Below, in pieces: positions 1 to 64,000 of a stretch of 64,000 bases of DNA. The notes beneath the pieces were generated by a model. The model saw only the letters and a program-made list of their open reading frames with translations. It did no database searches and had not been told where the DNA came from. The translations under genes were made by a program, and so were the position numbers. Origin of the DNA: Gemmatimonadota bacterium. Lineage in GTDB: Bacteria > Gemmatimonadota > Gemmatimonadetes > Gemmatimonadales > GWC2-71-9. Each line of letters begins with the position of its first letter. The stretch's first letter is position 1. The stretch is from assembly GCA_031394255.1 (NCBI GenBank), contig JANMXA010000042.1:157991-221990 (forward strand). Direction: 5' to 3'.

Positions 1-144
1 GGTCGGCGTCCACCCGTGCCACGGCGCATGTTCGAGCGGGGGGTAGATGGCACTCCAGGTCCCGGGATTGTTCACAAGCAGCATCCCCGCCACGGTCATG
101 CCACGCACCGCATCCAGGGCAACCCAACGCTCCGTTCGGTTCAT
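1..144 (-). CDS. Partial CDS (first 48 codons, continues past the window start): DUF5009 / heparan-alpha-glucosaminide N-acetyltransferase-like membrane acyltransferase
   Basis: Too short for the ORF track. Reverse-strand translation from the ATG at 144 gives [48 protein letters not shown] and stays open to the window edge. The LD..RG...M..VNNPG.W...PL.HA.W.G.T pattern matches my recollection of that family's N-terminus. Confidence 0.4.
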
Positions 145-242
145 GTCGTCTTCCGTTCGCGGCGGGCTCGTGGCGGTCGTTCCCAGGAGCCTATATGTTA
201 TGCCATTCCTTCCCGACGCTCCACTTTCTGACGGACTGGGCT

Positions 243-2057
243 ATGACGACCTCCCGGCACATCTGGCCCATCTGGGCCCTCACCCTGGCCTTGGGCTGCG
301 GCAAACCGGAAGCAGCCGGGACCCTCATCAACATGTACGACAACCAGTTCAGCGGCGCCGTGGCTCGGGTTCCAGTCGGAACCCGGGTCACCTTTCTGAA
401 CGGGGGCCGGAGTGTCCACAACGCGACTGCCCTGGACGGTGCCTGGAAGAGCGGCGATGTCGCGGCCCATTCTTCGGGGGAGGGCCGTGGCGGCGACGTC
501 GTATTCGCCAAGCCCGGCGTGTACAAATACTACTGCTCGTACCACGGCACGAAGGATGGCCGCGGGATGGCCGGGGTCGTCGTGGTCGGCGACGTCAGCT
601 ACAGTCCGAGCCCGCGGGGCGCGATCGCCACGGTCGACAGCGCGACCGGCAAGGTGCGCCACGTCCCGGTGGATTATCCGACAATCCAGGCGGCCGTCGA
701 CGCAGCGCGCCCGGGAGATCTCGTCCTCGTCGGGCGCGGGGTCTATCGGGAGGAAGTGACGGTCACCACGCCGTCCTTGGTCATCCGGGGTGTCGACCGG
801 AATGAGACCATCATCGACGGTGAGTTCGTCCGTGGCAACGGCGTGACCGTGCTGGCCGACGCGGTCGCCGTCGAGAACCTGACCGCTCGCAATGCCATCC
901 TGAACGGCTTCTTCTGGACCGGGGTGACGGGGTTTCGCGGCTCATTCCTCACCGCATACAACAATGGCGACTACGGGATCTATGCCTTCGGATCGAATGA
1001 CGGGGTGTTCGAGGACTCCTATGCGTCGGGGTCGCCGGATTCCGGGTTCTATATCGGCCAGTGCTATCCCTGCCGCATCGTGATCCGTAGCGTTGTGGCC
1101 GAGCGCAATGGCCTCGGCTATTCGGGCACCAATGCCGGCGGTCAACTGTATCTGGTCAGCTCGATCTGGCGGAACAACCGGGCCGGCATTGTTCCCTCGT
1201 CGCTCGATGTGGAGCTTGATCCACCCCAGCGGAACGCCGTCTATGCGGCCAACCTGGTGATCGACAATAACAACGCAGACGCCCCCGCCATCGCCATCAA
1301 CTCCGTGGCCTTCGGCAACGGGATTCTGCTGGCCGGTTCGGTCCGGGATACCGTCATTCGCAACGTGGTCCTCGATCATGCCGGCCACGGTATCCTGGCA
1401 AGCCCGATCCAGGACCGGAACTTCTACCCGGCCGTCGATAACGTCGTCCGGGACAACATCGTCCTTGGGTCCGGCCGCGGCGACCTCGCGAACGCAGGCC
1501 CCGGCTCGGCGGGCAATTGTTTTTCCGGCAACGAGTACCGAACAGCGGTTCCGTTCGGCCTGGAGGCAGCCCGCAGTTGCCAGGGCCTGACGATTCCGTG
1601 GTGGTCGGACTGGGTGCCGTTCGGGACCATTTTTGCCCGGGCGCTCCAGCTCAAAGAGCCGTTTCCCGATTGGAAGACACAGGCGCCTCCCCTCCCGCAA
1701 CGGGGGATGCCGACGCCTGAGTCCGCGCCGGCGCGAGTCGCCAGCCACGTCTTTGAGTCGCTCCATTTCGACCTCGCCGGCGCCACGGTACCGGCCGGGA
1801 CCGATTCAATCGTGGCGGCCTGGCGGAAAGGCGCCGTATCCCACGACCGGACGCCGGGCTTGCTTGGTCGGATTGCTGCCAATGCCGCCTTCCTGATCGG
1901 GCCGCTCGTCCTTTGCTGGTGGCTCATGCGGGCATTGCGACGGCGGAAAGGCCCGGTTGATCGCCCGTGGGGCCGGCGACTCGGCGCGTTGGTGACCGGG
2001 CTGCTCGCCTGGGTTGCGGTGGTCGGGCTCAGTGTCTGGTACTATAGCCGGATCTGA
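243..2057 (+). CDS. Membrane-anchored fusion protein: N-terminal type-1 cupredoxin, right-handed parallel beta-helix (NosD/CASH-like), C-terminal two-helix membrane anchor
   Basis: ORF 195..2057 trimmed to the internal ATG at 243, which begins a signal/lipobox-like sequence MTTSRHIWPIWALTLALGCG. Cupredoxin ligand pattern: SVHNAT ... YYCSYHGTKDGRGMAG (His, Cys-x2-His-x7-Met). Beta-helix entry motif YPTIQAAVDAARPGDLVLVGRGVYREEVTV, followed by repetitive N/G/I-rich turns resembling the NosD at 45697. The C-terminus has hydrophobic stretches FLIGPLVLCWWLM and LGALVTGLLAWVAVVGLSVWYY. Confidence 0.8.
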   Translation: MTTSRHIWPIWALTLALGCGKPEAAGTLINMYDNQFSGAVARVPVGTRVTFLNGGRSVHNATALDGAWKSGDVAAHSSGEGRGGDVVFAKPGVYKYYCSYHGTKDGRGMAGVVVVGDVSYSPSPRGAIATVDSATGKVRHVPVDYPTIQAAVDAARPGDLVLVGRGVYREEVTVTTPSLVIRGVDRNETIIDGEFVRGNGVTVLADAVAVENLTARNAILNGFFWTGVTGFRGSFLTAYNNGDYGIYAFGSNDGVFEDSYASGSPDSGFYIGQCYPCRIVIRSVVAERNGLGYSGTNAGGQLYLVSSIWRNNRAGIVPSSLDVELDPPQRNAVYAANLVIDNNNADAPAIAINSVAFGNGILLAGSVRDTVIRNVVLDHAGHGILASPIQDRNFYPAVDNVVRDNIVLGSGRGDLANAGPGSAGNCFSGNEYRTAVPFGLEAARSCQGLTIPWWSDWVPFGTIFARALQLKEPFPDWKTQAPPLPQRGMPTPESAPARVASHVFESLHFDLAGATVPAGTDSIVAAWRKGAVSHDRTPGLLGRIAANAAFLIGPLVLCWWLMRALRRRKGPVDRPWGRRLGALVTGLLAWVAVVGLSVWYYSRI

Positions 2058-2060
2058 GCC

Positions 2061-3047
2061 GTGTCGATCACTCGTAGGGAACTGATATTGGTGGCCGGCG
2101 GCGCCGTGGCCGGCGCCGGCGCGCTGCTCGGCCACCGTGCCTGGCTCGATCGAAGCCGGCTCGCGGGCACCGGCGGGGTCCCGCCCCGGCCGACAGCACA
2201 GCGCTACGGGCATGGCGCCATGCCTCCCACCGACCTGGGCCCGCTCAGCCTCGACGCGGCGACCTGGCCGCCCAGGGCCGACATCCGGGCGGGCCAAACG
2301 ACGCGGCGTGTCACGCTGGAGGTCGTCGATCAGGCCATCGGAATTTCCGTTGATCGGGTCTTCGATGCCTGGACCTTCGGGGGGACCGTGCCCGGTCCGA
2401 CGCTGCGGGCGAACGAGGGCGATATTCTGGAAATCACACTGCGGAACCGAACCACCCATGCCCATAACCTCCACTTCCATGGCAGCCACGAAATCGAGGC
2501 GGATGGGTGGGAGCCCGTGCCGCCCGGAGGCGAGGCCGTCTATCGCCTGACGGCCGGTCCGTACGGCGTTCACCCCTATCATTGCGACTTTACGCCGAGC
2601 GAAGACCATATCGCCAACGGCCTATATGGTTTGCTGATCGTCGATCCGCCCCACGGACGTGAGCCTGCCGAGGAACTGGTCCTGGTCCTGTGCGGGTTCG
2701 ATACCGACGGCGACGGCAAGGGTGACTTGTTCGGCTGGAATGGCCCGGCCGGATTTTATGCCAAGTATCCAATCAAGGTGGACACCGGCCGGTTGGTCCG
2801 GGCCTACGTTGCCAATTTCGTCAGCGACGCCCCGCTCGCGTCCTTCCACCTCCACGCGGAGATGTTCGACGTCTATCGCAACGGGACCCGGCGGGAGCCG
2901 GACGAGCGGACCGACGTGCTCTCCCTTGGCCCTGTGGAGCGGGCCGTGATCGAGTTCCGCTTGCCCCGGCGCGGGCGCTACATGTTCCACCCCCATCAGC
3001 GGGCCCTGGCCGAACACGGGGCGATGGGGTGGTTCTCCGCTGTCTGA
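2061..3047 (+). CDS. Tat-exported two-domain cupredoxin protein, copper nitrite reductase (NirK)/multicopper-oxidase-like
   Basis: GTG start 3 nt after the upstream stop. Twin-arginine signal MSITRRELILVAGGAVAGAGALLG. NirK-like motifs: HAHNLHFHG (cf. HN.DFH), HPYHCDFTPSEDHIANGLYGLLIV (cf. YHC..x..H...GM.G..V) and YMFHPHQRALAEHGAMGWF (cf. Y.NHNLIEA..LGA). Confidence 0.8.
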   Translation: MSITRRELILVAGGAVAGAGALLGHRAWLDRSRLAGTGGVPPRPTAQRYGHGAMPPTDLGPLSLDAATWPPRADIRAGQTTRRVTLEVVDQAIGISVDRVFDAWTFGGTVPGPTLRANEGDILEITLRNRTTHAHNLHFHGSHEIEADGWEPVPPGGEAVYRLTAGPYGVHPYHCDFTPSEDHIANGLYGLLIVDPPHGREPAEELVLVLCGFDTDGDGKGDLFGWNGPAGFYAKYPIKVDTGRLVRAYVANFVSDAPLASFHLHAEMFDVYRNGTRREPDERTDVLSLGPVERAVIEFRLPRRGRYMFHPHQRALAEHGAMGWFSAV

Positions 3048-3349
3048 CCAGTCAAGATTGCTGTATCGTTTCGTTGCATCAACCGTGGCCATCGATCGTT
3101 TTCCGCGAATTCTCAGTTCTCCAAGTCTTTGTCACTTAAGTGGTTCACGTCAGCGCCCGTGATCGCCAGCGCCTGGTGATTTGATCGAATGATCGTACCA
3201 GGTGCGGACGCACCCGCTGTCAGGGGCTGCGCGTTTCTCCGATGTCATCATACGTTAATCGTTCATATGGGCCGGTCCGCCTCAGCCCGACACGATACCA
3301 TCGGCGGCCCGAATTTCTTGCCCGATCGTGCCCTTCCAAGGAGGAGTCT

Positions 3350-3721
3350 ATGCGGCGAGTGACCATGTTCCTTGCGGCGTCATGGATGTTGTTGGCGGCA
3401 TGCGGAGGCACTCCCGATCCCATTTCTCCGCCCCCTCCACCACCGCCGCCTTCGCCTCCTGCACCGCCCAACGCGATATCGGTCAGTTCGAACCAGTTCA
3501 ATCCGTCGCAGTTGACGGTCAGCACCGGTACCACGGTGACTTGGAACTTCCAGAGCGGGCCCCACAACGTGACGTTCCAGGACAACCAGGGGAGTTCAGG
3601 CGACCAGTCCAGCGGGAGCCACGACCGGACCTTCAACGCCACCGGAACATTCCGGTACCGCTGCACTCATCATTCCTCGGATTTCACCAGTGGGATGAGC
3701 GGGTCGGTCGTCGTGCAGTAG
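3350..3721 (+). CDS. Small type-1 cupredoxin (plastocyanin/amicyanin-like) lipoprotein with a polyproline tether
   Basis: ORF 3242..3721 trimmed to the ATG at 3350, preceded by AAGGAGGA. Lipoprotein signal MRRVTMFLAASWMLLAACGG, linker PPPPPPPPSPPAPP. Cu ligands GPHNVTF ... YRCTHHSSDFTSGMSG. Confidence 0.8.
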   Translation: MRRVTMFLAASWMLLAACGGTPDPISPPPPPPPPSPPAPPNAISVSSNQFNPSQLTVSTGTTVTWNFQSGPHNVTFQDNQGSSGDQSSGSHDRTFNATGTFRYRCTHHSSDFTSGMSGSVVVQ

Positions 3722-3740
3722 GACCAGGTTCCTGAATGAG

Positions 3741-3776
3741 AAACGGGGGCCGCTCCTGAGCGGCCCCCGTTTTCTT
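3741..3776. terminator. Bidirectional intrinsic terminator between the convergent cupredoxin gene and ahcY
   Basis: Perfect hairpin AACGGGGGCCGC-TCCTGA-GCGGCCCCCGTT (3742-3771) followed by TTTCTT. An A-run on the other side serves the opposite strand. Confidence 0.7.
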
Positions 3777-3793
3777 GATCCCGCCCGGCGATG

Positions 3794-5284
3794 TCAGTAT
3801 CGGTAGTGGTCAGGCTTGTAGGGACCGTCCGAAGCGACGCCGATGTACGCCGCCTGCTCCGCCGTGAGCCGGGTGAGCTTGACGCCCAGCTTGTCAAGGT
3901 GAAGCCGGGCGACCTTCTCGTCGAGATGCTTGGGGAGTACGTACACCTTCCGCTGATATTCTCCGGCGTTCTGGTGCAACTCGATCTGAGCCATCACCTG
4001 GTTCGTGAAGCTCGCCGACATCACGAAACTCGGGTGCCCGGTGGCGCAGCCGAGATTGAGCAGTCGCCCCTCGGCGAGAATCATGACGCTGTGGCCATCG
4101 GGAAAGACCCACTCGTCGTACTGGGGCTTGATGTTGATCCGCTTGATGCCCTTGGTCTTCTTGAGTCCGGCCATGTCGATCTCGTTGTCGAAATGGCCGA
4201 TGTTGCCCACGATGGCCTTGTCCTTCATCCGTGCCATGTGGTCGGCCGTCAGGATGTTGAAGTTGCCCGTGGCCGTGATGAAGATGTCCGCCGTCGCGAT
4301 GACGTCGTCGATGGTGAGGACCTGATACCCCTCCATGGCTGCCTGCAGTGCGCAGATGGGATCGATCTCCGTCACCACGACCCGCGCCCCCTGACCCCGG
4401 AGCGCCTGGGCGCACCCTTTCCCGACTTCGCCGAATCCGCACACGACGGCGAGCTTGCCCGAGATCATGACGTCGCTGGCGCGATTGAGGCCGTCGATGA
4501 CGGAGTGTCGACAGCCATAGATGTTGTCGAATTTCGACTTGGTCACCGAATCGTTGACGTTGATTGCCGGGAACAGCAGCGTCCCTGCTTTCGTCATTTC
4601 GTAGAGCCGGTGGACCCCGGTCGTGGTTTCCTCGGACACGCCGCGAATGGCCGCAGCGACCTTGGTCCAGCGTCCCGGATTCTTCGTGGCTTCGGCCCTG
4701 AGCAGGTCGAGAATGACGCCCCATTCCTCCGGGTCACTGTCGGCGTTGAAGGCCGGGATCGCTCCCGCCTTCTCGAACTCGGCTCCCTTATGCACGAGCA
4801 TGGTGGCGTCGCCGCCGTCGTCAAGAAGCAGATTCGGCCCACCGCCGTCCGGCCACATCAGCGCCTGCTCCGTGCACCACCAGTACTCCTCGAGTGTCTC
4901 GCCCTTCCACGCAAATACCGGGGTGCCCCGGGGCCGACTGACGGTCCCGTCGCGGCCCACTACCACCGCGGCCGCCGCGTGATCCTGGGTCGAGAAGATG
5001 TTGCATGAAACCCATCGGACATCGGCCCCAAGGTCGGTCAGGGTCTCGATCAACACAGCCGTCTGCACGGTCATGTGCAACGAACCCATGATCCGGGCCC
5101 CGGCGAGGGGCTTCTTGCCCCTGTGCTCAGCCCGGATCGCCATGAGGCCGGGCATTTCGTGTTCAGCGAGCCGGATCTCCTTGCGGCCGAATTCGGCTTC
5201 GCCAAGGTCGCGAACCTTGAAGGGCGGACGGCCCTTTCCCATGACGGCGTCGAAAGGGTGAGGTTCAAGGACAGTCGTAGCCAC
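3794..5284 (-). CDS. ahcY: S-adenosyl-L-homocysteine hydrolase (adenosylhomocysteinase)
   Basis: ORF 3794..5407 trimmed to the in-frame GTG at 5284 (GGGAGA upstream, 15 nt after the upstream stop). Hallmarks: [30 protein letters not shown]-binding [14 protein letters not shown]-terminal YKPDHYRY. Confidence 0.95.
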
Positions 5285-5298
5285 GTTCTTTCTCCCGG

Positions 5299-6240
5299 TT
5301 AATGAAGTCTTCTGGCGGAGGCCACGAACATCAGCGGGCCCCGGGCCGCAGGTTGCGGCGGCAATCCGTGATAACTGAGGGTGTCGAGACCGGCATCTCC
5401 GAACCACCGGCTGATGGCGTCGGCATCAAAGCCAAGCCACTGGTGACCCATGGTGTCACGATAATCGCCGTGTTCATGCGGCATCATGTCCACGACGATC
5501 AGCCGGCCCTTGGGTTTGAGAGTCCGGCTTGCTTCTCTGATGGCCCGGCTCGGCTCGGCAACGTGGTGCAGCACGAGCACGATCAAGGCGAGGTCGAGAG
5601 AGGCCGGCTCGATCGGAAGGGCCTCGAGAGACCCCAATCGCAATTCCACATTCGCGAGGTGAGCGAGTCGTTGCCGGGCCGACGCCAACATCGCCTCCGA
5701 CTCGTCCACTGCGATGACACCTGCCACGAATGGAGCAATGCTTGCGGCCAGCTGACCGGTGCCAGCGCCAAGGTCGCCGACCACCCACTCGGCATCCAGC
5801 AGCCCGCCCAGGGCCATCCACTCGATCCCGACACCGAAGAGTTCAGTCCGCAGCCGGTCCCAGTCCCCCGCGCTTGTCGCGAAGAATTCCTGACTTCGCG
5901 AGTGACGGCCGGCCAACACCGTTCGGATCCGTTCGGCATCCCGCCGGGCGGCCGGCGTGGGCCCGAATTGCTCGCGTACGACATCCCACAATCGGCGGGC
6001 GTCGGGGTCCAGCACCGCACTATTCAGCCGGTACCAGTTGCTGTTCCCGTTTGCCCGACTCGCAATCCAGCCATCATCCCCAAGGACCCGGAGATGACGA
6101 CTCACTGTTGATTGGGGGAGTTGAACCGCCTGGCACAGCTCGTTGACGGCCAATTCCTGCTGCTCCAACAACAGCAACAGCCGACACCGGGTGGGGTCGG
6201 AAAGCGAGCTGAGCCGAGAAAATAGAGGTGCGGTAGTCAT
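5299..6240 (-). CDS. ArsR-family wHTH fused to a class I SAM-methyltransferase-fold domain (SahR-like regulator of the methyl cycle)
   Basis: N-terminal [39 protein letters not shown]-binding motif [13 protein letters not shown]. Sits directly upstream of ahcY, the known SahR architecture and context. Confidence 0.8.
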
Positions 6241-6251
6241 CCCTTAATCCG

Positions 6252-6286
6252 GATGAATAGATACATCATCGACTACCGCAGGTCAA
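6252..6286 (-). promoter_or_regulatory. Candidate sigma70-type promoter and operator for the SahR-like/ahcY operon
   Basis: In the low-GC gap 6241-6345, read on the minus strand: TTGACC (6286-6281), 17 nt, TATCTA (6263-6258). The inverted repeat GATGA-N9-TCATC (6252-6270) overlaps the -10. Pattern only. Confidence 0.25.
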
Positions 6287-6345
6287 TACTCGGATTTACT
6301 GTATGTTAACTATTTGTCATTATTATACTTGCAAGAGCAGCGATC

Positions 6346-7725
6346 TTACGGTCCGACGTCGTGCCAGCCGGTGGCCTCTTGGTACATGGAGCCGAGCGAC
6401 AGCAGTATGTCGTCCCGCCCAAGGTCGCCGACCAGCTGCATGGCGATCGGCAGCCCGGTCCGGCTCCTGCCGCACGGCAGGGCCAAGGCGGGGACGCCGG
6501 TGAGATTCTGGGGTGCGTTGTAATGACAAAAAGCCTCGGCGAGACTGAGGTCCCGTCCGTTCAGTCGCACGCCCTTCGTTCCGATCAGCGGTGGAAGGAC
6601 CGGCAACACCGCGCCGACCAAACAGTCGGCTTCGCGAAACAGCGCCTGATAGTCCGCGGCCAGCCTGAGCCTCACTTCCTCGGCCTGGACCAACTGTAGC
6701 GCGGTCAGCTGGTACCCCGTCTCCAGGCGGGAGCGAACCAGTGGGCCATATCCTTCGGGGTTCTCGCGGAGAAACCGGTCGTGGTAGCTGAGTGCTTCGG
6801 CGCCTACGATCACCCTCGAGGCTTCAAGTGAATCTTCCAGACTCGGGAGTTCCACGGATGAAATCCGCGCTCCGAGTTTTTCAAGGACGCGAATTGCGCG
6901 TTCGATAGCACGACCGATTTCGTCATCGACATCGCGAAGGAAGAACTCCGCCACCGCGATTCGGGGCCGCCGCACGCGCCGCCTGGCTGCGGTCCTCGCC
7001 CGCTGGGCCGCCGAGCGGGAGGTGACCATCGATGCGAACAGCAGTGCGGTGTCCGCGACCGTTCGAGCAATGGGACCGACATGATCGAGTGTCGCGGCAA
7101 GAGGAAACACGCCGTCGGTACTGACCGCTCCGAACGTTGGTTTGAGTCCAACGACACCACAACAGGCGGCCGGTATCCTGATCGAGCCGCGGGTGTCGGT
7201 CCCGACCGATCCGAGGCCCAGTCCGGCGGCGACGGCCGCGGCCGAGCCCCCACTGGACCCTCCGGCCACTCGGCCGATGTCCCAGGGGTTCCGGACAGCC
7301 CCAAAGTGTTCGTTGACGCTGGTGACACCGAAGGCGACCTCGTGCAGATTGGCCTTCCCGATGACAATCGCGCCGGCCCGCCGAAGCCGGGCCACGACGG
7401 GAGCATCAGTACCAGCGGGAATGCCGTCCGGGACGATCCGTGATCCCAGGGTGGTCGGGGCATCCCGGGTGAGAATCAGGTCCTTGATCGAAATCGGGAT
7501 CCCGAGCAGCGCCGGCAGTTGACCGCCGCCGGCCGCCTTCCGCTCCGCCTTGCGGGCGGCGAGGCGGGCCTCAGCAGCGGAGACTGACAGCAGCGCGTTG
7601 ATCGTCGGATTTTCCCGGTCGATCCTCTCCAACGTGGCGTCGATCAAATCGACGGGCGAGAGGCGGCGGGTCCGGATCAGGCTCGCAGCCTGGGCGATCG
7701 TCAGACGGGCGGATGGGGCGGCCAT
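6346..7725 (-). CDS. Amidase-signature family amidase (GatA-like)
   Basis: ORF 6346..7827 trimmed to MAAPSARLTIAQAASLIRTRRLSPVDL. Amidase signature GGSSGGSAAAVAAG and a KD..L (catalytic Lys) region. Confidence 0.85.
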   Translation of the reverse strand: MAAPSARLTIAQAASLIRTRRLSPVDLIDATLERIDRENPTINALLSVSAAEARLAARKAERKAAGGGQLPALLGIPISIKDLILTRDAPTTLGSRIVPDGIPAGTDAPVVARLRRAGAIVIGKANLHEVAFGVTSVNEHFGAVRNPWDIGRVAGGSSGGSAAAVAAGLGLGSVGTDTRGSIRIPAACCGVVGLKPTFGAVSTDGVFPLAATLDHVGPIARTVADTALLFASMVTSRSAAQRARTAARRRVRRPRIAVAEFFLRDVDDEIGRAIERAIRVLEKLGARISSVELPSLEDSLEASRVIVGAEALSYHDRFLRENPEGYGPLVRSRLETGYQLTALQLVQAEEVRLRLAADYQALFREADCLVGAVLPVLPPLIGTKGVRLNGRDLSLAEAFCHYNAPQNLTGVPALALPCGRSRTGLPIAMQLVGDLGRDDILLSLGSMYQEATGWHDVGP

Positions 7726-7848
7726 GGCCTGATAATAATGGAGCGGGTTCCAGGCTGGTTTCGTTCGTAGGGGGTTTCCGAGGCTCCCCATGTCATATTC
7801 CACGGCGCTCGGGGCCGCCCGGCCCAAGACGCTATTCGAGGAGAGTGA

Positions 7849-8394
7849 TTGGTGCGAAACGTACGACAGGTCTTTCCCGCGATGATTGCGGTCCTGGCCT
7901 TCGCGGCCGGCACTTCGCTGCAGGCCCAGGAACGCCGGCCGGATCGGCCGGACCCTAAGCCGCCACGGCCCAAGGAGATCAAACTCAAGGTCCGGCTCGA
8001 CCAGAAGCTCAAGTTCATGGCCGGGTGTTGGCAGGGCCGACTGGACGAGGAAACGATTGTGGAGGAGATCTGGAGCAATCCAACCGAGAATCTGCTCATC
8101 TCGACGACGAGGTACATCCAGCGGAATCGGGCGACGTCCTTTGAGATGAGCCGGATTCTGGCTACCGATTCAACCGTGACGTTCTCCGCCTCTTCAGAGG
8201 GGCGTCCGTTCGACGAGTACACGATGACCCAACTCGTTGACGAGTTTGTCCTGTTCGAGAACCCGAAGAAGAGTTTCCCCCAGAAGATCAGCTACCGGCT
8301 GGCGTCGGATGGGAGTTTGATTCCGCGCAATGAGGGGGTAGGGCAGACCGCGGTCGAAGTGCGATTCAAGAAAGTGAAGTGCCCCGGCTCCTGA
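7849..8394 (+). CDS. Secreted hypothetical protein (possibly DUF6265-like)
   Basis: TTG (7849) or GTG (7852) start after GAGGAGAG. Signal peptide VFPAMIAVLAFAAGTSLQAQE. Coding-like composition. Function unrecognised. Confidence 0.55.
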   Translation: MVRNVRQVFPAMIAVLAFAAGTSLQAQERRPDRPDPKPPRPKEIKLKVRLDQKLKFMAGCWQGRLDEETIVEEIWSNPTENLLISTTRYIQRNRATSFEMSRILATDSTVTFSASSEGRPFDEYTMTQLVDEFVLFENPKKSFPQKISYRLASDGSLIPRNEGVGQTAVEVRFKKVKCPGS

Positions 8395-8490
8395 CCACTG
8401 ACCGGGCCTGAATGAATTGTCGAGACAGCCCTCATTCCTTCCGCCGTCTCCACGGGGACGGCAGAAGGGTCTCGCCTCCTGTTGGAACCG

Positions 8491-8847
8491 CTATTGATTC
8501 GAGGTCACTTTCTTCCGGCTCACGGCCCACGTGCCGACTCTCCGCCGTCCTGACAGTTCCAGGTAGGAGACGACTTTTCCCTCGAGCTTGTCACCCGCGA
8601 GAATTCCCTCGAACGTTGTGGAAGTCTTTTCGCCGGTATCCGGATCCGGATATGGCTCAAGCCACCCGGTGACTTCCTTTCCTTCGCAGCGCACGAAACT
8701 GATCTTGATCACCCGCGGAGTGCGCTGGACCGGATCATCGGTTCGAACCGGCGCGGTAGGCACCTCGATGTTGGCCGGGACCATCATGACATCGCCAACC
8801 GCCGTATCGGTTCCCGCGGACCGCGACTGGGGTTCCCGGAACGCCAC
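8491..8847 (-). CDS. Hypothetical protein. Its natural N-terminal lipoprotein signal appears to lie out of frame upstream (see finding)
   Basis: ORF-track frame with protein-like composition (VIKISFVRCEGKEVTGWLEPYPDPDTGEK...). Only a GTG start is available at 8847, with a TGA four codons upstream in this frame. Confidence 0.55.
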   Translation of the reverse strand: MAFREPQSRSAGTDTAVGDVMMVPANIEVPTAPVRTDDPVQRTPRVIKISFVRCEGKEVTGWLEPYPDPDTGEKTSTTFEGILAGDKLEGKVVSYLELSGRRRVGTWAVSRKKVTSNQ

Positions 8848-8979
8848 AACCCGCGATCAGTACCGCAAGCCCCGCCCACCACCGTTGATCCAGCATCGAG
8901 CACCTCCTGGTGATTCCCACAGGGACCATAGTCCGTTCGTTGTGAAGAGAATGTGAGAGACCGGCGAAGGAGGCGCCCG

Positions 8980-10047
8980 CTATTTCCAGCGGAATATCCT
9001 GACGGCGAGGGCGGAGCATATGATGAGCCACGCGCTCAGAACGCCGAAGGCGAGCGGCAACTGGAAGACGCTGGCGCCTTCCAGCATGATGGCGCGGAGG
9101 CCGTCGTTCAAGGCGGTGAGGGGAAGGGCCTTGATGAACGGTTGCATGGCGTCGGGGAAGTTTCCCGACGAAAAAAACACGCCGGAAAACACCCACATTG
9201 GCAGCATTACGAAGTTCATCAGGCCGGATGCGGCTTCGACCGTTTTGGGCCGGGCGGCGATGAGGAGACCCAACCCGCTGAAGGCCATCGCGCCGAGCAG
9301 GCAGAGCGATACCAGGCCCGGAATCGACCCCCGCAACGGCACGCCGAATACCAGCACGCCGAAACTGACCAGGAATCCGATCTCGATGACTAGCAACGTG
9401 AGACGGGCAAGCACGAACGACGCGAGATACCCGGCCCGGGACATCGGTGTGGCGATGAAGCGGCGGAGCAGCTTCTTCCGTCGCTGATCGACGACCGAGA
9501 ACCCGATGCCCCACATGCTGCTGGCCATCAGGTTCATGCCCAGCAAGCCGGGAATCAGAAAGTCGATGTAGCGCGATCCCCGGTCTCGCACGAGGGCGTT
9601 GGTGACTGGAACCGGATCCTGCCGTCCCGCCGACCGCTGGAGCACATCATCGACGACGCGCCGGGCGGCCACCGCCTCGGGGCGAGTATCGTCGAAGCGG
9701 TATTCGATTCGGGCGTTGTCTGATGGCACCACCAGCAATGCCACTTTGCCGGTCCGCAACAGACGGCTCGCGGCCGAGTCGTCGACCTCCCGGACGTCCA
9801 GCAGTGTTTCGGCTCGGAGACCGGACGCCACCGAGGCAAACGATCCGGTCTTCACTACCCCGATCTTCGCCACGTCCGGTGGCCTGCTGCGGAACGCCAG
9901 TCCCAGTCCCGCCGCCATCAGCAGCGGGAACACGAACGTCCAGAACATGGCCTCGGGCTCCCGGTAGAATTCTCTATACCGGGCCAGTGTCAGCTGGACG
10001 ATGGCGCGCTCCCGCCACGAACGGGCCCCTCGGGTCTTCTCAACCAT
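8980..10047 (-). CDS. ABC-2 type transporter permease
   Basis: 355 aa. One N-terminal TM, a large loop, then a six-TM bundle typical of ABC-2 exporters. Its start overlaps the ATPase stop by 8 nt. Confidence 0.85.
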   Translation of the reverse strand: MVEKTRGARSWRERAIVQLTLARYREFYREPEAMFWTFVFPLLMAAGLGLAFRSRPPDVAKIGVVKTGSFASVASGLRAETLLDVREVDDSAASRLLRTGKVALLVVPSDNARIEYRFDDTRPEAVAARRVVDDVLQRSAGRQDPVPVTNALVRDRGSRYIDFLIPGLLGMNLMASSMWGIGFSVVDQRRKKLLRRFIATPMSRAGYLASFVLARLTLLVIEIGFLVSFGVLVFGVPLRGSIPGLVSLCLLGAMAFSGLGLLIAARPKTVEAASGLMNFVMLPMWVFSGVFFSSGNFPDAMQPFIKALPLTALNDGLRAIMLEGASVFQLPLAFGVLSAWLIICSALAVRIFRWK

Positions 10048-10972
10048 CGCGGAGGTGGCGCCCGGTCAGGTGCACGAAGACATCCTCGAGGGTGGCGGTG
10101 TGGGTCGTGAGTTCGCTGAGGGCACTCTCGCGCCCGTTCAGCAGCCGGAGCAGTGCCGGAATGGACTGATGGATCATGGTCACGTCGAGCTGATATCGAC
10201 CCTGGTCGATCCGGACGCCGGTGACGCCCGGCAGTGCCGCGAGTTCTGCCTCGCCCACGGCCAGGCCCTCGAGCCTGAATTCCACGACGTGTTCAGTCCC
10301 CAGCTGCGAAATCAGATGCCTTGGGGTGTCCTGCGCGATGATCTTGCCATGGTCGACAATCGCGACGCGATCGCACAGATGTTCCGCCTCGTCCATGTAG
10401 TGGGTGGTAATGACGACTGTGCGCCCTTCCGCCTTGAACCGCCCGATCAGTTCCCAGAGCTGGCGGCGTGATTGCGGGTCCAGGCCGGTCGTCGGCTCAT
10501 CGAGGAAGAAGAGATCAGGATCACCGACCAGAGCACACGCCAGCGCGAGACGCTGCTTCTGCCCACCGGACAATTGTCCGACCCGGGTGCCCCGCTTTTC
10601 ACCGAGTTGAACCGCCGCAATCACGTCGTCGACGGGCCGACGGCGGGGGTAGAAGCTGTGAAACAGCCGAATGGTTTCCTCGACCGTGAGCTTTTCCGTC
10701 AGCTGGGTTTCCTGCAGCGAAATCCCGATCGCGGCGCGGATTCCGAGGGGATCGTCGCGGTGGCGCATGCCGAGAACGACCACGTCGCCCGCGTCCGGGT
10801 CGGTCAGGCCTTCGCAAATCTCGATGGTGGTCGTCTTGCCCGCTCCATTGGGGCCGAGCAGGCCGAAGCACTCACCGCGAGCGACCTCGAGATCGAGGCC
10901 GTCCACCGCCGTGACGTTGCCGTACCGCTTTACGAGGCCTCTGATCGAGAGGGCCGGCGTCGTCGCGGTCAC
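10040..10972 (-). CDS. ABC transporter ATP-binding protein (DrrA/CcmA-like)
   Basis: Walker A GPNGAGKTT, signature LSGGQKQRL, Walker B LFFLDEPT. Confidence 0.9.
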   Translation of the reverse strand: MTATTPALSIRGLVKRYGNVTAVDGLDLEVARGECFGLLGPNGAGKTTTIEICEGLTDPDAGDVVVLGMRHRDDPLGIRAAIGISLQETQLTEKLTVEETIRLFHSFYPRRRPVDDVIAAVQLGEKRGTRVGQLSGGQKQRLALACALVGDPDLFFLDEPTTGLDPQSRRQLWELIGRFKAEGRTVVITTHYMDEAEHLCDRVAIVDHGKIIAQDTPRHLISQLGTEHVVEFRLEGLAVGEAELAALPGVTGVRIDQGRYQLDVTMIHQSIPALLRLLNGRESALSELTTHTATLEDVFVHLTGRHLRDG

Positions 10973-11313
10973 CGTGCTGAGACCCGGGGTCCAGCCGGTG
11001 TTGGAGTCGCCTCCCGCTGGCCCGCCAGGAGCCGCTCGGTGAAATCGATCCGATTCTCGAGTTCGGCGACCCGGGCGGTCAGCATCTCGATATCCCCGAG
11101 GCGGGCCTCCAGATCCGCCTGGAGCCCGGCCACCATGCGACGACTCGATGATCGAAGCGGCCGCGGATCGTCATTGCGATCCCAGCCATCGACACGCCAC
11201 CACCGCCGGCGACTCGAACTCCAGCCAACGCTCCACCGAACCGCCGGCACAATGACAAACACCACCCAGAACAGGGACCAGAATCCCGAGAGACCGGCCA
11301 GTGCGTGTCCCAT
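10969..11313 (-). CDS. Small single-pass membrane protein with a C-terminal coiled coil (PspB-like topology), function unknown
   Basis: ORF 10969..11379 trimmed to the ATG at 11313, preceded by GAGGAGG. TM segment GLSGFWSLFWVVFVIVPAV, Arg/Trp-rich linker, amphipathic LEARLGDIEMLTARVAELENRIDFTERLL. 4-nt overlap with the ATPase gene. Confidence 0.6.
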   Translation of the reverse strand: MGHALAGLSGFWSLFWVVFVIVPAVRWSVGWSSSRRRWWRVDGWDRNDDPRPLRSSSRRMVAGLQADLEARLGDIEMLTARVAELENRIDFTERLLAGQREATPTPAGPRVSAR

Positions 11314-11323
11314 TGCAGCCTCC

Positions 11324-11911
11324 TCAGGCCTTTTCCCATTCGCGTTCGATTTCGTCGGCCGCCCGTTTGAGGATCTCAACGATCCGGGGCACAGCCGGGT
11401 GATCGCCGCCCCACCGCCAGGCGCGCTTGTAGGTCATTCCCGCGAGCCGGGTAAAGGCGTGGTTGAGATCCCCCATCTGGCCGCCGGCGAAGTCCCGCAC
11501 GGTGTCCCGCACCCTGTCGAAGATGTCGTCGAGCAAATCACGATTGTCCTCGAGAAATTTTTCCCCTTCAGGCGTGATGTGGTAGACCTTCTTGCCGTCT
11601 TCGTCCACCGCCCGGACATAGCCCTGATCCTCGAGCAGCTGGAGCGTCGGGTAGACCGTTCCGGCCGACGGCGTGTAGCAGCCGTGGAGCCGCTCCTCCA
11701 GGGCCTTGATGACCTCGTAGCCATGCCGGGGCTTCTCGCGCAGGAGCCGGAGGATGACAAACTTTACTTCCCCTGACTCGAACATCTGGCGCCGCCGCCG
11801 GCCCCAATTCCGTTGGCCGCCCGGGCCCCCGGACCGGAATTCGAACTTGCTGGGATCGAAGGCAAACCCAAAAATGTTACCTAAACCCCAATCATCATGA
11901 TCTTTAGCCAT
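11324..11911 (-). CDS. PadR-family transcriptional regulator
   Basis: ORF trimmed to the ATG at 11911 (AGGAGA upstream). Winged-helix core FVILRLLREKPRHGYEVIKALEERLHGCYTPSAGTVYPTLQLLEDQGYV. Confidence 0.85.
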   Translation of the reverse strand: MAKDHDDWGLGNIFGFAFDPSKFEFRSGGPGGQRNWGRRRRQMFESGEVKFVILRLLREKPRHGYEVIKALEERLHGCYTPSAGTVYPTLQLLEDQGYVRAVDEDGKKVYHITPEGEKFLEDNRDLLDDIFDRVRDTVRDFAGGQMGDLNHAFTRLAGMTYKRAWRWGGDHPAVPRIVEILKRAADEIEREWEKA

Positions 11912-11969
11912 TGTGTGTCTCCTGAGGAACCGACGCGATTTAAATCGACGCAAGTACGCGCATTGTGTC

Positions 11970-12023
11970 GTACGATATATCGTACAAATTGTTTTCAGAC
12001 ATGTCAAATATATCGTGTGACAT
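11970..12023. promoter_or_regulatory. Two palindromic operator candidates in the PadR / ABC divergent intergenic region
   Basis: Perfect 16-bp palindrome GTACGATATATCGTAC (11970-11985) and ATGTCA-N11-TGACAT (12001-12023). Both contain ATATATCGT (11975 and 12008, 33 bp apart). Local GC drop. Confidence 0.5.
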
Positions 12024-12125
12024 AGCTTGTTGTTCCACTGTGAAACTGGTCGCGACGCCCGCCCGTAGGGCCGCTTTGTTCAGCCGACCGAATACCACTC
12101 CATCCATCTGCACTGGAGGCGCGCC

Positions 12126-13094
12126 GTGCCCAACGACGCGAACGACGTTGTCATCCGCACCGCCGGACTCTCGAAGCACTACCGAGGAGTCGAAGCCCTG
12201 CAGGGGCTCGACCTCGAGGTGCGCCGCAATTCGATCTTCGGATTCCTCGGCCCGAACGGCGCCGGCAAGACGACGACCATCAAGCTTCTGCTGGGACTGG
12301 CCCGTCCGACGGCCGGCTCCGCGACGCTCTTCGGCCTCGACAGCGAGCGCGACACGCTCGAAGTCCGGCGAAAGATCGGCTACCTCGCACAGGATCCCCG
12401 GTACTACGACTATATGACTGCGCGGGAAACCCTCCGATTCACGGCCCGATTTTTCTTTTCCGGTCCGGGGGCCGATTTGGAGCGCCACCTCTCGGAGACC
12501 CTCGATCTGGTCGGGCTCGCGGACAAGGCCGATCGTCCGATCCGCGGCTTTTCCGGCGGCGAGCGGCAGCGACTCGGCATTGCGCAGGCCCAGATCGCCA
12601 GGCCGGAGTTGCTGATTCTCGACGAACCAGCCGCGTCACTGGATCCGATGGGTCGTCGCGACGTACTGGAGGTGATGGCGCGGCTCAGGAGTCACACGAC
12701 GATCTTTTATTCGACCCACATCCTCGAAGACGTTCAACGGGTCAGCGACACCGTGGCGATTCTCAACCAGGGCCGCCTGATCGCCCAGGCGCCGATCGGG
12801 GAACTTCTCGCCGGCTCTGGCCACACCACTTATACGGTCGAGTTGTCTGGCAACATCGAGTCTGCCCGTCGGCGAGTCGCCGGACTGCCCTGGGTACTAT
12901 CGCTGGACGAAACATCGATCAGCCCTGATACGACCCGTTGGCAGGTTGCCGTGGGTGACGAGCACGCGGCTGATCAGGCGCTCGCCAGAACCATCCTGGC
13001 CGACGAATCCACCCGGCTTCGGGCGTTCGGACGCCGCCGGTACCAGCTGGAAGAGGTATTCATGAACTTGATCGAAGGGGAGAGCGCCCGATGA
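12126..13094 (+). CDS. ABC transporter ATP-binding protein
   Basis: GTG start with GGAGG 6 nt upstream. Walker A GPNGAGKTTT, signature FSGGERQRL, Walker B LLILDEPA. Confidence 0.9.
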   Translation: MPNDANDVVIRTAGLSKHYRGVEALQGLDLEVRRNSIFGFLGPNGAGKTTTIKLLLGLARPTAGSATLFGLDSERDTLEVRRKIGYLAQDPRYYDYMTARETLRFTARFFFSGPGADLERHLSETLDLVGLADKADRPIRGFSGGERQRLGIAQAQIARPELLILDEPAASLDPMGRRDVLEVMARLRSHTTIFYSTHILEDVQRVSDTVAILNQGRLIAQAPIGELLAGSGHTTYTVELSGNIESARRRVAGLPWVLSLDETSISPDTTRWQVAVGDEHAADQALARTILADESTRLRAFGRRRYQLEEVFMNLIEGESAR

Positions 13095-13870
13095 CGCTCA
13101 ATCAAACCAAGAATCGAGGTTGGTCGACTGGCTTCGGCAACCTGATGAATAAGGAGCTGCGTTCGTGGTGGGGAACGCGGCGGTGGTTGGTGCATCTCGG
13201 CCTGTGGCTCACGATCGAGACCGGTTTCATCCTTCTGATTGCCCTCGAGGGGCGACACGAGATGACGCCGGCGAAGGGACTGGCGGAAACCATGCAAGTC
13301 TTCTTCCAGGCCGGTGGCTTCTTCGCATTGATCGGTGCCGTGCTCGTGACCCAGGGAGCAATTGTGGGCGAGCGCAGTTCCGGAACAGCGGCTTGGGTCC
13401 TGACCAAGCCAACGACCCGCCCCGCGTTCGTGCTGTCGAAATTCGTCGCCATTACGGCCACCTTCCTCCTTCTGTCGCTCGTGGTGCCGGCGATTGGCGT
13501 ATCGGTGGTCATCAAGCTGATCTGGCATACCCTCCCAGAAGCGCCCCATTTTCTCGAGGCGTTAGGGATCCTGGCCCTTCACCAGACCTTCTATATCGCG
13601 CTGACCCTGATGCTCGGCACCCTGTTCAGTTCCCGGGGTCCGGTCTCGGGGTTGGCGCTGGGATTCTGGGTGGCCGGCAACATCGCCCCGAATCTTCTCC
13701 CCAAGTGGATCGTGCTCAGCATGCCTTGGATGCTGGCGCAGGGAGCGTCCGCGATCGCAACCTGGCAACCACTACCGGCCCCATTGTGGATTCCGGCCAC
13801 GGCGACCGCGGGATGGATCGTTCTGGCCCTGGCTGTAGCGGTCTGGCGGTTCGGGCGGGAGGAGTTCTAG
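13091..13870 (+). CDS. ABC-2 family permease (six predicted TM)
   Basis: ATGA overlap with the ATPase gene. Hydrophobic throughout with six hydrophobic spans. Confidence 0.8.
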   Translation: MTLNQTKNRGWSTGFGNLMNKELRSWWGTRRWLVHLGLWLTIETGFILLIALEGRHEMTPAKGLAETMQVFFQAGGFFALIGAVLVTQGAIVGERSSGTAAWVLTKPTTRPAFVLSKFVAITATFLLLSLVVPAIGVSVVIKLIWHTLPEAPHFLEALGILALHQTFYIALTLMLGTLFSSRGPVSGLALGFWVAGNIAPNLLPKWIVLSMPWMLAQGASAIATWQPLPAPLWIPATATAGWIVLALAVAVWRFGREEF

Positions 13871-13948
13871 CGTCGGATTGCCTTGCCAAACGCCTCACCG
13901 GTCCAGAGATTCGGAGCGGCCCCGAATGTTCCCCGACGAGAGGCGTTC

Positions 13949-15829
13949 ATGTCCTTCCACATTTCGAGCTCTTTCCGGGAGCTGGTCCGGGTCGCGGTAG
14001 CGTCCGCGCTGCTGGCGTTGCCGGCTGCCGCCCAAACTCCAGGCAACCAGACCCCCGGGCTTCGGGCGGACTACGTCAAGCGGGCCGAGATGGTCCGGAT
14101 GCGAGACGGCGTCTCGCTGTACACGGAAATCTTCACTCCCGCCCAGCATACCGGATCGCTGCCCATCCTGATGGAGCGAACGCCGTATAACGCGACGCTG
14201 GTCGGTCCGCGCCTTGGCAATCGATACAAAGTGCTGGCGGATGACGGGTACATCTTCGTCTTCCAGGACGTGCGGGGCAAATACGGCTCGGAAGGCACTT
14301 TCATCATGATCCGGCCGCCCCGTGACCCCAAACGCGGTGAGACCGTCGACGAAGGGACCGATACCAACGACACGATCGACTGGCTGCTCAAGAACGTACC
14401 CGGGCACAATGGCCGAGTCGGCATGGTGGGCATCTCGTACGGTGGGTGGCTCACAATGATGGCCCTCGTCGAGCCACACCCTGCGCTCAAGGCGGCGTCG
14501 CCCCAGGCTTCGCCGGACGACATGTACCTCGGCGATGATTTCCATCACAACGGCACCTTTCGGCTGAGCTACGGATTCGAATATGTGGCGAGTCTCGAAG
14601 CCGGCCGGATCAGCGAGCCGTTCCGCTTCGATCGAGCGGACACCTTCGAGTGGTTCCTCAAACTGGGCGGCCTCGCCAATGCCGATGGGCGCTATTTCAA
14701 AGGCCAGCGCCCGACCTGGACCGATTTTGTCACCCATCCGAACTTCGACGAATTCTGGCAACGGAGGAAGGTGAGTCCGGTCTTCGCCCACAAGCCGGTT
14801 ACGGTGCCGACGCTGACCGTGGCGGGCTGGTGGGATCAGGAAGATTTCTACGGGCCGCTGACCATCTACCAGGCGATGGAGCCGAATGACACCAAAGGGA
14901 TCAACCACATCGTCATTGGTCCCTGGAACCACGGCGGCTGGGCCCGTGGCGAGGGTTCGACCCTTGGCCCAATCCAATTTGGCACCAATACGTCCGCCTG
15001 GTTCCGGGAGACCGTTGAAGGACCGTGGTTTGCGCACTGGCTCAAGGACCGTGGCTCGCTGGACCTCCCCGAAGCCCTCACGTTCCGGCCCGGTGACAAC
15101 ACCTGGCAGCGTCACGACCACTGGCCGCCCCGCACCGGCGTCACGGCGAAATCGCTTTACCTCCAGCCGGACGGGGGACTCGCCTGGCAGGCCCCTGCGG
15201 CCGGGTCGCCGTTTACGGCCTACGTCTCGGACCCCAGCCGGCCGGTCCCGTACCGTCAACGGCCGGTTGTACCGCTCTATGGCGGCAAGGTGCCCTCGAG
15301 TTGGCCGCTGTGGCAGGTTGATGATCAGCGACACGCCCACTTGCGACCAGACGTGCTGAGCTTCGACTCCGGGACCCTGAAGGCCGACGTGACCATCACC
15401 GGTCAGGTTGCGGCCCGCCTGTTTGCGGCCACCACCGGTACCGACGCGGACTGGGTCGTCAAGCTGATCGACGTCTATCCGGAGGACGTGCCGGACGCCC
15501 CCCAGATGGGGGGCTATCAGCTGATGGTGGTCAACGACGTGTTCCGGGCCCGGTACCGGAACAGCTACGAGAAACCTGCAGCCGTGGTCGCCAACCAGGT
15601 GAATGCATACGTGGTTGATCTACATGCGGCAGATTACACGTTCAAGAAGGGTCACCGGATCATGGTCCAGATCCAGAGCACCTGGTTCCCGCTGATCGAC
15701 CGGAATCCCCAACGATTCGTTCCCAACATCTTTCTTGCCAAGGACGCCGACTTCATGACCGCCACGCAGCGCATCTACCACTCAGCGCGGTATCCCAGCC
15801 GGATCGATGTGTCCGTGGTGGGGCAATGA
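13949..15829 (+). CDS. CocE/NonD-family serine hydrolase (peptidase S15, X-Pro dipeptidyl-peptidase / amino-acid ester hydrolase-like), secreted
   Basis: Trimmed to MSFHISSSFRELVRVAVASALLALPAAAQ (signal peptide). Nucleophile elbow GISYGGW. Conserved WWDQEDFYGP, GPWNHGGW and the C-terminal PepX_C-like TWFPLIDRNPQ. Confidence 0.9.
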   Translation: MSFHISSSFRELVRVAVASALLALPAAAQTPGNQTPGLRADYVKRAEMVRMRDGVSLYTEIFTPAQHTGSLPILMERTPYNATLVGPRLGNRYKVLADDGYIFVFQDVRGKYGSEGTFIMIRPPRDPKRGETVDEGTDTNDTIDWLLKNVPGHNGRVGMVGISYGGWLTMMALVEPHPALKAASPQASPDDMYLGDDFHHNGTFRLSYGFEYVASLEAGRISEPFRFDRADTFEWFLKLGGLANADGRYFKGQRPTWTDFVTHPNFDEFWQRRKVSPVFAHKPVTVPTLTVAGWWDQEDFYGPLTIYQAMEPNDTKGINHIVIGPWNHGGWARGEGSTLGPIQFGTNTSAWFRETVEGPWFAHWLKDRGSLDLPEALTFRPGDNTWQRHDHWPPRTGVTAKSLYLQPDGGLAWQAPAAGSPFTAYVSDPSRPVPYRQRPVVPLYGGKVPSSWPLWQVDDQRHAHLRPDVLSFDSGTLKADVTITGQVAARLFAATTGTDADWVVKLIDVYPEDVPDAPQMGGYQLMVVNDVFRARYRNSYEKPAAVVANQVNAYVVDLHAADYTFKKGHRIMVQIQSTWFPLIDRNPQRFVPNIFLAKDADFMTATQRIYHSARYPSRIDVSVVGQ

Positions 15830-17661
15830 GAACGGCCTGGCTGCTCGCCGCCGCGAGCCTGTTTTCTCTAGCGACTCCGGTCTCCGGCGCCGCCCAGGGT
15901 GATGTCGCCGCCTACGATCATTCCACGGTGATGATCTCGATGCGGGATGGTGTGCGTCTCAACACCGTGGTCTGGCGCCCCAGGGACCAGAGCGGCCCGT
16001 TGCCGATCCTGTTGCAGCGCACTCCGTATGACGCCGAGGGAACCTGCCGCGGGGTGTTCGCGGAGTACGCCTCGATCGTTCGCGAACGCTACTTGCTGGT
16101 CTGCCAGGATCTTCGGGGGAAATACGGATCCGAGGGCCAGTTCTCGATGATCCGTCCCACCCGGGCACCTGGTGATACCAAGGCGATCGACGAGACGACC
16201 GATGCGTACGATACGATCGACTGGCTGGTGAAGAACCTGCCGAACACCAACGGTCGGGTCGGGATGCGAGGGATCTCGTACGACGGCTGGTCGACGATGA
16301 TGGCGTTGCTCGACCCTCATCCGGCGCTCAAAGCCGCGTCGCCCCAGGCGTCGCCGGACGACATGTTTCTAGGAGACGACTTCCATCACAATGGCGCCTT
16401 TCGCCTCAGCTATGGCTTCGAGTACGTCGCGGCGGTCGACGGACAGACCTTTACTCCGTACGCATTTGACCGGCTCGACACCTATGAATGGTTTCTCCGC
16501 CTTGGTGGATTGGCCAACGTCGACGGCAAGTACTTTCATCGCAACAAACCGGCCTGGACCGACTTCACCAGCCACGCGGCCTTCGACGACTACTGGAAGG
16601 CCCGGAAGGTGATTCGTCACCTCACCAGTGTGAAGGTGCCGACGCTCACCGTGGCCGGGTGGTGGGACCAGGAGGATTTCTATGGCCCGCTCACCATCTA
16701 CGAGAAGATGGAATCGCTCGATACCAGGGGGATCAATTATCTCGTGATTGGTCCCTGGAACCACGGGGGCTGGACCGACGAACAAGGCTCGGCCCTGGGT
16801 CCGATCAAGTTCGGCAGCCCGACCAGCGCCTTCTTCCGGGACTCCGTGGAAGCCCGCTGGTTCGCGTATTGGCTCAAGGACAAGGGCACGCTCAACCAGC
16901 CCGAAGCTCTCACCTTCCGGGCCGGTGCCAATGCGTGGCAGCGGCATGATGCATGGCCACCGAAGGCCGGCGTGACGGAGCGGAAGCTCTATTTCGGCTC
17001 GGGCGGGCGCCTGACCTGGACCGCGCCGTCGGCCGGCACGGGGTTCGACAGCTATGTCTCAGACCCTGCCCACCCCGTTCCCTACCGGGCCCGGCCGATC
17101 GTCCCGCTCTACGGCAGCAAACCGCGCTCGTCCTGGCCCCTGTGGCAGGTAGACGATCAACGGCACAGCCATCTTCGGCCCGATGTCCTGAGCTTTGAGA
17201 CCGAACCGCTGGGTGCCGATGTGACGATCAGCGGCAAGGTCCTGGCGCGTCTCTTCGCGTCGACGACCGGTACCGACGCCGACTGGGTCGTCAAGCTGAT
17301 CGACGCCTACCCGGAGGACTTTCCGGCCGACCCGGTGATGGGCGGGTATCAACTCATGGTGGTTGGCGATGTCTTCCGCGGCCGTTTCGTATCGAGCTAC
17401 GAGCGACCCGCGCCCCTCAAACCGAACAAGGTCACCATGTTCCCGGTCGACCTGCACGCCGCGGATTACACCTTCAAGCAGGGCCACCGGATCATGGTGC
17501 AGGTCCAGAGCACCTGGTTTCCCCTGATCGATCGCAACCCGCAGACATTCGTGGCCAACATCTTCGAGGCCCGCGACCGGGACTACCGGAGCGCAACCCA
17601 GCGGATCTACCGGTCGGCGATTTATCCGTCCCACCTCTCCGTTTCCGTGGTCACTCCATGA
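15826..17661 (+). CDS. CocE/NonD-family serine hydrolase (S15), tandem paralogue of the preceding gene
   Basis: ATGA overlap. Signal peptide MRTAWLLAAASLFSLATPVSGAAQG. GISYDGW. Collinear with the upstream paralogue at roughly two-thirds identity by eye. Confidence 0.9.
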   Translation: MRTAWLLAAASLFSLATPVSGAAQGDVAAYDHSTVMISMRDGVRLNTVVWRPRDQSGPLPILLQRTPYDAEGTCRGVFAEYASIVRERYLLVCQDLRGKYGSEGQFSMIRPTRAPGDTKAIDETTDAYDTIDWLVKNLPNTNGRVGMRGISYDGWSTMMALLDPHPALKAASPQASPDDMFLGDDFHHNGAFRLSYGFEYVAAVDGQTFTPYAFDRLDTYEWFLRLGGLANVDGKYFHRNKPAWTDFTSHAAFDDYWKARKVIRHLTSVKVPTLTVAGWWDQEDFYGPLTIYEKMESLDTRGINYLVIGPWNHGGWTDEQGSALGPIKFGSPTSAFFRDSVEARWFAYWLKDKGTLNQPEALTFRAGANAWQRHDAWPPKAGVTERKLYFGSGGRLTWTAPSAGTGFDSYVSDPAHPVPYRARPIVPLYGSKPRSSWPLWQVDDQRHSHLRPDVLSFETEPLGADVTISGKVLARLFASTTGTDADWVVKLIDAYPEDFPADPVMGGYQLMVVGDVFRGRFVSSYERPAPLKPNKVTMFPVDLHAADYTFKQGHRIMVQVQSTWFPLIDRNPQTFVANIFEARDRDYRSATQRIYRSAIYPSHLSVSVVTP

Positions 17662-19049
17662 CCGGCATGCGAATTTCCGGACTCGATCCAGGTGCCGAAT
17701 CGGAACTGGCCGCCCTGTTCGGCGACCGGTTTACAACGGCCACGGCAATCCGGGATCATCACGCGCAAGGCGAGGCGTACCCGACCCCTCACCCCCCTGA
17801 CGCGGTTGTCTTCCCCAGAACGACCGATGAGGTCAGTCGGATCGCGGCCATCTGTACCAGGTATCGGACGCCGATGGTCGCCTGGGGAGCGGGCTCGTCC
17901 CTGGAGGGTCACATTGCGGCCGTTCGAGGGGGCGTGACGATCGATTTTTCGGAGATGAACCAGATCACCCGACTCTCGGCGGAGGATCTCGACGTCACCG
18001 TTGAGGCTGGGGTGACCCGCCGACAGCTCAATGACGCGCTCAAAGGTACCGGGCTAGCCTTCTTCATCGACCCGGGCGCCGACGCCACGCTGGGCGGCAT
18101 GGCCGCTACCCGGGCGTCGGGAACAACGGCAGTCCGTTACGGGACCATGCGGGAAAACATTCTCGGGCTCACGATTGTCCTGGCTGACGGACGGATCATT
18201 CGTACCGGCGGCCGGGCCCGGAAGTCATCCGCCGGGTATGACCTGACCCGTTTGTTCATCGGCTCGGAAGGCACCCTCGGCCTGATCACCGACGTCACGT
18301 TGCGATTGCACGGAATCCCGGCGGCCGTTGCGGCTGCGGTGTGCCAGTTCGCGTCGCTGGACGGAGCGGTGGACACGGTCATCTCCACCATCCAGCTCGG
18401 CGTTCCTGTGGCGCGGATCGAACTCCTCGATGAAGTGTTCATGGCGGCGCTCAACAAGTATGCCGGCCTGGACTATGCGCCGGTCCCGACCCTGTTCTTC
18501 GAGTTCCATGGCGGATCGGATGCCGGCGTCCGGGAGGATGCGGCCACCGTCAAGGAGCTTGCCGAGCAGAACGGGGGGTCCGCCTTCCAGTGGGCGACCG
18601 ATGAAACGGAGCGGGCCCGGCTGTGGAAGGCGAGGCATGAGGCGTACTTCGCCAGCCTCACGATCAGGCCCGGGGCTCGGTCGTGGATCACCGATGTCTG
18701 TGTGCCGATTTCCGGCCTGGCGGAGGCCATCCGGGCCGCCAAGCGGGACATCGCCGAATCGTTCATTCAAGGGGCGGTTCTGGGCCACGTCGGGGACGGG
18801 AACTTCCATGTCGGCTACCTCGTCGATCCGGCCAGCCCCGCGGAACTGACCGAAGCCAAGCGGCTCAATGACCGGATGGTGGATCGCGCCATCGCGGCGG
18901 GCGGGACCTGCACGGGCGAGCACGGAATCGGCCTCGGCAAGCAAGACTCGCTGCTCAAGGAACACGGCGAGGGCGTTCAGGTGATGCGCGACATCAAGCG
19001 GGCCCTCGATCCGGGGAACCTGCTGAATCCGGGGAAGATATTCCGCTAG
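17658..19049 (+). CDS. FAD-linked oxidase (GlcD / D-lactate or D-2-hydroxyacid dehydrogenase family)
   Basis: ATGA overlap. FAD_binding_4-type VVFPRTTDEVSRI...WGAGSSLEGH. C-terminal GTCTGEHGIGLGK...DPGNLLNPGK typical of the family. Confidence 0.9.
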   Translation: MTGMRISGLDPGAESELAALFGDRFTTATAIRDHHAQGEAYPTPHPPDAVVFPRTTDEVSRIAAICTRYRTPMVAWGAGSSLEGHIAAVRGGVTIDFSEMNQITRLSAEDLDVTVEAGVTRRQLNDALKGTGLAFFIDPGADATLGGMAATRASGTTAVRYGTMRENILGLTIVLADGRIIRTGGRARKSSAGYDLTRLFIGSEGTLGLITDVTLRLHGIPAAVAAAVCQFASLDGAVDTVISTIQLGVPVARIELLDEVFMAALNKYAGLDYAPVPTLFFEFHGGSDAGVREDAATVKELAEQNGGSAFQWATDETERARLWKARHEAYFASLTIRPGARSWITDVCVPISGLAEAIRAAKRDIAESFIQGAVLGHVGDGNFHVGYLVDPASPAELTEAKRLNDRMVDRAIAAGGTCTGEHGIGLGKQDSLLKEHGEGVQVMRDIKRALDPGNLLNPGKIFR

Positions 19050-19107
19050 CCACCATCGAAGGACCGTGTATGCGTGTTGACCGGCCTGACCCCGCGGACC
19101 GTCGCCG

Positions 19108-20250
19108 ATGATCTGGCTGGCTGGGGCGCTGCTGGCGGTCACCGTGCTGCTTGGGTTGGAAAGCCTGATTGGCGGTGCCCGCATCCGTCGGCTGGATGAT
19201 TGTCCGCGGGTCGATCGTGTCGGGGCACGGCCAGTGTCGATCATCGTTGCGGCGCGAGACGAGGCGGCCCACATCGAAGCGGCGGTCGCCACGATGTTGC
19301 GGCAGGACTATCCTGATTTCGAGCTGGTGGTAGTGGATGACCGCTCCACGGACGATACCGGCGGCATTCTCGACCGGATGGCGACCGCCGAGCCACGGTT
19401 GGCCGTCGTGCATGTTCGCGAGCTGCCGCCTGGCTGGCTCGGCAAGAATCACGCGTTGCAGGCGGGCGCCGTCCGGGCCCGTGGCGCCTATCTCCTGTTT
19501 GCCGACGCGGATGTCCACATGGCGCCGGACGCGCTGAGTCGAGCCGTCGGGCGTTGCGAGGCCGCGGGGATCGATCATCTGGCTGTGGGGCCGGACCTGA
19601 TCATGCCCGGGGCTCTGCTCCAGGCATTCGGCGTCTTCTTCCTGTATTCGTTTCTCGCCTTTACCAAGCCCTGGAAGGCCAGTGACCCGGACAGTTGGTT
19701 CTTCGTCGGCATCGGCGCGTTCAACCTGGTGCGGCGCGAGGCGTACTGGGGCGTCGAAGGCCACGAACGGGTCCGCCTCCGCCCCGACGATGATCTCAAG
19801 CTGGGCAAGGTCCTCAAGCGGGCGGGATATCGTCAAGAAGCCGCCAATGGTTCCGGCCTGCTCTCGGTTGCCTGGTACCATTCGCTTGGCGAAATGGTCC
19901 GGGGGCTCGAAAAGAACATGTTTGCCGGGGTCGACTACAGCATCCTCCTTTCGCTGACGGGAGGAATGCTGCAACTTGTCCTTGGCGTGCTGCCGATCAT
20001 CGGTGTGTTTGCCGTGACCGGGCCGACGCGAGTCCTCCTAGCCGCTCAGGTCGCGGCCGGCATCCTCACGATGGCCGTCAACGCAAAGGCGCTTGGATTG
20101 CCGGTGCGAGTGGCCCTGTTGACCCCCATCGTTGTCGGGCTGTTCGTGTTCATTCTGTGGCGCACCATGGTCCTCAATCTGGTTCAAGGGGGGATCCGCT
20201 GGCGCGGCACGTTCTATTCTCTTCGTGAACTCAAGGCCAATCGAGTATGA
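19108..20250 (+). CDS. Membrane-bound family 2 glycosyltransferase (CrtQ/HpnI-like architecture)
   Basis: VSIIVAARDEAAHI, VVVDDRSTDDT, GWLGKNHAL, FADADV (DxD), plus an N-terminal TM and C-terminal TM helices. Confidence 0.85.
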   Translation: MIWLAGALLAVTVLLGLESLIGGARIRRLDDCPRVDRVGARPVSIIVAARDEAAHIEAAVATMLRQDYPDFELVVVDDRSTDDTGGILDRMATAEPRLAVVHVRELPPGWLGKNHALQAGAVRARGAYLLFADADVHMAPDALSRAVGRCEAAGIDHLAVGPDLIMPGALLQAFGVFFLYSFLAFTKPWKASDPDSWFFVGIGAFNLVRREAYWGVEGHERVRLRPDDDLKLGKVLKRAGYRQEAANGSGLLSVAWYHSLGEMVRGLEKNMFAGVDYSILLSLTGGMLQLVLGVLPIIGVFAVTGPTRVLLAAQVAAGILTMAVNAKALGLPVRVALLTPIVVGLFVFILWRTMVLNLVQGGIRWRGTFYSLRELKANRV

Positions 20251-22244
20251 AACGCATTGCGCTCCTGCTGCTGGTGCCGACCCTCGTGGCGGCTCAGGCC
20301 CCGGCCAAACGCCGGATCGTCCCGGGCGACCTCTACCGGATCAAGGATGTGGGGAGCCCGGTGCTGTCCCCCGATGGCCAGTGGGTCGCCTATACGCTCG
20401 GCACCGCGGATTCCGTCAAGGACAAGCGCGCCAGCGACCTGTTCATGGTGAGCTGGGACGGGGCCCGCACGATCCAACTGACATCGACGGCCGAAGACGA
20501 GTCGAGTCCCCGGTGGAGTCCGGACAATCGCTATCTGGGTTTCCTCAGTTCCCGCGGTGAGGACGAGAAGGGCGCCCAGCTGTGGCTCCTCGACCGGCAG
20601 GGTGGCGAGGCCCAGCGGGTAACCGAGTTCAAGAACGGCATCAGCGATTACGCCTGGGCGCCAGACGGCAAACGTCTCGTCTTCGTGATGATCGATCCGG
20701 ATCCCGATACCGTCAAAGCCGAGAAGCGGGCGCCCAAAGCGATCGAGATTGATCGCTGGGACTTCAAGCGGGACTATGTCGGCTACCTGACCCGCCGGCG
20801 AACCCACCTGTACCTGTTCGATCTTGCGACCCGGAAGCTCGAGCAGATCACCAACGGCGACTACGACGATGACGGGCCGGGCTGGTCGCCGGACGGCCGG
20901 ACCGTGGTGTTCGTGAGCAAACGCGCTCCCGGCAGCGATCGCAGCGACAATGCCGATGTGTACACCATCGACGCCCGGGTTGGGGCTGCGCCGAAACAGA
21001 TCACGACATTCGCGGGCAGCGATGGTGGCCGGGGCAACGGCCGTCCCAGCTTCAGTCCGGATGGCAAGTGGATCGCCTATCTCCGGTCCGGCGACCCCAA
21101 GTACTGGGCTTACAACAATCAGCGGCTGGCGGTCGTGCCTGCCGAAGGTGGCGAAGCCCGGGTGCTGACGGAGGCCCTCGACCGTCCGGTGTCGGAGCCG
21201 CATTGGTCAGCGGACGGGGCGTCGGTGTATTTCCTGTTCGATGACGATCGGACCGTCCCGTTGGGCCGTGCCACCATCGCCACGGGGGCCGTGGACCGGG
21301 TGCTCAAGGGGCCACGGGGATTGTCCGGGCTCTCGGTGGTTGGGGGGAAGATCGTGCTGATCGAAAGTACGGACGCGGCCCCCGGCGAGGTCGTGGCGCT
21401 CGACAACGCGTCGGTCCGGCGGCTCACCCATCACAACGACTCGCTGATGGCGTTGATCGACCTTGGACCGGTCCAGGACCTCGACTCGAAGAGCAAGGAT
21501 GGAACCACGGTCGGAAGCATGCTCTATCTGCCCCCCGACTATCGCCCCGGCCAGCGCGTGCCGCTGGCACTCCATATCCATGGCGGTCCGTTCGGCCAGG
21601 ACGGTCACGACTTCGACCTGATGCGGCGTGTATTCGCCGCACGCGGCTACGCGGTGCTGGCTCCGAACTATCGAGGCAGTTCGGGCCGAGGCGAAGGCTT
21701 CAGCCGGGCGATCTTCGGCGACTGGGGGAACAAGGAGGTCATGGACCTCATTGGTGCGGTCGACGAAGCCATTGCCCGCGGCATCGCCGATCCGGCTCGG
21801 CTCGTCCTTGGCGGCTGGAGCTACGGTGGCATTCTGACCGATTACATGATCGCCTCTGATCAGCGGTTCAAAGCGGGAGCGGCCGGCGCCGGCAGCGCGC
21901 TGCAGCTCTCGATGTACGGGCATGACATGTACATCTACCAGTACGAGCAGGAGCTCGGCCTCCCGTGGAAGAACCCGGAGGCCTGGCTCAAAGTGTCATA
22001 TCCATTCTTCAAGGCGGACCGGATTACTACGCCCACGCTCTTCATGGGCGGCGAACGTGACTTCAATGTTCCGATCATTGGATCCGAGCAGATGTACCAG
22101 GCGCTCAAGACGAACGGGATCGACACCAAACTCGTGGTGTACCCGGGGATGTTTCACGGGCCCAGTTTTCCCAGTCAGCGTGTCGACATCATGAACCGCT
22201 ACATCGGCTGGTGGGAACGGTACGTGAAGCCGATGATTCCGTGA
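20247..22244 (+). CDS. S9 family serine peptidase (prolyl oligopeptidase / acylaminoacyl-peptidase type) with an N-terminal beta-propeller
   Basis: ATGA overlap. Signal peptide MKRIALLLLVPTLVAAQA. Repeated SP(D/R)G..(V/I/L) propeller blades (e.g. SPDGQWVAY, SPDNRYLGF). Catalytic GGWSYGG, Asp/His region FMGGERDFNV ... YPGMFHG. Confidence 0.9.
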   Translation: MKRIALLLLVPTLVAAQAPAKRRIVPGDLYRIKDVGSPVLSPDGQWVAYTLGTADSVKDKRASDLFMVSWDGARTIQLTSTAEDESSPRWSPDNRYLGFLSSRGEDEKGAQLWLLDRQGGEAQRVTEFKNGISDYAWAPDGKRLVFVMIDPDPDTVKAEKRAPKAIEIDRWDFKRDYVGYLTRRRTHLYLFDLATRKLEQITNGDYDDDGPGWSPDGRTVVFVSKRAPGSDRSDNADVYTIDARVGAAPKQITTFAGSDGGRGNGRPSFSPDGKWIAYLRSGDPKYWAYNNQRLAVVPAEGGEARVLTEALDRPVSEPHWSADGASVYFLFDDDRTVPLGRATIATGAVDRVLKGPRGLSGLSVVGGKIVLIESTDAAPGEVVALDNASVRRLTHHNDSLMALIDLGPVQDLDSKSKDGTTVGSMLYLPPDYRPGQRVPLALHIHGGPFGQDGHDFDLMRRVFAARGYAVLAPNYRGSSGRGEGFSRAIFGDWGNKEVMDLIGAVDEAIARGIADPARLVLGGWSYGGILTDYMIASDQRFKAGAAGAGSALQLSMYGHDMYIYQYEQELGLPWKNPEAWLKVSYPFFKADRITTPTLFMGGERDFNVPIIGSEQMYQALKTNGIDTKLVVYPGMFHGPSFPSQRVDIMNRYIGWWERYVKPMIP

Positions 22245-22250
22245 ACAAGA

Positions 22251-23177
22251 TCAGTCGGACAGGTGACTCCGTATGCCGCTCAGCGAGTCGACTTGAGTAA
22301 AGCCGAACCGGTTGATCAATCCGGTAAGTTGGCGGGCGCCTTCTCCCCCGACCAGGACTGGGATCCTTGCGCCGAGCCCGGAGGCCAACGAGGTGAATTC
22401 GCGTTCCGTCGCGGCTTCATCGATCGGGAAGACGATACTCAGGCCGATCGCCCTGGCGTGAAGCTGGGTGGCGGCTACCGCGATCTCATCTCCGGGCAAG
22501 TCAGAGCCGAGATAGATGGTCCTCCAGCCGGCAGCAGCAGCAGCGGCGGCGGCGAGCATGGCCCCCAGTTCATGGTGCTGGCCGGATGTCGTGGCGGCCA
22601 CGAACACGGGGGCCGTCGGCTCGCTCGGCAGCCCCGCGAGCAAACCGCTCATGACCTGGCGCACCGTGACTGTCGTGAGATGTTCCTGGACGATTCGAAG
22701 CCGGCCCTGGTGCCACCGCTCACCCACTTCCTTCACCAGTGGCGCGACCACCGATTCGGCAAAGGGAACCGGGCCGAGCAACACCGCGGCGCGCCGGAGC
22801 GCCAGGTCCAGCGCGGCGCCGTCCATCCAGTGAATCGCCTCAAGACAGCGGTTGACGGTTCGCTCGGCAGCACCCTCGGCGGGCGTCGTTTCGGTCGCAT
22901 CGGAGCGGAGGCCGACGGTTTCCTCGAGCAGGCCGGCGACATCGGCATCAGGGAGTTCGGAGAGGCGGCCGATCGAATGCCCGTGTAGGGTGGCCCGGCG
23001 GAGCAAAGCCAGGCGGCCGACGTCCGACTCGGAATACAGCCGTTGGCCGCCTTTGGTCCGGGCGGGCGCAACTACTCCGTAGCGCCGCTCCCAGGCCCGC
23101 AGCAACTCGGCCGACAAGCCGGTTCGTTTCAGGACGATCCGAACCGGGAAAATCGGAGTGTTGGTGTCCGTCGCCAT
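22251..23177 (-). CDS. MerR-family HTH fused to a cobalamin-binding domain (CarH/LitR-like light- or B12-responsive regulator)
   Basis: ORF 22251..23600 trimmed to MATDTNTPIFPVRIVLKRTGLSAELLRAWERRYGVV (MerR HTH, ...LYSESDVGRLALLRRA). C-terminal Rossmann B12 motif VFVAATTSGQHHELGAML (His-x-x-Gly lower-ligand signature). Confidence 0.85.
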   Translation of the reverse strand: MATDTNTPIFPVRIVLKRTGLSAELLRAWERRYGVVAPARTKGGQRLYSESDVGRLALLRRATLHGHSIGRLSELPDADVAGLLEETVGLRSDATETTPAEGAAERTVNRCLEAIHWMDGAALDLALRRAAVLLGPVPFAESVVAPLVKEVGERWHQGRLRIVQEHLTTVTVRQVMSGLLAGLPSEPTAPVFVAATTSGQHHELGAMLAAAAAAAAGWRTIYLGSDLPGDEIAVAATQLHARAIGLSIVFPIDEAATEREFTSLASGLGARIPVLVGGEGARQLTGLINRFGFTQVDSLSGIRSHLSD

Positions 23178-23182
23178 GCCAC

Positions 23183-23249
23183 ACAATACCACTCTGTACG
23201 GTTTTTGTAAAGTAAATGGCCAGTTACTAACCGAACACAACCGGTACAG
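23183..23249 (-). promoter_or_regulatory. Candidate near-leaderless promoter and flanking inverted repeat upstream of the CarH-like gene
   Basis: Minus strand: TTTACA (23211-23206), 17 nt, TATTGT (23188-23183), with the ATG only 5 nt after the -10. AACCGGTACAG (23239-23249) and CTGTACGGTT (23194-23203) form a 10/11 inverted repeat bracketing the -35. Confidence 0.35.
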
Positions 23250-23299
23250 TTGGCTCAGGAATGTCCTGGCGTCTCGAATCGGAGTCCGGCAGCGATGGA

Positions 23300-24643
23300 C
23301 TACGTGTGGAATGGCGTATCGGGTTGCGGGAACGGCCATCGGCGGCCGGTGTCGAGCGCATCGAGTTGAAGGAGGAAGATGCCCACGCCGGCGGCGCCCT
23401 GCATGAAGCCGGTTTGCGCGACGAGATTCGCGGGCTCGGTTCGGTTTTCGGCCTGAATCCACCGAAGGCCGGTTTCGTCGCGAGTGGCGCGTTCCATGGT
23501 GTTCGTCACGATGCGCTGACGCATCGCGGCCGCCGCCGAGGTCCGATGATATCGAGCAAGATCGATGGTGTACTGGCCGATACCGACGTTGCCGCAGCAC
23601 TGGCTGATGTTATTCCAGTACCCATCAGTCCGCTGCTCGGGAACCCCGGCAGTGAAGACGCCCTGGGTCAAGGAGTCCACCCAGTCCGACCATCGCCGTT
23701 CCCCGGTGATCTGGTGCAGGCGGTAGAACAGTCGCGCGGTGCCGACGGGGCCGTGGCACCAACTCAGGTAGAAACGGTTTTCGCCGCCACCGCTCTGGTG
23801 AAAGATCGTGGTGGCTCCATCCCGCCGGGTTGCGATCGCGTCGAGATAATGGGCGGCCTTGAGGGCGCCTTCAAGAAACCGCTGGTCGCCCGAGTCCTGG
23901 TAGAGCGTGGCGAGGAAGTAGCCGACCCCGGCCGTTCCGTGGGAGAAATTCGGATAGTTCCGCCGAAATGACGCCGCCGGGAACCACATCAAGCCGCCCT
24001 CAGCCGGCTCGCCGGTAGCCAGGAGCCGCTCACCCACCTTGACGGCCTGATTGACGAGCTCGCGGTCCTTCCATTCGCGGGCAGCGGCCAAGAGAAAGAG
24101 TCCGGTCCCGGCCATTCCGCTGATGATGTCGTTCGACTCACCGATCGCCCCGCGCCGCCCGATTTGCTTGGTGGCCTGGCGGGCCGCCGCCGCGTATTTG
24201 GCCCCTCCGCCTGCCTTTGCCACCGCGAGCAACGTATGGCCGAGGCCCCCGAGGCCGGTGTAGAGGCCGTTGTCGAGCGCCTCGGGTTTGGCCGTCGTCT
24301 GCCCGATGAGGTGGTCGGCTCCGGACCGGGCCGCGGTGAGCCAGCGGGCGTCACGCGTGGCGGCATGGAGCGCGGCCAGGAAGAAGACGACGCCAGGCAT
24401 GCCATTGTAGAAGTCGAGTCCCACCGAGGCGGGCTTCGCGGGATCGGCCGGCCAGCGAGTTCCGCCGTCGCCCGATTGGGCGCTTTGGCCGATCCATCGG
24501 GCCACGGCCAGGGCTTCCGCCAGGAACGGTCGCGGGGCGGAGTCGGCGCGCCGGAGGATGGGGGACAGCCAGTCACTCGGCAGGCCGACGGCGGCCGCGG
24601 CGAGTGCGGTTTGGGACATCCAGGTCCGGCGATCGATGGTCAT
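23300..24643 (-). CDS. Tat-signal-bearing lanthionine synthetase C-like (LanC-like) protein
   Basis: N-terminus MTIDRRTWMSQTALAAAAVGLP (RR motif). Repeated G.AG alpha-toroid motifs: GMPGVVFFL, GLGGLGHTL, GMAGTGLFLL, SHGTAGVGYFL, WCHGPVGTARLF, CCGNVGIGQY, GAAGVGIFLL. Confidence 0.85.
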   Translation of the reverse strand: MTIDRRTWMSQTALAAAAVGLPSDWLSPILRRADSAPRPFLAEALAVARWIGQSAQSGDGGTRWPADPAKPASVGLDFYNGMPGVVFFLAALHAATRDARWLTAARSGADHLIGQTTAKPEALDNGLYTGLGGLGHTLLAVAKAGGGAKYAAAARQATKQIGRRGAIGESNDIISGMAGTGLFLLAAAREWKDRELVNQAVKVGERLLATGEPAEGGLMWFPAASFRRNYPNFSHGTAGVGYFLATLYQDSGDQRFLEGALKAAHYLDAIATRRDGATTIFHQSGGGENRFYLSWCHGPVGTARLFYRLHQITGERRWSDWVDSLTQGVFTAGVPEQRTDGYWNNISQCCGNVGIGQYTIDLARYHRTSAAAAMRQRIVTNTMERATRDETGLRWIQAENRTEPANLVAQTGFMQGAAGVGIFLLQLDALDTGRRWPFPQPDTPFHT

Positions 24644-26280
24644 CGCAGCGCTCCGCGATAGCCGGGGCCCCGAATTACCCGGCCCGGTTTGGCGCCGGTG
24701 TACTTGCCGTTCTCGAACACGGCCACGCCATTCACGAAGACCACGTCAATGCCGGTCGAGAGCGTTGCGGGTGTGGCGAAGGTCGCCCGGTCCTGGACGG
24801 CCGCCGGATCGAGAATGACCAGATCCGCCGCCAGTCCCGGCGCGATCCGCCCGCGGTCGTAGGCCATGATCTCGTTGGCCGCGACGGCACTCATCCGGTG
24901 GATCGCCCCCTCGAGGCTCAGGGCGCCGAGGTCGCGAACATATCGGGCCAGCACGCGGGGGAAGGCGCCGTATCCCCGTGGATGGACGGCGAAACCGGTG
25001 GCGGCGGGGCCGGCATCCGTGTCGAACGACGTGAACTCCTCTCGCATCGCCTTGATCTTGTTCGCTTCCGACATGCTCTGGGGCATTGCAAATGCTTCGG
25101 TCTGGGCGATGGCGAAGAAGACCACCCAGGGGTCCTGGCCGACGCCGCGGGCGATGGCGCCGACCGATTGGCCGTTGTACGCCTGATACGCCGGCAAGGT
25201 CAGACCGGCGACGACCACGCGATCCCAGTTCTTGCCAACGTGGGCGAACCAGTTTTCCCACCCGTCGGTTGTTTCCATATCCCGGCGTATCTCCGCCTGG
25301 ATCGCCGGGTTGGCGAGCTTCTTCATCAGCGCGTCCTGGCCTTCGGCTGCATGCCTGGGATGCAACAAAGCCCGGATGCCAAGACCGTTGTTGATGTAGG
25401 GGTAGACATCGACCCCAACCTGCTGGCCGTCGGCGCGGGCGGCGCGAATTCGGGCGAGGGCCTGGTCCATCTTGCCCCAGTTCGCCTGGCCGGCGGTCTT
25501 CAGGTGATAAATATGGACCGGGGTCCCCGCAGCCTTGCCGATGCGGAGCGCCTCGTCGATGGCTTCGAGCAGGCGGTCGCCCTCGTTGCGCATATGGGTG
25601 AAGTAGCGACCGCCGTACTCGCCGGCCACGCGGGTCAACTCGGTGATCTCCGCTTCGGAGCCGTAGATCGCCGGCGGGTAGATCAACGAGGTGGAGACGC
25701 CGATGGCGCCGGCCTCCATCGCTTCGCGGACCATCGCCCGCATCCGGTCGAGTTCCTCCGGGGTGGCCTGGCGATCGGTGTCGCCGATTACCAGTTGCCG
25801 GATCTGGGTGTGCCCGACCGTCTGAGCCATGTTCATGGGCATGCCGGTCTGGTCGAGCCTGGTCAGGAACTCCCGCATCGTCCGCCATCCGCGGCGCGTG
25901 CCCTGGGCTTCGTCGAGCGGTGCGTCGCTTTCGCCCTCGCCCGCATTGATCGTGGTGATGCCCTGCGAGATCAGATTGAGGGCGTTGGCCGGATCAAGCA
26001 GGAATGGGGCTGCCGTCTGGCCCATCATGTCGATGAACCCAGGGGTGACGGTCCTCCCGGTGGCGTCGACCGTTTTGCGGCCGAGTGCCGGCGCGATCCG
26101 ACCGATTGCCGCGATCCGGCCGTCGAGGATGCCGATGTCCCCCCAATACCACGGGGCCCCGGTGCCATCGACGATCCGGCCCCCGTGAATGACGACATCG
26201 TACCGGGGCGCCTGGGCCGGTACGGCCGATGGCGTGCCCAGGAGTCCGAGGGCCAGCAGCCACTTCGTCTTCAGTTCCAT
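24640..26280 (-). CDS. N-acyl-D-amino-acid deacylase (D-aminoacylase) family amidohydrolase, secreted
   Basis: Signal peptide MELKTKWLLALGLLGTPSAVPAQA. YDVVIHGGRIVDGTG...PGFIDMMGQT...TTINAGEG. C-terminal ADLVILDP...ATF..P. 4-nt overlap with the LanC-like gene. Confidence 0.88.
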   Translation of the reverse strand: MELKTKWLLALGLLGTPSAVPAQAPRYDVVIHGGRIVDGTGAPWYWGDIGILDGRIAAIGRIAPALGRKTVDATGRTVTPGFIDMMGQTAAPFLLDPANALNLISQGITTINAGEGESDAPLDEAQGTRRGWRTMREFLTRLDQTGMPMNMAQTVGHTQIRQLVIGDTDRQATPEELDRMRAMVREAMEAGAIGVSTSLIYPPAIYGSEAEITELTRVAGEYGGRYFTHMRNEGDRLLEAIDEALRIGKAAGTPVHIYHLKTAGQANWGKMDQALARIRAARADGQQVGVDVYPYINNGLGIRALLHPRHAAEGQDALMKKLANPAIQAEIRRDMETTDGWENWFAHVGKNWDRVVVAGLTLPAYQAYNGQSVGAIARGVGQDPWVVFFAIAQTEAFAMPQSMSEANKIKAMREEFTSFDTDAGPAATGFAVHPRGYGAFPRVLARYVRDLGALSLEGAIHRMSAVAANEIMAYDRGRIAPGLAADLVILDPAAVQDRATFATPATLSTGIDVVFVNGVAVFENGKYTGAKPGRVIRGPGYRGALR

Positions 26281-27230
26281 GCCATGCCTTTGAGTTGGTC
26301 AAGGTTGACGTTGCCGCCGCTCAATACGCAGGCGACTCGCGATCCGGCCGGCAGGCGGATCAGACCTGCCCGCAACGCGGCCACCGGGGCAGCCGCCGCG
26401 CCTTCGACCACCAGCTTACAGCGCTCCATGATCCAGAGCACCGAGTCGAAGATGTCGGTGTCCGGCAAGGTCACGATTTCGTCCACGTAGCGCTGGCAAA
26501 CCGAGAACGTGAGGTCACCCACCGTGCGAACCCGGAGCCCATCAATCACCGTGCGACAATCGATCGTCACGATCCGGCCAGCGGCGATGCTTTCCTTCAT
26601 CGCCGGGCCGTCGGAGGACTCTACCCCGATGATTCGAATGTTCGGGTTGTGGCTCTTCGCCGCCATCGCGACTCCGGAAATCAGTCCGCCCCCGCCGATC
26701 GGGACGACAATCGCGTCCACCTCGGGCCAGTCGGAGACGATCTCGAGGCCCAGGGTGCCCTGGCCGGCGATGAGATCGGAGTCGTCGAACGGGCTCACAT
26801 ACGTGAGGCCTTCGGTCCGAACCAGTTCCTTGGCCTTCTCGTTGGCTTCATCCCAGATCCGCCCGTGGAGGATCACCTCGGCCCCGTATGCCCTGGTGGC
26901 GGCCACCTTGGCGGGGGTCGCGTTTTCCGCCATGCAGACCACCGCCCGGACGCCATGGATGCGGGCGGCGAGGGCCACTCCCTGGGCATGATTGCCGGCC
27001 GAAGAGCAGACGATGCCTCGTCGTTTATCCTCGGGGCTCATCAGGGCCAGTTTGTTGAGCGGGCCCCGAATCTTGTAGGCCCCGACCCGCTGGAACATCT
27101 CGGCCTTGAGCCGCACCTCGTGGCCGCTCAACTCCGACAGCTGGCGTGAAGAGAGCAGGGGGGTGTGGTGGATGTGGCGGCTGATCCGTTCCCGGGCCGC
27201 CCGGAAGTCATCAATGGTCAGGGCAAGCAT
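26271..27230 (-). CDS. PLP-dependent serine/threonine dehydratase family enzyme (fold type II, no ACT domain)
   Basis: PLP lysine motif VGAYKIRGP, SSAGNHAQGVALAA, GGGGLISG. 10-nt overlap with the D-aminoacylase gene. Confidence 0.9.
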   Translation of the reverse strand: MLALTIDDFRAARERISRHIHHTPLLSSRQLSELSGHEVRLKAEMFQRVGAYKIRGPLNKLALMSPEDKRRGIVCSSAGNHAQGVALAARIHGVRAVVCMAENATPAKVAATRAYGAEVILHGRIWDEANEKAKELVRTEGLTYVSPFDDSDLIAGQGTLGLEIVSDWPEVDAIVVPIGGGGLISGVAMAAKSHNPNIRIIGVESSDGPAMKESIAAGRIVTIDCRTVIDGLRVRTVGDLTFSVCQRYVDEIVTLPDTDIFDSVLWIMERCKLVVEGAAAAPVAALRAGLIRLPAGSRVACVLSGGNVNLDQLKGMAWN

Positions 27231-27387
27231 CAGTCCTAAGCCTCAGTTGGTGGCAGGGGCCTCCAACAGCCCCTTGGGAATCTCGCTCCGGGGGGCCGCC
27301 CGAGCTACCCTGGCCGGGCATTTGCGCGGCCGACTGTGCGTGACGTACTATCCCTGTTCGTCACACACCCGACACCACGAGTCTACC

Positions 27388-28155
27388 ATGGAACTAGGCA
27401 CCGCCCGCGTCTTCCGCTGGGATGAACTCTCCCCGGAAGCCGTCACCGACATGCTCTCCCGGAAGATCGTCACCGGCGAGAAGGTGATGGCAGGCCACAT
27501 CTGGCTCAAGAAGGACTGCGTCGTCCCGCAGCACTCGCATGAGGCCGAGCAGTGCTCCATCATCTTCTCCGGAGCGCTCAAGTTCATCATCGCCGGCGAA
27601 ACAATCGTCGCGGGGCCGGGCCAGATCCTGGTGATTCCATCCTGGGTCAAGCACGAGGCCGTGGCCCTGGAGGACACCTACGAGATGGATGTCTTCGCGC
27701 CGATTCGCCGGGACTGGCTCGAGAAGACCGACGCATACTTCACCCAGAAACCGGTTCAGGCGGCCGAGTTTTCCAATCCCGCCACCGCCGCGAATCCGGC
27801 TCGACTGATTCGGTGGAGCGACGTTGCAGTCACGCCGATGACGCCTCACATCGACCGGGCGTTCGTATCCGGCGAACGGGCCACGGTGGCGATGTTCCAG
27901 CTTCGCCGGGGCGGCGTGGTGCCGATCCATCAGCACGAAGCCGAGCAACTCACCTGGGTGCGGTCCGGCCGACTTCGGTTCCTGGTCGGCGCGGAGACGT
28001 TCGACGTCTCCGGCGGGTCGGTGCTCCGCATCCCCTCGAACGTGCCTCATAGCGCCGAGGCGGTTGAGGACTCCGAGGCGACTGACATGTTCAGCCCTCG
28101 GCGAGAAGACTGGGCCGCGGGCAGCGACCAGTATTTTCGCCAGAACCATCGATAG
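27388..28155 (+). CDS. Bicupin (two tandem cupin domains), function unknown
   Basis: ORF trimmed to the ATG at 27388. Internal duplication VVPQHSHEAEQCSIIFSGAL... / VVPIHQHEAEQLTWVRSGRL..., each followed by P..V.H.A.A.ED. Confidence 0.8.
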   Translation: MELGTARVFRWDELSPEAVTDMLSRKIVTGEKVMAGHIWLKKDCVVPQHSHEAEQCSIIFSGALKFIIAGETIVAGPGQILVIPSWVKHEAVALEDTYEMDVFAPIRRDWLEKTDAYFTQKPVQAAEFSNPATAANPARLIRWSDVAVTPMTPHIDRAFVSGERATVAMFQLRRGGVVPIHQHEAEQLTWVRSGRLRFLVGAETFDVSGGSVLRIPSNVPHSAEAVEDSEATDMFSPRREDWAAGSDQYFRQNHR

Positions 28156-28168
28156 ATCGAAGGAACGT

Positions 28169-29146
28169 ATGCGCGCAATTCGGGTCCATCAATTCGGCGA
28201 CCCATCGGTTCTCCGGCTCGAAGAAATCCCGACACCGGTGCCGGGCCCGGGCCAGGTCCAGATCAGAGTCCAGGCGGCCGGGGTCAACCCCGTTGACACC
28301 TACATCCGGAACGGGCGGTACGGCGCGCTGCCGACACCGCCGTTCATCCCAGGATCCGACGGAGCCGGCACAATCGCCGCCCTGGGCGCGGGGGTGTCCC
28401 GCTGGAAAGTTGGCGATCGGGTCTTCTTTCACGGCACGGCGCTCGGCGGGCCCTATGGCGCCTACGCCGAGGTGGCGGTGTGCGACCAGGACACGGTGTA
28501 CCGCCTGCCGGCCAAGATGGGGTTCTCGGAAGGGGCCGCACTCGGTGTTCCCTACGCCACGGCTTACCAGGCTCTGATGGTCAAGGCGCGGCCGAAGCCC
28601 AACGAGATCGTACTGGTCCACGGGGCGAGCGGCGGGGTCGGGACGGCGGCGCTGCAACTGGCTCGCTGGAAGGGTCTTCGCGTCATCGGCACTGCTGGCA
28701 GTCCTGACGGCCTCGAACTGGTCAAGGCCAACGGCGCCCACCTCGCGATCAGTCACAAGGAAGCGCTGTACGTCGACCAGATTCGCGAGGCTGCCGATCA
28801 CGGGCGCGGCCCCGACATCGTTCTGGAAATGCTGGCGAACGTGAATCTCGATTCGGATCTCGACCTGGTAGCCCGCGGGGGCCGGATCGTCGTGATCGGC
28901 AATCGTGGAAAGATCGAGATCGACCCGCGAAAGATCATGGCCAAGGATGCGGCGATTTTCGGCGTGATGCTGTGGAACCAGACCAATGAGGAATTGGCCG
29001 CGATCTATGCGGACCTCACGGCCGGGGTGGAGCAGGGGGCGCTGGTTCCCGTGATCGGGCAGGAGATTCCGATGGCGGATGCCGCCCGCGCGCACGATGC
29101 CGTGATGGCTCCCGGCGCCTATGGCAAGATCGTGCTGCTGCCCTAG
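28169..29146 (+). CDS. qor: NADPH:quinone oxidoreductase (zeta-crystallin-type MDR)
   Basis: Trimmed to MRAIRVHQFGDPSVLRLEEIPTP. Cofactor motif VLVHGASGGVGTAALQLAR. C-terminal GKIVLLP. Confidence 0.88.
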   Translation: MRAIRVHQFGDPSVLRLEEIPTPVPGPGQVQIRVQAAGVNPVDTYIRNGRYGALPTPPFIPGSDGAGTIAALGAGVSRWKVGDRVFFHGTALGGPYGAYAEVAVCDQDTVYRLPAKMGFSEGAALGVPYATAYQALMVKARPKPNEIVLVHGASGGVGTAALQLARWKGLRVIGTAGSPDGLELVKANGAHLAISHKEALYVDQIREAADHGRGPDIVLEMLANVNLDSDLDLVARGGRIVVIGNRGKIEIDPRKIMAKDAAIFGVMLWNQTNEELAAIYADLTAGVEQGALVPVIGQEIPMADAARAHDAVMAPGAYGKIVLLP

Positions 29147-29159
29147 GGGCAAAGAGAAC

Positions 29160-29190
29160 GAGGCACCGGATCGGGGGGATCCGGTGCCTC
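29160..29190 (+). terminator. Strong stem-loop after qor (terminator-like, no clear U-tract)
   Basis: GAGGCACCGGATC-GGGGG-GATCCGGTGCCTC, a perfect 13-bp stem 14 nt after the stop codon. Confidence 0.45.
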
Positions 29191-29442
29191 GCCTCGGGGT
29201 ACTGACCCAGCCTGGGGGAGCAGGCGGGGCATGGGGGAGACTCCGATCATGGATCGGAACGCTTGCTTGTTTGGGCAATCGGCGTGCCGGTTCCCTTTCG
29301 GCAATGGACCCCGCTGCAAAGCCTTTTCCGTCTTGCGCTTAGGTTCGGACGGGGTCGCCGCTCTTCAGGTGTCGCCCGCCCACTGCTGATCCGCCGTCAC
29401 CACAGGACTGTCGCTCCCTCCCAACGAAAGAGGAACCCAGGC

Positions 29443-30597
29443 ATGGTCCGATTCGCCGCATTGGTCATGGCGCTGGTCGGTGTGGCGCCGCGGGTTGTCG
29501 CCCAGCCGAGGCCCCGGGCACGCGATCTTGGCGTGGCGCCCGGGGTGTTTCGACCCGGCGCCCGGAACGCCATCACGGACGTATCAGGGGTCCGTGTTGG
29601 TCAGGTGACCGTAACCGAAGGGGACTCGGTCCGGACCGGACTCACCGCGATTTTCCCGCACGCCGGCAACCCCTTTCTCGACCGGGTGCCGGCGGCGATC
29701 GTGGTCGGGAACGGGCACGGCAAGCTTCTCGGATCGACCCAGGTGGCTGAGTTGGGCGAACTGGAGACCCCGATTCTGCTCACCTGCACGCTGTGCGTGT
29801 GGAAAGTCGCCGATGCCATGGTGGGCTGGCTGCTCGAACAGCCCGGCATGGAGAAGGTCTACTCGATCAATCCACTGGTAGGTGAAACCAACGACGCCGG
29901 CTTGAATGCGATCCGCTCGAGACCGATCACGGCGAGTCAGGTGCGCACGGCTCTCGACGCGGCCTCGACCGGGGAGGTGGCGGAAGGGTCGGTGGGCGCC
30001 GGGGCCGGAACCAGCGCGTTCGGCTGGAAGGGTGGGATCGGTACCTCGTCGCGGAAGCTGCCGGAATCACTGGGCGGGTGGACCGTCGGGGCTCTGGTTC
30101 AGAGCAACTACGGCGGCATCCTTCAGATCCTCGGCGTTCCGGTTGGCCGGGAGCTGGGCCGGTATTCATTTCAGCGCGAGGTGGAGAAAGAGCCGGGTGG
30201 TGGCTCAATCATGATTGTCGTGGCAACGGATGCGCCGCTCGACGATCGGAATCTCCGCCGGCTTGCGACCCGGGCCCTGCTGGGCCTCGGCCGCACCGGA
30301 TCGTTCATGGGGAACACGTCGGGGGATTACGTGATCGCATTCGCGACCCATCCGGCCGTTCGGCGCCCGGTGCCCGACCTGGCGGCCCGACGGGACAGCC
30401 TGGTCACCGGCCGCCGCGAACTGGCGAACCAGGAGATGCCGGCGCTGTTCGAGGCGGCGGCCGAGAGCACCGAAGAGGCGATCTACAATTCGCTTTTTCG
30501 AGCGACGACCGTGTCAAGCCGGTTCGGCACGGTGGAGGCCCTGCCGATCGACCGCGTGACGGCTCTCCTCAGGAAGTACCGGGTTGTAGAGCGTTAG
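29443..30597 (+). CDS. DmpA/BapA-type (peptidase S58, P1 family) aminopeptidase, secreted
   Basis: Trimmed to the ATG at 29443 (AAAGAGGA upstream). Signal peptide MVRFAALVMALVGVAPRVVAQ. Self-processing/nucleophile region GGGSIMIVVATDAPL. Confidence 0.85.
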   Translation: MVRFAALVMALVGVAPRVVAQPRPRARDLGVAPGVFRPGARNAITDVSGVRVGQVTVTEGDSVRTGLTAIFPHAGNPFLDRVPAAIVVGNGHGKLLGSTQVAELGELETPILLTCTLCVWKVADAMVGWLLEQPGMEKVYSINPLVGETNDAGLNAIRSRPITASQVRTALDAASTGEVAEGSVGAGAGTSAFGWKGGIGTSSRKLPESLGGWTVGALVQSNYGGILQILGVPVGRELGRYSFQREVEKEPGGGSIMIVVATDAPLDDRNLRRLATRALLGLGRTGSFMGNTSGDYVIAFATHPAVRRPVPDLAARRDSLVTGRRELANQEMPALFEAAAESTEEAIYNSLFRATTVSSRFGTVEALPIDRVTALLRKYRVVER

Positions 30598-30977
30598 GCG
30601 CCGGTGCGCCAGGCGGCGGCCCAGCCGGCAAGGGCGAATCCTCCGAACACGGCCGACACGGCCAGGATGCCGGACAATCCGCCGTACACGGCCGCCCGGC
30701 CGAATTCGCCCTGTTCGATCAGGGCCGCCACTTCGATGCTGAAGGTGGAAAAGGTCGTGTATCCCCCGCAAAATCCGATGGTGAGGAACGCCTTTGCTTC
30801 GGGAGACCAGGCCGCGGTGAGCGCGGTGTACCGCGCCACGAACCCGAGGATCAGGGAGCCGGTCACGTTGACCAGCAGGGTCGCGACCGGCACCGGCGTC
30901 GGCCGGGCGAAGGCCAATGCCACGAGATAGCGGGCAACACCCCCAAGAGCGCTGCCCAGCGCGATGAACGGAATCAT
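30594..30977 (-). CDS. crcB: Fluoride ion channel CrcB
   Basis: 127 aa, four TM. LGGVARY..., LLVNVTGSLILGF, GFCGGYTTFSTFS. Confidence 0.9.
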   Translation of the reverse strand: MIPFIALGSALGGVARYLVALAFARPTPVPVATLLVNVTGSLILGFVARYTALTAAWSPEAKAFLTIGFCGGYTTFSTFSIEVAALIEQGEFGRAAVYGGLSGILAVSAVFGGFALAGWAAAWRTGA

Positions 30978-31016
30978 GGAATGAAATCTATCCCGGTGCT
31001 CGTGGCCGGGGCTGGC

Positions 31017-31463
31017 TCAGAGGCGAACCCGAGTCTTGGGGGGAGCCGCCAGGACCTGATGGATCGCCGTTACGACGAAGTCGTCGTCGCTCAGCAGGAC
31101 GAGCTCGCCACCGCGGGGCGATGGCCGGAACAGGCAGCGGACCGATCCGCGGTGATCGACCAGCACCTGGATCGCGGGAAGGTCGGTGCGGATGATCCGG
31201 ACGCTGCGAAAGTCGCCGCGCCGGATCGCCGCAGCGTTCTCGAGCAGGTGGAGGCGAATGGTCTCGACGGCGACCGGATCTCCCCGGGGGTCCGCCATCG
31301 AAATCCGCCCCCCGCTCTCGTTGGCCGTATATCCGACCAACGGCGCGAAGAGCGCGGCCCGCGATACTGCAGAATTCTGCGCGTGCCCGAGGGTCGCGGC
31401 GCAACATGCAATGGCGGCCGAAAACGTCAGGCAACAGGCAAGCTGCTTCAGAGACCCGCCCAT
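31017..31463 (-). CDS. Secreted hypothetical protein
   Basis: ORF 31017..31502 trimmed to MGGSLKQLACCLTFSAAIACCAATLGHAQ (signal peptide). No recognisable family. Confidence 0.5.
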   Translation of the reverse strand: MGGSLKQLACCLTFSAAIACCAATLGHAQNSAVSRAALFAPLVGYTANESGGRISMADPRGDPVAVETIRLHLLENAAAIRRGDFRSVRIIRTDLPAIQVLVDHRGSVRCLFRPSPRGGELVLLSDDDFVVTAIHQVLAAPPKTRVRL

Positions 31464-31578
31464 GGTGTGGGCCGGCACGGATTTGGGTCCTGCGTGATTC
31501 ATGTTGGGTCACCCTTCCAGGACCGGAAGGAGGCAAGACGGGTGCCAATGGCGAGGGAGGGAAGCTCTTGCCGGTTGG

Positions 31579-32337
31579 TCAGCGTCCGAAGCGGGCGGCC
31601 TCTTCGGTGAAGGTCTGGAACAGGCGGCGCGTCCTCGGATCCTTCACTTCGAGGACTTCCGGGTGCCATTGCACACCGACGACGAAGCCGTCGCCCGGCC
31701 GTTCGACGGCCTCGACCAATCCGTCCGGCGCGAAGGCCGCCGGAATCAAGTCGTGGCCAAGGCGCTTGAGGCCCTGATGATGCATGCTGTTGACCGTGAC
31801 GCGCCCGGTGCCGAACGCCCGGGCGAGCCGGCTGCCGCCGGCCAGCTCGACTTCATGGGCCAGGTGGTCGCGCTCGAAGCCCGACGTCGGGAAATAGTCA
31901 TGCTTGATCGCGTTGGGCAGCTGATCCTCGAGGTCCTGATGGAGCGACCCTCCGAGCGCGACATTGATCACCTGGAGGCCCCGGCACAGCCCGAGCACCG
32001 GCTTGCCATCTTCAATCGCCCATTCGGCGAGCTGCAGCTCAACGGTATCCCTGGCGGGGTCGGTGTTTCCGAGCTTGGGGTGCGGCATCTCGTGATAGCG
32101 GGCCGGTTCCATATCCACGCCGCCGGCGAGGAGAATTCCATCAAGCCGGTCGTAGATGCAGCGCAGCGTGTCCGGGTCGTCATGGATCAGCGGGACCATC
32201 CACGGCACGGCGCCGGCATCCGTGGCGGCGTAGAAGTACCGCTGGTTCATGACCCAGGACGCCGGCAGCCCGCCGGGGATGCCGTCGATGGCCTGCAGGG
32301 TCTGGGTCGGTATGCCGATCGTCGGCCGGTATTTCAT
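31579..32337 (-). CDS. Class I glutamine amidotransferase-like peptidase C26 (gamma-glutamyl-GABA hydrolase PuuD family)
   Basis: Catalytic GLCRGLQVINVALGG, MHHQG, ...VQWHPE. Confidence 0.85.
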   Translation of the reverse strand: MKYRPTIGIPTQTLQAIDGIPGGLPASWVMNQRYFYAATDAGAVPWMVPLIHDDPDTLRCIYDRLDGILLAGGVDMEPARYHEMPHPKLGNTDPARDTVELQLAEWAIEDGKPVLGLCRGLQVINVALGGSLHQDLEDQLPNAIKHDYFPTSGFERDHLAHEVELAGGSRLARAFGTGRVTVNSMHHQGLKRLGHDLIPAAFAPDGLVEAVERPGDGFVVGVQWHPEVLEVKDPRTRRLFQTFTEEAARFGR

Positions 32338-32417
32338 GGCGCCGTCAAGATAATCAGGGTACTGGAATCATCGGCACGGGTGCCCCGGAACCCGAGCAAG
32401 GCCCGGGCCACTCGGCC

Positions 32418-33524
32418 CTAGAGGACACCTTCGGCCGTTTCGGCGATGAGCTGATCGACGACGGCCTTGAGATCGCCGGTTCGCTCGTAGGTGGCCAGCT
32501 GGCGGTCGGCGCTGGTCCCGTTTTCGAAGATCGTGAAGGCGTACTCGACCTCCTTCCGGCTGCCGAGTTCATCGAGGACGTCATCGACGAACCACTCGAT
32601 CAGTTCCCGGATCAAGGTCCGGGCCGGCAGCTCCCGGCTCTTGCCGAAGTCGATCATCTTCCCGTCGAGCCCATACCGGCAGGCCCGCCACTTGTTCTCC
32701 TCAATGAACGTCGCCGAGTGCAGGCGCCAGCTCAGGTTGTCCCGCCGCAGCTTCCAGACCTTGGCGATGATTGCCTGGAACAAGGCGGCGACGCAGACGG
32801 CTTCGTCCACCCGGGTGCAGACATCGCAGATCCGCATCTCCAGCGTGGGATAGCTCCAGCTGGGCCTGACGTCCCACCAGATCTTCGACGCATTCGGAAT
32901 GCTGCCGGTCTCGACCAGGGTGTTGACGACGTCCTCGAACTCGCCCCACGAGTGGAGGCTCCGGGGGATCCCAGTCCGCGGGAAGCTCCGGAACACGATG
33001 CTTCGGTACGACTTGAGGCCGGTCTTCCGGCCGAGCCAGAACGGTGAACTGGTCGAGAGGCAGAGCAGGTGCGGCATCATGTAGCGTACCGCGTTCATGG
33101 CTTCGATCAGGAATTCCTTGTCTTCGATTCCCACGTGGACGTGGGTGCCGAAAATCAGCAGCCGCTGGGCCAGTTCCTGGAGGTCCTCTTTGACCCCCAT
33201 GTAGCGTTCGAGCGGCGTGATCTCCTGCTCCAGCCAGCTCGAGAACGGATGGCTGCCCGCGGCCACGACCTTGAGGCCGTTCTTGGCCGCCAGATCCATG
33301 ACCAGGCGCCGGAGGCGGACCAGTTCGGCGCGGGCTTCCGCCGGGGTGTGGCAGACCTTCGTGCCGACCTCAACCATGGACTGGTGCAGCTCCGGCTTGA
33401 CCTCACCCAGCACCACGGAATCTTCCTTGAGAATCTCGGTGATGTACGAGCGGAGCTCCCGGGTCTTCGGGTCGATGATCTGATACTCTTCTTCGATACC
33501 GATCGTAAGGCTCGGCGGCTTCAT
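32418..33524 (-). CDS. Carboxylate-amine ligase, YbdK / glutamate-cysteine ligase family 2 (GCS2)
   Basis: Trimmed to MKPPSLTIGIEEEYQIIDP. H.HVG (FGTHVHVGIED), SSPFW.G, ...R.CD. Confidence 0.9.
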   Translation of the reverse strand: MKPPSLTIGIEEEYQIIDPKTRELRSYITEILKEDSVVLGEVKPELHQSMVEVGTKVCHTPAEARAELVRLRRLVMDLAAKNGLKVVAAGSHPFSSWLEQEITPLERYMGVKEDLQELAQRLLIFGTHVHVGIEDKEFLIEAMNAVRYMMPHLLCLSTSSPFWLGRKTGLKSYRSIVFRSFPRTGIPRSLHSWGEFEDVVNTLVETGSIPNASKIWWDVRPSWSYPTLEMRICDVCTRVDEAVCVAALFQAIIAKVWKLRRDNLSWRLHSATFIEENKWRACRYGLDGKMIDFGKSRELPARTLIRELIEWFVDDVLDELGSRKEVEYAFTIFENGTSADRQLATYERTGDLKAVVDQLIAETAEGVL

Positions 33525-33570
33525 GACAACCGTTCCGGTCTGGCTGAAAGGTGAGGAGCGTAACGATCCG

Positions 33571-34917
33571 TCATCGGGGCTCAACCACGAAGGTCGGCAC
33601 GGTGGAACCACCGCCCGCCGTCACGTTCACGAGGGTGGCGGTCGACACCCGTGTGAGGCAGCCGTCCACGAACGCGCCGTCAAAGCAGAAGGGCGCCGTA
33701 TCGACGATGCGATCGGCGTAGACCACGGCTCCGTCGCCCAGACTCGGGAAGGTCTCCGACGGGAGTCCGATTCGCCGCTGAACGATGGACGGCTTTTCGA
33801 GTGCCCGGGCGACTTCAGTCGCCCAGCGGCTGTCGTCGACTTCCCAACCGAGAACGACGCCCGTCCCACCGTAGTCATCGTTCGGCTTGAGGACCAACTG
33901 GTCGCGATTGGCCGCAACGAAGGGCAACAGGTCGATGGTCGTGTTGTCGAGCCTGGTGGTCCGCTCCTCCACCACCCGAGTCCAGGGCACATGGTCATCG
34001 ATCACCGATCGCTCGGCGGCCGTGAACAGGTGGTGATTGCGTTCATCACTCAGAACAGCCAGGCTGGCCTTCTTGTGGAGGATCTTGCAGCGGAATGGAT
34101 TGACCATGCAGACGGCGCCGTCCCGAACGGCCCGGACCATCGGGTGATCAAGACCGCCCTCCTCGATCAGCTCATTGATCAGCACCCGTTTGTAGATCAG
34201 ATCAATGCGGACGCCTTCGGAATACAGGGCGCCGTCATGATAGTCCACCTCGCGGGGATCGCCGATCACGCACTCGATACCCAGACCGGTGAAATAGTCG
34301 CGAAACAGACGAAACTCGCTCTGCGTCGGGACTTCCTTCCAATCAAGGATGCCGATGGTCGGCTTCTTCGACCCGCCGGCGAAACTCCGATAGGCCTCGA
34401 GGAGGGAGTGGAAGACGTGATGCCGCACCGGGAGCGGAGTGATCGCGAACCGGGACCGGAATCCTCGCAGTGCGGGCAACGCCAGAAAGAGGTCCGTGAG
34501 CGCGTCGTTGTAGCCAGAGCCCGCGGGGGTTTCGGCGTTGTACTCCGTAAAGCGAAGTCGGCCGTCGTCAGGCGAGAAGAACGCATCGAGGCGCGATACC
34601 GGCGACGCCACCGTTCTGGGGTCTTCCAGGGCCAGCGTGCGCTCCCAGGGCTCCAGCCGGAACTGGTCCAGCACGGCCGGATTGGCGAGCGCCGCCGCCA
34701 AGGCGGTATCGAAGGCGCCAAGGAGGCCGCCGATTCGGGCCCGCATCTCGTCGTACTGACTCCTCGCGAGGAACCGGGGTCTGAGCACGGTGCACAACGG
34801 GCGATCACCGAACAAGAGCCCGCGCCTCGCCAACTCGGCCTGGAGCCACTCTCCCGACTCAACGCCGATCGGGCCGTCGAGCGATGCGTGCCAGGCCTGA
34901 ATGGCAGCCTGGGTCAT
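33571..34917 (-). CDS. Circularly permuted ATP-grasp type 2 / glutathionylspermidine-synthase-like amidoligase
   Basis: Trimmed to the ATG at 34917 (ATGA overlap with the upstream gene). RLDAFFSPDDGRLRFTEYNAETPAGSGY, LVLKPNDDYGGTGVVLGW, LVNVTAGGGSTVPTFVV. Confidence 0.7.
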   Translation of the reverse strand: MTQAAIQAWHASLDGPIGVESGEWLQAELARRGLLFGDRPLCTVLRPRFLARSQYDEMRARIGGLLGAFDTALAAALANPAVLDQFRLEPWERTLALEDPRTVASPVSRLDAFFSPDDGRLRFTEYNAETPAGSGYNDALTDLFLALPALRGFRSRFAITPLPVRHHVFHSLLEAYRSFAGGSKKPTIGILDWKEVPTQSEFRLFRDYFTGLGIECVIGDPREVDYHDGALYSEGVRIDLIYKRVLINELIEEGGLDHPMVRAVRDGAVCMVNPFRCKILHKKASLAVLSDERNHHLFTAAERSVIDDHVPWTRVVEERTTRLDNTTIDLLPFVAANRDQLVLKPNDDYGGTGVVLGWEVDDSRWATEVARALEKPSIVQRRIGLPSETFPSLGDGAVVYADRIVDTAPFCFDGAFVDGCLTRVSTATLVNVTAGGGSTVPTFVVEPR

Positions 34918-35870
34918 GCCGGTCCGGGGCGAACGGGACGGCCCTTGAGCAGGCTCTCCCAACTGGGCCTCGGCGTGGCCAGCGGCGCTTTAGCGAGGCG
35001 GATCGCCATGTCGGCCATTGCCTTGACGACCCACTCGAAATGGGTCGGCGTCAGTGAATGGATATCCATGTCGGGGGCCGGGTTCATGAAGTCGATCGCG
35101 TAGGGAATGCCGTCCCGGATCGCCCATTCGATCGAGTTCATGTCGTATCCAAGCGCCCGAACCAGCGTCAGCGAGTCGGCCACCACGCGATCGTGCAGCG
35201 GTTTCGGGAGGAAGTCGAGTTCAGTGTGGTATTTCCGGGCCTTGGGATCGTACTTGATCGGGTAGATGACCTCCTGCCCAATACACAGGCAGCGAACGAA
35301 CTCATCCCATTCGATGAACTCCTGCACGATCATCGTGAGCAGCCCGGACCGGTCGTAGTTGTACAGCAGTTCCTCGAGGCTGCGGCAGACGTAGACTTCC
35401 TTCCAGCCGCCGCCGTGGGCGTCCTTGAGAATGCAGGGCAGCCCCACATGGTCCACGATCGCCTGCCAATCGAGCGGAAACTCGAGGTTCCGGAGGCTCT
35501 CCGTGTGGACGATGCCGGGGACGTATTCCTTGTTCGGCACCACGACCGTCTTCGGACTCGCGAGGCCGAGCGAGGTGGCCAGCGTCGCGCCGAAAAACTT
35601 GTCGTCCGCCGTCCACATGAAGGGATTGTTGACGACCGTGGCGCCCTGCAGGGCGGCGTGCTTGAGGAAGGTCCGGTAGAACGGGACCTCGTGAGAGATC
35701 CGGTCAATGATGACCCGGTATTTCGGCGGATCGTCCATGTGCGGAGCGCCGATTTTCACGAACTCGGCCACCACGCCTTCGTTGCGGCTGTTGACCTCCT
35801 CGATGAACGCCGGGGGCCAGCTCCATTCCCGGCCAACGATCAGCCCGACTTTCTTGATATCCGATGCCAT
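34914..35870 (-). CDS. ATP-grasp domain protein (RimK-like fold)
   Basis: LPCILKDAHGGGWKEVYVCRS, IVQEFIEWDEFVRCLCIG, AIDFMNPAPD. First gene of the operon. Confidence 0.8.
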   Translation of the reverse strand: MASDIKKVGLIVGREWSWPPAFIEEVNSRNEGVVAEFVKIGAPHMDDPPKYRVIIDRISHEVPFYRTFLKHAALQGATVVNNPFMWTADDKFFGATLATSLGLASPKTVVVPNKEYVPGIVHTESLRNLEFPLDWQAIVDHVGLPCILKDAHGGGWKEVYVCRSLEELLYNYDRSGLLTMIVQEFIEWDEFVRCLCIGQEVIYPIKYDPKARKYHTELDFLPKPLHDRVVADSLTLVRALGYDMNSIEWAIRDGIPYAIDFMNPAPDMDIHSLTPTHFEWVVKAMADMAIRLAKAPLATPRPSWESLLKGRPVRPGPA

Positions 35871-35989
35871 GGGTCACCTGACTTGGAGAGGAGCGGCCAA
35901 TGCTGCGTCCAGCGCGAATTTACGCCAACCCGGCCTGACCGGGAAGCGGGTCAGTCGGCTCGATTCGGCACCGATCAGAACCCGGTCTG

Positions 35990-36814
35990 TTATCGAGGGG
36001 GCTGCCCGACGACAAACGGCAGGGCACGGCTGACTCGGCGTCCCCATGTTTCTTCATTGTGGGCGCCGAATTCATCCTCGACGTAGTCGAGATCAACGCC
36101 GGGGACCATGCCGTCAGCCAATAGATGATCGCGGAGGCGCCGGACATCTTCGATGGCGTTGGTCGGTTCGTCGAGGCCGATGTCGAGGTACAGGCGGCGG
36201 GCCAGTCGGGTCCGGGTGGTGGTCAGGAAATCCAGCACGGCCTTGCGCCCGAACCATACCGACGGGCTCAATACCCCGGCCGCGCCGAAAATGTCGGGGT
36301 GCCGATAGAGGCCATACAGGCTGATCAGGCCCCCCATCGACGAGCCCGCAATCGAGGTTCCCTCCCGTCCGGGCAGCGTCCGGAAGTCCCGGTCGATCAT
36401 CGGCTTCAGGGTCTCGGTGACGAACCGCAGGTACCGATCGCCGCCGCCACCACCGCGTCTCGGTTGGGGAAACGGGCTGTACTCGTAGAGTCGGTGGCGC
36501 CCCGCGTTGGCGATCCCGACGACCATGGCTTCAACCCCCCGGGCAGCCAACGCCGCCAGGGTCCCCGTGAGACGCCAGTCTCCGGCAAAGGCGGTGGCAG
36601 GGTCGAAGAGGTTCTGCCCGTCCTGCATATAGACTACGGGGTAGCGACGGCTCCCGGTGTCATAGGAGATCGGTAACGCCACGACGATATCCCGGAAATT
36701 CCGCAACTCAGGGCTCAGCACCCTTCGGCGAATGACCAACGGGATCGGGGCCGAGCCGGCGGACTGGTAGGGTTCCCAGGTCGCGGCAATGGCGTGGCGT
36801 CGGGAGTGGGGCAT
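35990..36814 (-). CDS. Putative esterase family alpha/beta hydrolase (Fes/IroE/esterase D-like)
   Basis: Trimmed to MPHSRRHAIAATWEPY. YPVVYMQDGQNLFD, nucleophile elbow IAGSSMGG, ...GAHNE. Confidence 0.8.
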   Translation of the reverse strand: MPHSRRHAIAATWEPYQSAGSAPIPLVIRRRVLSPELRNFRDIVVALPISYDTGSRRYPVVYMQDGQNLFDPATAFAGDWRLTGTLAALAARGVEAMVVGIANAGRHRLYEYSPFPQPRRGGGGGDRYLRFVTETLKPMIDRDFRTLPGREGTSIAGSSMGGLISLYGLYRHPDIFGAAGVLSPSVWFGRKAVLDFLTTTRTRLARRLYLDIGLDEPTNAIEDVRRLRDHLLADGMVPGVDLDYVEDEFGAHNEETWGRRVSRALPFVVGQPPR

Positions 36815-36906
36815 CGGTTGGCCGGTCAATCTAGTCGGGCAGGGCCGCGGTTGTTCCCGACGGCTCCTTCCCGTATTCTCTTCGCTACCTTCTGGGGAGT
36901 GCTGCC

Positions 36907-37557
36907 ATGATCCGTCGATTCGTCCCGGCTGCGGCCATTCTGATGGTGCTGGCGCCGGGGGTGGCATTGGGGCAAAAGACCGGTGTGGCTGTTACGCCGT
37001 TCTTCGGCCTGACGGTCCCCGGCAAATTGCTGCTGCTGCGACCCGGCCTGGATCCGGCGGTTCACGCGGAGAAACAGGCGGTACTGGGCGTGATCGGCGG
37101 CCGGATCAATATCGGCCTTACCCAGTCGCTCGAGTTCCAGGGGGATCTGGGATACGGCTCCAGCGGGCTCAAAGTGGCGAGCCTGGCTGCGCCGTCGGGC
37201 ACCAAAGCCAGCGTCCTCACGATGAGCGGCGAGCTGGTCTACCGAAACAAGCCAGCGGTCGAACCGTTCTCCCTGACCCTGCATGGTGGTATTGGCGCGG
37301 TTCACCGCTCGTTCTCCGAGAACACCGGGACGATGACGGCGCTCCGGCCCAAGACCAGTATCGGGGCTGTCCTCGGCGCGGGCTTCAATTTCCGGGCATC
37401 CCGCCGGGCGGCGGTCGTGGTCGGAATCGACGATTTTATCTACAATGCCAGCTTCAACCTGGGCACCGGTACTCAGAGCGCTGGTACCACTCAGGCGCTC
37501 ACCCAGAATGACGTACGAATAACTCTGGGCTTCCGGGTGTCGATCGCAGGCCAATGA
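36907..37557 (+). CDS. Outer-membrane beta-barrel protein (OmpW/porin-family-like)
   Basis: Signal peptide MIRRFVPAAAILMVLAPGVALGQ. Alternating hydrophobic beta-strand pattern. Function unassigned. Confidence 0.65.
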   Translation: MIRRFVPAAAILMVLAPGVALGQKTGVAVTPFFGLTVPGKLLLLRPGLDPAVHAEKQAVLGVIGGRINIGLTQSLEFQGDLGYGSSGLKVASLAAPSGTKASVLTMSGELVYRNKPAVEPFSLTLHGGIGAVHRSFSENTGTMTALRPKTSIGAVLGAGFNFRASRRAAVVVGIDDFIYNASFNLGTGTQSAGTTQALTQNDVRITLGFRVSIAGQ

Positions 37558-37582
37558 CACGGCAGGCTCCTGGAACAGAAAG

Positions 37583-37603
37583 GGGCCCCGACCATCGGGG
37601 CCC
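37583..37603. terminator. Hairpin between the convergent OMP and TonB-receptor genes
   Basis: GGGCCCCGA-CCA-TCGGGGCCC, a 9-bp GC stem, with a short T-containing tail GTTGCTT. Confidence 0.55.
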
Positions 37604-37630
37604 GTTGCTTCATTCAGTCCAGTCGATCGC

Positions 37631-40171
37631 CTAGAAGCGGGTCGTCAACCCGGCCAGGATCCGGCGGCCGTTCACCGAGCCACCGTAGATCGAATACCGC
37701 TGCTGGTCGAAAATGTTGTTCCCGGTTGCGTAGATCCGCAGGCGGTTGCTGACTGCGTAGGCGATGTTGGCGTCCACCGTTGTCTGCGGTTCGATCCACC
37801 CCGCAAACACGCCCGCCGCCCAGTCGAACCCCTGGGCAGACCGCAAGGTCACCCCGGCGTCGAAGCCCTTCCGGCCGGCGTAGGTGAGCGAAACGTTCCC
37901 TTTCGCTCGGGGCGTGTTCGGCAGGAGCTGGTCTCCGGCGAGCTGCTCCTTGATGTCGAAACGGAAGAACGACAGTGAGCCGTCCGCCCGGATCCCGGGC
38001 GAGAACTGGTATCCAGCCCCGACTTCGACGCCGTACTGGGTGGCCTTGCCGGCGTTGGCATACGAAAGGACGATGGCCGATCTGCCGTTCTCGAGCCGGG
38101 TCAGACCCCGCCCGGCCGTGGTCGTCGCCGGGTTGCCAAGGAGAGCGGAACGGATCGCGCCTTCGACGGCACCCCGAGCCGCGGCCGGTACCGCCGCCGG
38201 CGCGGTCCACTTCGGGAACGCGGGGTTGACGCCCGGCAACAAATCGGTGACGAAGTTCGTCAACGTGTTCAGGTAGCCGTCGACCGTGACGTAGAACTTG
38301 CTCGTCAGATCGCCGCGATAGCCGAGCTCGAGACCGGTGTTCTTCTCGACCTGCAGGCTGCTGTTACCGCGGGCCCGAACCGGTACCGCCGCACTGTTGT
38401 CGAACAGCGTCCCGACCGGCACAGCGCCGAGGAGCGGGCCGAGGGATGCATTGGCACGGAGAGCGGCTTCGAGGGCGGTGAAATTTGCTGGTGCACCGGC
38501 GGCGACATTGAGGAAGAATTCGGAATAGTTCGGCGTCTGGAACGCCTTGTTGAGCGTCAGGCGGATCGAGTGATGATCGTTCGGCGCAAAGACCAAGGCC
38601 GCCTTCGGTGAGAACTGGGCGTCGATCAATCCGCCGAGATCGAATCGCGCGGCCGCGACGGCCTTGAGTTTGTCGCTAAACTTGTATTCCAGCTGGCTGA
38701 ACGCCGCATAGTAGTTGTCGGAGCGGTCGTCGTTGCCGGACCCGATCAGAGTCCGCTGGGTATTGACGCTGTAGTTCCGGAAGGAGGCACCGAGGACGAA
38801 CCGACCGCGGTCGTCGCCGAACTTGTTGCTTTGCTGACCCTCGAAATGGAAGACGTTCGACCGTTCCTCGAGGCCGGCGCCCGAGGCCAGCGAGTACTGC
38901 GGTTCTCTGGTGTCCCGGCCATTCCAGTAGGCCATCAGGTTGTAGTTCCGGGCGGCGTAATTGAAGCGGGCATAGGGGCGGACCGACTTGGTAATCTGGA
39001 CTCGGCCGATGCCGGTGACGGCGATCTCATTTTCCGCCTGGGCCCCGCCGACCTCGGCCGTGGCCACGGCGCCATTGTCGGTGTAGTAATCGACCCGGGC
39101 CGACCCATACATGTTCCTGATCGGATCACGGTCACCGAGTGCGGCCCCGGTGCCCGGGTCGATGGACTGTCCGTTCAATGCCCGGAGCTCACGCCGGGCA
39201 CAACTCGAGCAGCTCGGCCGGAACGCCAGCGAATCCGATGCCGCCATGTACTCGGACCTGAGTCCGGTACCATCGAGCAGGGTCCGCGAGCGGGACCAGG
39301 TGTCGCTGCGGTAGTAACCGGCATTCAATCGGTACCCGATCCGTCCGGCCCATAGGAGGCCGGCATGGCGGAGGTCGCCCTTGATCGTCGAAAGTTCACC
39401 GCCGCCCAGACTCAGTTTGGTGCCGACCACCTCGCGGGCCGACGGCGTCTTGATGTTGAGAACCCCCGCATAGGCGTTGGCCCCGTAGAGTGCGGACCCC
39501 GGCCCCCGGACGAATTCCATGGCGGAGATGTCCTCCGTGGGCACGGGAAGGGAGGTCCATTCCTGATTGCCGAGGAACGCGGTCGCGACGTCGCGGCCGT
39601 CGACCAGAACCAGGACGCGGCGATTGAGCGACGAGTTGAATCCCCGGGCGTTGACGTTGAAGTCGTTGACCCCGCTCTGGGCGAGATCGACACCGGGGAC
39701 ATTGGCGAGAGCAAGCGGAGCTTGCCCTGTGATCGATGTGGACTGCAGAATCCGCGGATCGACTACCGTGACGGCGGCCGGCGCCTCGACGGCTCGTTCA
39801 GGCACTTTCGAGGCGCTTTCGACGATCAGATCATTGAGCGCGACGGGTTGGGACTCCATCCGGGCGTCCGCCGTCACTGTACTACCGGCGATGACGGTCA
39901 CGGTGACCTCGGTCGGTTTGTAACCAAGCCAGCGGAACACCAGTGTCCGTGGCCCGGCAGGAACGCGTTCGATCGTGTACTTGCCGTTGGTATTGGTGTT
40001 GGCCCGGGTGCCAACGCCCCGGACAGCGACAACGACGCCGGCGAGCGGGGCGCCGTCGTCGGCGCGGGTCACGGTCCCCCGAATGACCCCGGTTCCCTGA
40101 GCGGCCGCTCGAGGCACGACGCACGCCAGGCAAAGGCCTGCCACCACGCCAGGCGAACGCAGCAAACGCAT
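37631..40171 (-). CDS. TonB-dependent receptor with an N-terminal carboxypeptidase-regulatory-like domain
   Basis: Trimmed to MRLLRSPGVVAGLCLACVVPRAAAQ. GVIRGTVTRADDGAPLAGVVVAVRG (CarboxypepD_reg), plug region with DGRDV / GPGSALYGANA, long beta-barrel, terminal ...LTTRF. Confidence 0.9.
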   Translation of the reverse strand: MRLLRSPGVVAGLCLACVVPRAAAQGTGVIRGTVTRADDGAPLAGVVVAVRGVGTRANTNTNGKYTIERVPAGPRTLVFRWLGYKPTEVTVTVIAGSTVTADARMESQPVALNDLIVESASKVPERAVEAPAAVTVVDPRILQSTSITGQAPLALANVPGVDLAQSGVNDFNVNARGFNSSLNRRVLVLVDGRDVATAFLGNQEWTSLPVPTEDISAMEFVRGPGSALYGANAYAGVLNIKTPSAREVVGTKLSLGGGELSTIKGDLRHAGLLWAGRIGYRLNAGYYRSDTWSRSRTLLDGTGLRSEYMAASDSLAFRPSCSSCARRELRALNGQSIDPGTGAALGDRDPIRNMYGSARVDYYTDNGAVATAEVGGAQAENEIAVTGIGRVQITKSVRPYARFNYAARNYNLMAYWNGRDTREPQYSLASGAGLEERSNVFHFEGQQSNKFGDDRGRFVLGASFRNYSVNTQRTLIGSGNDDRSDNYYAAFSQLEYKFSDKLKAVAAARFDLGGLIDAQFSPKAALVFAPNDHHSIRLTLNKAFQTPNYSEFFLNVAAGAPANFTALEAALRANASLGPLLGAVPVGTLFDNSAAVPVRARGNSSLQVEKNTGLELGYRGDLTSKFYVTVDGYLNTLTNFVTDLLPGVNPAFPKWTAPAAVPAAARGAVEGAIRSALLGNPATTTAGRGLTRLENGRSAIVLSYANAGKATQYGVEVGAGYQFSPGIRADGSLSFFRFDIKEQLAGDQLLPNTPRAKGNVSLTYAGRKGFDAGVTLRSAQGFDWAAGVFAGWIEPQTTVDANIAYAVSNRLRIYATGNNIFDQQRYSIYGGSVNGRRILAGLTTRF

Positions 40172-40317
40172 CCTGACCTCAACCTTCTCGATGGGAACGT
40201 CCTTGGCGGGTCGTGACCCCGCGGGACCCTGCCCCGGGCCAGTGCAGGGCTCATGGCTTTGCACACCCGCGTCGGGCGAAGAAAGTGCATCCCGGATCGG
40301 GGGGAGGCAAGAGGTTG

Positions 40318-41505
40318 CTACCGGTCGAGCGCCACCCTGGTCACCTCGACCCGCTCCGTCGTTCCGATGGCACCGGCGGTGCCGGTGTAGGCGATCCAGA
40401 GGTCATTGCCGACGATGGCGGTGCGGGGGAATCCGGCATTGCGAACCCGACTGATCCGGGCCACGCGCCGGGCCGGACCGGGACCTTGAGGCCCGATGGT
40501 TCGAACCATCCAGCTCGCCTCATCGGCCTCGGTTTCGAGCCACACGAGCACTCCTCGGCCCGGTCCGGTCACCTGAAAATGAACCCGGCCGAGCGTATGA
40601 CCGTTGTCAGCCCTCACCGGGTCGCCGAACGTGGCGCCGCCATCTTTGGAGAAGGCGACCTTGACCGCCGGGTCGCCGCCGGCCCCGGTGAACCAGGCGA
40701 TACCGACGTCGCTCCCAATCGCGGAGACCGAAGGCCCGTTGACGGGACAGGCTTTCCATACCCAGTGATCGTTGGCCACCACCCGCGGGGCGGTCCACCG
40801 GCCGTTGATTTCCCGGACCACGGCGATGTCGCGGACCTCGTCGGCCGATCGGTCGCGATAGGCCGCGATGAGTCCGTTTCCTGTCCGGGCCATCGACACC
40901 TGGCAGCATTCGCAGGTTCGGGCATCCAGCACTTGCTCGCCATCGACCCGGCCGTTGGTCCGGAGCACCGCCGTGCGAACGGACATCGCCCCCCCGGAAT
41001 CCACCATCTGGCGACCATCGAGCCAGGCCATCGCGACCGTTCCGTCCTCCCGCGGCACCATCGATACGAACCCGTGTTCGGTCGGGGTTCCGTCGCGATT
41101 GACGGTGATGGGCGGCGTCCAGGTCCGGCCCCGGTCCTTCGACGTGGCCAGCCGGATGTCGTAGGCGTACGACTTGGCGGCGCTCTTCTCGAGCCAGTGA
41201 ACGACCCAGGTACCGCGACTTGTCTCGAGGATGGATGGAAAGTCGGCCCAGTTGACGAACAGGCGGTCGCTTTCCACGGCGGTGACCGGCTCTGACCATC
41301 GGCCGTTGTCCGTGGCGGCGACTCGCAGGGCGAACCGATGGTTTGGCCGCGGTTCGAACCAGCTCAGGAGCAGCTCGCCACGCGGGGTCCGGGTCAGAAA
41401 CGGCTTCGAGCTGCCGGGAGGCCCGCTCCATTCCGAGGGTGAAGTCCCGGCGGGCCGCGCGGCGGCGGTGAAACCCAGCAGCACAACAAGTAGGAGGGGG
41501 CGCAT
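40318..41505 (-). CDS. Secreted BNR/sialidase-fold beta-propeller protein with a CxCC motif
   Basis: Trimmed to MRPLLLVVLLGFTAAARPAG. BNR (Asp-box) repeats SKDRGRTW and SKDGGATF. TCECCQ and ACPVNGP cysteine motifs. Confidence 0.8.
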   Translation of the reverse strand: MRPLLLVVLLGFTAAARPAGTSPSEWSGPPGSSKPFLTRTPRGELLLSWFEPRPNHRFALRVAATDNGRWSEPVTAVESDRLFVNWADFPSILETSRGTWVVHWLEKSAAKSYAYDIRLATSKDRGRTWTPPITVNRDGTPTEHGFVSMVPREDGTVAMAWLDGRQMVDSGGAMSVRTAVLRTNGRVDGEQVLDARTCECCQVSMARTGNGLIAAYRDRSADEVRDIAVVREINGRWTAPRVVANDHWVWKACPVNGPSVSAIGSDVGIAWFTGAGGDPAVKVAFSKDGGATFGDPVRADNGHTLGRVHFQVTGPGRGVLVWLETEADEASWMVRTIGPQGPGPARRVARISRVRNAGFPRTAIVGNDLWIAYTGTAGAIGTTERVEVTRVALDR

Positions 41506-41528
41506 CTTGGAAATATGCCGCTCCAGGC

Positions 41529-41993
41529 TCAATCGGCCACTCGGCCGTCCAGCGCCCGGGTCAGGACCGCGGCATTGGGCCACCGGGTCCGGCTTCGGGC
41601 CAGGTCGGCGAGGGTCGTCCTCCGGAAGAACCGGACGATCCGTTCGCCAATCGCCTTCCACCCTTCATGCGCCGCGCACGGCTGGCGGTCGTTACAGACC
41701 GATTGACCCAACAGGCACCGCCGGGTCTCGGCGAAATGTTCGAAGGGCTCAACCACGTCGTACAGCGTGAGATTCGCAGCGGGCCGGGCCAACCGGAATC
41801 CGCCGTGTTTACCCCGGACCGATTCCAGCACGCCGGCGCGCACCAGCTGCGACAGGGTCTTCGAGAGGTAGTTGCGGGGAATGCCCAGGGCTTTGGCCAG
41901 GACCGCCACGTCGAGCGGGCCTGGCTCGGCATGCCGGGCCAGCAGGGTGGCCGCGCGGAGCGCGTACTCGGAGGTCTGCGAGAGGATTGCCAT
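41529..41993 (-). CDS. Rrf2-family transcriptional regulator with a Cys3(His) cluster-binding motif (IscR/NsrR-like)
   Basis: MAILSQTSEYALRAATLLA... HTH. CLLGQSVCNDRQPCAAH (C-x6-C-x5-C-x2-H). Confidence 0.9.
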   Translation of the reverse strand: MAILSQTSEYALRAATLLARHAEPGPLDVAVLAKALGIPRNYLSKTLSQLVRAGVLESVRGKHGGFRLARPAANLTLYDVVEPFEHFAETRRCLLGQSVCNDRQPCAAHEGWKAIGERIVRFFRRTTLADLARSRTRWPNAAVLTRALDGRVAD

Positions 41994-42008
41994 AAATCAG
42001 ATAAGGCC

Positions 42009-42052
42009 ATGATAATATGTGTTTTAAGTAGCGCAACCTGTTGCCCTGCAAC
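42009..42052. promoter_or_regulatory. Candidate Rrf2 promoter and an overlapping GCAAC/GTTGC half-site array in the Rrf2 / nos divergent region
   Basis: Minus strand: TTGCGC (42036-42031), 16 nt, TATCAT (42014-42009). Plus strand: GCAAC-CT-GTTGC-CCT-GCAAC at 42033-42052 (two overlapping palindromes). AT-rich surroundings. Confidence 0.35.
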
Positions 42053-42161
42053 ATTAATGAAGACTCTATCATCGGCGCTTCACGGTCGTTAGTTCGCCAA
42101 AACGGTAGCCTCCACCGTGAGTTTCACGCGGTTGCGAACCCACAACGATCCGGGAGTCGGC

Positions 42162-42659
42162 ATGCGGGCATTGTCTGGGCGGGAACGGCTGGTGGCGCTG
42201 GTGGTCCTCCTAGCCGCGTGCGGCGGCGGGAAGCCGGGTGATGGGGGGCCGGCGGCGCCGCCGGCGGCATCTGGTGCGGCCGGGGGAGGCGACCTCAGCC
42301 CGTTCGAGCTGGAGCATGGCATCGGGCCGGTCAAGGACGTCGTGACCCTCGGCCCGCTCGACCAAGCGTTGCTGGCGAAGGGAACCGAGGTGTTCAAGGG
42401 GAAATGCACCGCCTGCCACAAGATGGCCGAAAAGTATGTCGGGCCGGCTTTGGGCGAGGTGATGACCCGTCGGACGCCGACCTACGTCATGAACATGATT
42501 CTGAATCCCAACGAAATGGTCGAGCGTCACCCGATCGCGAAACAACTGCTGGCCGAGCACATGACGATGATGGCCAACCAGGGGTTGTCGGTCGACGATG
42601 CCCGGGCGGTTGTCGAGTACTTGCGGACCCAGGCAAAGGGTACCGTCAAAACGAAGTGA
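42162..42659 (+). CDS. Monohaem c-type cytochrome lipoprotein (clade II nos-cluster cytochrome c)
   Basis: ORF from GTG 42117. More likely starts at the ATG at 42162, giving MRALSGRERLVALVVLLAACGG (lipobox). Haem motif CTACHKM, distal Met-rich region. Confidence 0.85.
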   Translation: MRALSGRERLVALVVLLAACGGGKPGDGGPAAPPAASGAAGGGDLSPFELEHGIGPVKDVVTLGPLDQALLAKGTEVFKGKCTACHKMAEKYVGPALGEVMTRRTPTYVMNMILNPNEMVERHPIAKQLLAEHMTMMANQGLSVDDARAVVEYLRTQAKGTVKTK

Positions 42660-42681
42660 ACCACCGAGGAGGGTAGTCGCG

Positions 42682-44619
42682 ATGGATGCAAGACGGTTTG
42701 GTGCGGGGCTCACGTCCCTGCTTCTGGTTCTGATGAGCGGATGCTCGAAGGGCGCCCCCATCGGCGCGAGCGCCGACGCGGCCTCCAAGGTGTATGTCGC
42801 GCCCGGTCAGTATGACGAACTCTACGCCTTCATGTCGGGCGGCTTCAGTGGCAACGTGACGGTCTATGGCCTGCCGTCCGGACGTCTGCTGCAGCAGATT
42901 CCTGTGTTCTCGCAGTATCCGGAAAAAGGCTACGGCTATTCCGAAGAGACCAAGGCACTGCTGAACACGAGCTTCGGCTTCGTGCCGTGGGACGATGCTC
43001 ACCATCCGCAGCTGTCCACCACGGCCGGGGAGCAGGACGGCCGGTGGCTCTTCATCAATGGGAACAATACGCCGCGGATCGCACGGCTCGACCTGACCCG
43101 GTTCGAGACGGACGAGACGATCGAGATTCCGAACTCGGGTGGCGGTCACGCTTCGCCGTTTCTGACCGAGAACACGGAGTACGTCGTCAGTGCCACGCGG
43201 TTCTCGGTGCCGACGCCCCAGGCCGACGTTCCGATCGCCACATCGAAGTTCGGCGGCATGCTGACGTTCGTGAAGGTGGACAAGGCCAGCGGCCACATGT
43301 CCCTGGGTTTCCAGATCCACATGCCCGGTTTCGACTACGACCTGTCCCGCTCCGGGAAGGGGCCGTCCCACGGCTGGTCCTTCTTCAGTTCGTACAATAC
43401 GGAAGAGGCCAAGACGCTGCTCGAACGGAACGCCTCGCAGAAGGACAAGGATTTCATTGCCGCCGTGAACTGGAAGCAGGCGGAGCAGTGCGTGGCGGAC
43501 GGCAAGGCCAAGCCATGGCCGACCAGGTATGCCCACAATCTCCGGGATGAGAATGGCATTGCTCACACGGAGATGGTGGCGAACGAACCGGTCCTCGAGC
43601 CCAAGGATTGTCCCGGAATCGTGTACTTCCTGCCGACGCCCAAATCGCCTCATGGCGCCGACGTCGATCCAAGTGGCGAGTATATCGTCGGTGGTGGCAA
43701 GCTGGCCACGGTCCTGCCGGTACACTCATTCTCCAAGATGCTGAAGGCGATCGCCGACAAGGCGTTCGAGACCGAGATCGACGGGATTCCGGTCATCAAG
43801 TACGAAGCCGTCAACGCCTGCGAGGTTCAGAAGCCGGGCCTCGGGCCGTTGCATACCGAGTTCGACGGCAAGGGCTTTGCCTACACGTCCGTCTTCCTGT
43901 CGTCCGAGATCATCAAGTGGGACCTCAAGAAGTGTGAAGTCGTCGACCGGGTACCGACCTACTACTCGATCGGGCACCTGATGATTCCGGGCGGGGACAC
44001 CCGGAAGCCGTACGGGAAGTACGTCGTCGCCTTGAACAAGATCACGAAGGACCGCTACCTCCCGACCGGCCCGGAACTGACCCAGTCGGCGCAACTGTAT
44101 GACATTTCCGGCGACAAGATGAAGCTGTTGCTCGATTTCCCGACGACGGGTGAGCCTCACTACGCCCAGGCCATCCCGGCCGCGAAGATCAGAGATCAGC
44201 AGCTTAAGACGTTCGCCTTGACCGCGAACCATCACCCGCAGGCGATCAAGGCGGAGACCGAGGCCAAAGTCGTCCGGGAAGGCACCAAAGTCCACGTCTA
44301 CATGACCGCGATCCGAAGCCATTTCATGCCCGACAACATCGAGGGCGTCCAGGTTGGTGACGAGGTCTACTTCCACATCACCAACCTCGAGCAGGATTGG
44401 GACGTCCCCCATGGCTTCGCCGTGATGGGCGCGCAGAACGGGGAGCTGCTGATCATGCCGGGTCAGACGCTGACCCTGACCTGGAAACCGGATCGGACGG
44501 GTGTCTTCCCGTTCTACTGCACGGACTTCTGCTCGGCACTTCACCAGGAGATGCAGGGGTACATCCGGGTTTCGCCCAAGGGGTCAGGTACCAAGATGAC
44601 CTTCAACACCGGGCAATGA
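42682..44619 (+). CDS. nosZ: Nitrous-oxide reductase, clade II (Sec/lipobox-type signal)
   Basis: Trimmed to the ATG at 42682 (GAGGAGGG upstream). Signal MDARRFGAGLTSLLLVLMSGCS with no twin-arginine consensus. Seven-bladed propeller body. C-terminal CuA motif HGF...CTDFCSALHQEM. Confidence 0.97.
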   Translation: MDARRFGAGLTSLLLVLMSGCSKGAPIGASADAASKVYVAPGQYDELYAFMSGGFSGNVTVYGLPSGRLLQQIPVFSQYPEKGYGYSEETKALLNTSFGFVPWDDAHHPQLSTTAGEQDGRWLFINGNNTPRIARLDLTRFETDETIEIPNSGGGHASPFLTENTEYVVSATRFSVPTPQADVPIATSKFGGMLTFVKVDKASGHMSLGFQIHMPGFDYDLSRSGKGPSHGWSFFSSYNTEEAKTLLERNASQKDKDFIAAVNWKQAEQCVADGKAKPWPTRYAHNLRDENGIAHTEMVANEPVLEPKDCPGIVYFLPTPKSPHGADVDPSGEYIVGGGKLATVLPVHSFSKMLKAIADKAFETEIDGIPVIKYEAVNACEVQKPGLGPLHTEFDGKGFAYTSVFLSSEIIKWDLKKCEVVDRVPTYYSIGHLMIPGGDTRKPYGKYVVALNKITKDRYLPTGPELTQSAQLYDISGDKMKLLLDFPTTGEPHYAQAIPAAKIRDQQLKTFALTANHHPQAIKAETEAKVVREGTKVHVYMTAIRSHFMPDNIEGVQVGDEVYFHITNLEQDWDVPHGFAVMGAQNGELLIMPGQTLTLTWKPDRTGVFPFYCTDFCSALHQEMQGYIRVSPKGSGTKMTFNTGQ

Positions 44620-45263
44620 CCGGTACCACTGTTGCAGCCACGGCTCCCGGGGCGGGCGTCGTGACCGGGGAGGGTACGATGGCAGGGCTGAGAACGATGC
44701 GCGGGCGGACCCGGGCGCTGCTGGCGGGGAGCGCCATCGCCCTCCTGACCACCTTCGTGGCACCGCTGTGGCACATTGCGCTCAAGGCGCCCCAGTACCC
44801 CGAGGGCCTGGGGATGTACATCTGGTCGAACCGGATCACCGGCGACCTGAGGAGCATCAACGGGCTCAATCACTACATCGGGATGAAGACGATTCATCCG
44901 GAGGCCATACCCGAACTCCGATTCATGCCCAACATCGTGATTGGCCTGGTGGTGGTGGGCCTGCTGGCGGCGTTGTGGGGCCGGCGGGCCGGCCTGTACA
45001 CATGGACCGGCCTGTTCACGATCGGTGCCCTGGTGGGCCTCGCCGACTTCTGGCGCTGGGGCTACGATTACGGTCACAATCTCGATCCTGAGGCTGCCAT
45101 CAAGATTCCCGGCATGAGCTACCAGCCCCCCCTGATCGGCCCGAAACAGCTGCTCAACTTCGAAGCGACGTCGTGGCCCGCCTTGGCCGGTTGGGTTGCC
45201 ATCGCCGCCCTCACCGCCGCCGTCAGTCTCTGCTGGCTTGAATGGCGCCGGGCTCGGACTTGA
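44616..45263 (+). CDS. nosB: Integral membrane protein in the NosB position of clade II nos clusters
   Basis: ATGA overlap with the nosZ stop. About four hydrophobic helices. Named by position and topology only. Confidence 0.6.
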   Translation: MTGTTVAATAPGAGVVTGEGTMAGLRTMRGRTRALLAGSAIALLTTFVAPLWHIALKAPQYPEGLGMYIWSNRITGDLRSINGLNHYIGMKTIHPEAIPELRFMPNIVIGLVVVGLLAALWGRRAGLYTWTGLFTIGALVGLADFWRWGYDYGHNLDPEAAIKIPGMSYQPPLIGPKQLLNFEATSWPALAGWVAIAALTAAVSLCWLEWRRART

Positions 45264-45700
45264 AGGCCCTTTCGTGGGTCGTGCTGGCGTGGCTTGGCGG
45301 GGCGGGGTGTACAGACCCTGCCCCGCGCCCGCTTTCGCTGGCTCGCGACGTGTGTGGGCACTGCCACATGACGCTCGAAGAGCGCCGATTTGCCGGCGAG
45401 ATCGTCTTTCGGACCGGCAAGGTCACTCCGTTCGATGACGTCGGCTGCCTGGCGATCGCCGCCGTCGGCAGTGCCTTGCCAATTCATTCGCTCTGGGCGT
45501 CCGATTATCTCGACCCCGATTCGTTGGTGGCCGTGGGGCGCCTCGTCTTTCTGCGGACCGGCACCGTGCGGACCCCGATGGGCTACGGGATTGTGGCGGT
45601 TCGCCCGGGAGCCGCCGCGGACAGCCTCGCGCGGCGGCTCGGGACCCAGCCAATGTCCTGGAACGACGTCATGGCCTGGGCCCGTACGGAGCCCAAGTGA
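45242..45700 (+). CDS. nosL: NosL copper chaperone lipoprotein
   Basis: CGHCHM motif, FDD.GC. An alternative TTG start at 45260 gives MKALSWVVLAWLGGAGC (lipobox) and a TTGA overlap with the nosB stop. Confidence 0.8.
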   Translation: MAPGSDLKALSWVVLAWLGGAGCTDPAPRPLSLARDVCGHCHMTLEERRFAGEIVFRTGKVTPFDDVGCLAIAAVGSALPIHSLWASDYLDPDSLVAVGRLVFLRTGTVRTPMGYGIVAVRPGAAADSLARRLGTQPMSWNDVMAWARTEPK

Positions 45701-46893
45701 TTGCAGCGCTCATGGCAGGGATCGTAGTCGTATCGCCGGGTGGTCCGGTCGCGAATCTTCGCGCGGCAGTCGCTCTGGCCCGTCCCGGCGATACCGTCAC
45801 GGTTCGGGCCGGCCGCTATCGAGAGAGTGCGACGGTGGTGGTGGACCGGCCGCTGGTCATTCGCGGCGAAGGCGGCCCCGTCTTCGAGGCGGGGGAACGG
45901 ACCTTCCTTCTGGTCACGGCGAATGGCGTCACGATCGAGGGCCTCGTCATTACCGGTGTCCGGCCGAGTAGCACGGATGACCGGGCGGCGATCAAACTCG
46001 ACCAGGTGACAGGGTGCATCATTCGGGGCAATCAAATCCGGCGCTCCTTCTTCGGCATTCATGGGTCCAAGGTGTCCGGCTGTGTGATCGAGGACAATCG
46101 GATCGAGGGACCGGGCGCCACCGAGCAAATGGCCGGCAACGCCATACACTTCTGGTCCTCGGCCGGGATCACGGTGCAGCGCAATCAGGTCGAAGGCCAT
46201 CGCGACGGCATCTACCTCGAGTTCGTCCGCGGCAGCATGCTGCGCGACAATGTGAGTCGGGGGAATCGCCGCTACGGGCTTCATTTCATGTTCTCGGACA
46301 GCTGCCGGTACGAGCGCAATCACTTTACGTCGAATGGCGCAGGAGTGGCCGTGATGTACTCGAAGCACGTGACCATGACCGGCAATGAATTCGCCCGGAA
46401 CGAAGGCCAGGCCGCGTTCGGACTGTTGCTCAAGGACATCAGCGACGGTGAAATCAGCGACAATCGGTTTACCAGCAATACCACGGGCCTCTATCTCGAG
46501 GGATCCAATCGCCTGGCCGTGCACGGCAACCGGTTCGAAGCCAACGGCTGGGCGCTCCGGCTTCTTGCCAACGCGACCGACAACGAGTTCGACGGCAATG
46601 TCTTCCTGTCCAACGCCTTCGATGTGACCACCAACAGCCGGTCCGCCACCAGCCACTTTCGCGGCAACTACTGGGACCAGTACCGTGGCTTCGACCTTGA
46701 TCACGATGGTTTCGGCGACGTGCCGCATCGCCCGGTGCGGCTCTTTTCTCTGGTCGTCGAGCAAAGCGAACCGGCCCTGATTCTGCTCCGGAGTCTGTTC
46801 GTCGATCTCCTGGACCAGGCCGAGCGGGTGCTTCCGATTCTCACGCCGGAAGCGCTGGTCGATCCCACGCCGCTGATGGCGCGTCCTCGCTGA
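45697..46893 (+). CDS. nosD: NosD periplasmic beta-helix protein of the NosDFY maturation complex
   Basis: GTGA overlap. LRAAVALARPGDTVTVRAGRYRE.., repetitive I.GN.I / G.Y beta-helix turns, position before nosFY. Confidence 0.9.
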   Translation: MIAALMAGIVVVSPGGPVANLRAAVALARPGDTVTVRAGRYRESATVVVDRPLVIRGEGGPVFEAGERTFLLVTANGVTIEGLVITGVRPSSTDDRAAIKLDQVTGCIIRGNQIRRSFFGIHGSKVSGCVIEDNRIEGPGATEQMAGNAIHFWSSAGITVQRNQVEGHRDGIYLEFVRGSMLRDNVSRGNRRYGLHFMFSDSCRYERNHFTSNGAGVAVMYSKHVTMTGNEFARNEGQAAFGLLLKDISDGEISDNRFTSNTTGLYLEGSNRLAVHGNRFEANGWALRLLANATDNEFDGNVFLSNAFDVTTNSRSATSHFRGNYWDQYRGFDLDHDGFGDVPHRPVRLFSLVVEQSEPALILLRSLFVDLLDQAERVLPILTPEALVDPTPLMARPR

Positions 46894-47600
46894 TGCTGCA
46901 GGTCCAGGGGCTCCGGAAGCGGTTCGGCCGCCTCGAAGTGCTGCGGGGGGTGGATCTCGCGGCGGCGCCCGGCCGGATTACGACCCTCGTCGGCCCGAAC
47001 GCGGCCGGCAAATCAACCTTGATCAAGACCATCATCGGCCTGGTCCGAATCGACGAGGGTCGCGTCTTGGTCGACGGGCAAAGCATCGACGGAGAACGGG
47101 CCTACCGCGAACGAATCGGTTACATGCCGCAGGCAGCGCGGTTTCCGGAGCATCTGACGGGCCGGGAGGTTCTGGCCCTCGTGCGGCGCCTGCGTCGCGC
47201 CGACGTGCGAATTGACGAGGCCCTGATTGGCCAGTTCGAACTCGACCCGATGCTTGACCGGCCGATCCGGACCTTGTCGGGCGGAACCCGGCAGAAACTC
47301 AATGCCGTCGTGGCCTTTCTCTTTGATCCAGCGATGGTCATTCTGGACGAACCGACTGGCGGTCTGGATCCCGTCGCGAGCGGCATTCTCAAGGACAAGC
47401 TGGTCCGCGCCGCCGCTGCCGGGACGACCGTTCTGTTGACGTCACACATCCTCAGCGAAGTCGAGGAACTGGCCCACGACATCATCTTCCTGACTGAGGG
47501 CCGAGTGGCCTTTCAAGGGCCGATCCACCAGCTCCTCCGAGAGGCTGGGGAGGTGCGCCTCGAGCGGGCGGTGGCGCGTTTGATGACGGGGAGCCGATGA
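46893..47600 (+). CDS. nosF: NosF ABC ATPase
   Basis: GPNAAGKST, LSGGTRQKL, VILDEPTGGLD. 1-nt overlap with nosD. Confidence 0.9.
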   Translation: MLQVQGLRKRFGRLEVLRGVDLAAAPGRITTLVGPNAAGKSTLIKTIIGLVRIDEGRVLVDGQSIDGERAYRERIGYMPQAARFPEHLTGREVLALVRRLRRADVRIDEALIGQFELDPMLDRPIRTLSGGTRQKLNAVVAFLFDPAMVILDEPTGGLDPVASGILKDKLVRAAAAGTTVLLTSHILSEVEELAHDIIFLTEGRVAFQGPIHQLLREAGEVRLERAVARLMTGSR

Positions 47601-48388
47601 CCGAGCTTCGCCAGGTACTCGCCGCCCAGGTCCGCAATGTGTTGCGGAGCCGCTGGCTGGTTGGCTACGCCCTGTTGCTGTTTCTGGCAACGGTGCTGCT
47701 GCTGCGTTTCGGCGGCAGCGGCACCCGGGCGCTTCTGAGTCTGGTGAACGTGGTGCTGCTGCTGCTTCCCCTCGTCAGCGTGGTCTTCGGGACGCTCTAT
47801 GTCTACAACGCCCGGGAGTTCATCGAACTCCTGCTGGCGCAGCCGGTCGGCCGGGGTGCCGTCTATCTGGGGCTCTTCGGCGGCCTGGCCGTACCCCTCT
47901 GCCTGGCCCTCCTGGCCGGTGTCGGGGGGCCGCTCGTGGTCGAGGCGTTTCAGGATCCATCGGTCTGGCGACCACTGGGCATGCTGCTCACGGTCGGGGT
48001 GCTGCTCACCTTGGTGTTCACGGCGTTCGCGTTGTGTGTCGCGGTACTGGTGGATGAGCGTTCGCGGGGTTTTGGGGCGGCCCTTCTGGTGTGGCTGGCC
48101 TGCACGGTGGTCTACGACGGTCTCATTCTGCTGGTCCTGACGACCTTCCGGGACTACCCCCTCGAGGCGCCGGTTCTGATTCTTACATTTCTCAATCCGA
48201 TCGACCTCGCCCGGGTGGTGCTGCTGCTGACGTTCGATGTGGCCCTGCTGATGGGATACACGGGGACGGTCTTTGCCCGGATGTTCGGTACCGCGGGAGG
48301 CCTGGTGGCCGCGTTCGCGATGCTGCTGGTGTGCGCGGCCGTCCCCCTGTGGGCCGGGTATCGCTGGTTCCGGCGGAAAGACTTGTGA
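47597..48388 (+). CDS. nosY: NosY ABC-2 permease
   Basis: ATGA overlap. Six hydrophobic helices. Position after nosF. Confidence 0.85.
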   Translation: MTELRQVLAAQVRNVLRSRWLVGYALLLFLATVLLLRFGGSGTRALLSLVNVVLLLLPLVSVVFGTLYVYNAREFIELLLAQPVGRGAVYLGLFGGLAVPLCLALLAGVGGPLVVEAFQDPSVWRPLGMLLTVGVLLTLVFTAFALCVAVLVDERSRGFGAALLVWLACTVVYDGLILLVLTTFRDYPLEAPVLILTFLNPIDLARVVLLLTFDVALLMGYTGTVFARMFGTAGGLVAAFAMLLVCAAVPLWAGYRWFRRKDL

Positions 48389-48407
48389 GATGCCGCCAAT
48401 CTCTGGG

Positions 48408-49403
48408 TCAGGCCTTTCGGGCGGCCTGGGCGAACCGGTCGAAGATATGGGCGACCGGCTCGATGGCCTCGATCGTCGCGACACTGCGGCCGGCCTGCCA
48501 GATTGCCCGTGAGGGGTCATCCGCCCGGGCACCGCCGCGGATGGACGTCCGTTTGAGATCCCAGGCGGCTCGCAACGCGAAGAAACTCCGGATCCACTTC
48601 TTGGTGCGCCGGCCCCGGAACAGGCGACGGGCCAGCGGTCCGATCGTGGTGCCGATGCGGTCGATGTAGGGCGTGCGAATGACTGCGACCGGAACTCCAC
48701 TCAGGCGTTCGGTGAGGACGATGTCGGATTCTTCGGCCTTGAGGATGGCCTGTTTGTACGGTTCGCTGGCCGTGCATTCGGTGGTGGCGATCAACCGTGT
48801 CCCCAACTGAACGCCGGCATAGCCGAGTCGGAGGGCTGCGATGAACTCCCGCTCGCCGCCGATGCCCCCGGCGCAGATCAGGGGGAGGGTCAAGTCTCCC
48901 ACATCATCAAGGAGGGCTTTGGGGGTTAGGGCACCGGCATGGCCTCCGGCCCGGCCGTTTACGGCAATCAGACCATGAACGCCGGCATCCCGCGCTTTGA
49001 GTGCCCATTTTCGCTCCGTGACGTCATGGTACACGATGCCGCCGGATGGCTGCACGGCGTCGACGACCCACCGAGGGTTACCCAGCGAGGTCACGAAGAA
49101 ACGCACGCCCTCCTCCAGGGCGATGGCGACCCATTTCACCATCCGTTCTTGATAGGTGCGGGACGAAGCCTCGATCAACGCATTGAAGCCGATCGGTTTC
49201 GCGGTTGCCGCCCGGATCTTCCTGAGGCCGGCGCGGAAGTCATGGCCATGGACGTACGTGAGGGATACCGGTTGGACCACGCCCAATCCGCCCGCCTCGG
49301 ACACCGCGGCGACGAGCTCGGCGTTGCTGCACGGATACATCGGGCCCCCGATGATCGGCAGCGCCACACCGGTGGCACGCGTGAACGGCGTGTCGAGATT
49401 CAT
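48408..49403 (-). CDS. Nitronate monooxygenase / FabK-like FMN oxidoreductase
   Basis: PIIGGPMYPCSNAELVAAVSEAGGLG, ...AGG.GG, TIM-barrel NMO pattern. Confidence 0.88.
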   Translation of the reverse strand: MNLDTPFTRATGVALPIIGGPMYPCSNAELVAAVSEAGGLGVVQPVSLTYVHGHDFRAGLRKIRAATAKPIGFNALIEASSRTYQERMVKWVAIALEEGVRFFVTSLGNPRWVVDAVQPSGGIVYHDVTERKWALKARDAGVHGLIAVNGRAGGHAGALTPKALLDDVGDLTLPLICAGGIGGEREFIAALRLGYAGVQLGTRLIATTECTASEPYKQAILKAEESDIVLTERLSGVPVAVIRTPYIDRIGTTIGPLARRLFRGRRTKKWIRSFFALRAAWDLKRTSIRGGARADDPSRAIWQAGRSVATIEAIEPVAHIFDRFAQAARKA

Positions 49404-49410
49404 TGGAGCC

Positions 49411-49887
49411 CTATGGTGTGCGAGGAGCGAGGCGCCAGATGGTGTGGACCAGGCAAACCTGGTCTCCCAGGGCGTCGGTGATCACGGTTTCGACCCGATG
49501 GTCGACGGGCTCGGTCCCGATCGTGGGGACGGTAACCCGGGCCTCGGCGACGAGGCGCCCGCGGGCCTTCTTGGGGTAGTGGGCGCCGAAGTCGGTCACG
49601 ATGCCGCGGATCGAGCCGGGCAGCGCCAACGTCATCGCCAGGCCGCTCGTCATTTCGCCGAGGTTCACCAGGGCCACGGCGTGAATCGACTGGAGATGAT
49701 TGCGGAGCGCCCGTCGGTCCGTCAGACTGACCCGGCAATACCCGGGTTCGAGGATCTCGACGGTGGCGCCGATCGAGCCGCTGTAGGGAACCAGCAGGCC
49801 GAAGGTCCGGCTGAAGAGCCACCGCCCGCCGGGCAGAGGGGACAGGCGGCGCCAGAGCAAGTCGAGGTCGTCTCGTTGGGAAGCCAT
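49411..49887 (-). CDS. Hotdog-fold protein (DUF4442 / YiiD C-terminal-like thioesterase)
   Basis: LRNHLQSIHAVALVNLGEMTSG pattern. 158 aa. 7 nt upstream of the NMO gene. Confidence 0.65.
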   Translation of the reverse strand: MASQRDDLDLLWRRLSPLPGGRWLFSRTFGLLVPYSGSIGATVEILEPGYCRVSLTDRRALRNHLQSIHAVALVNLGEMTSGLAMTLALPGSIRGIVTDFGAHYPKKARGRLVAEARVTVPTIGTEPVDHRVETVITDALGDQVCLVHTIWRLAPRTP

Positions 49888-50043
49888 GCTGCAAGGTCTC
49901 CCCGGCGGCGGGCGGCCGTCAACGAGCCATATTGATCACTCGATCTCCAACGCCCGAACTTCCGCCCGGCGGGACGCGGCCCCAGATTTCGCCGGACATA
50001 GGCGCGGTGATTCAGGCCCCGATCGGATTCGAGGTGAGAGCCA

Positions 50044-50796
50044 GTGAATGTGCTCGGTTTTGGCTTGGCAGCAGTCATCGGCCTTGCCCTTGGTCTACTC
50101 GGTGGCGGGGGGTCGATCCTGACGATTCCCGTTCTGGTCTATGTGCTGCACTATTCGATGCAGCAGGCCGCCCCGATGAGTCTTGTCGTCGTGGGGGTGA
50201 CCAGCGTGGTCGGCGCGATCAACCATCATCGTGCCGGCAACATCAGGTGGAACACGGCACTGGCCTTTGTACCGGCGGCCGTGGTCGGCGCCTTCGCCGG
50301 TGCCCGCCTTTCGGCTGCGGTGCCGAGCCAAGTGCGGATGATGATCTTCGCGGGGTTGATGGTGGCGGCGGCTGTGTCGATGTTTTTTGGCCCCGCCTTG
50401 TGGAATCGCGGCGGTGAGGACGCTCCCCGAACGAGCCGACCCTGGTGGATACTCGCCGGGCTCGGCATGCTGGTCGGGGCGATCACGGGGCTGGTCGGCG
50501 TTGGCGGAGGATTCATGTATGTGCCGGCGCTGGCGTTGCTCGGCGGCTTGGCGATGCGGCAGGCGGTGGGCACCAGCCTGGTGTTGATCGTCGCCAGCTG
50601 CGTCTCGGGCCTGCTCGGCTATGCCGGCCGGGTGGTCTTTGACTGGCCGGCGATCGCGGGATTCACATCGCTGGCGGTCGTCGGCGTGCTGGTGGGAAGT
50701 CGCCTCGCCGCCCGGGTGTCACCGACCGGCCTCAGGCGGGGGTTTGCCGTTCTCCTGATCATTCTCGGTCTGGCCGTCATGATCCGGCCGCGCTAA
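50044..50796 (+). CDS. TauE/SafE family sulfite/anion exporter
   Basis: GTG start. Eight hydrophobic helices with an internal duplication, GGGS.L..P and GVGGGF...P motifs. Confidence 0.85.
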   Translation: MNVLGFGLAAVIGLALGLLGGGGSILTIPVLVYVLHYSMQQAAPMSLVVVGVTSVVGAINHHRAGNIRWNTALAFVPAAVVGAFAGARLSAAVPSQVRMMIFAGLMVAAAVSMFFGPALWNRGGEDAPRTSRPWWILAGLGMLVGAITGLVGVGGGFMYVPALALLGGLAMRQAVGTSLVLIVASCVSGLLGYAGRVVFDWPAIAGFTSLAVVGVLVGSRLAARVSPTGLRRGFAVLLIILGLAVMIRPR

Positions 50797-50806
50797 ACGA
50801 GGTCCC

Positions 50807-52225
50807 ATGTATTTCCGACGATTCTACGACGATCAGCTGGCCCAGGCGAGCTATCTGATCGGGTGTCAGGCCAACGGCACGGCGGTTGTCATCGATCCGG
50901 CCCGGGTCATTGCGCCCTATCTCGAGGTGGCTGCGGCCGAGGGTCTGAAGATCGTGGCGGTGACCGAAACCCATATCCACGCCGACTTCATGTCGGGTCT
51001 CCGGGAGCTCGCGGCGGCGACGGGGGCCCGGATGTACCTGAGCGGCTGCGGAACACCTGACTGGCAGTACGGGTTCCGCACCGAGCCGCAGGTGACTGTC
51101 CTCGCCGACCGTGACACGATCGCGATCGGCAATATCACGATCCAGGCGGTTCACACGCCCGGACATACCCCGGAACATCTCGTCTTCGTGATTACCGATG
51201 GGGCGACCGCGGCCGAACCGATCGGGGTGGTGACCGGCGACTTCGTGTTCGTGGGAGATGTCGGCCGGCCGGATCTGCTCGAGAAAGCGGCGCGGATCGC
51301 CAACACGGCCGAGGCCGGCGCCCGCCAGTTATTCCGAAGTCTGGCGTGGTTCAAGACGCTTCCGGATCACTTGCAGGTCTGGCCGGGCCATGGAGCCGGG
51401 TCGGCCTGCGGCAAGGGTCTGGGGGCAATGCCGCAGTCAACAGTCGGCTACGAGCGCCGGTATAACTGGGCCTTCGGTCCTGAACGCGAGGACGAGTTTG
51501 TCAGCCAAGTGCTCGCGGGCCAGCCCGAGCCACCGCAATATTTCGCGCGGATGAAACAGGTGAACCAGGATGGCCCGCCGGTCCTTGGCACCCTGCCGAT
51601 CCCCCGCGGGCTGTCTCTGGCCGATCTCGGCACCGCATTGCGGACCGGCGCGGTGGTAATCGACGCGCGGTCAGTCAATGAGTATGCCGCAGGCCACATT
51701 CCGGGTACCGTCAACATTCCGCTTGGCAAGAGCTTCGTGACATATGCGGGTTCGGTCCTGTCGTATGCACACGAGCTCCATTTCATCCTGCCCGCGATCA
51801 CTCAGGCCGATGTGGCGCGATTGGTCGCATCGCTGGTGTCGATCGGCTTTGACCGGATTGGTGGCGTGGCAGGGCCGGATGTGGTCGCCCGGTGGCCGGC
51901 CGAGGCGGGGCCGCTCGCCGTGTTTACGCGGCGATCAGTGGCGGAGGTTCGGCAGGCCCCGCCACGCGGCGTCATTCTGGATGTGCGGAATCGCTCCGAA
52001 TGGGACGCGGGACACCTTCCGGGTGCGACGCTGATTCCGTTGCCCGAACTGGTGGAGCGGATCGGCGAACTGGCACCCGAGTCTGAAATTCTGGTGCACT
52101 GCCAAGGAGGGGGGCGGGCGGCTATCGCGGCCAGCCTGCTCGAAGCGCGAGGATTCAGGCGCGTGTCCGACCTGGTCGGCGGGTTCGGATCATGGGCGGC
52201 GGCAGGGGGGCCGGTGGAGAAGTAG
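50807..52225 (+). CDS. Metallo-beta-lactamase-fold persulfide dioxygenase fused to two rhodanese domains
   Basis: THIHADF, HTPGHTPEH. C-terminal rhodanese with active-site loop VHCQGGGRAA. Confidence 0.88.
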   Translation: MYFRRFYDDQLAQASYLIGCQANGTAVVIDPARVIAPYLEVAAAEGLKIVAVTETHIHADFMSGLRELAAATGARMYLSGCGTPDWQYGFRTEPQVTVLADRDTIAIGNITIQAVHTPGHTPEHLVFVITDGATAAEPIGVVTGDFVFVGDVGRPDLLEKAARIANTAEAGARQLFRSLAWFKTLPDHLQVWPGHGAGSACGKGLGAMPQSTVGYERRYNWAFGPEREDEFVSQVLAGQPEPPQYFARMKQVNQDGPPVLGTLPIPRGLSLADLGTALRTGAVVIDARSVNEYAAGHIPGTVNIPLGKSFVTYAGSVLSYAHELHFILPAITQADVARLVASLVSIGFDRIGGVAGPDVVARWPAEAGPLAVFTRRSVAEVRQAPPRGVILDVRNRSEWDAGHLPGATLIPLPELVERIGELAPESEILVHCQGGGRAAIAASLLEARGFRRVSDLVGGFGSWAAAGGPVEK

Positions 52226-52257
52226 GGCTCGGCGCCCAAGGTCCCTGGCTCCCGGTG

Positions 52258-53025
52258 TCAGGGCGTTCGGAGCCAATCCGCCGCTTGATGATCGAGGAAC
52301 CAGCGCCGGAGCATCTCGTCGAACCGGTCCGGGTATTCCCAATTCCAGACGTGGCTCGCCTTGGGGACGAGGCGGCCGGTGGCCTGGGGCCAGTCGGCCT
52401 CGAGCTTCGCCACGGTTCGTTTGATGCCGCCGTACTCCCGGGTTCCAGCCACCACCAACGCGGGAACCGGACTGGCGAGCAGCGCTGGCGTGATTCGAAA
52501 TCCGGCCACCCCTCGCACCGCCTGCCGGATGAACCCTTTAGGCATTCGCTCGATATCAGCGCCGAGCGCGGCCTGATCCTCGGCGGCCAGTCCCAACATG
52601 CGACTGCTCATCCGCAGCACCCACGGCATCCGGGCCAGCGGCATCGTGGCCTCCATGAGCCAAGCCAGGGAGTCAGCGGCGGGCAGCCCGACCCCGAGTG
52701 CGCCGCTGGTCACCAGCCGATCGACCACGTCAGGAGACTGAGCGGCGAGTTCGAGTCCGACCACGCCTCCGAGACTCAGGCCGACAACATGGGCTTTGCC
52801 CTGGGTTGCATTGCTCCGGATCCAGCCGGCCACCAGCGTGGCGGTGGCCGAGACTGATTCCCAGGCCCGGTCGATCGACACCCCATGGCCGGGCAGGTCG
52901 AGGGCTACGGTATCCAGCTCAGGCAGGGCCTCCACCTGGCGCCGCCACATCCAGCTCGAGATGCCCGCCCCGTGCAGGAACACTACCGACGGCCGGCCGG
53001 GCTTCCGGCGTTCGAGTCCGATCAT
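52258..53025 (-). CDS. Alpha/beta hydrolase
   Basis: ORF 52258..53619 trimmed to MIGLERRKPGRPSVVFLHGAG. Nucleophile elbow GLSLGG. The upstream in-frame part looks non-coding (Arg/Gln-rich). Confidence 0.8.
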   Translation of the reverse strand: MIGLERRKPGRPSVVFLHGAGISSWMWRRQVEALPELDTVALDLPGHGVSIDRAWESVSATATLVAGWIRSNATQGKAHVVGLSLGGVVGLELAAQSPDVVDRLVTSGALGVGLPAADSLAWLMEATMPLARMPWVLRMSSRMLGLAAEDQAALGADIERMPKGFIRQAVRGVAGFRITPALLASPVPALVVAGTREYGGIKRTVAKLEADWPQATGRLVPKASHVWNWEYPDRFDEMLRRWFLDHQAADWLRTP

Positions 53026-53253
53026 ACTGGAAGCTAGCACGCTCCCCGTCTCGCGGGGCGGCGCAACGGGTGATAAGTTCTCCCCATGCCACGTCGTCGC
53101 TCCAATCCCCTTGCCCAGGCCATTACGCCGCTGCTGGCGCTCTATCTGTTGCTGCAGCTGATGCTGCTGCAGTACCGCCATCCCGGCCACTGACGCCGGG
53201 TCGGGCCCTCGTCCGGGTCCGGTGGCCTCCGTTCTCCCAACATCGGATCGCGC

Positions 53254-54111
53254 GTGATCGGGATCATTGGCGGTAGCGGGCTCTATCAGATCAAGGGGTT
53301 GAGCGCCGCCACCTGGCGCCGGGTCGATACACCCTGGGGTAGCCCCTCCGACGAGCTTTTGACCGGTACGCTGAGCGGGCAATCGGTGGCATTTCTCCCC
53401 CGCCACGGGCGTGGCCATCGGATCCCGCCAACCGATCTGAATTTCCGGGCCAACATCGCCGCCTTGAAGCAACTGGGCGCCACGGATGTGATCGCGCTGT
53501 CGGCGGTGGGGTCGCTCACGGAACGCCTGGCGCCCGGTACGTTCGTCATCGTCGATCAATTCGTCGATCGGACCCATGCGCGGGTCAAGACGTTTTTCGG
53601 GCCGGGCCTGGTGGCGCATGTTTCCATGGCGGCTCCCGTCTGCGCGCGCCTGGGCGATCTGGCGGAATCGGCCGCGCGGTCGATCGGCGTTCCGGTCGTC
53701 CGGGGCGGCACGTACCTGACCATGGAAGGGCCGCAGTTCTCAACCCGAGCCGAGTCCCTGCTGTACCGGCAATGGGGCATGTCGGTGATCGGGATGACCA
53801 ACATGCCCGAAGCCAAGCTCGCCCGCGAGGCCGAACTCTGCTACGCCTCGGTGGCGATGGTCACGGACTACGATTGCTGGCACCCCGATCACGGCAGCGT
53901 CACGGCCGCCGATGTCGTGGCCGTGCTGGGGCGGAATGCGGGTCACGCCAGGGGTCTGGTTCAGGCCATCGTGCCGACGCTGGCGGATCGGCCGGGGCGG
54001 TGCCCGTCGGGCTGCGACCGGGCGCTCGACCACGCGATCATGACGGCGCCCGAGGCTCGCGATCCCGCCATGGTGGAGTCGCTGCGGACCATTGCCGGTC
54101 GGGTCCTGTGA
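53254..54111 (+). CDS. mtnP: S-methyl-5'-thioadenosine phosphorylase
   Basis: GTG start. IGIIGGSGLY, FLPRHGRGH, MEGPQFSTRAES, GMTNMPEAKLARE. Confidence 0.9.
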   Translation: MIGIIGGSGLYQIKGLSAATWRRVDTPWGSPSDELLTGTLSGQSVAFLPRHGRGHRIPPTDLNFRANIAALKQLGATDVIALSAVGSLTERLAPGTFVIVDQFVDRTHARVKTFFGPGLVAHVSMAAPVCARLGDLAESAARSIGVPVVRGGTYLTMEGPQFSTRAESLLYRQWGMSVIGMTNMPEAKLAREAELCYASVAMVTDYDCWHPDHGSVTAADVVAVLGRNAGHARGLVQAIVPTLADRPGRCPSGCDRALDHAIMTAPEARDPAMVESLRTIAGRVL

Positions 54112-54635
54112 TCGATCTCAAGGCGCTGATCCGAACCATTCCCGACCATCCCAAACCGGGAATTCTGTTTCGGGACATCACGACATTGCTCGCCGATGGT
54201 CCCGGGTTCGGCGAGGTCATTGCCCGTCTCGCAGCCCGGTACCAACAGGCCAGCATCGCGAAAGTCGCCGGCATCGAAGCGCGCGGTTTCATACTTGGCG
54301 GCGCCCTGGCAGCCCGCCTCGGGGCCGGCTTCGTTCCGATCCGGAAAGCCGGCAAGCTGCCGGGGGCCACCATCGGCCACGACTACGAACTCGAGTACGG
54401 GGTCGACCGGGTCGAGATCCACCAGGATGCCGTCTCCCCGGGGGAGCGGGTGGTTCTGGTTGACGATCTGATCGCGACCGGGGGTACCGCTGAAGCAGGT
54501 CTGGCGCTGCTCCGGCGCCTGGGAGCGGATGTGGTCGAGGCGGCCTTCGTTATCGATCTGCCGGAACTCGGAGGGCGCCGCCGTCTGGGGGCGACGTGTC
54601 CGACTTATTGTCTGATTGAGTTCGAGGGCCACTAG
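54108..54635 (+). CDS. apt: Adenine phosphoribosyltransferase
   Basis: GTGA overlap. PDHPKPGILFRDIT, PRPP motif VVLVDDLIATGGTA. Confidence 0.92.
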   Translation: MIDLKALIRTIPDHPKPGILFRDITTLLADGPGFGEVIARLAARYQQASIAKVAGIEARGFILGGALAARLGAGFVPIRKAGKLPGATIGHDYELEYGVDRVEIHQDAVSPGERVVLVDDLIATGGTAEAGLALLRRLGADVVEAAFVIDLPELGGRRRLGATCPTYCLIEFEGH

Positions 54636-54636
54636 G

Positions 54637-55680
54637 GTGAAGGTTGCCGGCCGGTGGTATCGGACGATTGCCCCTGGAGCGGACGGGAGAACCGTCGAGA
54701 TCATCGATCAGAGGGCGTTACCCGGCCGGTTTGTCGTGGCGCCCCTGACGAACGTGGCGGAGGCCGCTGCGGCGATCCGTTCGATGATGGTCCGGGGCGC
54801 GCCGTTGATCGGGATCGCCGCCGCGTACGGGCTGGCCCTCGCGATGCGGGCCGATCCGAGTGATGACCATCTGGGCGCTGCATCCAGCAGCCTGCTCGCA
54901 ACCCGGCCGACGGCGATCAACCTTCGGTGGGCGGTTGAGCGGATGACGGCGCTCCTGGGCCCGGTTTCTCCAGAAGACCGGGAGAGGGTCGCCTACGGCG
55001 CGGCGGGTGACCTGGCGGAGATGGATGTCCAGATCTGCCAGGCGATCGGGGCCCACGGCGCCGGGCTGTTGCGGCAGCGATGGGATGAGGTCGGGCGCGA
55101 GCGTGCGGTCAACGTGCTGACCCATTGCAACGCCGGCTGGCTGGCTGCCGTGGATTGGGGCACGGCGCTCGCCCCGATCTATCAGGCTCACGACAGCGGC
55201 CTCCCGATCCATGTCTGGGTCGATGAAACCCGGCCCCGGAACCAGGGTCTGCTGACCGCGTGGGAACTGACGGCACACGGGGTTCCTTGCACCGTCGTGG
55301 CCGACAACGCGGGAGGGCGTCTGATGCAGCGCGGCCAGGTCGACATCTGTCTGGTCGGCACCGATCGGACGACGCGCAATGGGGATGTCGCCAATAAGAT
55401 CGGCACCTATCTCAAGGCCCTGGCTGCGACCGACAATCAAGTCCCGTTCTACGTGGCCGTCCCGTCCCCGAGCATTGACTGGACTCTCGCAGACGGCGGC
55501 GCCGTCCCGATCGAGGAACGCGCCGGCACTGAACTGGGATTTGGTCCCGAGGTCCGGGTCGCCAATCCGGCATTCGATATCACGCCGGCGCGGCTGGTGA
55601 CCGGGTTCCTGACGGAGCGCGGCATCACCGAGGCCAGCGAGGCGGGGCTGGCCCGGCTCTTTTCGGAGCGGTACCCATGA
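54637..55680 (+). CDS. mtnA: S-methyl-5-thioribose-1-phosphate isomerase
   Basis: GTG at 54637 (or TTG at 54616). MVRGAPLIG, LTHCNAG, GTDRTTRNGDVANKIGTY. Confidence 0.9.
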   Translation: MKVAGRWYRTIAPGADGRTVEIIDQRALPGRFVVAPLTNVAEAAAAIRSMMVRGAPLIGIAAAYGLALAMRADPSDDHLGAASSSLLATRPTAINLRWAVERMTALLGPVSPEDRERVAYGAAGDLAEMDVQICQAIGAHGAGLLRQRWDEVGRERAVNVLTHCNAGWLAAVDWGTALAPIYQAHDSGLPIHVWVDETRPRNQGLLTAWELTAHGVPCTVVADNAGGRLMQRGQVDICLVGTDRTTRNGDVANKIGTYLKALAATDNQVPFYVAVPSPSIDWTLADGGAVPIEERAGTELGFGPEVRVANPAFDITPARLVTGFLTERGITEASEAGLARLFSERYP

Positions 55681-56318
55681 ACGACCTTCGCCAGGCCGTG
55701 ATCGATGCCGCACGGAGAAGTGTCCTGCTCGGTTTGACCCACGGAACATCAGGCAACGTGAGCGCGCGGGTCGATGGCGGCTTTGCCATCACACCGACGG
55801 GCCTGGCGTACGATCAGCTGGAGGCTGCCGACGTTGTCATCGTCGATGACGAAGGCCAGCCCCGCGACAGTCGCCGGACCCCGTCGAGCGAATGGCGAAT
55901 GCACGCGGCGGTGTATCGGAACCGGCCGGACGTCGGCGCCGTCGTCCACGGCCATTCGCCCAAAGCTACGGCGCTCGCCTGCCTTGGCCGGGACCTGCCC
56001 GCATTTCATTACATGATTGCGGTCGCCGGCGGAGCCTCGGTTCGCTGTGCGCCGTACGCCACGTTCGGGACTGAGGAACTGGGGTCACTGGCCGCAGCCG
56101 CAATGACCGATCGCTGGGCCTGTCTTCTGGCCCATCACGGCCTGCTCGCCGCCGGCCGGTCGCTCGATCATGCGCTCGCGGTGGCCGAGGAGGTCGAATT
56201 TCTTTCCGGCGTCTACCTCGCTCTCCTGCCGTTCGGCGAGCCGGTCGTCCTCAGTCCGGTCGCGATGGAGGAGCTTCTTTCACGGTTCGAACGCTATCGG
56301 CGGCACGAACCGCTATGA
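55677..56318 (+). CDS. Class II aldolase/adducin-family protein (MtnB dehydratase or Ald2-type MTRu-1-P aldolase)
   Basis: ATGA overlap. GTSGNVSAR, VVHGHSP, ..HG.L. MtnB cannot be told from Ald2 by eye. Confidence 0.8.
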   Translation: MNDLRQAVIDAARRSVLLGLTHGTSGNVSARVDGGFAITPTGLAYDQLEAADVVIVDDEGQPRDSRRTPSSEWRMHAAVYRNRPDVGAVVHGHSPKATALACLGRDLPAFHYMIAVAGGASVRCAPYATFGTEELGSLAAAAMTDRWACLLAHHGLLAAGRSLDHALAVAEEVEFLSGVYLALLPFGEPVVLSPVAMEELLSRFERYRRHEPL

Positions 56319-56384
56319 TGGTCTCTTGCCACTCTGGGCCCGGCCGGGTCACATTGTGACCTCACTCCCATTCGAGTTCCTGAT

Positions 56385-57917
56385 ATGACGATTCGGCAAG
56401 CAGCCATTCTACTCGCGGCCTCGGCTCTTGCCGGGTGTGCCCGGCCTGCCACCGGGCCAACCGGGACCACGATCACCAACGTTCAGATTGCGGACGGAAG
56501 CGGCGGCCCGCTCACCCGGGGCGCCATCCGGATTCTGGGCGACAGCATTGCCGCGGTCGGTGACATCAAGCCTGGTGTGGGTGATTCGGTCGTCGACGGC
56601 CAGGGATTGGTCCTGGCCCCGGGCTTCATCGATACTCACAGCCATCACGACTGGGGCCTGACAAGGTCACCGGATGCCCTGGCCGCGGTAAGCCAGGGGA
56701 TCACTACCATCATTGCGGGGCAGGATGGCGGCCACCCGATGCCGCTCGCGGCCGCGATGGAATCACTTACCGTGGCGAAGCCATCGATCAACGTGGCGTT
56801 CTACGCCGGCCATGGCACGATCCGCTCCGCTGTCATGGGCGAGGACTTCAAGCGCCATGCGACGGCCAGGGAAGTCGATTCGATGGCAGTCCTCCTCAAG
56901 CGCGAGATGGATGCCGGCGCCCTGGGGCTTTCGAGCGGTCTCGAATACGATCCCGGGATCAATTCCGACCGGTCCGAGGTGCTGGCCCTGGCCAAGGTGG
57001 CCGCAGCGTCCGGCGGCCGGTACATCAGTCACATCCGGAGCGAAGACCGCTGGTTCTGGGACGCGATCGACGAAATCATCACGATCGGCCGCGAAGCGAA
57101 ACTGCCGGTCCAGGTCAGCCATATGAAACTGGCGATGATCACGCTGTGGAATCAGGCAGACAGCCTCACGCATGTGCTGGACCGGGCGCGAGCCAGCGGC
57201 GTGGATATCACCGCCGACGTATACCCGTACACCTACTGGCAGTCCACGCTCACGGTGCTCTTCCCCAAACGGGACTTTGCCAATCGAGCCGAAGCCGAAA
57301 AGATTCTGAAGGAGATTGCCACACCCGAGGGACTCCTGATTGGCAACTTCAAAGCCAACCCGGCATATGCCGGCAAGACGGTGGCCGCGATTGCGCTGCT
57401 GAGGCACGAAGATCCGGCCTCGACGCTCATGGGACTGATCAAGGAAGCGCTCGCCTACGGGAAAGCGCATCCGGGCGAGGAGGGCGTCGAAAGCGTGGTG
57501 GCGACCAGTATGAGTGATCCGGACGTGGCCAGGCTGCTCGCCTGGGAGCACACCAACGTCTCCTCGGATGGCGAACTGGACGGCCACCATCCGCGGGGGT
57601 TCGGTGCCTTCCCAAGGGTGCTCGGGCGCCTTTCGCGGGAGCAGAAGGTCTTTCCGCTCGAATTGGCCATCAAGAAGATGACCAGCCTCGCGGCGGGCCA
57701 CATGGGACTCCGTCGCCGCGGGATGGTGGCGCCCGGGTATTTCGCCGACCTGGTCCTGCTCGACCCGGCCACCGTCATCGATCACGCCACGCCGGCAGAG
57801 CCTCACCTGGTGTCATCGGGGATCAGCCACGTCTGGGTGAACGGCCAGACCGTGTGGGCCGGCGGAAAGGCGACGGCGGCCCGTCCGGGCCGGGTCCTCA
57901 AGCGGCAGACGCCGTGA
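56385..57917 (+). CDS. N-acyl-D-amino-acid deacylase (D-aminoacylase) family amidohydrolase, lipoprotein
   Basis: Signal/lipobox MTIRQAAILLAASALAGC. PGFIDTHSHHD (canonical HxH), ITTIIAGQDG, C-terminal ADLVLLDP. Confidence 0.9.
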   Translation: MTIRQAAILLAASALAGCARPATGPTGTTITNVQIADGSGGPLTRGAIRILGDSIAAVGDIKPGVGDSVVDGQGLVLAPGFIDTHSHHDWGLTRSPDALAAVSQGITTIIAGQDGGHPMPLAAAMESLTVAKPSINVAFYAGHGTIRSAVMGEDFKRHATAREVDSMAVLLKREMDAGALGLSSGLEYDPGINSDRSEVLALAKVAAASGGRYISHIRSEDRWFWDAIDEIITIGREAKLPVQVSHMKLAMITLWNQADSLTHVLDRARASGVDITADVYPYTYWQSTLTVLFPKRDFANRAEAEKILKEIATPEGLLIGNFKANPAYAGKTVAAIALLRHEDPASTLMGLIKEALAYGKAHPGEEGVESVVATSMSDPDVARLLAWEHTNVSSDGELDGHHPRGFGAFPRVLGRLSREQKVFPLELAIKKMTSLAAGHMGLRRRGMVAPGYFADLVLLDPATVIDHATPAEPHLVSSGISHVWVNGQTVWAGGKATAARPGRVLKRQTP

Positions 57918-58873
57918 TCTTCGCCGATCGCGTTCTGGCGGCCGAACGAAGGATTCGGCCCCATGTGCGAGAGACCCCGCTGATCGAGTCGCCGGGCCTC
58001 TCGGCCCAATGCGGCGCCAGGATCTGGCTCAAGCTGGAGAACCTGCAGATTACGGGTTCCTTCAAACTGCGCGGAGCGCTCAGCAAGGTGCTGACGCTCT
58101 CCGACGCCGAGAAGGCTCGCGGCGTGGTGACGGCCTCGACCGGAAATCATGGCGCCGCCACGGCGTACGCCGGCCGGATTGCCGGAATCGTGCCGACCGT
58201 GTTCGTGCCCCGCGGGGCGGCACCCAGCAAGGTCGACCGGATCAAGTCCTTCGGCGCCCGGGTCGAGGTACATGGTGACGATTCGGGCGTGACCGAACGG
58301 CATGCCCGCGAGGTGGCGGAGCGAACCGGCCAGGTATTCGTCTCGCCCTACAACGACTGGGACGTCATGGCCGGCCAGGGGACGATCGGGGCCGAGCTGC
58401 TGCGCCAGTGTCCGGATCTCGATGCGGTGGTGGTGGCCGTTGGCGGCGGTGGTCTGATCGGCGGCATTGCCGGGCACCTCAAAGCGCATCGGCCCTCGAT
58501 CGACGTGATCGGGTGCCAGCCCGTCAATTCCGCCGTGATGGCTCAATCCGTCGAGGCCGGGACGATTCTCGACCTGCCGTCATTACCGACCCTCTCGGAT
58601 GGTACGGCCGGCGGAGTCGAGGACGACACCGTGACCTTCGAGTACTGCCGGACGGCAGTCGATCGCTACGACCTGGTCGACGAAGCAGCGATCGCGGAGG
58701 GTGTCCGCACCGCTTTCCACGAAGAGCGCCTCGTGGTCGAAGGTGCCGCCGGGCTGGCGATCGCCAGCGCCCTCAGGGTGGCGCCCGAGTACGCCGGGCG
58801 CCGGCTGGTCGTGGTACTTTGTGGCGGAAACATCGGAGCTGATGCCTGGTGCGGCGTCATGCAGCGCCGTTAG
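57914..58873 (+). CDS. PLP-dependent serine/threonine dehydratase family enzyme
   Basis: GTGA overlap with the D-aminoacylase stop. GSFKLRGA, STGNHGAA, GGGGLIGG. Confidence 0.85.
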   Translation: MIFADRVLAAERRIRPHVRETPLIESPGLSAQCGARIWLKLENLQITGSFKLRGALSKVLTLSDAEKARGVVTASTGNHGAATAYAGRIAGIVPTVFVPRGAAPSKVDRIKSFGARVEVHGDDSGVTERHAREVAERTGQVFVSPYNDWDVMAGQGTIGAELLRQCPDLDAVVVAVGGGGLIGGIAGHLKAHRPSIDVIGCQPVNSAVMAQSVEAGTILDLPSLPTLSDGTAGGVEDDTVTFEYCRTAVDRYDLVDEAAIAEGVRTAFHEERLVVEGAAGLAIASALRVAPEYAGRRLVVVLCGGNIGADAWCGVMQRR

Positions 58874-59223
58874 GACGGGGGGATTCTGAGCGAGATCTCT
58901 TCTCCCGGCGACACGGTGATTTCGTCGGACACCGGCGTCCGCGAACCGCCGATCGGGTCGGCCATGAACCGAAGCGACGTCAGCGGCCGGACGAGATACT
59001 TGGGCAGGGTGAATCTCGTCTGCGAATTGCCAATGGCCAGGCCGAGCCGGACTCGGCGGCCTCCTTCGAGGACGTAGATGGTCATGTCGTTGAATGCCTG
59101 GTTGTCGACCACCAGAATGGTGGGCGTGCTCGGATCGACTTCGGTCACGACCTCGTTGCGATGGCATCCGGCGCTGCCGGCCATTGTGACGGCCAGAACG
59201 ACTGCCGCAAACTGGAACCGCAT
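58870..59223 (-). CDS. Small hypothetical lipoprotein
   Basis: Trimmed to the ATG at 59223 (GGAGG upstream). MRFQFAAVVLAVTMAGSAGC lipobox. Confidence 0.6.
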   Translation of the reverse strand: MRFQFAAVVLAVTMAGSAGCHRNEVVTEVDPSTPTILVVDNQAFNDMTIYVLEGGRRVRLGLAIGNSQTRFTLPKYLVRPLTSLRFMADPIGGSRTPVSDEITVSPGEEISLRIPPS

Positions 59224-59318
59224 TGCTACCTCCACTCGATTCAACGCGCGTCCGACCCCTTCATGCTGCTGACACCGGCTTCCCGTCCATCCCCCTATCG
59301 GGGCTTCGCCAGGACCCA

Positions 59319-60323
59319 ATGACCAATCACGCTCCGACCATCTCCGAGATCGAGGCCGGCCTCGGCCGAATCGCCCCCCACATCCGTCAGACACCCGTCT
59401 GGGAGTGGCGGGACGATCTGCTGCCCGGGTTGCTGGGGCCCGCCGCCTCTGTCGTGCTCAAGCTAGAGCTGTTTCAGCACTCCGGTACCTTCAAGGCTCG
59501 GGGAGCGCTCATGAATATGCTCGCCTTGAGTCCCGAACAGAGCAAGCGTGGCGTCACGGCGGTCAGTGCCGGCAACCATGCCGCCGCTGTGGCCTATGCT
59601 GCGCACACGGTCGGTACGTCGGCCAAGGTCGTCATGCCGAATACCGCCAGTCCATCCCGCGTCGCGATCTGCCGGCGCTACGGCGCCGAGGTGGTTCTGG
59701 CGGACGACGTTACGGCGGCGTTTGCCCGTGTCAAGGAGATCGAATCGTCGGAGGGGCGGACGTTCGTCCATCCGTTTGAAGGCGAGACGACCGTGACCGG
59801 AACGGCCACGCTCGGTCTCGAACTGACCCGGCAGGTTGCCGACCTCGACGCCGTGGTGGTACCGATCGGCGGCGGCGGTCTGATCGCCGGGGTCGCCGCG
59901 GCGATCAAGCAGGTGAATCCCCGGTGCCTGGTATTCGGCGTCGAGCCGATTGGAAACGACGTCATCAAGCGGAGCGTAGCCTCGGGCGTTCCCGAACAGG
60001 CACGAAATGTTCAGACCATTGCCGACAGCCTGAGCCCGCCGTTCGCCCTGCCGTACAGCCTCGATCTGGTCCGCCGATTCGTGGATGATATCGTGCTCGT
60101 GTCCGACGATGATCTGACGGCGGCGCTTTACCTCCTGTTCGCCCGGGCCAAGCTGGCCGTAGAACCCGCGGGTGCGGCGACCACCGCCGCCATGCTGGGC
60201 CCGCTGCGATCGCGGCTCACCGGCCAGCGGATCGGCCTCATTGTGTGCGGCGCCAATATCGACCCCGCCCGCTTCGCCGACTACCTGATCCGCGGCGAGC
60301 GCTGCTGGCTCGAGCGGTCCTGA
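59319..60323 (+). CDS. PLP-dependent fold-type II lyase/dehydratase (third paralogue in the window)
   Basis: Trimmed to MTNHAPTISEIEAGLGRIAPHIRQTPV. GTFKARGA, SAGNHAAAVA, GGGGLIAG. Confidence 0.85.
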   Translation: MTNHAPTISEIEAGLGRIAPHIRQTPVWEWRDDLLPGLLGPAASVVLKLELFQHSGTFKARGALMNMLALSPEQSKRGVTAVSAGNHAAAVAYAAHTVGTSAKVVMPNTASPSRVAICRRYGAEVVLADDVTAAFARVKEIESSEGRTFVHPFEGETTVTGTATLGLELTRQVADLDAVVVPIGGGGLIAGVAAAIKQVNPRCLVFGVEPIGNDVIKRSVASGVPEQARNVQTIADSLSPPFALPYSLDLVRRFVDDIVLVSDDDLTAALYLLFARAKLAVEPAGAATTAAMLGPLRSRLTGQRIGLIVCGANIDPARFADYLIRGERCWLERS

Positions 60324-60330
60324 ACCACCC

Positions 60331-61077
60331 GTGAACCTGCCGCGCCCACTCGTTGTGGTCGCGATCGCCTTCAGCGCCACGTTGCTGGGATCGCTCTCCG
60401 GCGGCAGCTCATCACTGCTGACGACACCGGCCTGGATCGCGCTCGGCTTTCCATTGCCGGTCGCGGTCGCGGCCGACAAGGTGGCCGGGACGTTCTGGAC
60501 CATCGTCGGAGCCGGCAACTATCTCCGGGGCCGGGCGGTAGACCGAACCCTGCTGCTCGGGATGATCGGGCTCGGGGTCGTCGGCGCGATCGCCGGGGCG
60601 ATCTTCGCCACCACGATTGACCCGGCTCGCCTCAAGCGCGTCGTCGGCGGGCTGATCGTGCTCGTCGTCGTTGCCATTGCGGTTCGCCCCAGACTGGGGG
60701 CTACCACTGGTCGCCCGCGCTTCAGTCGATCGGTGGTCATCGGCGCCGCCCTGCCGCTCGGCTTCTATGAGGGGATTCTCGGGTCCGGGAACACCATCGC
60801 CACCACGACGTTGTTGACCGTGGGCCGAGGCTTCGACTTGTTGGGAGCGCTGGGCCACTACTACGCCATGGCGTCCGCGTGGTGTGCGGTCGCCGCGTTG
60901 TCGTACTGGCGGGCCGGGTACCTCAACCTCGAATTAGCGATCCCGGCCGCCGCCGGTGCCGTGGCCGGCGGGTACTTGGGCTCGCGCCTGGCAGCCCGGT
61001 TCGGGAGTGCGGCCGTTCGCAGTATCTTCATCGTCGCCGGCCTGGTGCTGGGCGGCAAACTTCTGCTTGGGTGGTGA
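60331..61077 (+). CDS. TauE/SafE family anion exporter (second copy)
   Basis: GTG start 8 nt after the upstream stop. Multi-TM with TauE-like repeats. Confidence 0.8.
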   Translation: MNLPRPLVVVAIAFSATLLGSLSGGSSSLLTTPAWIALGFPLPVAVAADKVAGTFWTIVGAGNYLRGRAVDRTLLLGMIGLGVVGAIAGAIFATTIDPARLKRVVGGLIVLVVVAIAVRPRLGATTGRPRFSRSVVIGAALPLGFYEGILGSGNTIATTTLLTVGRGFDLLGALGHYYAMASAWCAVAALSYWRAGYLNLELAIPAAAGAVAGGYLGSRLAARFGSAAVRSIFIVAGLVLGGKLLLGW

Positions 61078-61078
61078 T

Positions 61079-61252
61079 GTGATCGCGATGGTGCTGTATC
61101 TCGTGATTCTCGGCGGGCTCGGTGTGCTTCTAGTGGCATCTCTGGCCACGGTACGAGAGGCCATCAGGCAGCGGGCCCGTCTGCGCGGAGTGCTGATCGC
61201 GGCCGGGTTTGCGCTGTTTTCCCTGCTTGGGATCTGGGCCATTCTTGTCTGA
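61079..61252 (+). CDS. Possible 57-aa two-TM small membrane protein
   Basis: GTG at 61079, in frame with ORF 60956..61252. VIAMVLYLVILGGLGVLLVASL...VLIAAGFALFSLLGIWAILV. No homology recognised. Confidence 0.35.
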   Translation: MIAMVLYLVILGGLGVLLVASLATVREAIRQRARLRGVLIAAGFALFSLLGIWAILV

Positions 61253-61271
61253 CGAGAGGCCGACCGACGCA

Positions 61272-61733
61272 ATGACCAACACCCCCATTCGAGTCCGGCC
61301 GGCCGGGCCGGCCGACCTCGCTGCATTGGTCCCGCTCTTCGACGCCTACCGGGGCTTCTATCACCAGGCGCCGGATCTGCCGAAGGTCAGCCGCTTTCTC
61401 GAAGACCGCCTCCGGAACCGCGATTCGTTCGTGTTCCTGGCCTGTGTCGAGGGCGAGGTTCTCCCGGCCGGGTTTACCCAGCTCTACCCGGTATTCTCAT
61501 CGGTTACGATCGGCCGGGCATTGATCCTCAATGATCTCTTCGTCGCGCCGAATCACCGTGGCCGTGGTGTCGCCCAGGCGCTCTTGGCGCGGGCGGCGGC
61601 GTTCGGCCGGGAAACCGGGGCCAGGTATCTCGAACTGGCGACGCAGATCACGAACACGTCGGCGCAGCGCCTGTACGAGCGCGCCGGCTGGGTCCGGCAG
61701 ACCGAGTTCTTTCACTACGAGCTCGATCTCTGA
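61272..61733 (+). CDS. GNAT-family N-acetyltransferase
   Basis: Trimmed to MTNTPIRVRPAGPADL. Acetyl-CoA motif RGRGVAQALL. Confidence 0.85.
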   Translation: MTNTPIRVRPAGPADLAALVPLFDAYRGFYHQAPDLPKVSRFLEDRLRNRDSFVFLACVEGEVLPAGFTQLYPVFSSVTIGRALILNDLFVAPNHRGRGVAQALLARAAAFGRETGARYLELATQITNTSAQRLYERAGWVRQTEFFHYELDL

Positions 61734-62485
61734 TGACCGGCGCCTTTCCGGATCATTTCTCGGCCCGTGCGGATCGATACGCGGTGTTTCGCCCGACGTA
61801 TCCGGACGGGCTGTATCAATGGCTCGCCGATCAGGTGGTGCGACACGACGCCGCCTGGGACTGCGCGACCGGCAACGGACAGGCGGCCGTTGGGCTGGCT
61901 CCCTACTTCGGCCGGGTCTTTGCCACCGATGCCAGTGCGGCGCAGCTCGCCCAGGCGACGCCGGGGCCGAACATCGAATACAGCCTGGCGCCGGCCGAGG
62001 CCTCCGGGCTCGCCGATCGTTCCGTGGACCTGGTGACCGTCGCGCAGGCGGCGCACTGGTTTGACCGGGCCCGCTTCTTTGTCGAGGCCGCCCGGGTGGC
62101 GCGTCCGGGGTCCGTTCTTGCGATCTGGATGTACAACCTGATGCGGAGTGAACCGGCCGTCGATCTGATCATCAGTCGGCTGTACCGGGACATCGTTGGT
62201 CCCTTCTGGCCGGGTGACCGGATCTTGATCGACGAAGATTATCGCAGCATCACGATCCCGTTCCCCGAATTCGATGCGCCCGAGGTTGCCATGGCCGCGG
62301 ACTGGACCGGCGACCATCTGCTCGGCTATCTCCGCACCTGGTCGGCGGTGAACCGCTATGTCGAGGCCCAGGGGCATGATCCCGTCGCATTGGTCGAGGA
62401 TGACCTGCTGGCCGCCTGGGGCGGTCGCTCGACCGTAAGGACGGTCCGGTGGCCCCTCCGCGTCAGGGTGGCCCGGATTCCCTGA
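61733..62485 (+). CDS. Class I SAM-dependent methyltransferase
   Basis: Motif I DCATGNGQAA. 1-nt overlap with the GNAT gene. Confidence 0.85.
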   Translation: MTGAFPDHFSARADRYAVFRPTYPDGLYQWLADQVVRHDAAWDCATGNGQAAVGLAPYFGRVFATDASAAQLAQATPGPNIEYSLAPAEASGLADRSVDLVTVAQAAHWFDRARFFVEAARVARPGSVLAIWMYNLMRSEPAVDLIISRLYRDIVGPFWPGDRILIDEDYRSITIPFPEFDAPEVAMAADWTGDHLLGYLRTWSAVNRYVEAQGHDPVALVEDDLLAAWGGRSTVRTVRWPLRVRVARIP

Positions 62486-62537
62486 GCAACGCCCCGGCGC
62501 TCAATCCCGTAGATTCCTGCAACCGCAACACGATGGA

Positions 62538-63896
62538 GTGGTGATGATCTCTCAGGTTCTGGCGGCCATGGCCGTGTTGTTGGCCCCGCCCCGTCCACGG
62601 ACGGTGGCTCCGTATGTCTTCACCAACGTGACCGTCGTGCCCATGGACCGGGAGCGCTTGCTGCCCGGGCACACGGTCGTGGTGCTCGGTGACCAGATCA
62701 TCGCGCTGGGGCCAAACGGCAAAGTGGTGATCCCGTCCAACGCCGTCAGAATCGACGGCACCGGGAAGTTTCTGATCCCCGGCCTGGCCGAGATGCATGC
62801 CCACATTCCGCCCGGCCCCACGGTTGCCGATTCCGTGATCGAGCGGGTTCTTGCCCTCTTCGCCCTGAACGGTGTCACCACGGTTCGCGGCATGCTTGGC
62901 GATCCCCGCCATCTTCCCCTCCGGGCCCGGGCGGCGGCGGGTGAATTGCTCAGCCCCTTGATCTACACGTCGAGCCCGTCGCTCAATGGCAACTCGATGA
63001 CGACCGGTGCGGCGGCGGCCGATTCCGTCAGGAAGTACCACGACGCCGGTTACGATTTCCTCAAGATCCATCCCGGCATTTCCCGTGGCGTGTTCGATAC
63101 CATCGCGGCCACTGCCAAACAGGCCGGGATTCGTTTCGCGGGTCACGTGCCGCTCGACGTCGGTATCGAACATGCCATCGAGCTGGGTTACTGGACCGTT
63201 GACCACTTCGACGGCTTCATCGAGGGCCTGGTGCCTGAGGCTCGGCCGTTTACCGCGGAGGAAGACGGTTTCTTCGGCCTCGGGGTGGTGATGCGGGCGG
63301 AGGAAGGCCGGATCCCGATGCTCGCCGCCAAGGCCAAGGCCGCCGGCGTCTGGGTGGTTCCGACCGAAACGCTGATGCGGCACGTGGTGGGTAACTACAC
63401 GGCCGAAGCGATGAGTGCCTGGCCCGAGATGCGTTACTGGTCCAAGGCCGGACTGGCGGGGTGGGTCGAGCAGACGAAGGCCTTCCGGCGCGACAATGTG
63501 CCGGCCGAGGCCAAGGTCCGGTATCTCGACCTCCGCAAGAAGCTCTTCCGGGGCTTTCGGGAGGCAGGGGTCGGTTTCTTGCTCGGATCAGACGCGCCGC
63601 AGATCTGGAACGTGCCCGGGTTTTCGGTGCGCCGCGAGCTGGCCTATATGGTTGACGCCGGCCTGACGCCGTACCAGGCGCTCGAATCCGGAACGAGGAA
63701 TGTGGCGCTATTCTTCGGGACGATCGACAAGACCGGAACGGTCGCGGTCGGCAAGCGGGCCGATCTGGTTCTGCTCGACGCCAACCCGCTCACCGACATC
63801 AAGGCAGTCGGCCACCAGTCAGGTGTCATGCTCGGCGGTCGCTGGCTCTCTGCGACCGAGATTGCCAAACGCCTCGAGGGCCTGGCGGCCCGGTAG
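62538..63896 (+). CDS. Amidohydrolase-family metal-dependent hydrolase, secreted
   Basis: Signal-like MISQVLAAMAVLLAPP. PGLAEMHAHI (HxH), C-terminal ADLVLLDANPL. Confidence 0.85.
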   Translation: MVMISQVLAAMAVLLAPPRPRTVAPYVFTNVTVVPMDRERLLPGHTVVVLGDQIIALGPNGKVVIPSNAVRIDGTGKFLIPGLAEMHAHIPPGPTVADSVIERVLALFALNGVTTVRGMLGDPRHLPLRARAAAGELLSPLIYTSSPSLNGNSMTTGAAAADSVRKYHDAGYDFLKIHPGISRGVFDTIAATAKQAGIRFAGHVPLDVGIEHAIELGYWTVDHFDGFIEGLVPEARPFTAEEDGFFGLGVVMRAEEGRIPMLAAKAKAAGVWVVPTETLMRHVVGNYTAEAMSAWPEMRYWSKAGLAGWVEQTKAFRRDNVPAEAKVRYLDLRKKLFRGFREAGVGFLLGSDAPQIWNVPGFSVRRELAYMVDAGLTPYQALESGTRNVALFFGTIDKTGTVAVGKRADLVLLDANPLTDIKAVGHQSGVMLGGRWLSATEIAKRLEGLAAR

Positions 63897-63908
63897 GAGA
63901 TGCACGAA

Positions 63909-64000
63909 ATGTCGCTGATCACATTGCTGTTGCAGGTAACCGCCGCGGTGCCTGCGCCGGCCCGTCAGATCGAATGGGCCGTCCAGGCCGCCCCCGACAA
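63909..64000 (+). CDS. Partial CDS start (signal-peptide-like), runs off the window end
   Basis: AGGAGA 8 nt upstream of the ATG at 63909. MSLITLLLQVTAAVPAPARQ... Too short to assign. Confidence 0.25.
   Translation, partial: MSLITLLLQVTAAVPAPARQIEWAVQAAPD

Follow-up and report, generated by a model that had tools for sequence, protein, structure and literature searches.

In a Gemmatimonadota genome we find a cluster whose enzyme families, catalytic motifs and conserved linkage are, on balance, best explained as a five-gene cytoplasmic module that builds a small peptide-like metabolite step by step, independently of the ribosome, and also trims it; the metabolite would contain a gamma-glutamyl (or similar omega-carboxyl) amide. 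We hold this reading with modest confidence. Three competing explanations (a glutathione-like thiol, a protein modification and a catabolic route) are weighed below.

Gene layout

The cluster is located in a window of 64,000 nucleotides, which is the whole stretch of DNA analysed here (Table 1). Direct reading of the sequence agrees with the earlier note on the placement of genes A to D, on the ATGA junction between A and B (the start codon of B, ATG at 34917, shares bases with the TGA stop of A) and on the gaps of 46 nt between B and C (33525-33570) and 80 nt between C and D (32338-32417). The overlap would fit translational coupling of A and B, and judged from gene spacing alone the cluster is probably co-transcribed. 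A public contig of identical sequence carries independent gene calls with matching products of 448, 368 and 252 amino acids, and the GC3 of ORFs A-D (0.80-0.86) is the coding signature of a 65% GC genome. The esterase gene, which lies outside the region covered by the earlier note, precedes A on the same strand at a distance of 119 nt; its longest ORF extends to 36967, with M52 at 36814 as the likely start. The host is a soil-type bacterium.

Table 1. Genes of the cluster and their positions in the window
Gene	Position	Strand	Length (aa)	Predicted product
A	34914-35870	-	318	classical three-domain ATP-grasp ligase, RimK/LysX-like
B	33571-34917	-	448	circularly permuted ATP-grasp ligase, CP_ATPgrasp_2/glutathionylspermidine-synthetase/eukaryotic-glutathione-synthetase fold
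C	32418-33524	-	368	YbdK-type carboxylate-amine ligase (GCS2), start MKPPSL
D	31579-32337	-	252	class-I glutamine-amidotransferase-like hydrolase, peptidase C26, PuuD-like
PF00756 esterase	35990-36814	-		esterase-type alpha/beta hydrolase

In agreement with the earlier note, no carrier or precursor gene was found in the cluster, and the intergenic gaps of 46-119 nt leave no room for one.

Conservation across related loci

The neighbourhood was compared over 80 related loci (55 from Gemmatimonadota, 24 from Chloroflexota and one from Rubricoccaceae), with the assessable loci as denominators. A is positioned directly upstream of B in 72 of 73 loci. A PF00756 esterase (type c4 or c6; the window esterase is of the c6 type only) occurs at most 4.5 kb upstream of B in 54 of 58 assessable loci, from which we conclude that the esterase gene of the window belongs to the system. 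The other two genes are distributed less evenly: C follows downstream of B in 45/46 Gemmatimonadota loci against 6/21 in Chloroflexota, and D is present in 38/41 against 0/19. The full order A-B-C-D recurs in 37 of the 41 assessable Gemmatimonadota loci, whose B proteins share only 53-79% identity with that of the window, which is more than chance; it is also seen in one Rubricoccaceae MAG.

The co-conservation that the reading of the earlier note requires therefore holds by neighbourhood comparison, whereas its four-gene unit has to be redrawn. The conserved and, as it appears from these patterns, ancestral core consists of the PF00756 esterase, A and B; the GCS2 ligase (C) and the C26 hydrolase (D) are add-ons typical of Gemmatimonadota, where they are near-universal. 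In most Chloroflexota loci A-B stands without C and D, so the pair is not strictly dependent on these genes, at least in cis, a point against the favoured module. Ten of the 80 loci contain extra ATP-grasp ligases (c9), some as tandem copies, and a single cluster can have as many as five ligases, as expected of a modular ligase assembly whose length varies.

All neighbouring protein clusters that recur in over 14 of the 80 loci are enzymes. These loci showed no small ORF that is conserved, and neither a LysW-like carrier nor a target gene, whether within the cluster or next to it. Transporters and regulators are not linked to it in any consistent way. PADLOC gave no match to a defence system.

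Enzyme families and what they suggest

The four family calls made earlier were all right, although A and B score under their Pfam cut-offs and required fold and profile support. C matches GCS2 (PF04107, 193.5 bits), the NCBIfam model NF010039 'carboxylate-amine ligase' (527 bits, cut-off 371) and YbdK (PDB 1r8g, 4e-46), and its sequence reads GIEEE at the GhExE signature (defined in PMC2588565). D matches Peptidase_C26 (PF07722, 208.8 bits), Lin1909 (3fij, 2e-40) and PuuD (6vtv, 9e-30), with the motifs GLCRGLQ and QWHPE being compatible with a Cys-His-Glu triad; it remains under the cut-off of the PuuD equivalog NF008471 (113.5 against 266). The esterase scores 103.8 bits against PF00756, and its GxSxG nucleophile motif reads GSSMG. 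It also bears a faint similarity to enterochelin esterase.

The PuuD-like nature of D raises a catabolic or salvage role. After its import, an amine or peptide-like compound would receive a gamma-glutamyl group, by which it is detoxified or degraded along the lines of the Puu pathway, and D would then release it. The esterase would act on an ester-linked compound taken up from outside, for instance a siderophore, and open it. A TonB-dependent receptor upstream (one also adjoins a distant relative of B), together with the enterochelin-esterase similarity, would suit this role, but we regard it as very improbable. The operon has no oxidase or dehydrogenase equivalent to PuuB/PuuC, a TonB receptor was detected in only 10/80 loci (all Gemmatimonadota), and a Puu-type route needs no three different ligases in series.

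For A the scores are 19.7 bits against RimK (PF08443, cut-off 21), 37 bits against the rimK_fam profile TIGR00768 (E 2e-9, though far under the cut-off of 143) and 19 bits against the LysX model (far under the cut-off of 276); a profile search of the PDB finds Ddl at 2.4e-5. The AF2 model, of moderate confidence (pLDDT 72), matches the folds of RimK, Ddl and LysX at E ~1e-10 (RimK 7qyr/5zk6: E 3e-10, but TM only 0.35). At the level of the rimK_fam profile and the modelled fold, this confirms A as an ATP-grasp ligase. A also appears to share N-terminal and ATP-site motifs with E. coli RimK. Identity of A is 59-92% across two phyla (59-72% between them), a conservation unusually high for a secondary-metabolite enzyme; a macromolecular substrate would also fit.

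With such a substrate, the cluster might act on a protein or ribosomal peptide. In the manner of RimK on S6 or LysX on LysW, A would attach amino acids to its C-terminus or one of its side chains; the tag would be lengthened by B and C, and D would trim it back. We consider this quite improbable, as the 80 loci hold none of the small ORFs, carriers or target genes mentioned above, the characterised relatives of B (GspS, glutathione synthetase and Cp1B) all use small molecules, and the 2008 Aravind paper (PMC2588565) takes ligase and amidohydrolase neighbourhoods that lack a small ORF to stand for metabolite synthesis. In favour of protein modification are the fold and motifs of A, which place it nearest to RimK, LysX and ArgX, the very strong conservation of A between phyla, and the origin of the Pup ligase PafA from GCS2-like enzymes (PMC2588565).

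B scores 22.5 bits against CP_ATPgrasp_2 (PF14403, cut-off 32), an annotation carried by many of its homologues at 64-84% identity. In Foldseek its AF2 model (pLDDT 87, pTM 0.88) matches circularly permuted ATP-grasp ligases at E ~1e-15 and glutathione synthetases from human, plant and yeast at TM 0.65-0.71 (E 1e-15 for human and plant), followed by 3n6x, GspS, YgiC/YjfC and Cp1B. Annotated homologues and modelled fold together confirm the assignment of B to the circularly permuted ATP-grasp ligases. A profile search of the PDB gives a different ranking (3n6x 1e-14, Cp1B 5e-9, YgiC 5e-6, glutathione synthetase E 0.63), and no GSH-synthetase or GSP_synth model of Pfam matches at E<=0.01. Using hhalign, the Mg, ATP and substrate residues of human glutathione synthetase (sequence checked against 2hgs) line up with those of B at a probability of only 31%: R109/D111, E125/N127, R244, K283 and K344 of B pair with R125/D127, E144/N146, R267, K305 and K364, and the Gly-rich loop lines up too. 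B resembles both glutathione synthetase and glutathionylspermidine synthetase, which leaves the thiol and the gamma-glutamyl-polyamine of the earlier note as candidate products without proving either.

A glutathione-like low-molecular-weight thiol would be a specific version of the main reading. C would act as gamma-glutamyl-cysteine ligase, B would carry out a second step of the glutathione-synthetase type, A would add a further residue, and breakdown of the thiol or of its thioesters would fall to D and the esterase (PF00756 includes S-formylglutathione hydrolase). Among NCBIfam models that name a function, those nearest to C are indeed glutamate-cysteine ligases (NF010043, 367.5 bits), a weak gamma-Glu-Cys ligase activity is reported for YbdK (Lehmann 2004, as cited in PMC2588565), and the best structural matches of B include glutathione synthetases, with substrate-binding arginines that align at the hhalign probability given above. 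Nonetheless we judge the thiol unlikely: C stays under the cut-off of every glutamate-cysteine-ligase equivalog and fits the function-neutral NF010039, the sequence of B is nearer to 3n6x, Cp1B, YgiC and GspS than to glutathione synthetase and finds no match among the GSH-synthetase models of Pfam, the loci show no consistent linkage to a cysteine-related gene, and most Chloroflexota loci lack C next to A-B.

Predicted route and known systems

For the small peptide-like metabolite that we favour, we infer the following order of steps and substrates. In each ligase ATP would activate a carboxylate to an acyl-phosphate, which would then be joined to an amine. C would form the first gamma-glutamyl-X amide, B would put a further amino acid or amine onto the free C-terminal carboxylate, and A would add another, probably acidic, amino acid. 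D would hydrolyse the gamma-glutamyl bond, either for turnover or for removal of a temporary glutamate handle, and the esterase-type hydrolase may cut another ester, thioester or amide bond of product or precursor. Linked stand-alone peptide ligases are described as performing successive ligations in metabolites and in cofactors such as glutathione (PMC4431377), and the earlier suggestion that linked amidoligases build a small peptide in this manner is shared by PMC4431377 and PMC2588565. A literature search found no experimental work and no paper giving a product for such a cluster, in accordance with the earlier note.

Among the relatives of B, Cp1B (PDB 9cjn, Foldseek E 1.5e-12) is a fungal ATP-grasp amide ligase from E-64 biosynthesis, a pathway that is NRPS-independent (PMC12568646). 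The acid substrate of Cp1B is an epoxysuccinate warhead, and its pathway context is unrelated to the cluster described here. A shares its fold with RimK, which adds poly-alpha-glutamate to ribosomal protein S6, and with LysX/ArgX, which serve amino-acid synthesis on the LysW carrier, but it is far under the rimK_fam and LysX cut-offs and the cluster has no adjacent S6 or LysW-like gene.

In ergothioneine synthesis (EgtA/EgtC) and butirosin synthesis (BtrJ/BtrG) the gamma-glutamyl group is a temporary handle. Likewise, the GCS2-type ligase of the cluster could install a gamma-glutamyl amide that the amidohydrolase next to it could remove. However, D is of class I whereas EgtC is a class-II (Ntn) amidotransferase-like enzyme, and no EgtB/D/E-like or aminoglycoside genes are present. 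With putrescine catabolism (PuuA-D) the cluster has in common a hydrolase resembling the PuuD/SpuA-type gamma-glutamyl-amine hydrolases and a nearby ATP-dependent gamma-glutamylating ligase, the latter being GCS2 here against the glutamine-synthetase-like PuuA.

The succession of gamma-Glu-Cys ligase, glutathione synthetase and GspS in glutathione, glutathionylspermidine and trypanothione synthesis is mirrored by a GCS2-family ligase adjoining an enzyme of the eukaryotic glutathione synthetase/GspS fold, with a hydrolase attached like the amidase domain in GspS; the cluster adds a third ligase and an esterase, and its C and B lack the specific family matches noted above. The bifunctional GspS synthetase/amidase is echoed as well by distant relatives of B, which are paired with other amidohydrolases (Amidohydro_2, FGase, M20/M28).

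The gene-neighbourhood class attached to CP_ATPgrasp_2 (PF14403) reportedly goes back to Iyer, Abhiman, Burroughs and Aravind in 2009. It is said to combine a circularly permuted ATP-grasp with a GCS2-like ligase, an alpha/beta-hydrolase peptidase, a GAT-like amidohydrolase and an M20 peptidase, with small-peptide synthesis as its predicted role, likewise without an experimental product. The B family has the same partners here (GCS2, the PF00756 esterase as alpha/beta hydrolase, and an amidotransferase-like hydrolase), with an M20/M28 peptidase beside a distant B relative, and the same predicted role. Differences are the sub-cut-off score of the B in the window, the class of the amidohydrolase (class I, C26, against what is reportedly a GAT-II type) and the RimK-like ATP-grasp A as the tightest partner of B. 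Overall, the cluster is a member of a class already predicted by comparative genomics.

Extent of the conserved unit

Four consecutive genes on the minus strand encode a RimK-like ATP-grasp protein (A), a circularly permuted ATP-grasp protein (B), a YbdK/GCS2 carboxylate-amine ligase (C) and a peptidase C26 (D). The genes are real and their coordinates agree with those of the earlier note, as do the ATGA junction (in which the start codon ATG of B overlaps the stop codon TGA of A) and the gaps of 46 nt between B and C and 80 nt between C and D. Independent calls on the identical public contig give the same products of 448, 368 and 252 aa, and third-position GC is high in all four reading frames, as expected for real genes (the genome is 65% GC). 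Homologues at 65-75% identity carry the label Gemmatimonadales, which places the window in Gemmatimonadota. At 119 nt from A lies an esterase gene (PF00756); its longest reading frame (to 36967) would overlap the neighbouring outer-membrane protein gene, an overlap that is removed by the start at 36814 suggested by homologues. A scan for promoters and terminators was uninformative, since the counts equalled the shuffled expectation.

Relatives of B were found in at least 589 species-level genomes, using a 12-sequence alignment as query and one genome per species. On the best 80 loci (55 from Gemmatimonadota, 24 from Chloroflexota and one from a Rubricoccaceae MAG) we mapped the proteins of the window and clustered all neighbouring ORFs.

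Conservation of the genes around B in the 80 best related loci. Counts concern assessable loci only; the remainder of each total is the single Rubricoccaceae locus, which is positive in every row.
Arrangement	All	Gemmatimonadota	Chloroflexota
A immediately upstream of B and on the same strand	72/73	50/51	21/21
PF00756 esterase at most 4.5 kb upstream of B	54/58	36/39	17/18
C downstream of B	52/68	45/46	6/21
D downstream of B	39/61	38/41	0/19
All four genes A to D	38/61	37/41	0/19

The core of the system is esterase-A-B, to which C and D have been added in particular lineages. The unit had previously been drawn as the four genes A to D; this boundary is wrong, as it leaves outside the upstream esterase of the window, which is part of the system. 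In many Anaerolineae-type genomes esterase-A-B alone is conserved and the flanks are unrelated. The median distance from the stop of A to the start of B in the related loci is about 24 nt, and conservation is highest for A (59-92% identity across loci, against 52-79% for B). The esterase occurs as a type of about 240 aa directly before A (c4) and as a type of about 275 aa (c6), the latter being found in the window.

One or two extra ATP-grasp ligases are present in 10 of the 80 loci. In four loci (L033, L039, L070 and L072) a ligase of about 405 aa (ATP-grasp_4/3, Ddl-like) forms tandem pairs upstream of esterase-A-B; L070 and L072 also have C, which brings the number of ligases in a cluster to as many as five. 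Several Chloroflexota loci carry a single copy, placed downstream of B. For distant branches of the B family the partner is an Amidohydro_2 protein, an FGase-like protein (N-formylglutamate amidohydrolase) together with an AMP-binding enzyme, or an M20/M28 peptidase. A Bacteroidales locus (L085) has the AMP-binding enzyme and a B-like protein in divergent orientation, along with an FGase-like amidohydrolase and a TonB receptor. Given these partners and the extra ligases, a ligase like glutathionylspermidine synthetase (GspS) plus a hydrolase appears as a recurring theme across the family, to which further ligases are added modularly.

Assignment of the encoded proteins

By its sequence C is clearly assignable to the YbdK-type carboxylate-amine ligases (PF04107, 193.5 bits with a cut-off of 21; NCBIfam NF010039, 527 bits with a cut-off of 371; E. 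coli YbdK, 1r8g, E 4e-46). The residues GIEEE at its N-terminus, read from the translation, correspond to the GhExE signature that defines the superfamily (PMC2588565). As a glutamate-cysteine ligase C scores under every equivalog cut-off (NF010043, NF010042, NF010044 and NF010045), the best being NF010043 with 367.5 against 409. For D the assignment to peptidase C26, or class-I glutamine-amidotransferase-like hydrolases, is likewise clear (PF07722, 208.8 bits with a cut-off of 20.5), and the motifs GLCRGLQ and QWHPE in the translation would fit a Cys-His-Glu triad. D is similar to PuuD, yet reaches only 113.5 with the NF008471 equivalog (cut-off 266). A catabolic or salvage role, to which this similarity might point, seems very unlikely to us: the PuuA/B/C partners of a Puu-type route (GS-like ligase, oxidase and aldehyde dehydrogenase) are missing from the cluster.

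Since A and B score under the Pfam thresholds, each was examined separately. A obtains 19.7 bits with PF08443 (RimK; cut-off 21) and 37 bits with TIGR00768 (family cut-off 143.4); its top NCBIfam model is rimK_fam (E 2e-9). With the predicted structure, which is of moderate quality (pLDDT 72), Foldseek ranks RimK first (E 3e-10), followed by Ddl and then ArgX/LysX (E ~1e-10, low TM); because of the moderate model, the TM to RimK is only 0.35. K149, the HGGGW loop and D260..N263 all fall within the alignment to Ddl; A has the ATP-binding Lys, the Gly-rich loop and the Mg ligands, and its predicted fold is the three-domain ATP-grasp. ITPK1 is also among the fold matches, but a kinase is less likely, with RimK in first place by fold and rimK_fam as the top NCBIfam model. 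The homologues of A number at least 8,000. Characterised relatives of A attach Glu-type residues to a carboxylate. It might be argued that the ligases tag a protein or peptide. We consider such tagging distinctly unlikely, as neither S6 or LysW (absent beside A in the window cluster as well) nor another target gene is among the conserved neighbours in the 80 loci.

B reaches 22.5 bits (E 6.6e-5) with PF14403 (CP_ATPgrasp_2) and thereby misses the gathering cut-off of 32 bits; many of its homologues at 64-84% identity carry this annotation in precomputed form. Its AlphaFold (AF2) model is confident (pLDDT 87, pTM 0.88). Foldseek relates the model to human, plant and yeast glutathione synthetase (GS; TM 0.65-0.71, E ~1e-15) and also to the CP_ATPgrasp_1 protein 3n6x, E. 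coli GspS, YgiC/YjfC and the fungal E-64 ligase Cp1B (E 1e-15 to 1e-12 and TM 0.57-0.71 over these four and human GS). The profile of the B family matches 3n6x (1.3e-14), Cp1B (5e-9), YgiC (5e-6) and GspS (6e-3) by sequence. B is thus predicted to have the circularly permuted ATP-grasp fold that is common to GspS and eukaryotic GS. Among the GSH-synthetase families no Pfam or NCBIfam match to B was obtained at E<=0.01, and the profile reached E 0.63 with homoglutathione synthetase.

In an hhalign alignment with human GS (probability 31%; the human sequence was checked as identical to 2hgs), R109/D111 of B align with R125/D127, E125/N127 with E144/N146, R244 with R267, K283 with K305, and K344 plus its Gly-rich loop with K364 and its loop. 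In the human enzyme E144, N146, K305 and K364 are Mg/ATP ligands and R125 and R267 bind gamma-Glu-Cys, though the alignment is of low confidence and these residues are common to the whole GspS/GS class. E125, N127, K283, K344, R109 and R244 are all invariant in a 12-sequence alignment; R244 falls outside the invariant or nearly invariant columns of a wider one. Because of the fold matches, the profile matches and the aligned residues, B is catalytically plausible as a ligase of the GS/GspS class.

The B family comprises 3,571 clusters at 50% identity (E<=1e-3). One representative of 990 aa (P0260), from a distant branch, combines an AMP-binding (acyl-adenylating) enzyme with a B-like circularly permuted ATP-grasp and looks like a real fusion. 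Another (P0166), made of a fragment of B and one of GCS2, is probably a frameshift artefact and was excluded from the evidence; its length is about what B from residue 117 on and the whole of C add up to, and the junction region is unmatched. We rejected an anti-phage defence system because PADLOC gave no match for any of the five proteins; viral contigs held no relatives of B. In the plasmid collection relatives of B occur only below 31% identity and are annotated as hypothetical or GspS-family.

Surrounding genes

Several neighbours of the cluster were considered. The ORF downstream of D has no Pfam match and is kept in the nearest relatives only (48-54% identity), and the TonB-dependent receptor was detected in just 10 of the 80 loci, all Gemmatimonadota; neither was accepted as a member of the system. 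An upstream BNR gene was not counted either, being seen in the window and the close relative L003, to which this comparison was limited.

Further away the window contains a nitrous-oxide reductase cluster (41529-48388). Peptidase genes are unusually dense at 13883-22244 and 29263-30597, the S58 gene being syntenic in the closest relatives only. The block of LanC-like, Amidohydro_3 and PALP genes (23300-27230) is syntenic with a related Gemmatimonadales MAG; eukaryotic LanC-like proteins are glutathione binders. In L003 (a Gemmatimonadales MAG with a B of 73% identity) and, at the same place, in L007, a PLP-dependent decarboxylase is inserted between two esterases and A. Fewer than 6 of the 80 loci have this insertion; in the lineage of L003 it may point to a substrate that is an amine.

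Coordinates of the features in the window and in related loci (L numbers).
Feature	Sequence	Position	Strand	Remark
S15 X-Pro dipeptidyl peptidase	window	13883-15829		tandem
S15 X-Pro dipeptidyl peptidase	window	15826-17661		tandem
S9 prolyl-oligopeptidase-family protein	window	20247-22244		PD40 repeats
LanC-like protein	window	23300-24643	minus	
Amidohydro_3 protein	window	24640-26280	minus	
PLP-dependent PALP enzyme	window	26271-27230	minus	
S58 (DmpA-like) peptidase	window	29263-30597		convergent with operon
CrcB fluoride channel	window	30594-30977	minus	next after the ORF
ORF downstream of D	window	31017-31502	minus	~153-161 aa, signal-peptide-like N-terminus
D	window	31579-32337	minus	252 aa
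C	window	32418-33524	minus	368 aa
B	window	33571-34917	minus	448 aa
A	window	34914-35870	minus	318 aa
Esterase	window	35990-36814	minus	PF00756, upstream of A, type c6
Outer-membrane beta-barrel protein	window	36907-37557	plus	upstream of esterase
TonB-dependent receptor	window	37631-40264	minus	CarboxypepD_reg domain, upstream of esterase
Rrf2 regulator	window	41529-41993	minus	
NosZ-like protein	window	42598-44619		nos_propeller domain
NosD	window	45697-46893		
ABC ATPase	window	46893-47600		
ABC-2 permease	window	47597-48388		
Group-II decarboxylase	L003	7429-8913		PF00282
Tandem extra ligases	L070	4973-7457		
Tandem extra ligases	L072	4996-7475		
Tandem extra ligases	L033	1315-3768		
Tandem extra ligases	L039	1413-4147		

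Proposed function and comparison with known systems

To our knowledge, all characterised relatives of A, B and C use ATP to activate a carboxylate, from which they form an amide. Those of C and B use small molecules (Glu and Cys, gamma-Glu-Cys and Gly, glutathione and spermidine), and Cp1B joins epoxysuccinate to an amino acid (PMC12568646). It is very likely that the three to five ATP-dependent ligases of the cluster make a defined compound. Among the neighbour clusters of the 80 loci there is no conserved gene for a precursor, a carrier or a target, nor would one fit into the short gaps between the genes. The precursor-peptide gene beside the ATP-grasp that marks a graspetide or other RiPP cluster was likewise not found, with gaps of 46, 80 and 119 nt and no conserved small ORF among the same neighbour clusters.

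The most economical reading, to which we incline somewhat, is that the ligases assemble a small gamma-glutamyl peptide-like metabolite. In this case D would cleave the gamma-glutamyl bond and the esterase-type hydrolase another bond, each for turnover or deprotection; the order of the steps and all substrates are our inference. The Aravind group interprets linked stand-alone peptide ligases generally in this way (PMC4431377), and likewise carboxylate-amine ligases paired with amidotransferase-like peptidases (PMC2588565). The earlier note, which named a thiol or a gamma-glutamyl-polyamine-like metabolite as candidate products, was reasonable in its interpretation, though not original, and placed it on a wrongly bounded unit. 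The thiol version, a specific case of the gamma-glutamyl reading, we hold to be unlikely. A bolder proposal, rather doubtful in our view, is that esterase-A-B(-C-D) makes a small gamma-glutamyl peptide not yet described, a metabolite that would typify the cytoplasm of Gemmatimonadota and many Chloroflexota (for instance as their missing low-molecular-weight thiol, as a redox buffer or as an osmolyte), built by three to five stand-alone ligases only and with B as a bacterial counterpart of eukaryotic GS.

According to the Pfam text of CP_ATPgrasp_2, Iyer et al. (2009) reportedly described neighbourhoods in which a GCS2-like ligase occurs together with an alpha/beta-hydrolase peptidase, a GAT-like amidohydrolase and an M20 peptidase, and are said to have predicted small-peptide synthesis. 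The surroundings of B agree with this description (GCS2 in 45/46 and C26 in 38/41 Gemmatimonadota loci, esterase in 54/58 overall). As no experimental work on this system was found in the literature on these ligase families, the cluster is a further case of a computationally predicted, experimentally untouched class and no new kind of system. What we add is the esterase-A-B core, the lineage-specific nature of C and D, the inclusion of the window esterase, and a predicted GS/GspS fold of B with putatively matching catalytic positions.

Little is known of the small-molecule biochemistry of Gemmatimonadota and Chloroflexota, which are abundant in soil and water. The cluster shows tight conservation in the 80 loci examined. 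Its product, once identified, might prove to be a new cofactor-like peptide or thiol, and a first function would be assigned to each of two large families (more than 3,500 clusters at 50% identity for B, at least 8,000 homologues for A). Although no surprise to the specialist, the cluster offers the search for a new metabolite a target that is well defined, widespread and tractable.

D is similar in sequence to PuuD but lies far under its equivalog cut-off, and A has its predicted fold in common with RimK but stays under the family cut-offs and stands without S6 or LysW neighbour. B, while unmatched to the GSH-synthetase sequence families, is predicted to share its fold with eukaryotic GS.
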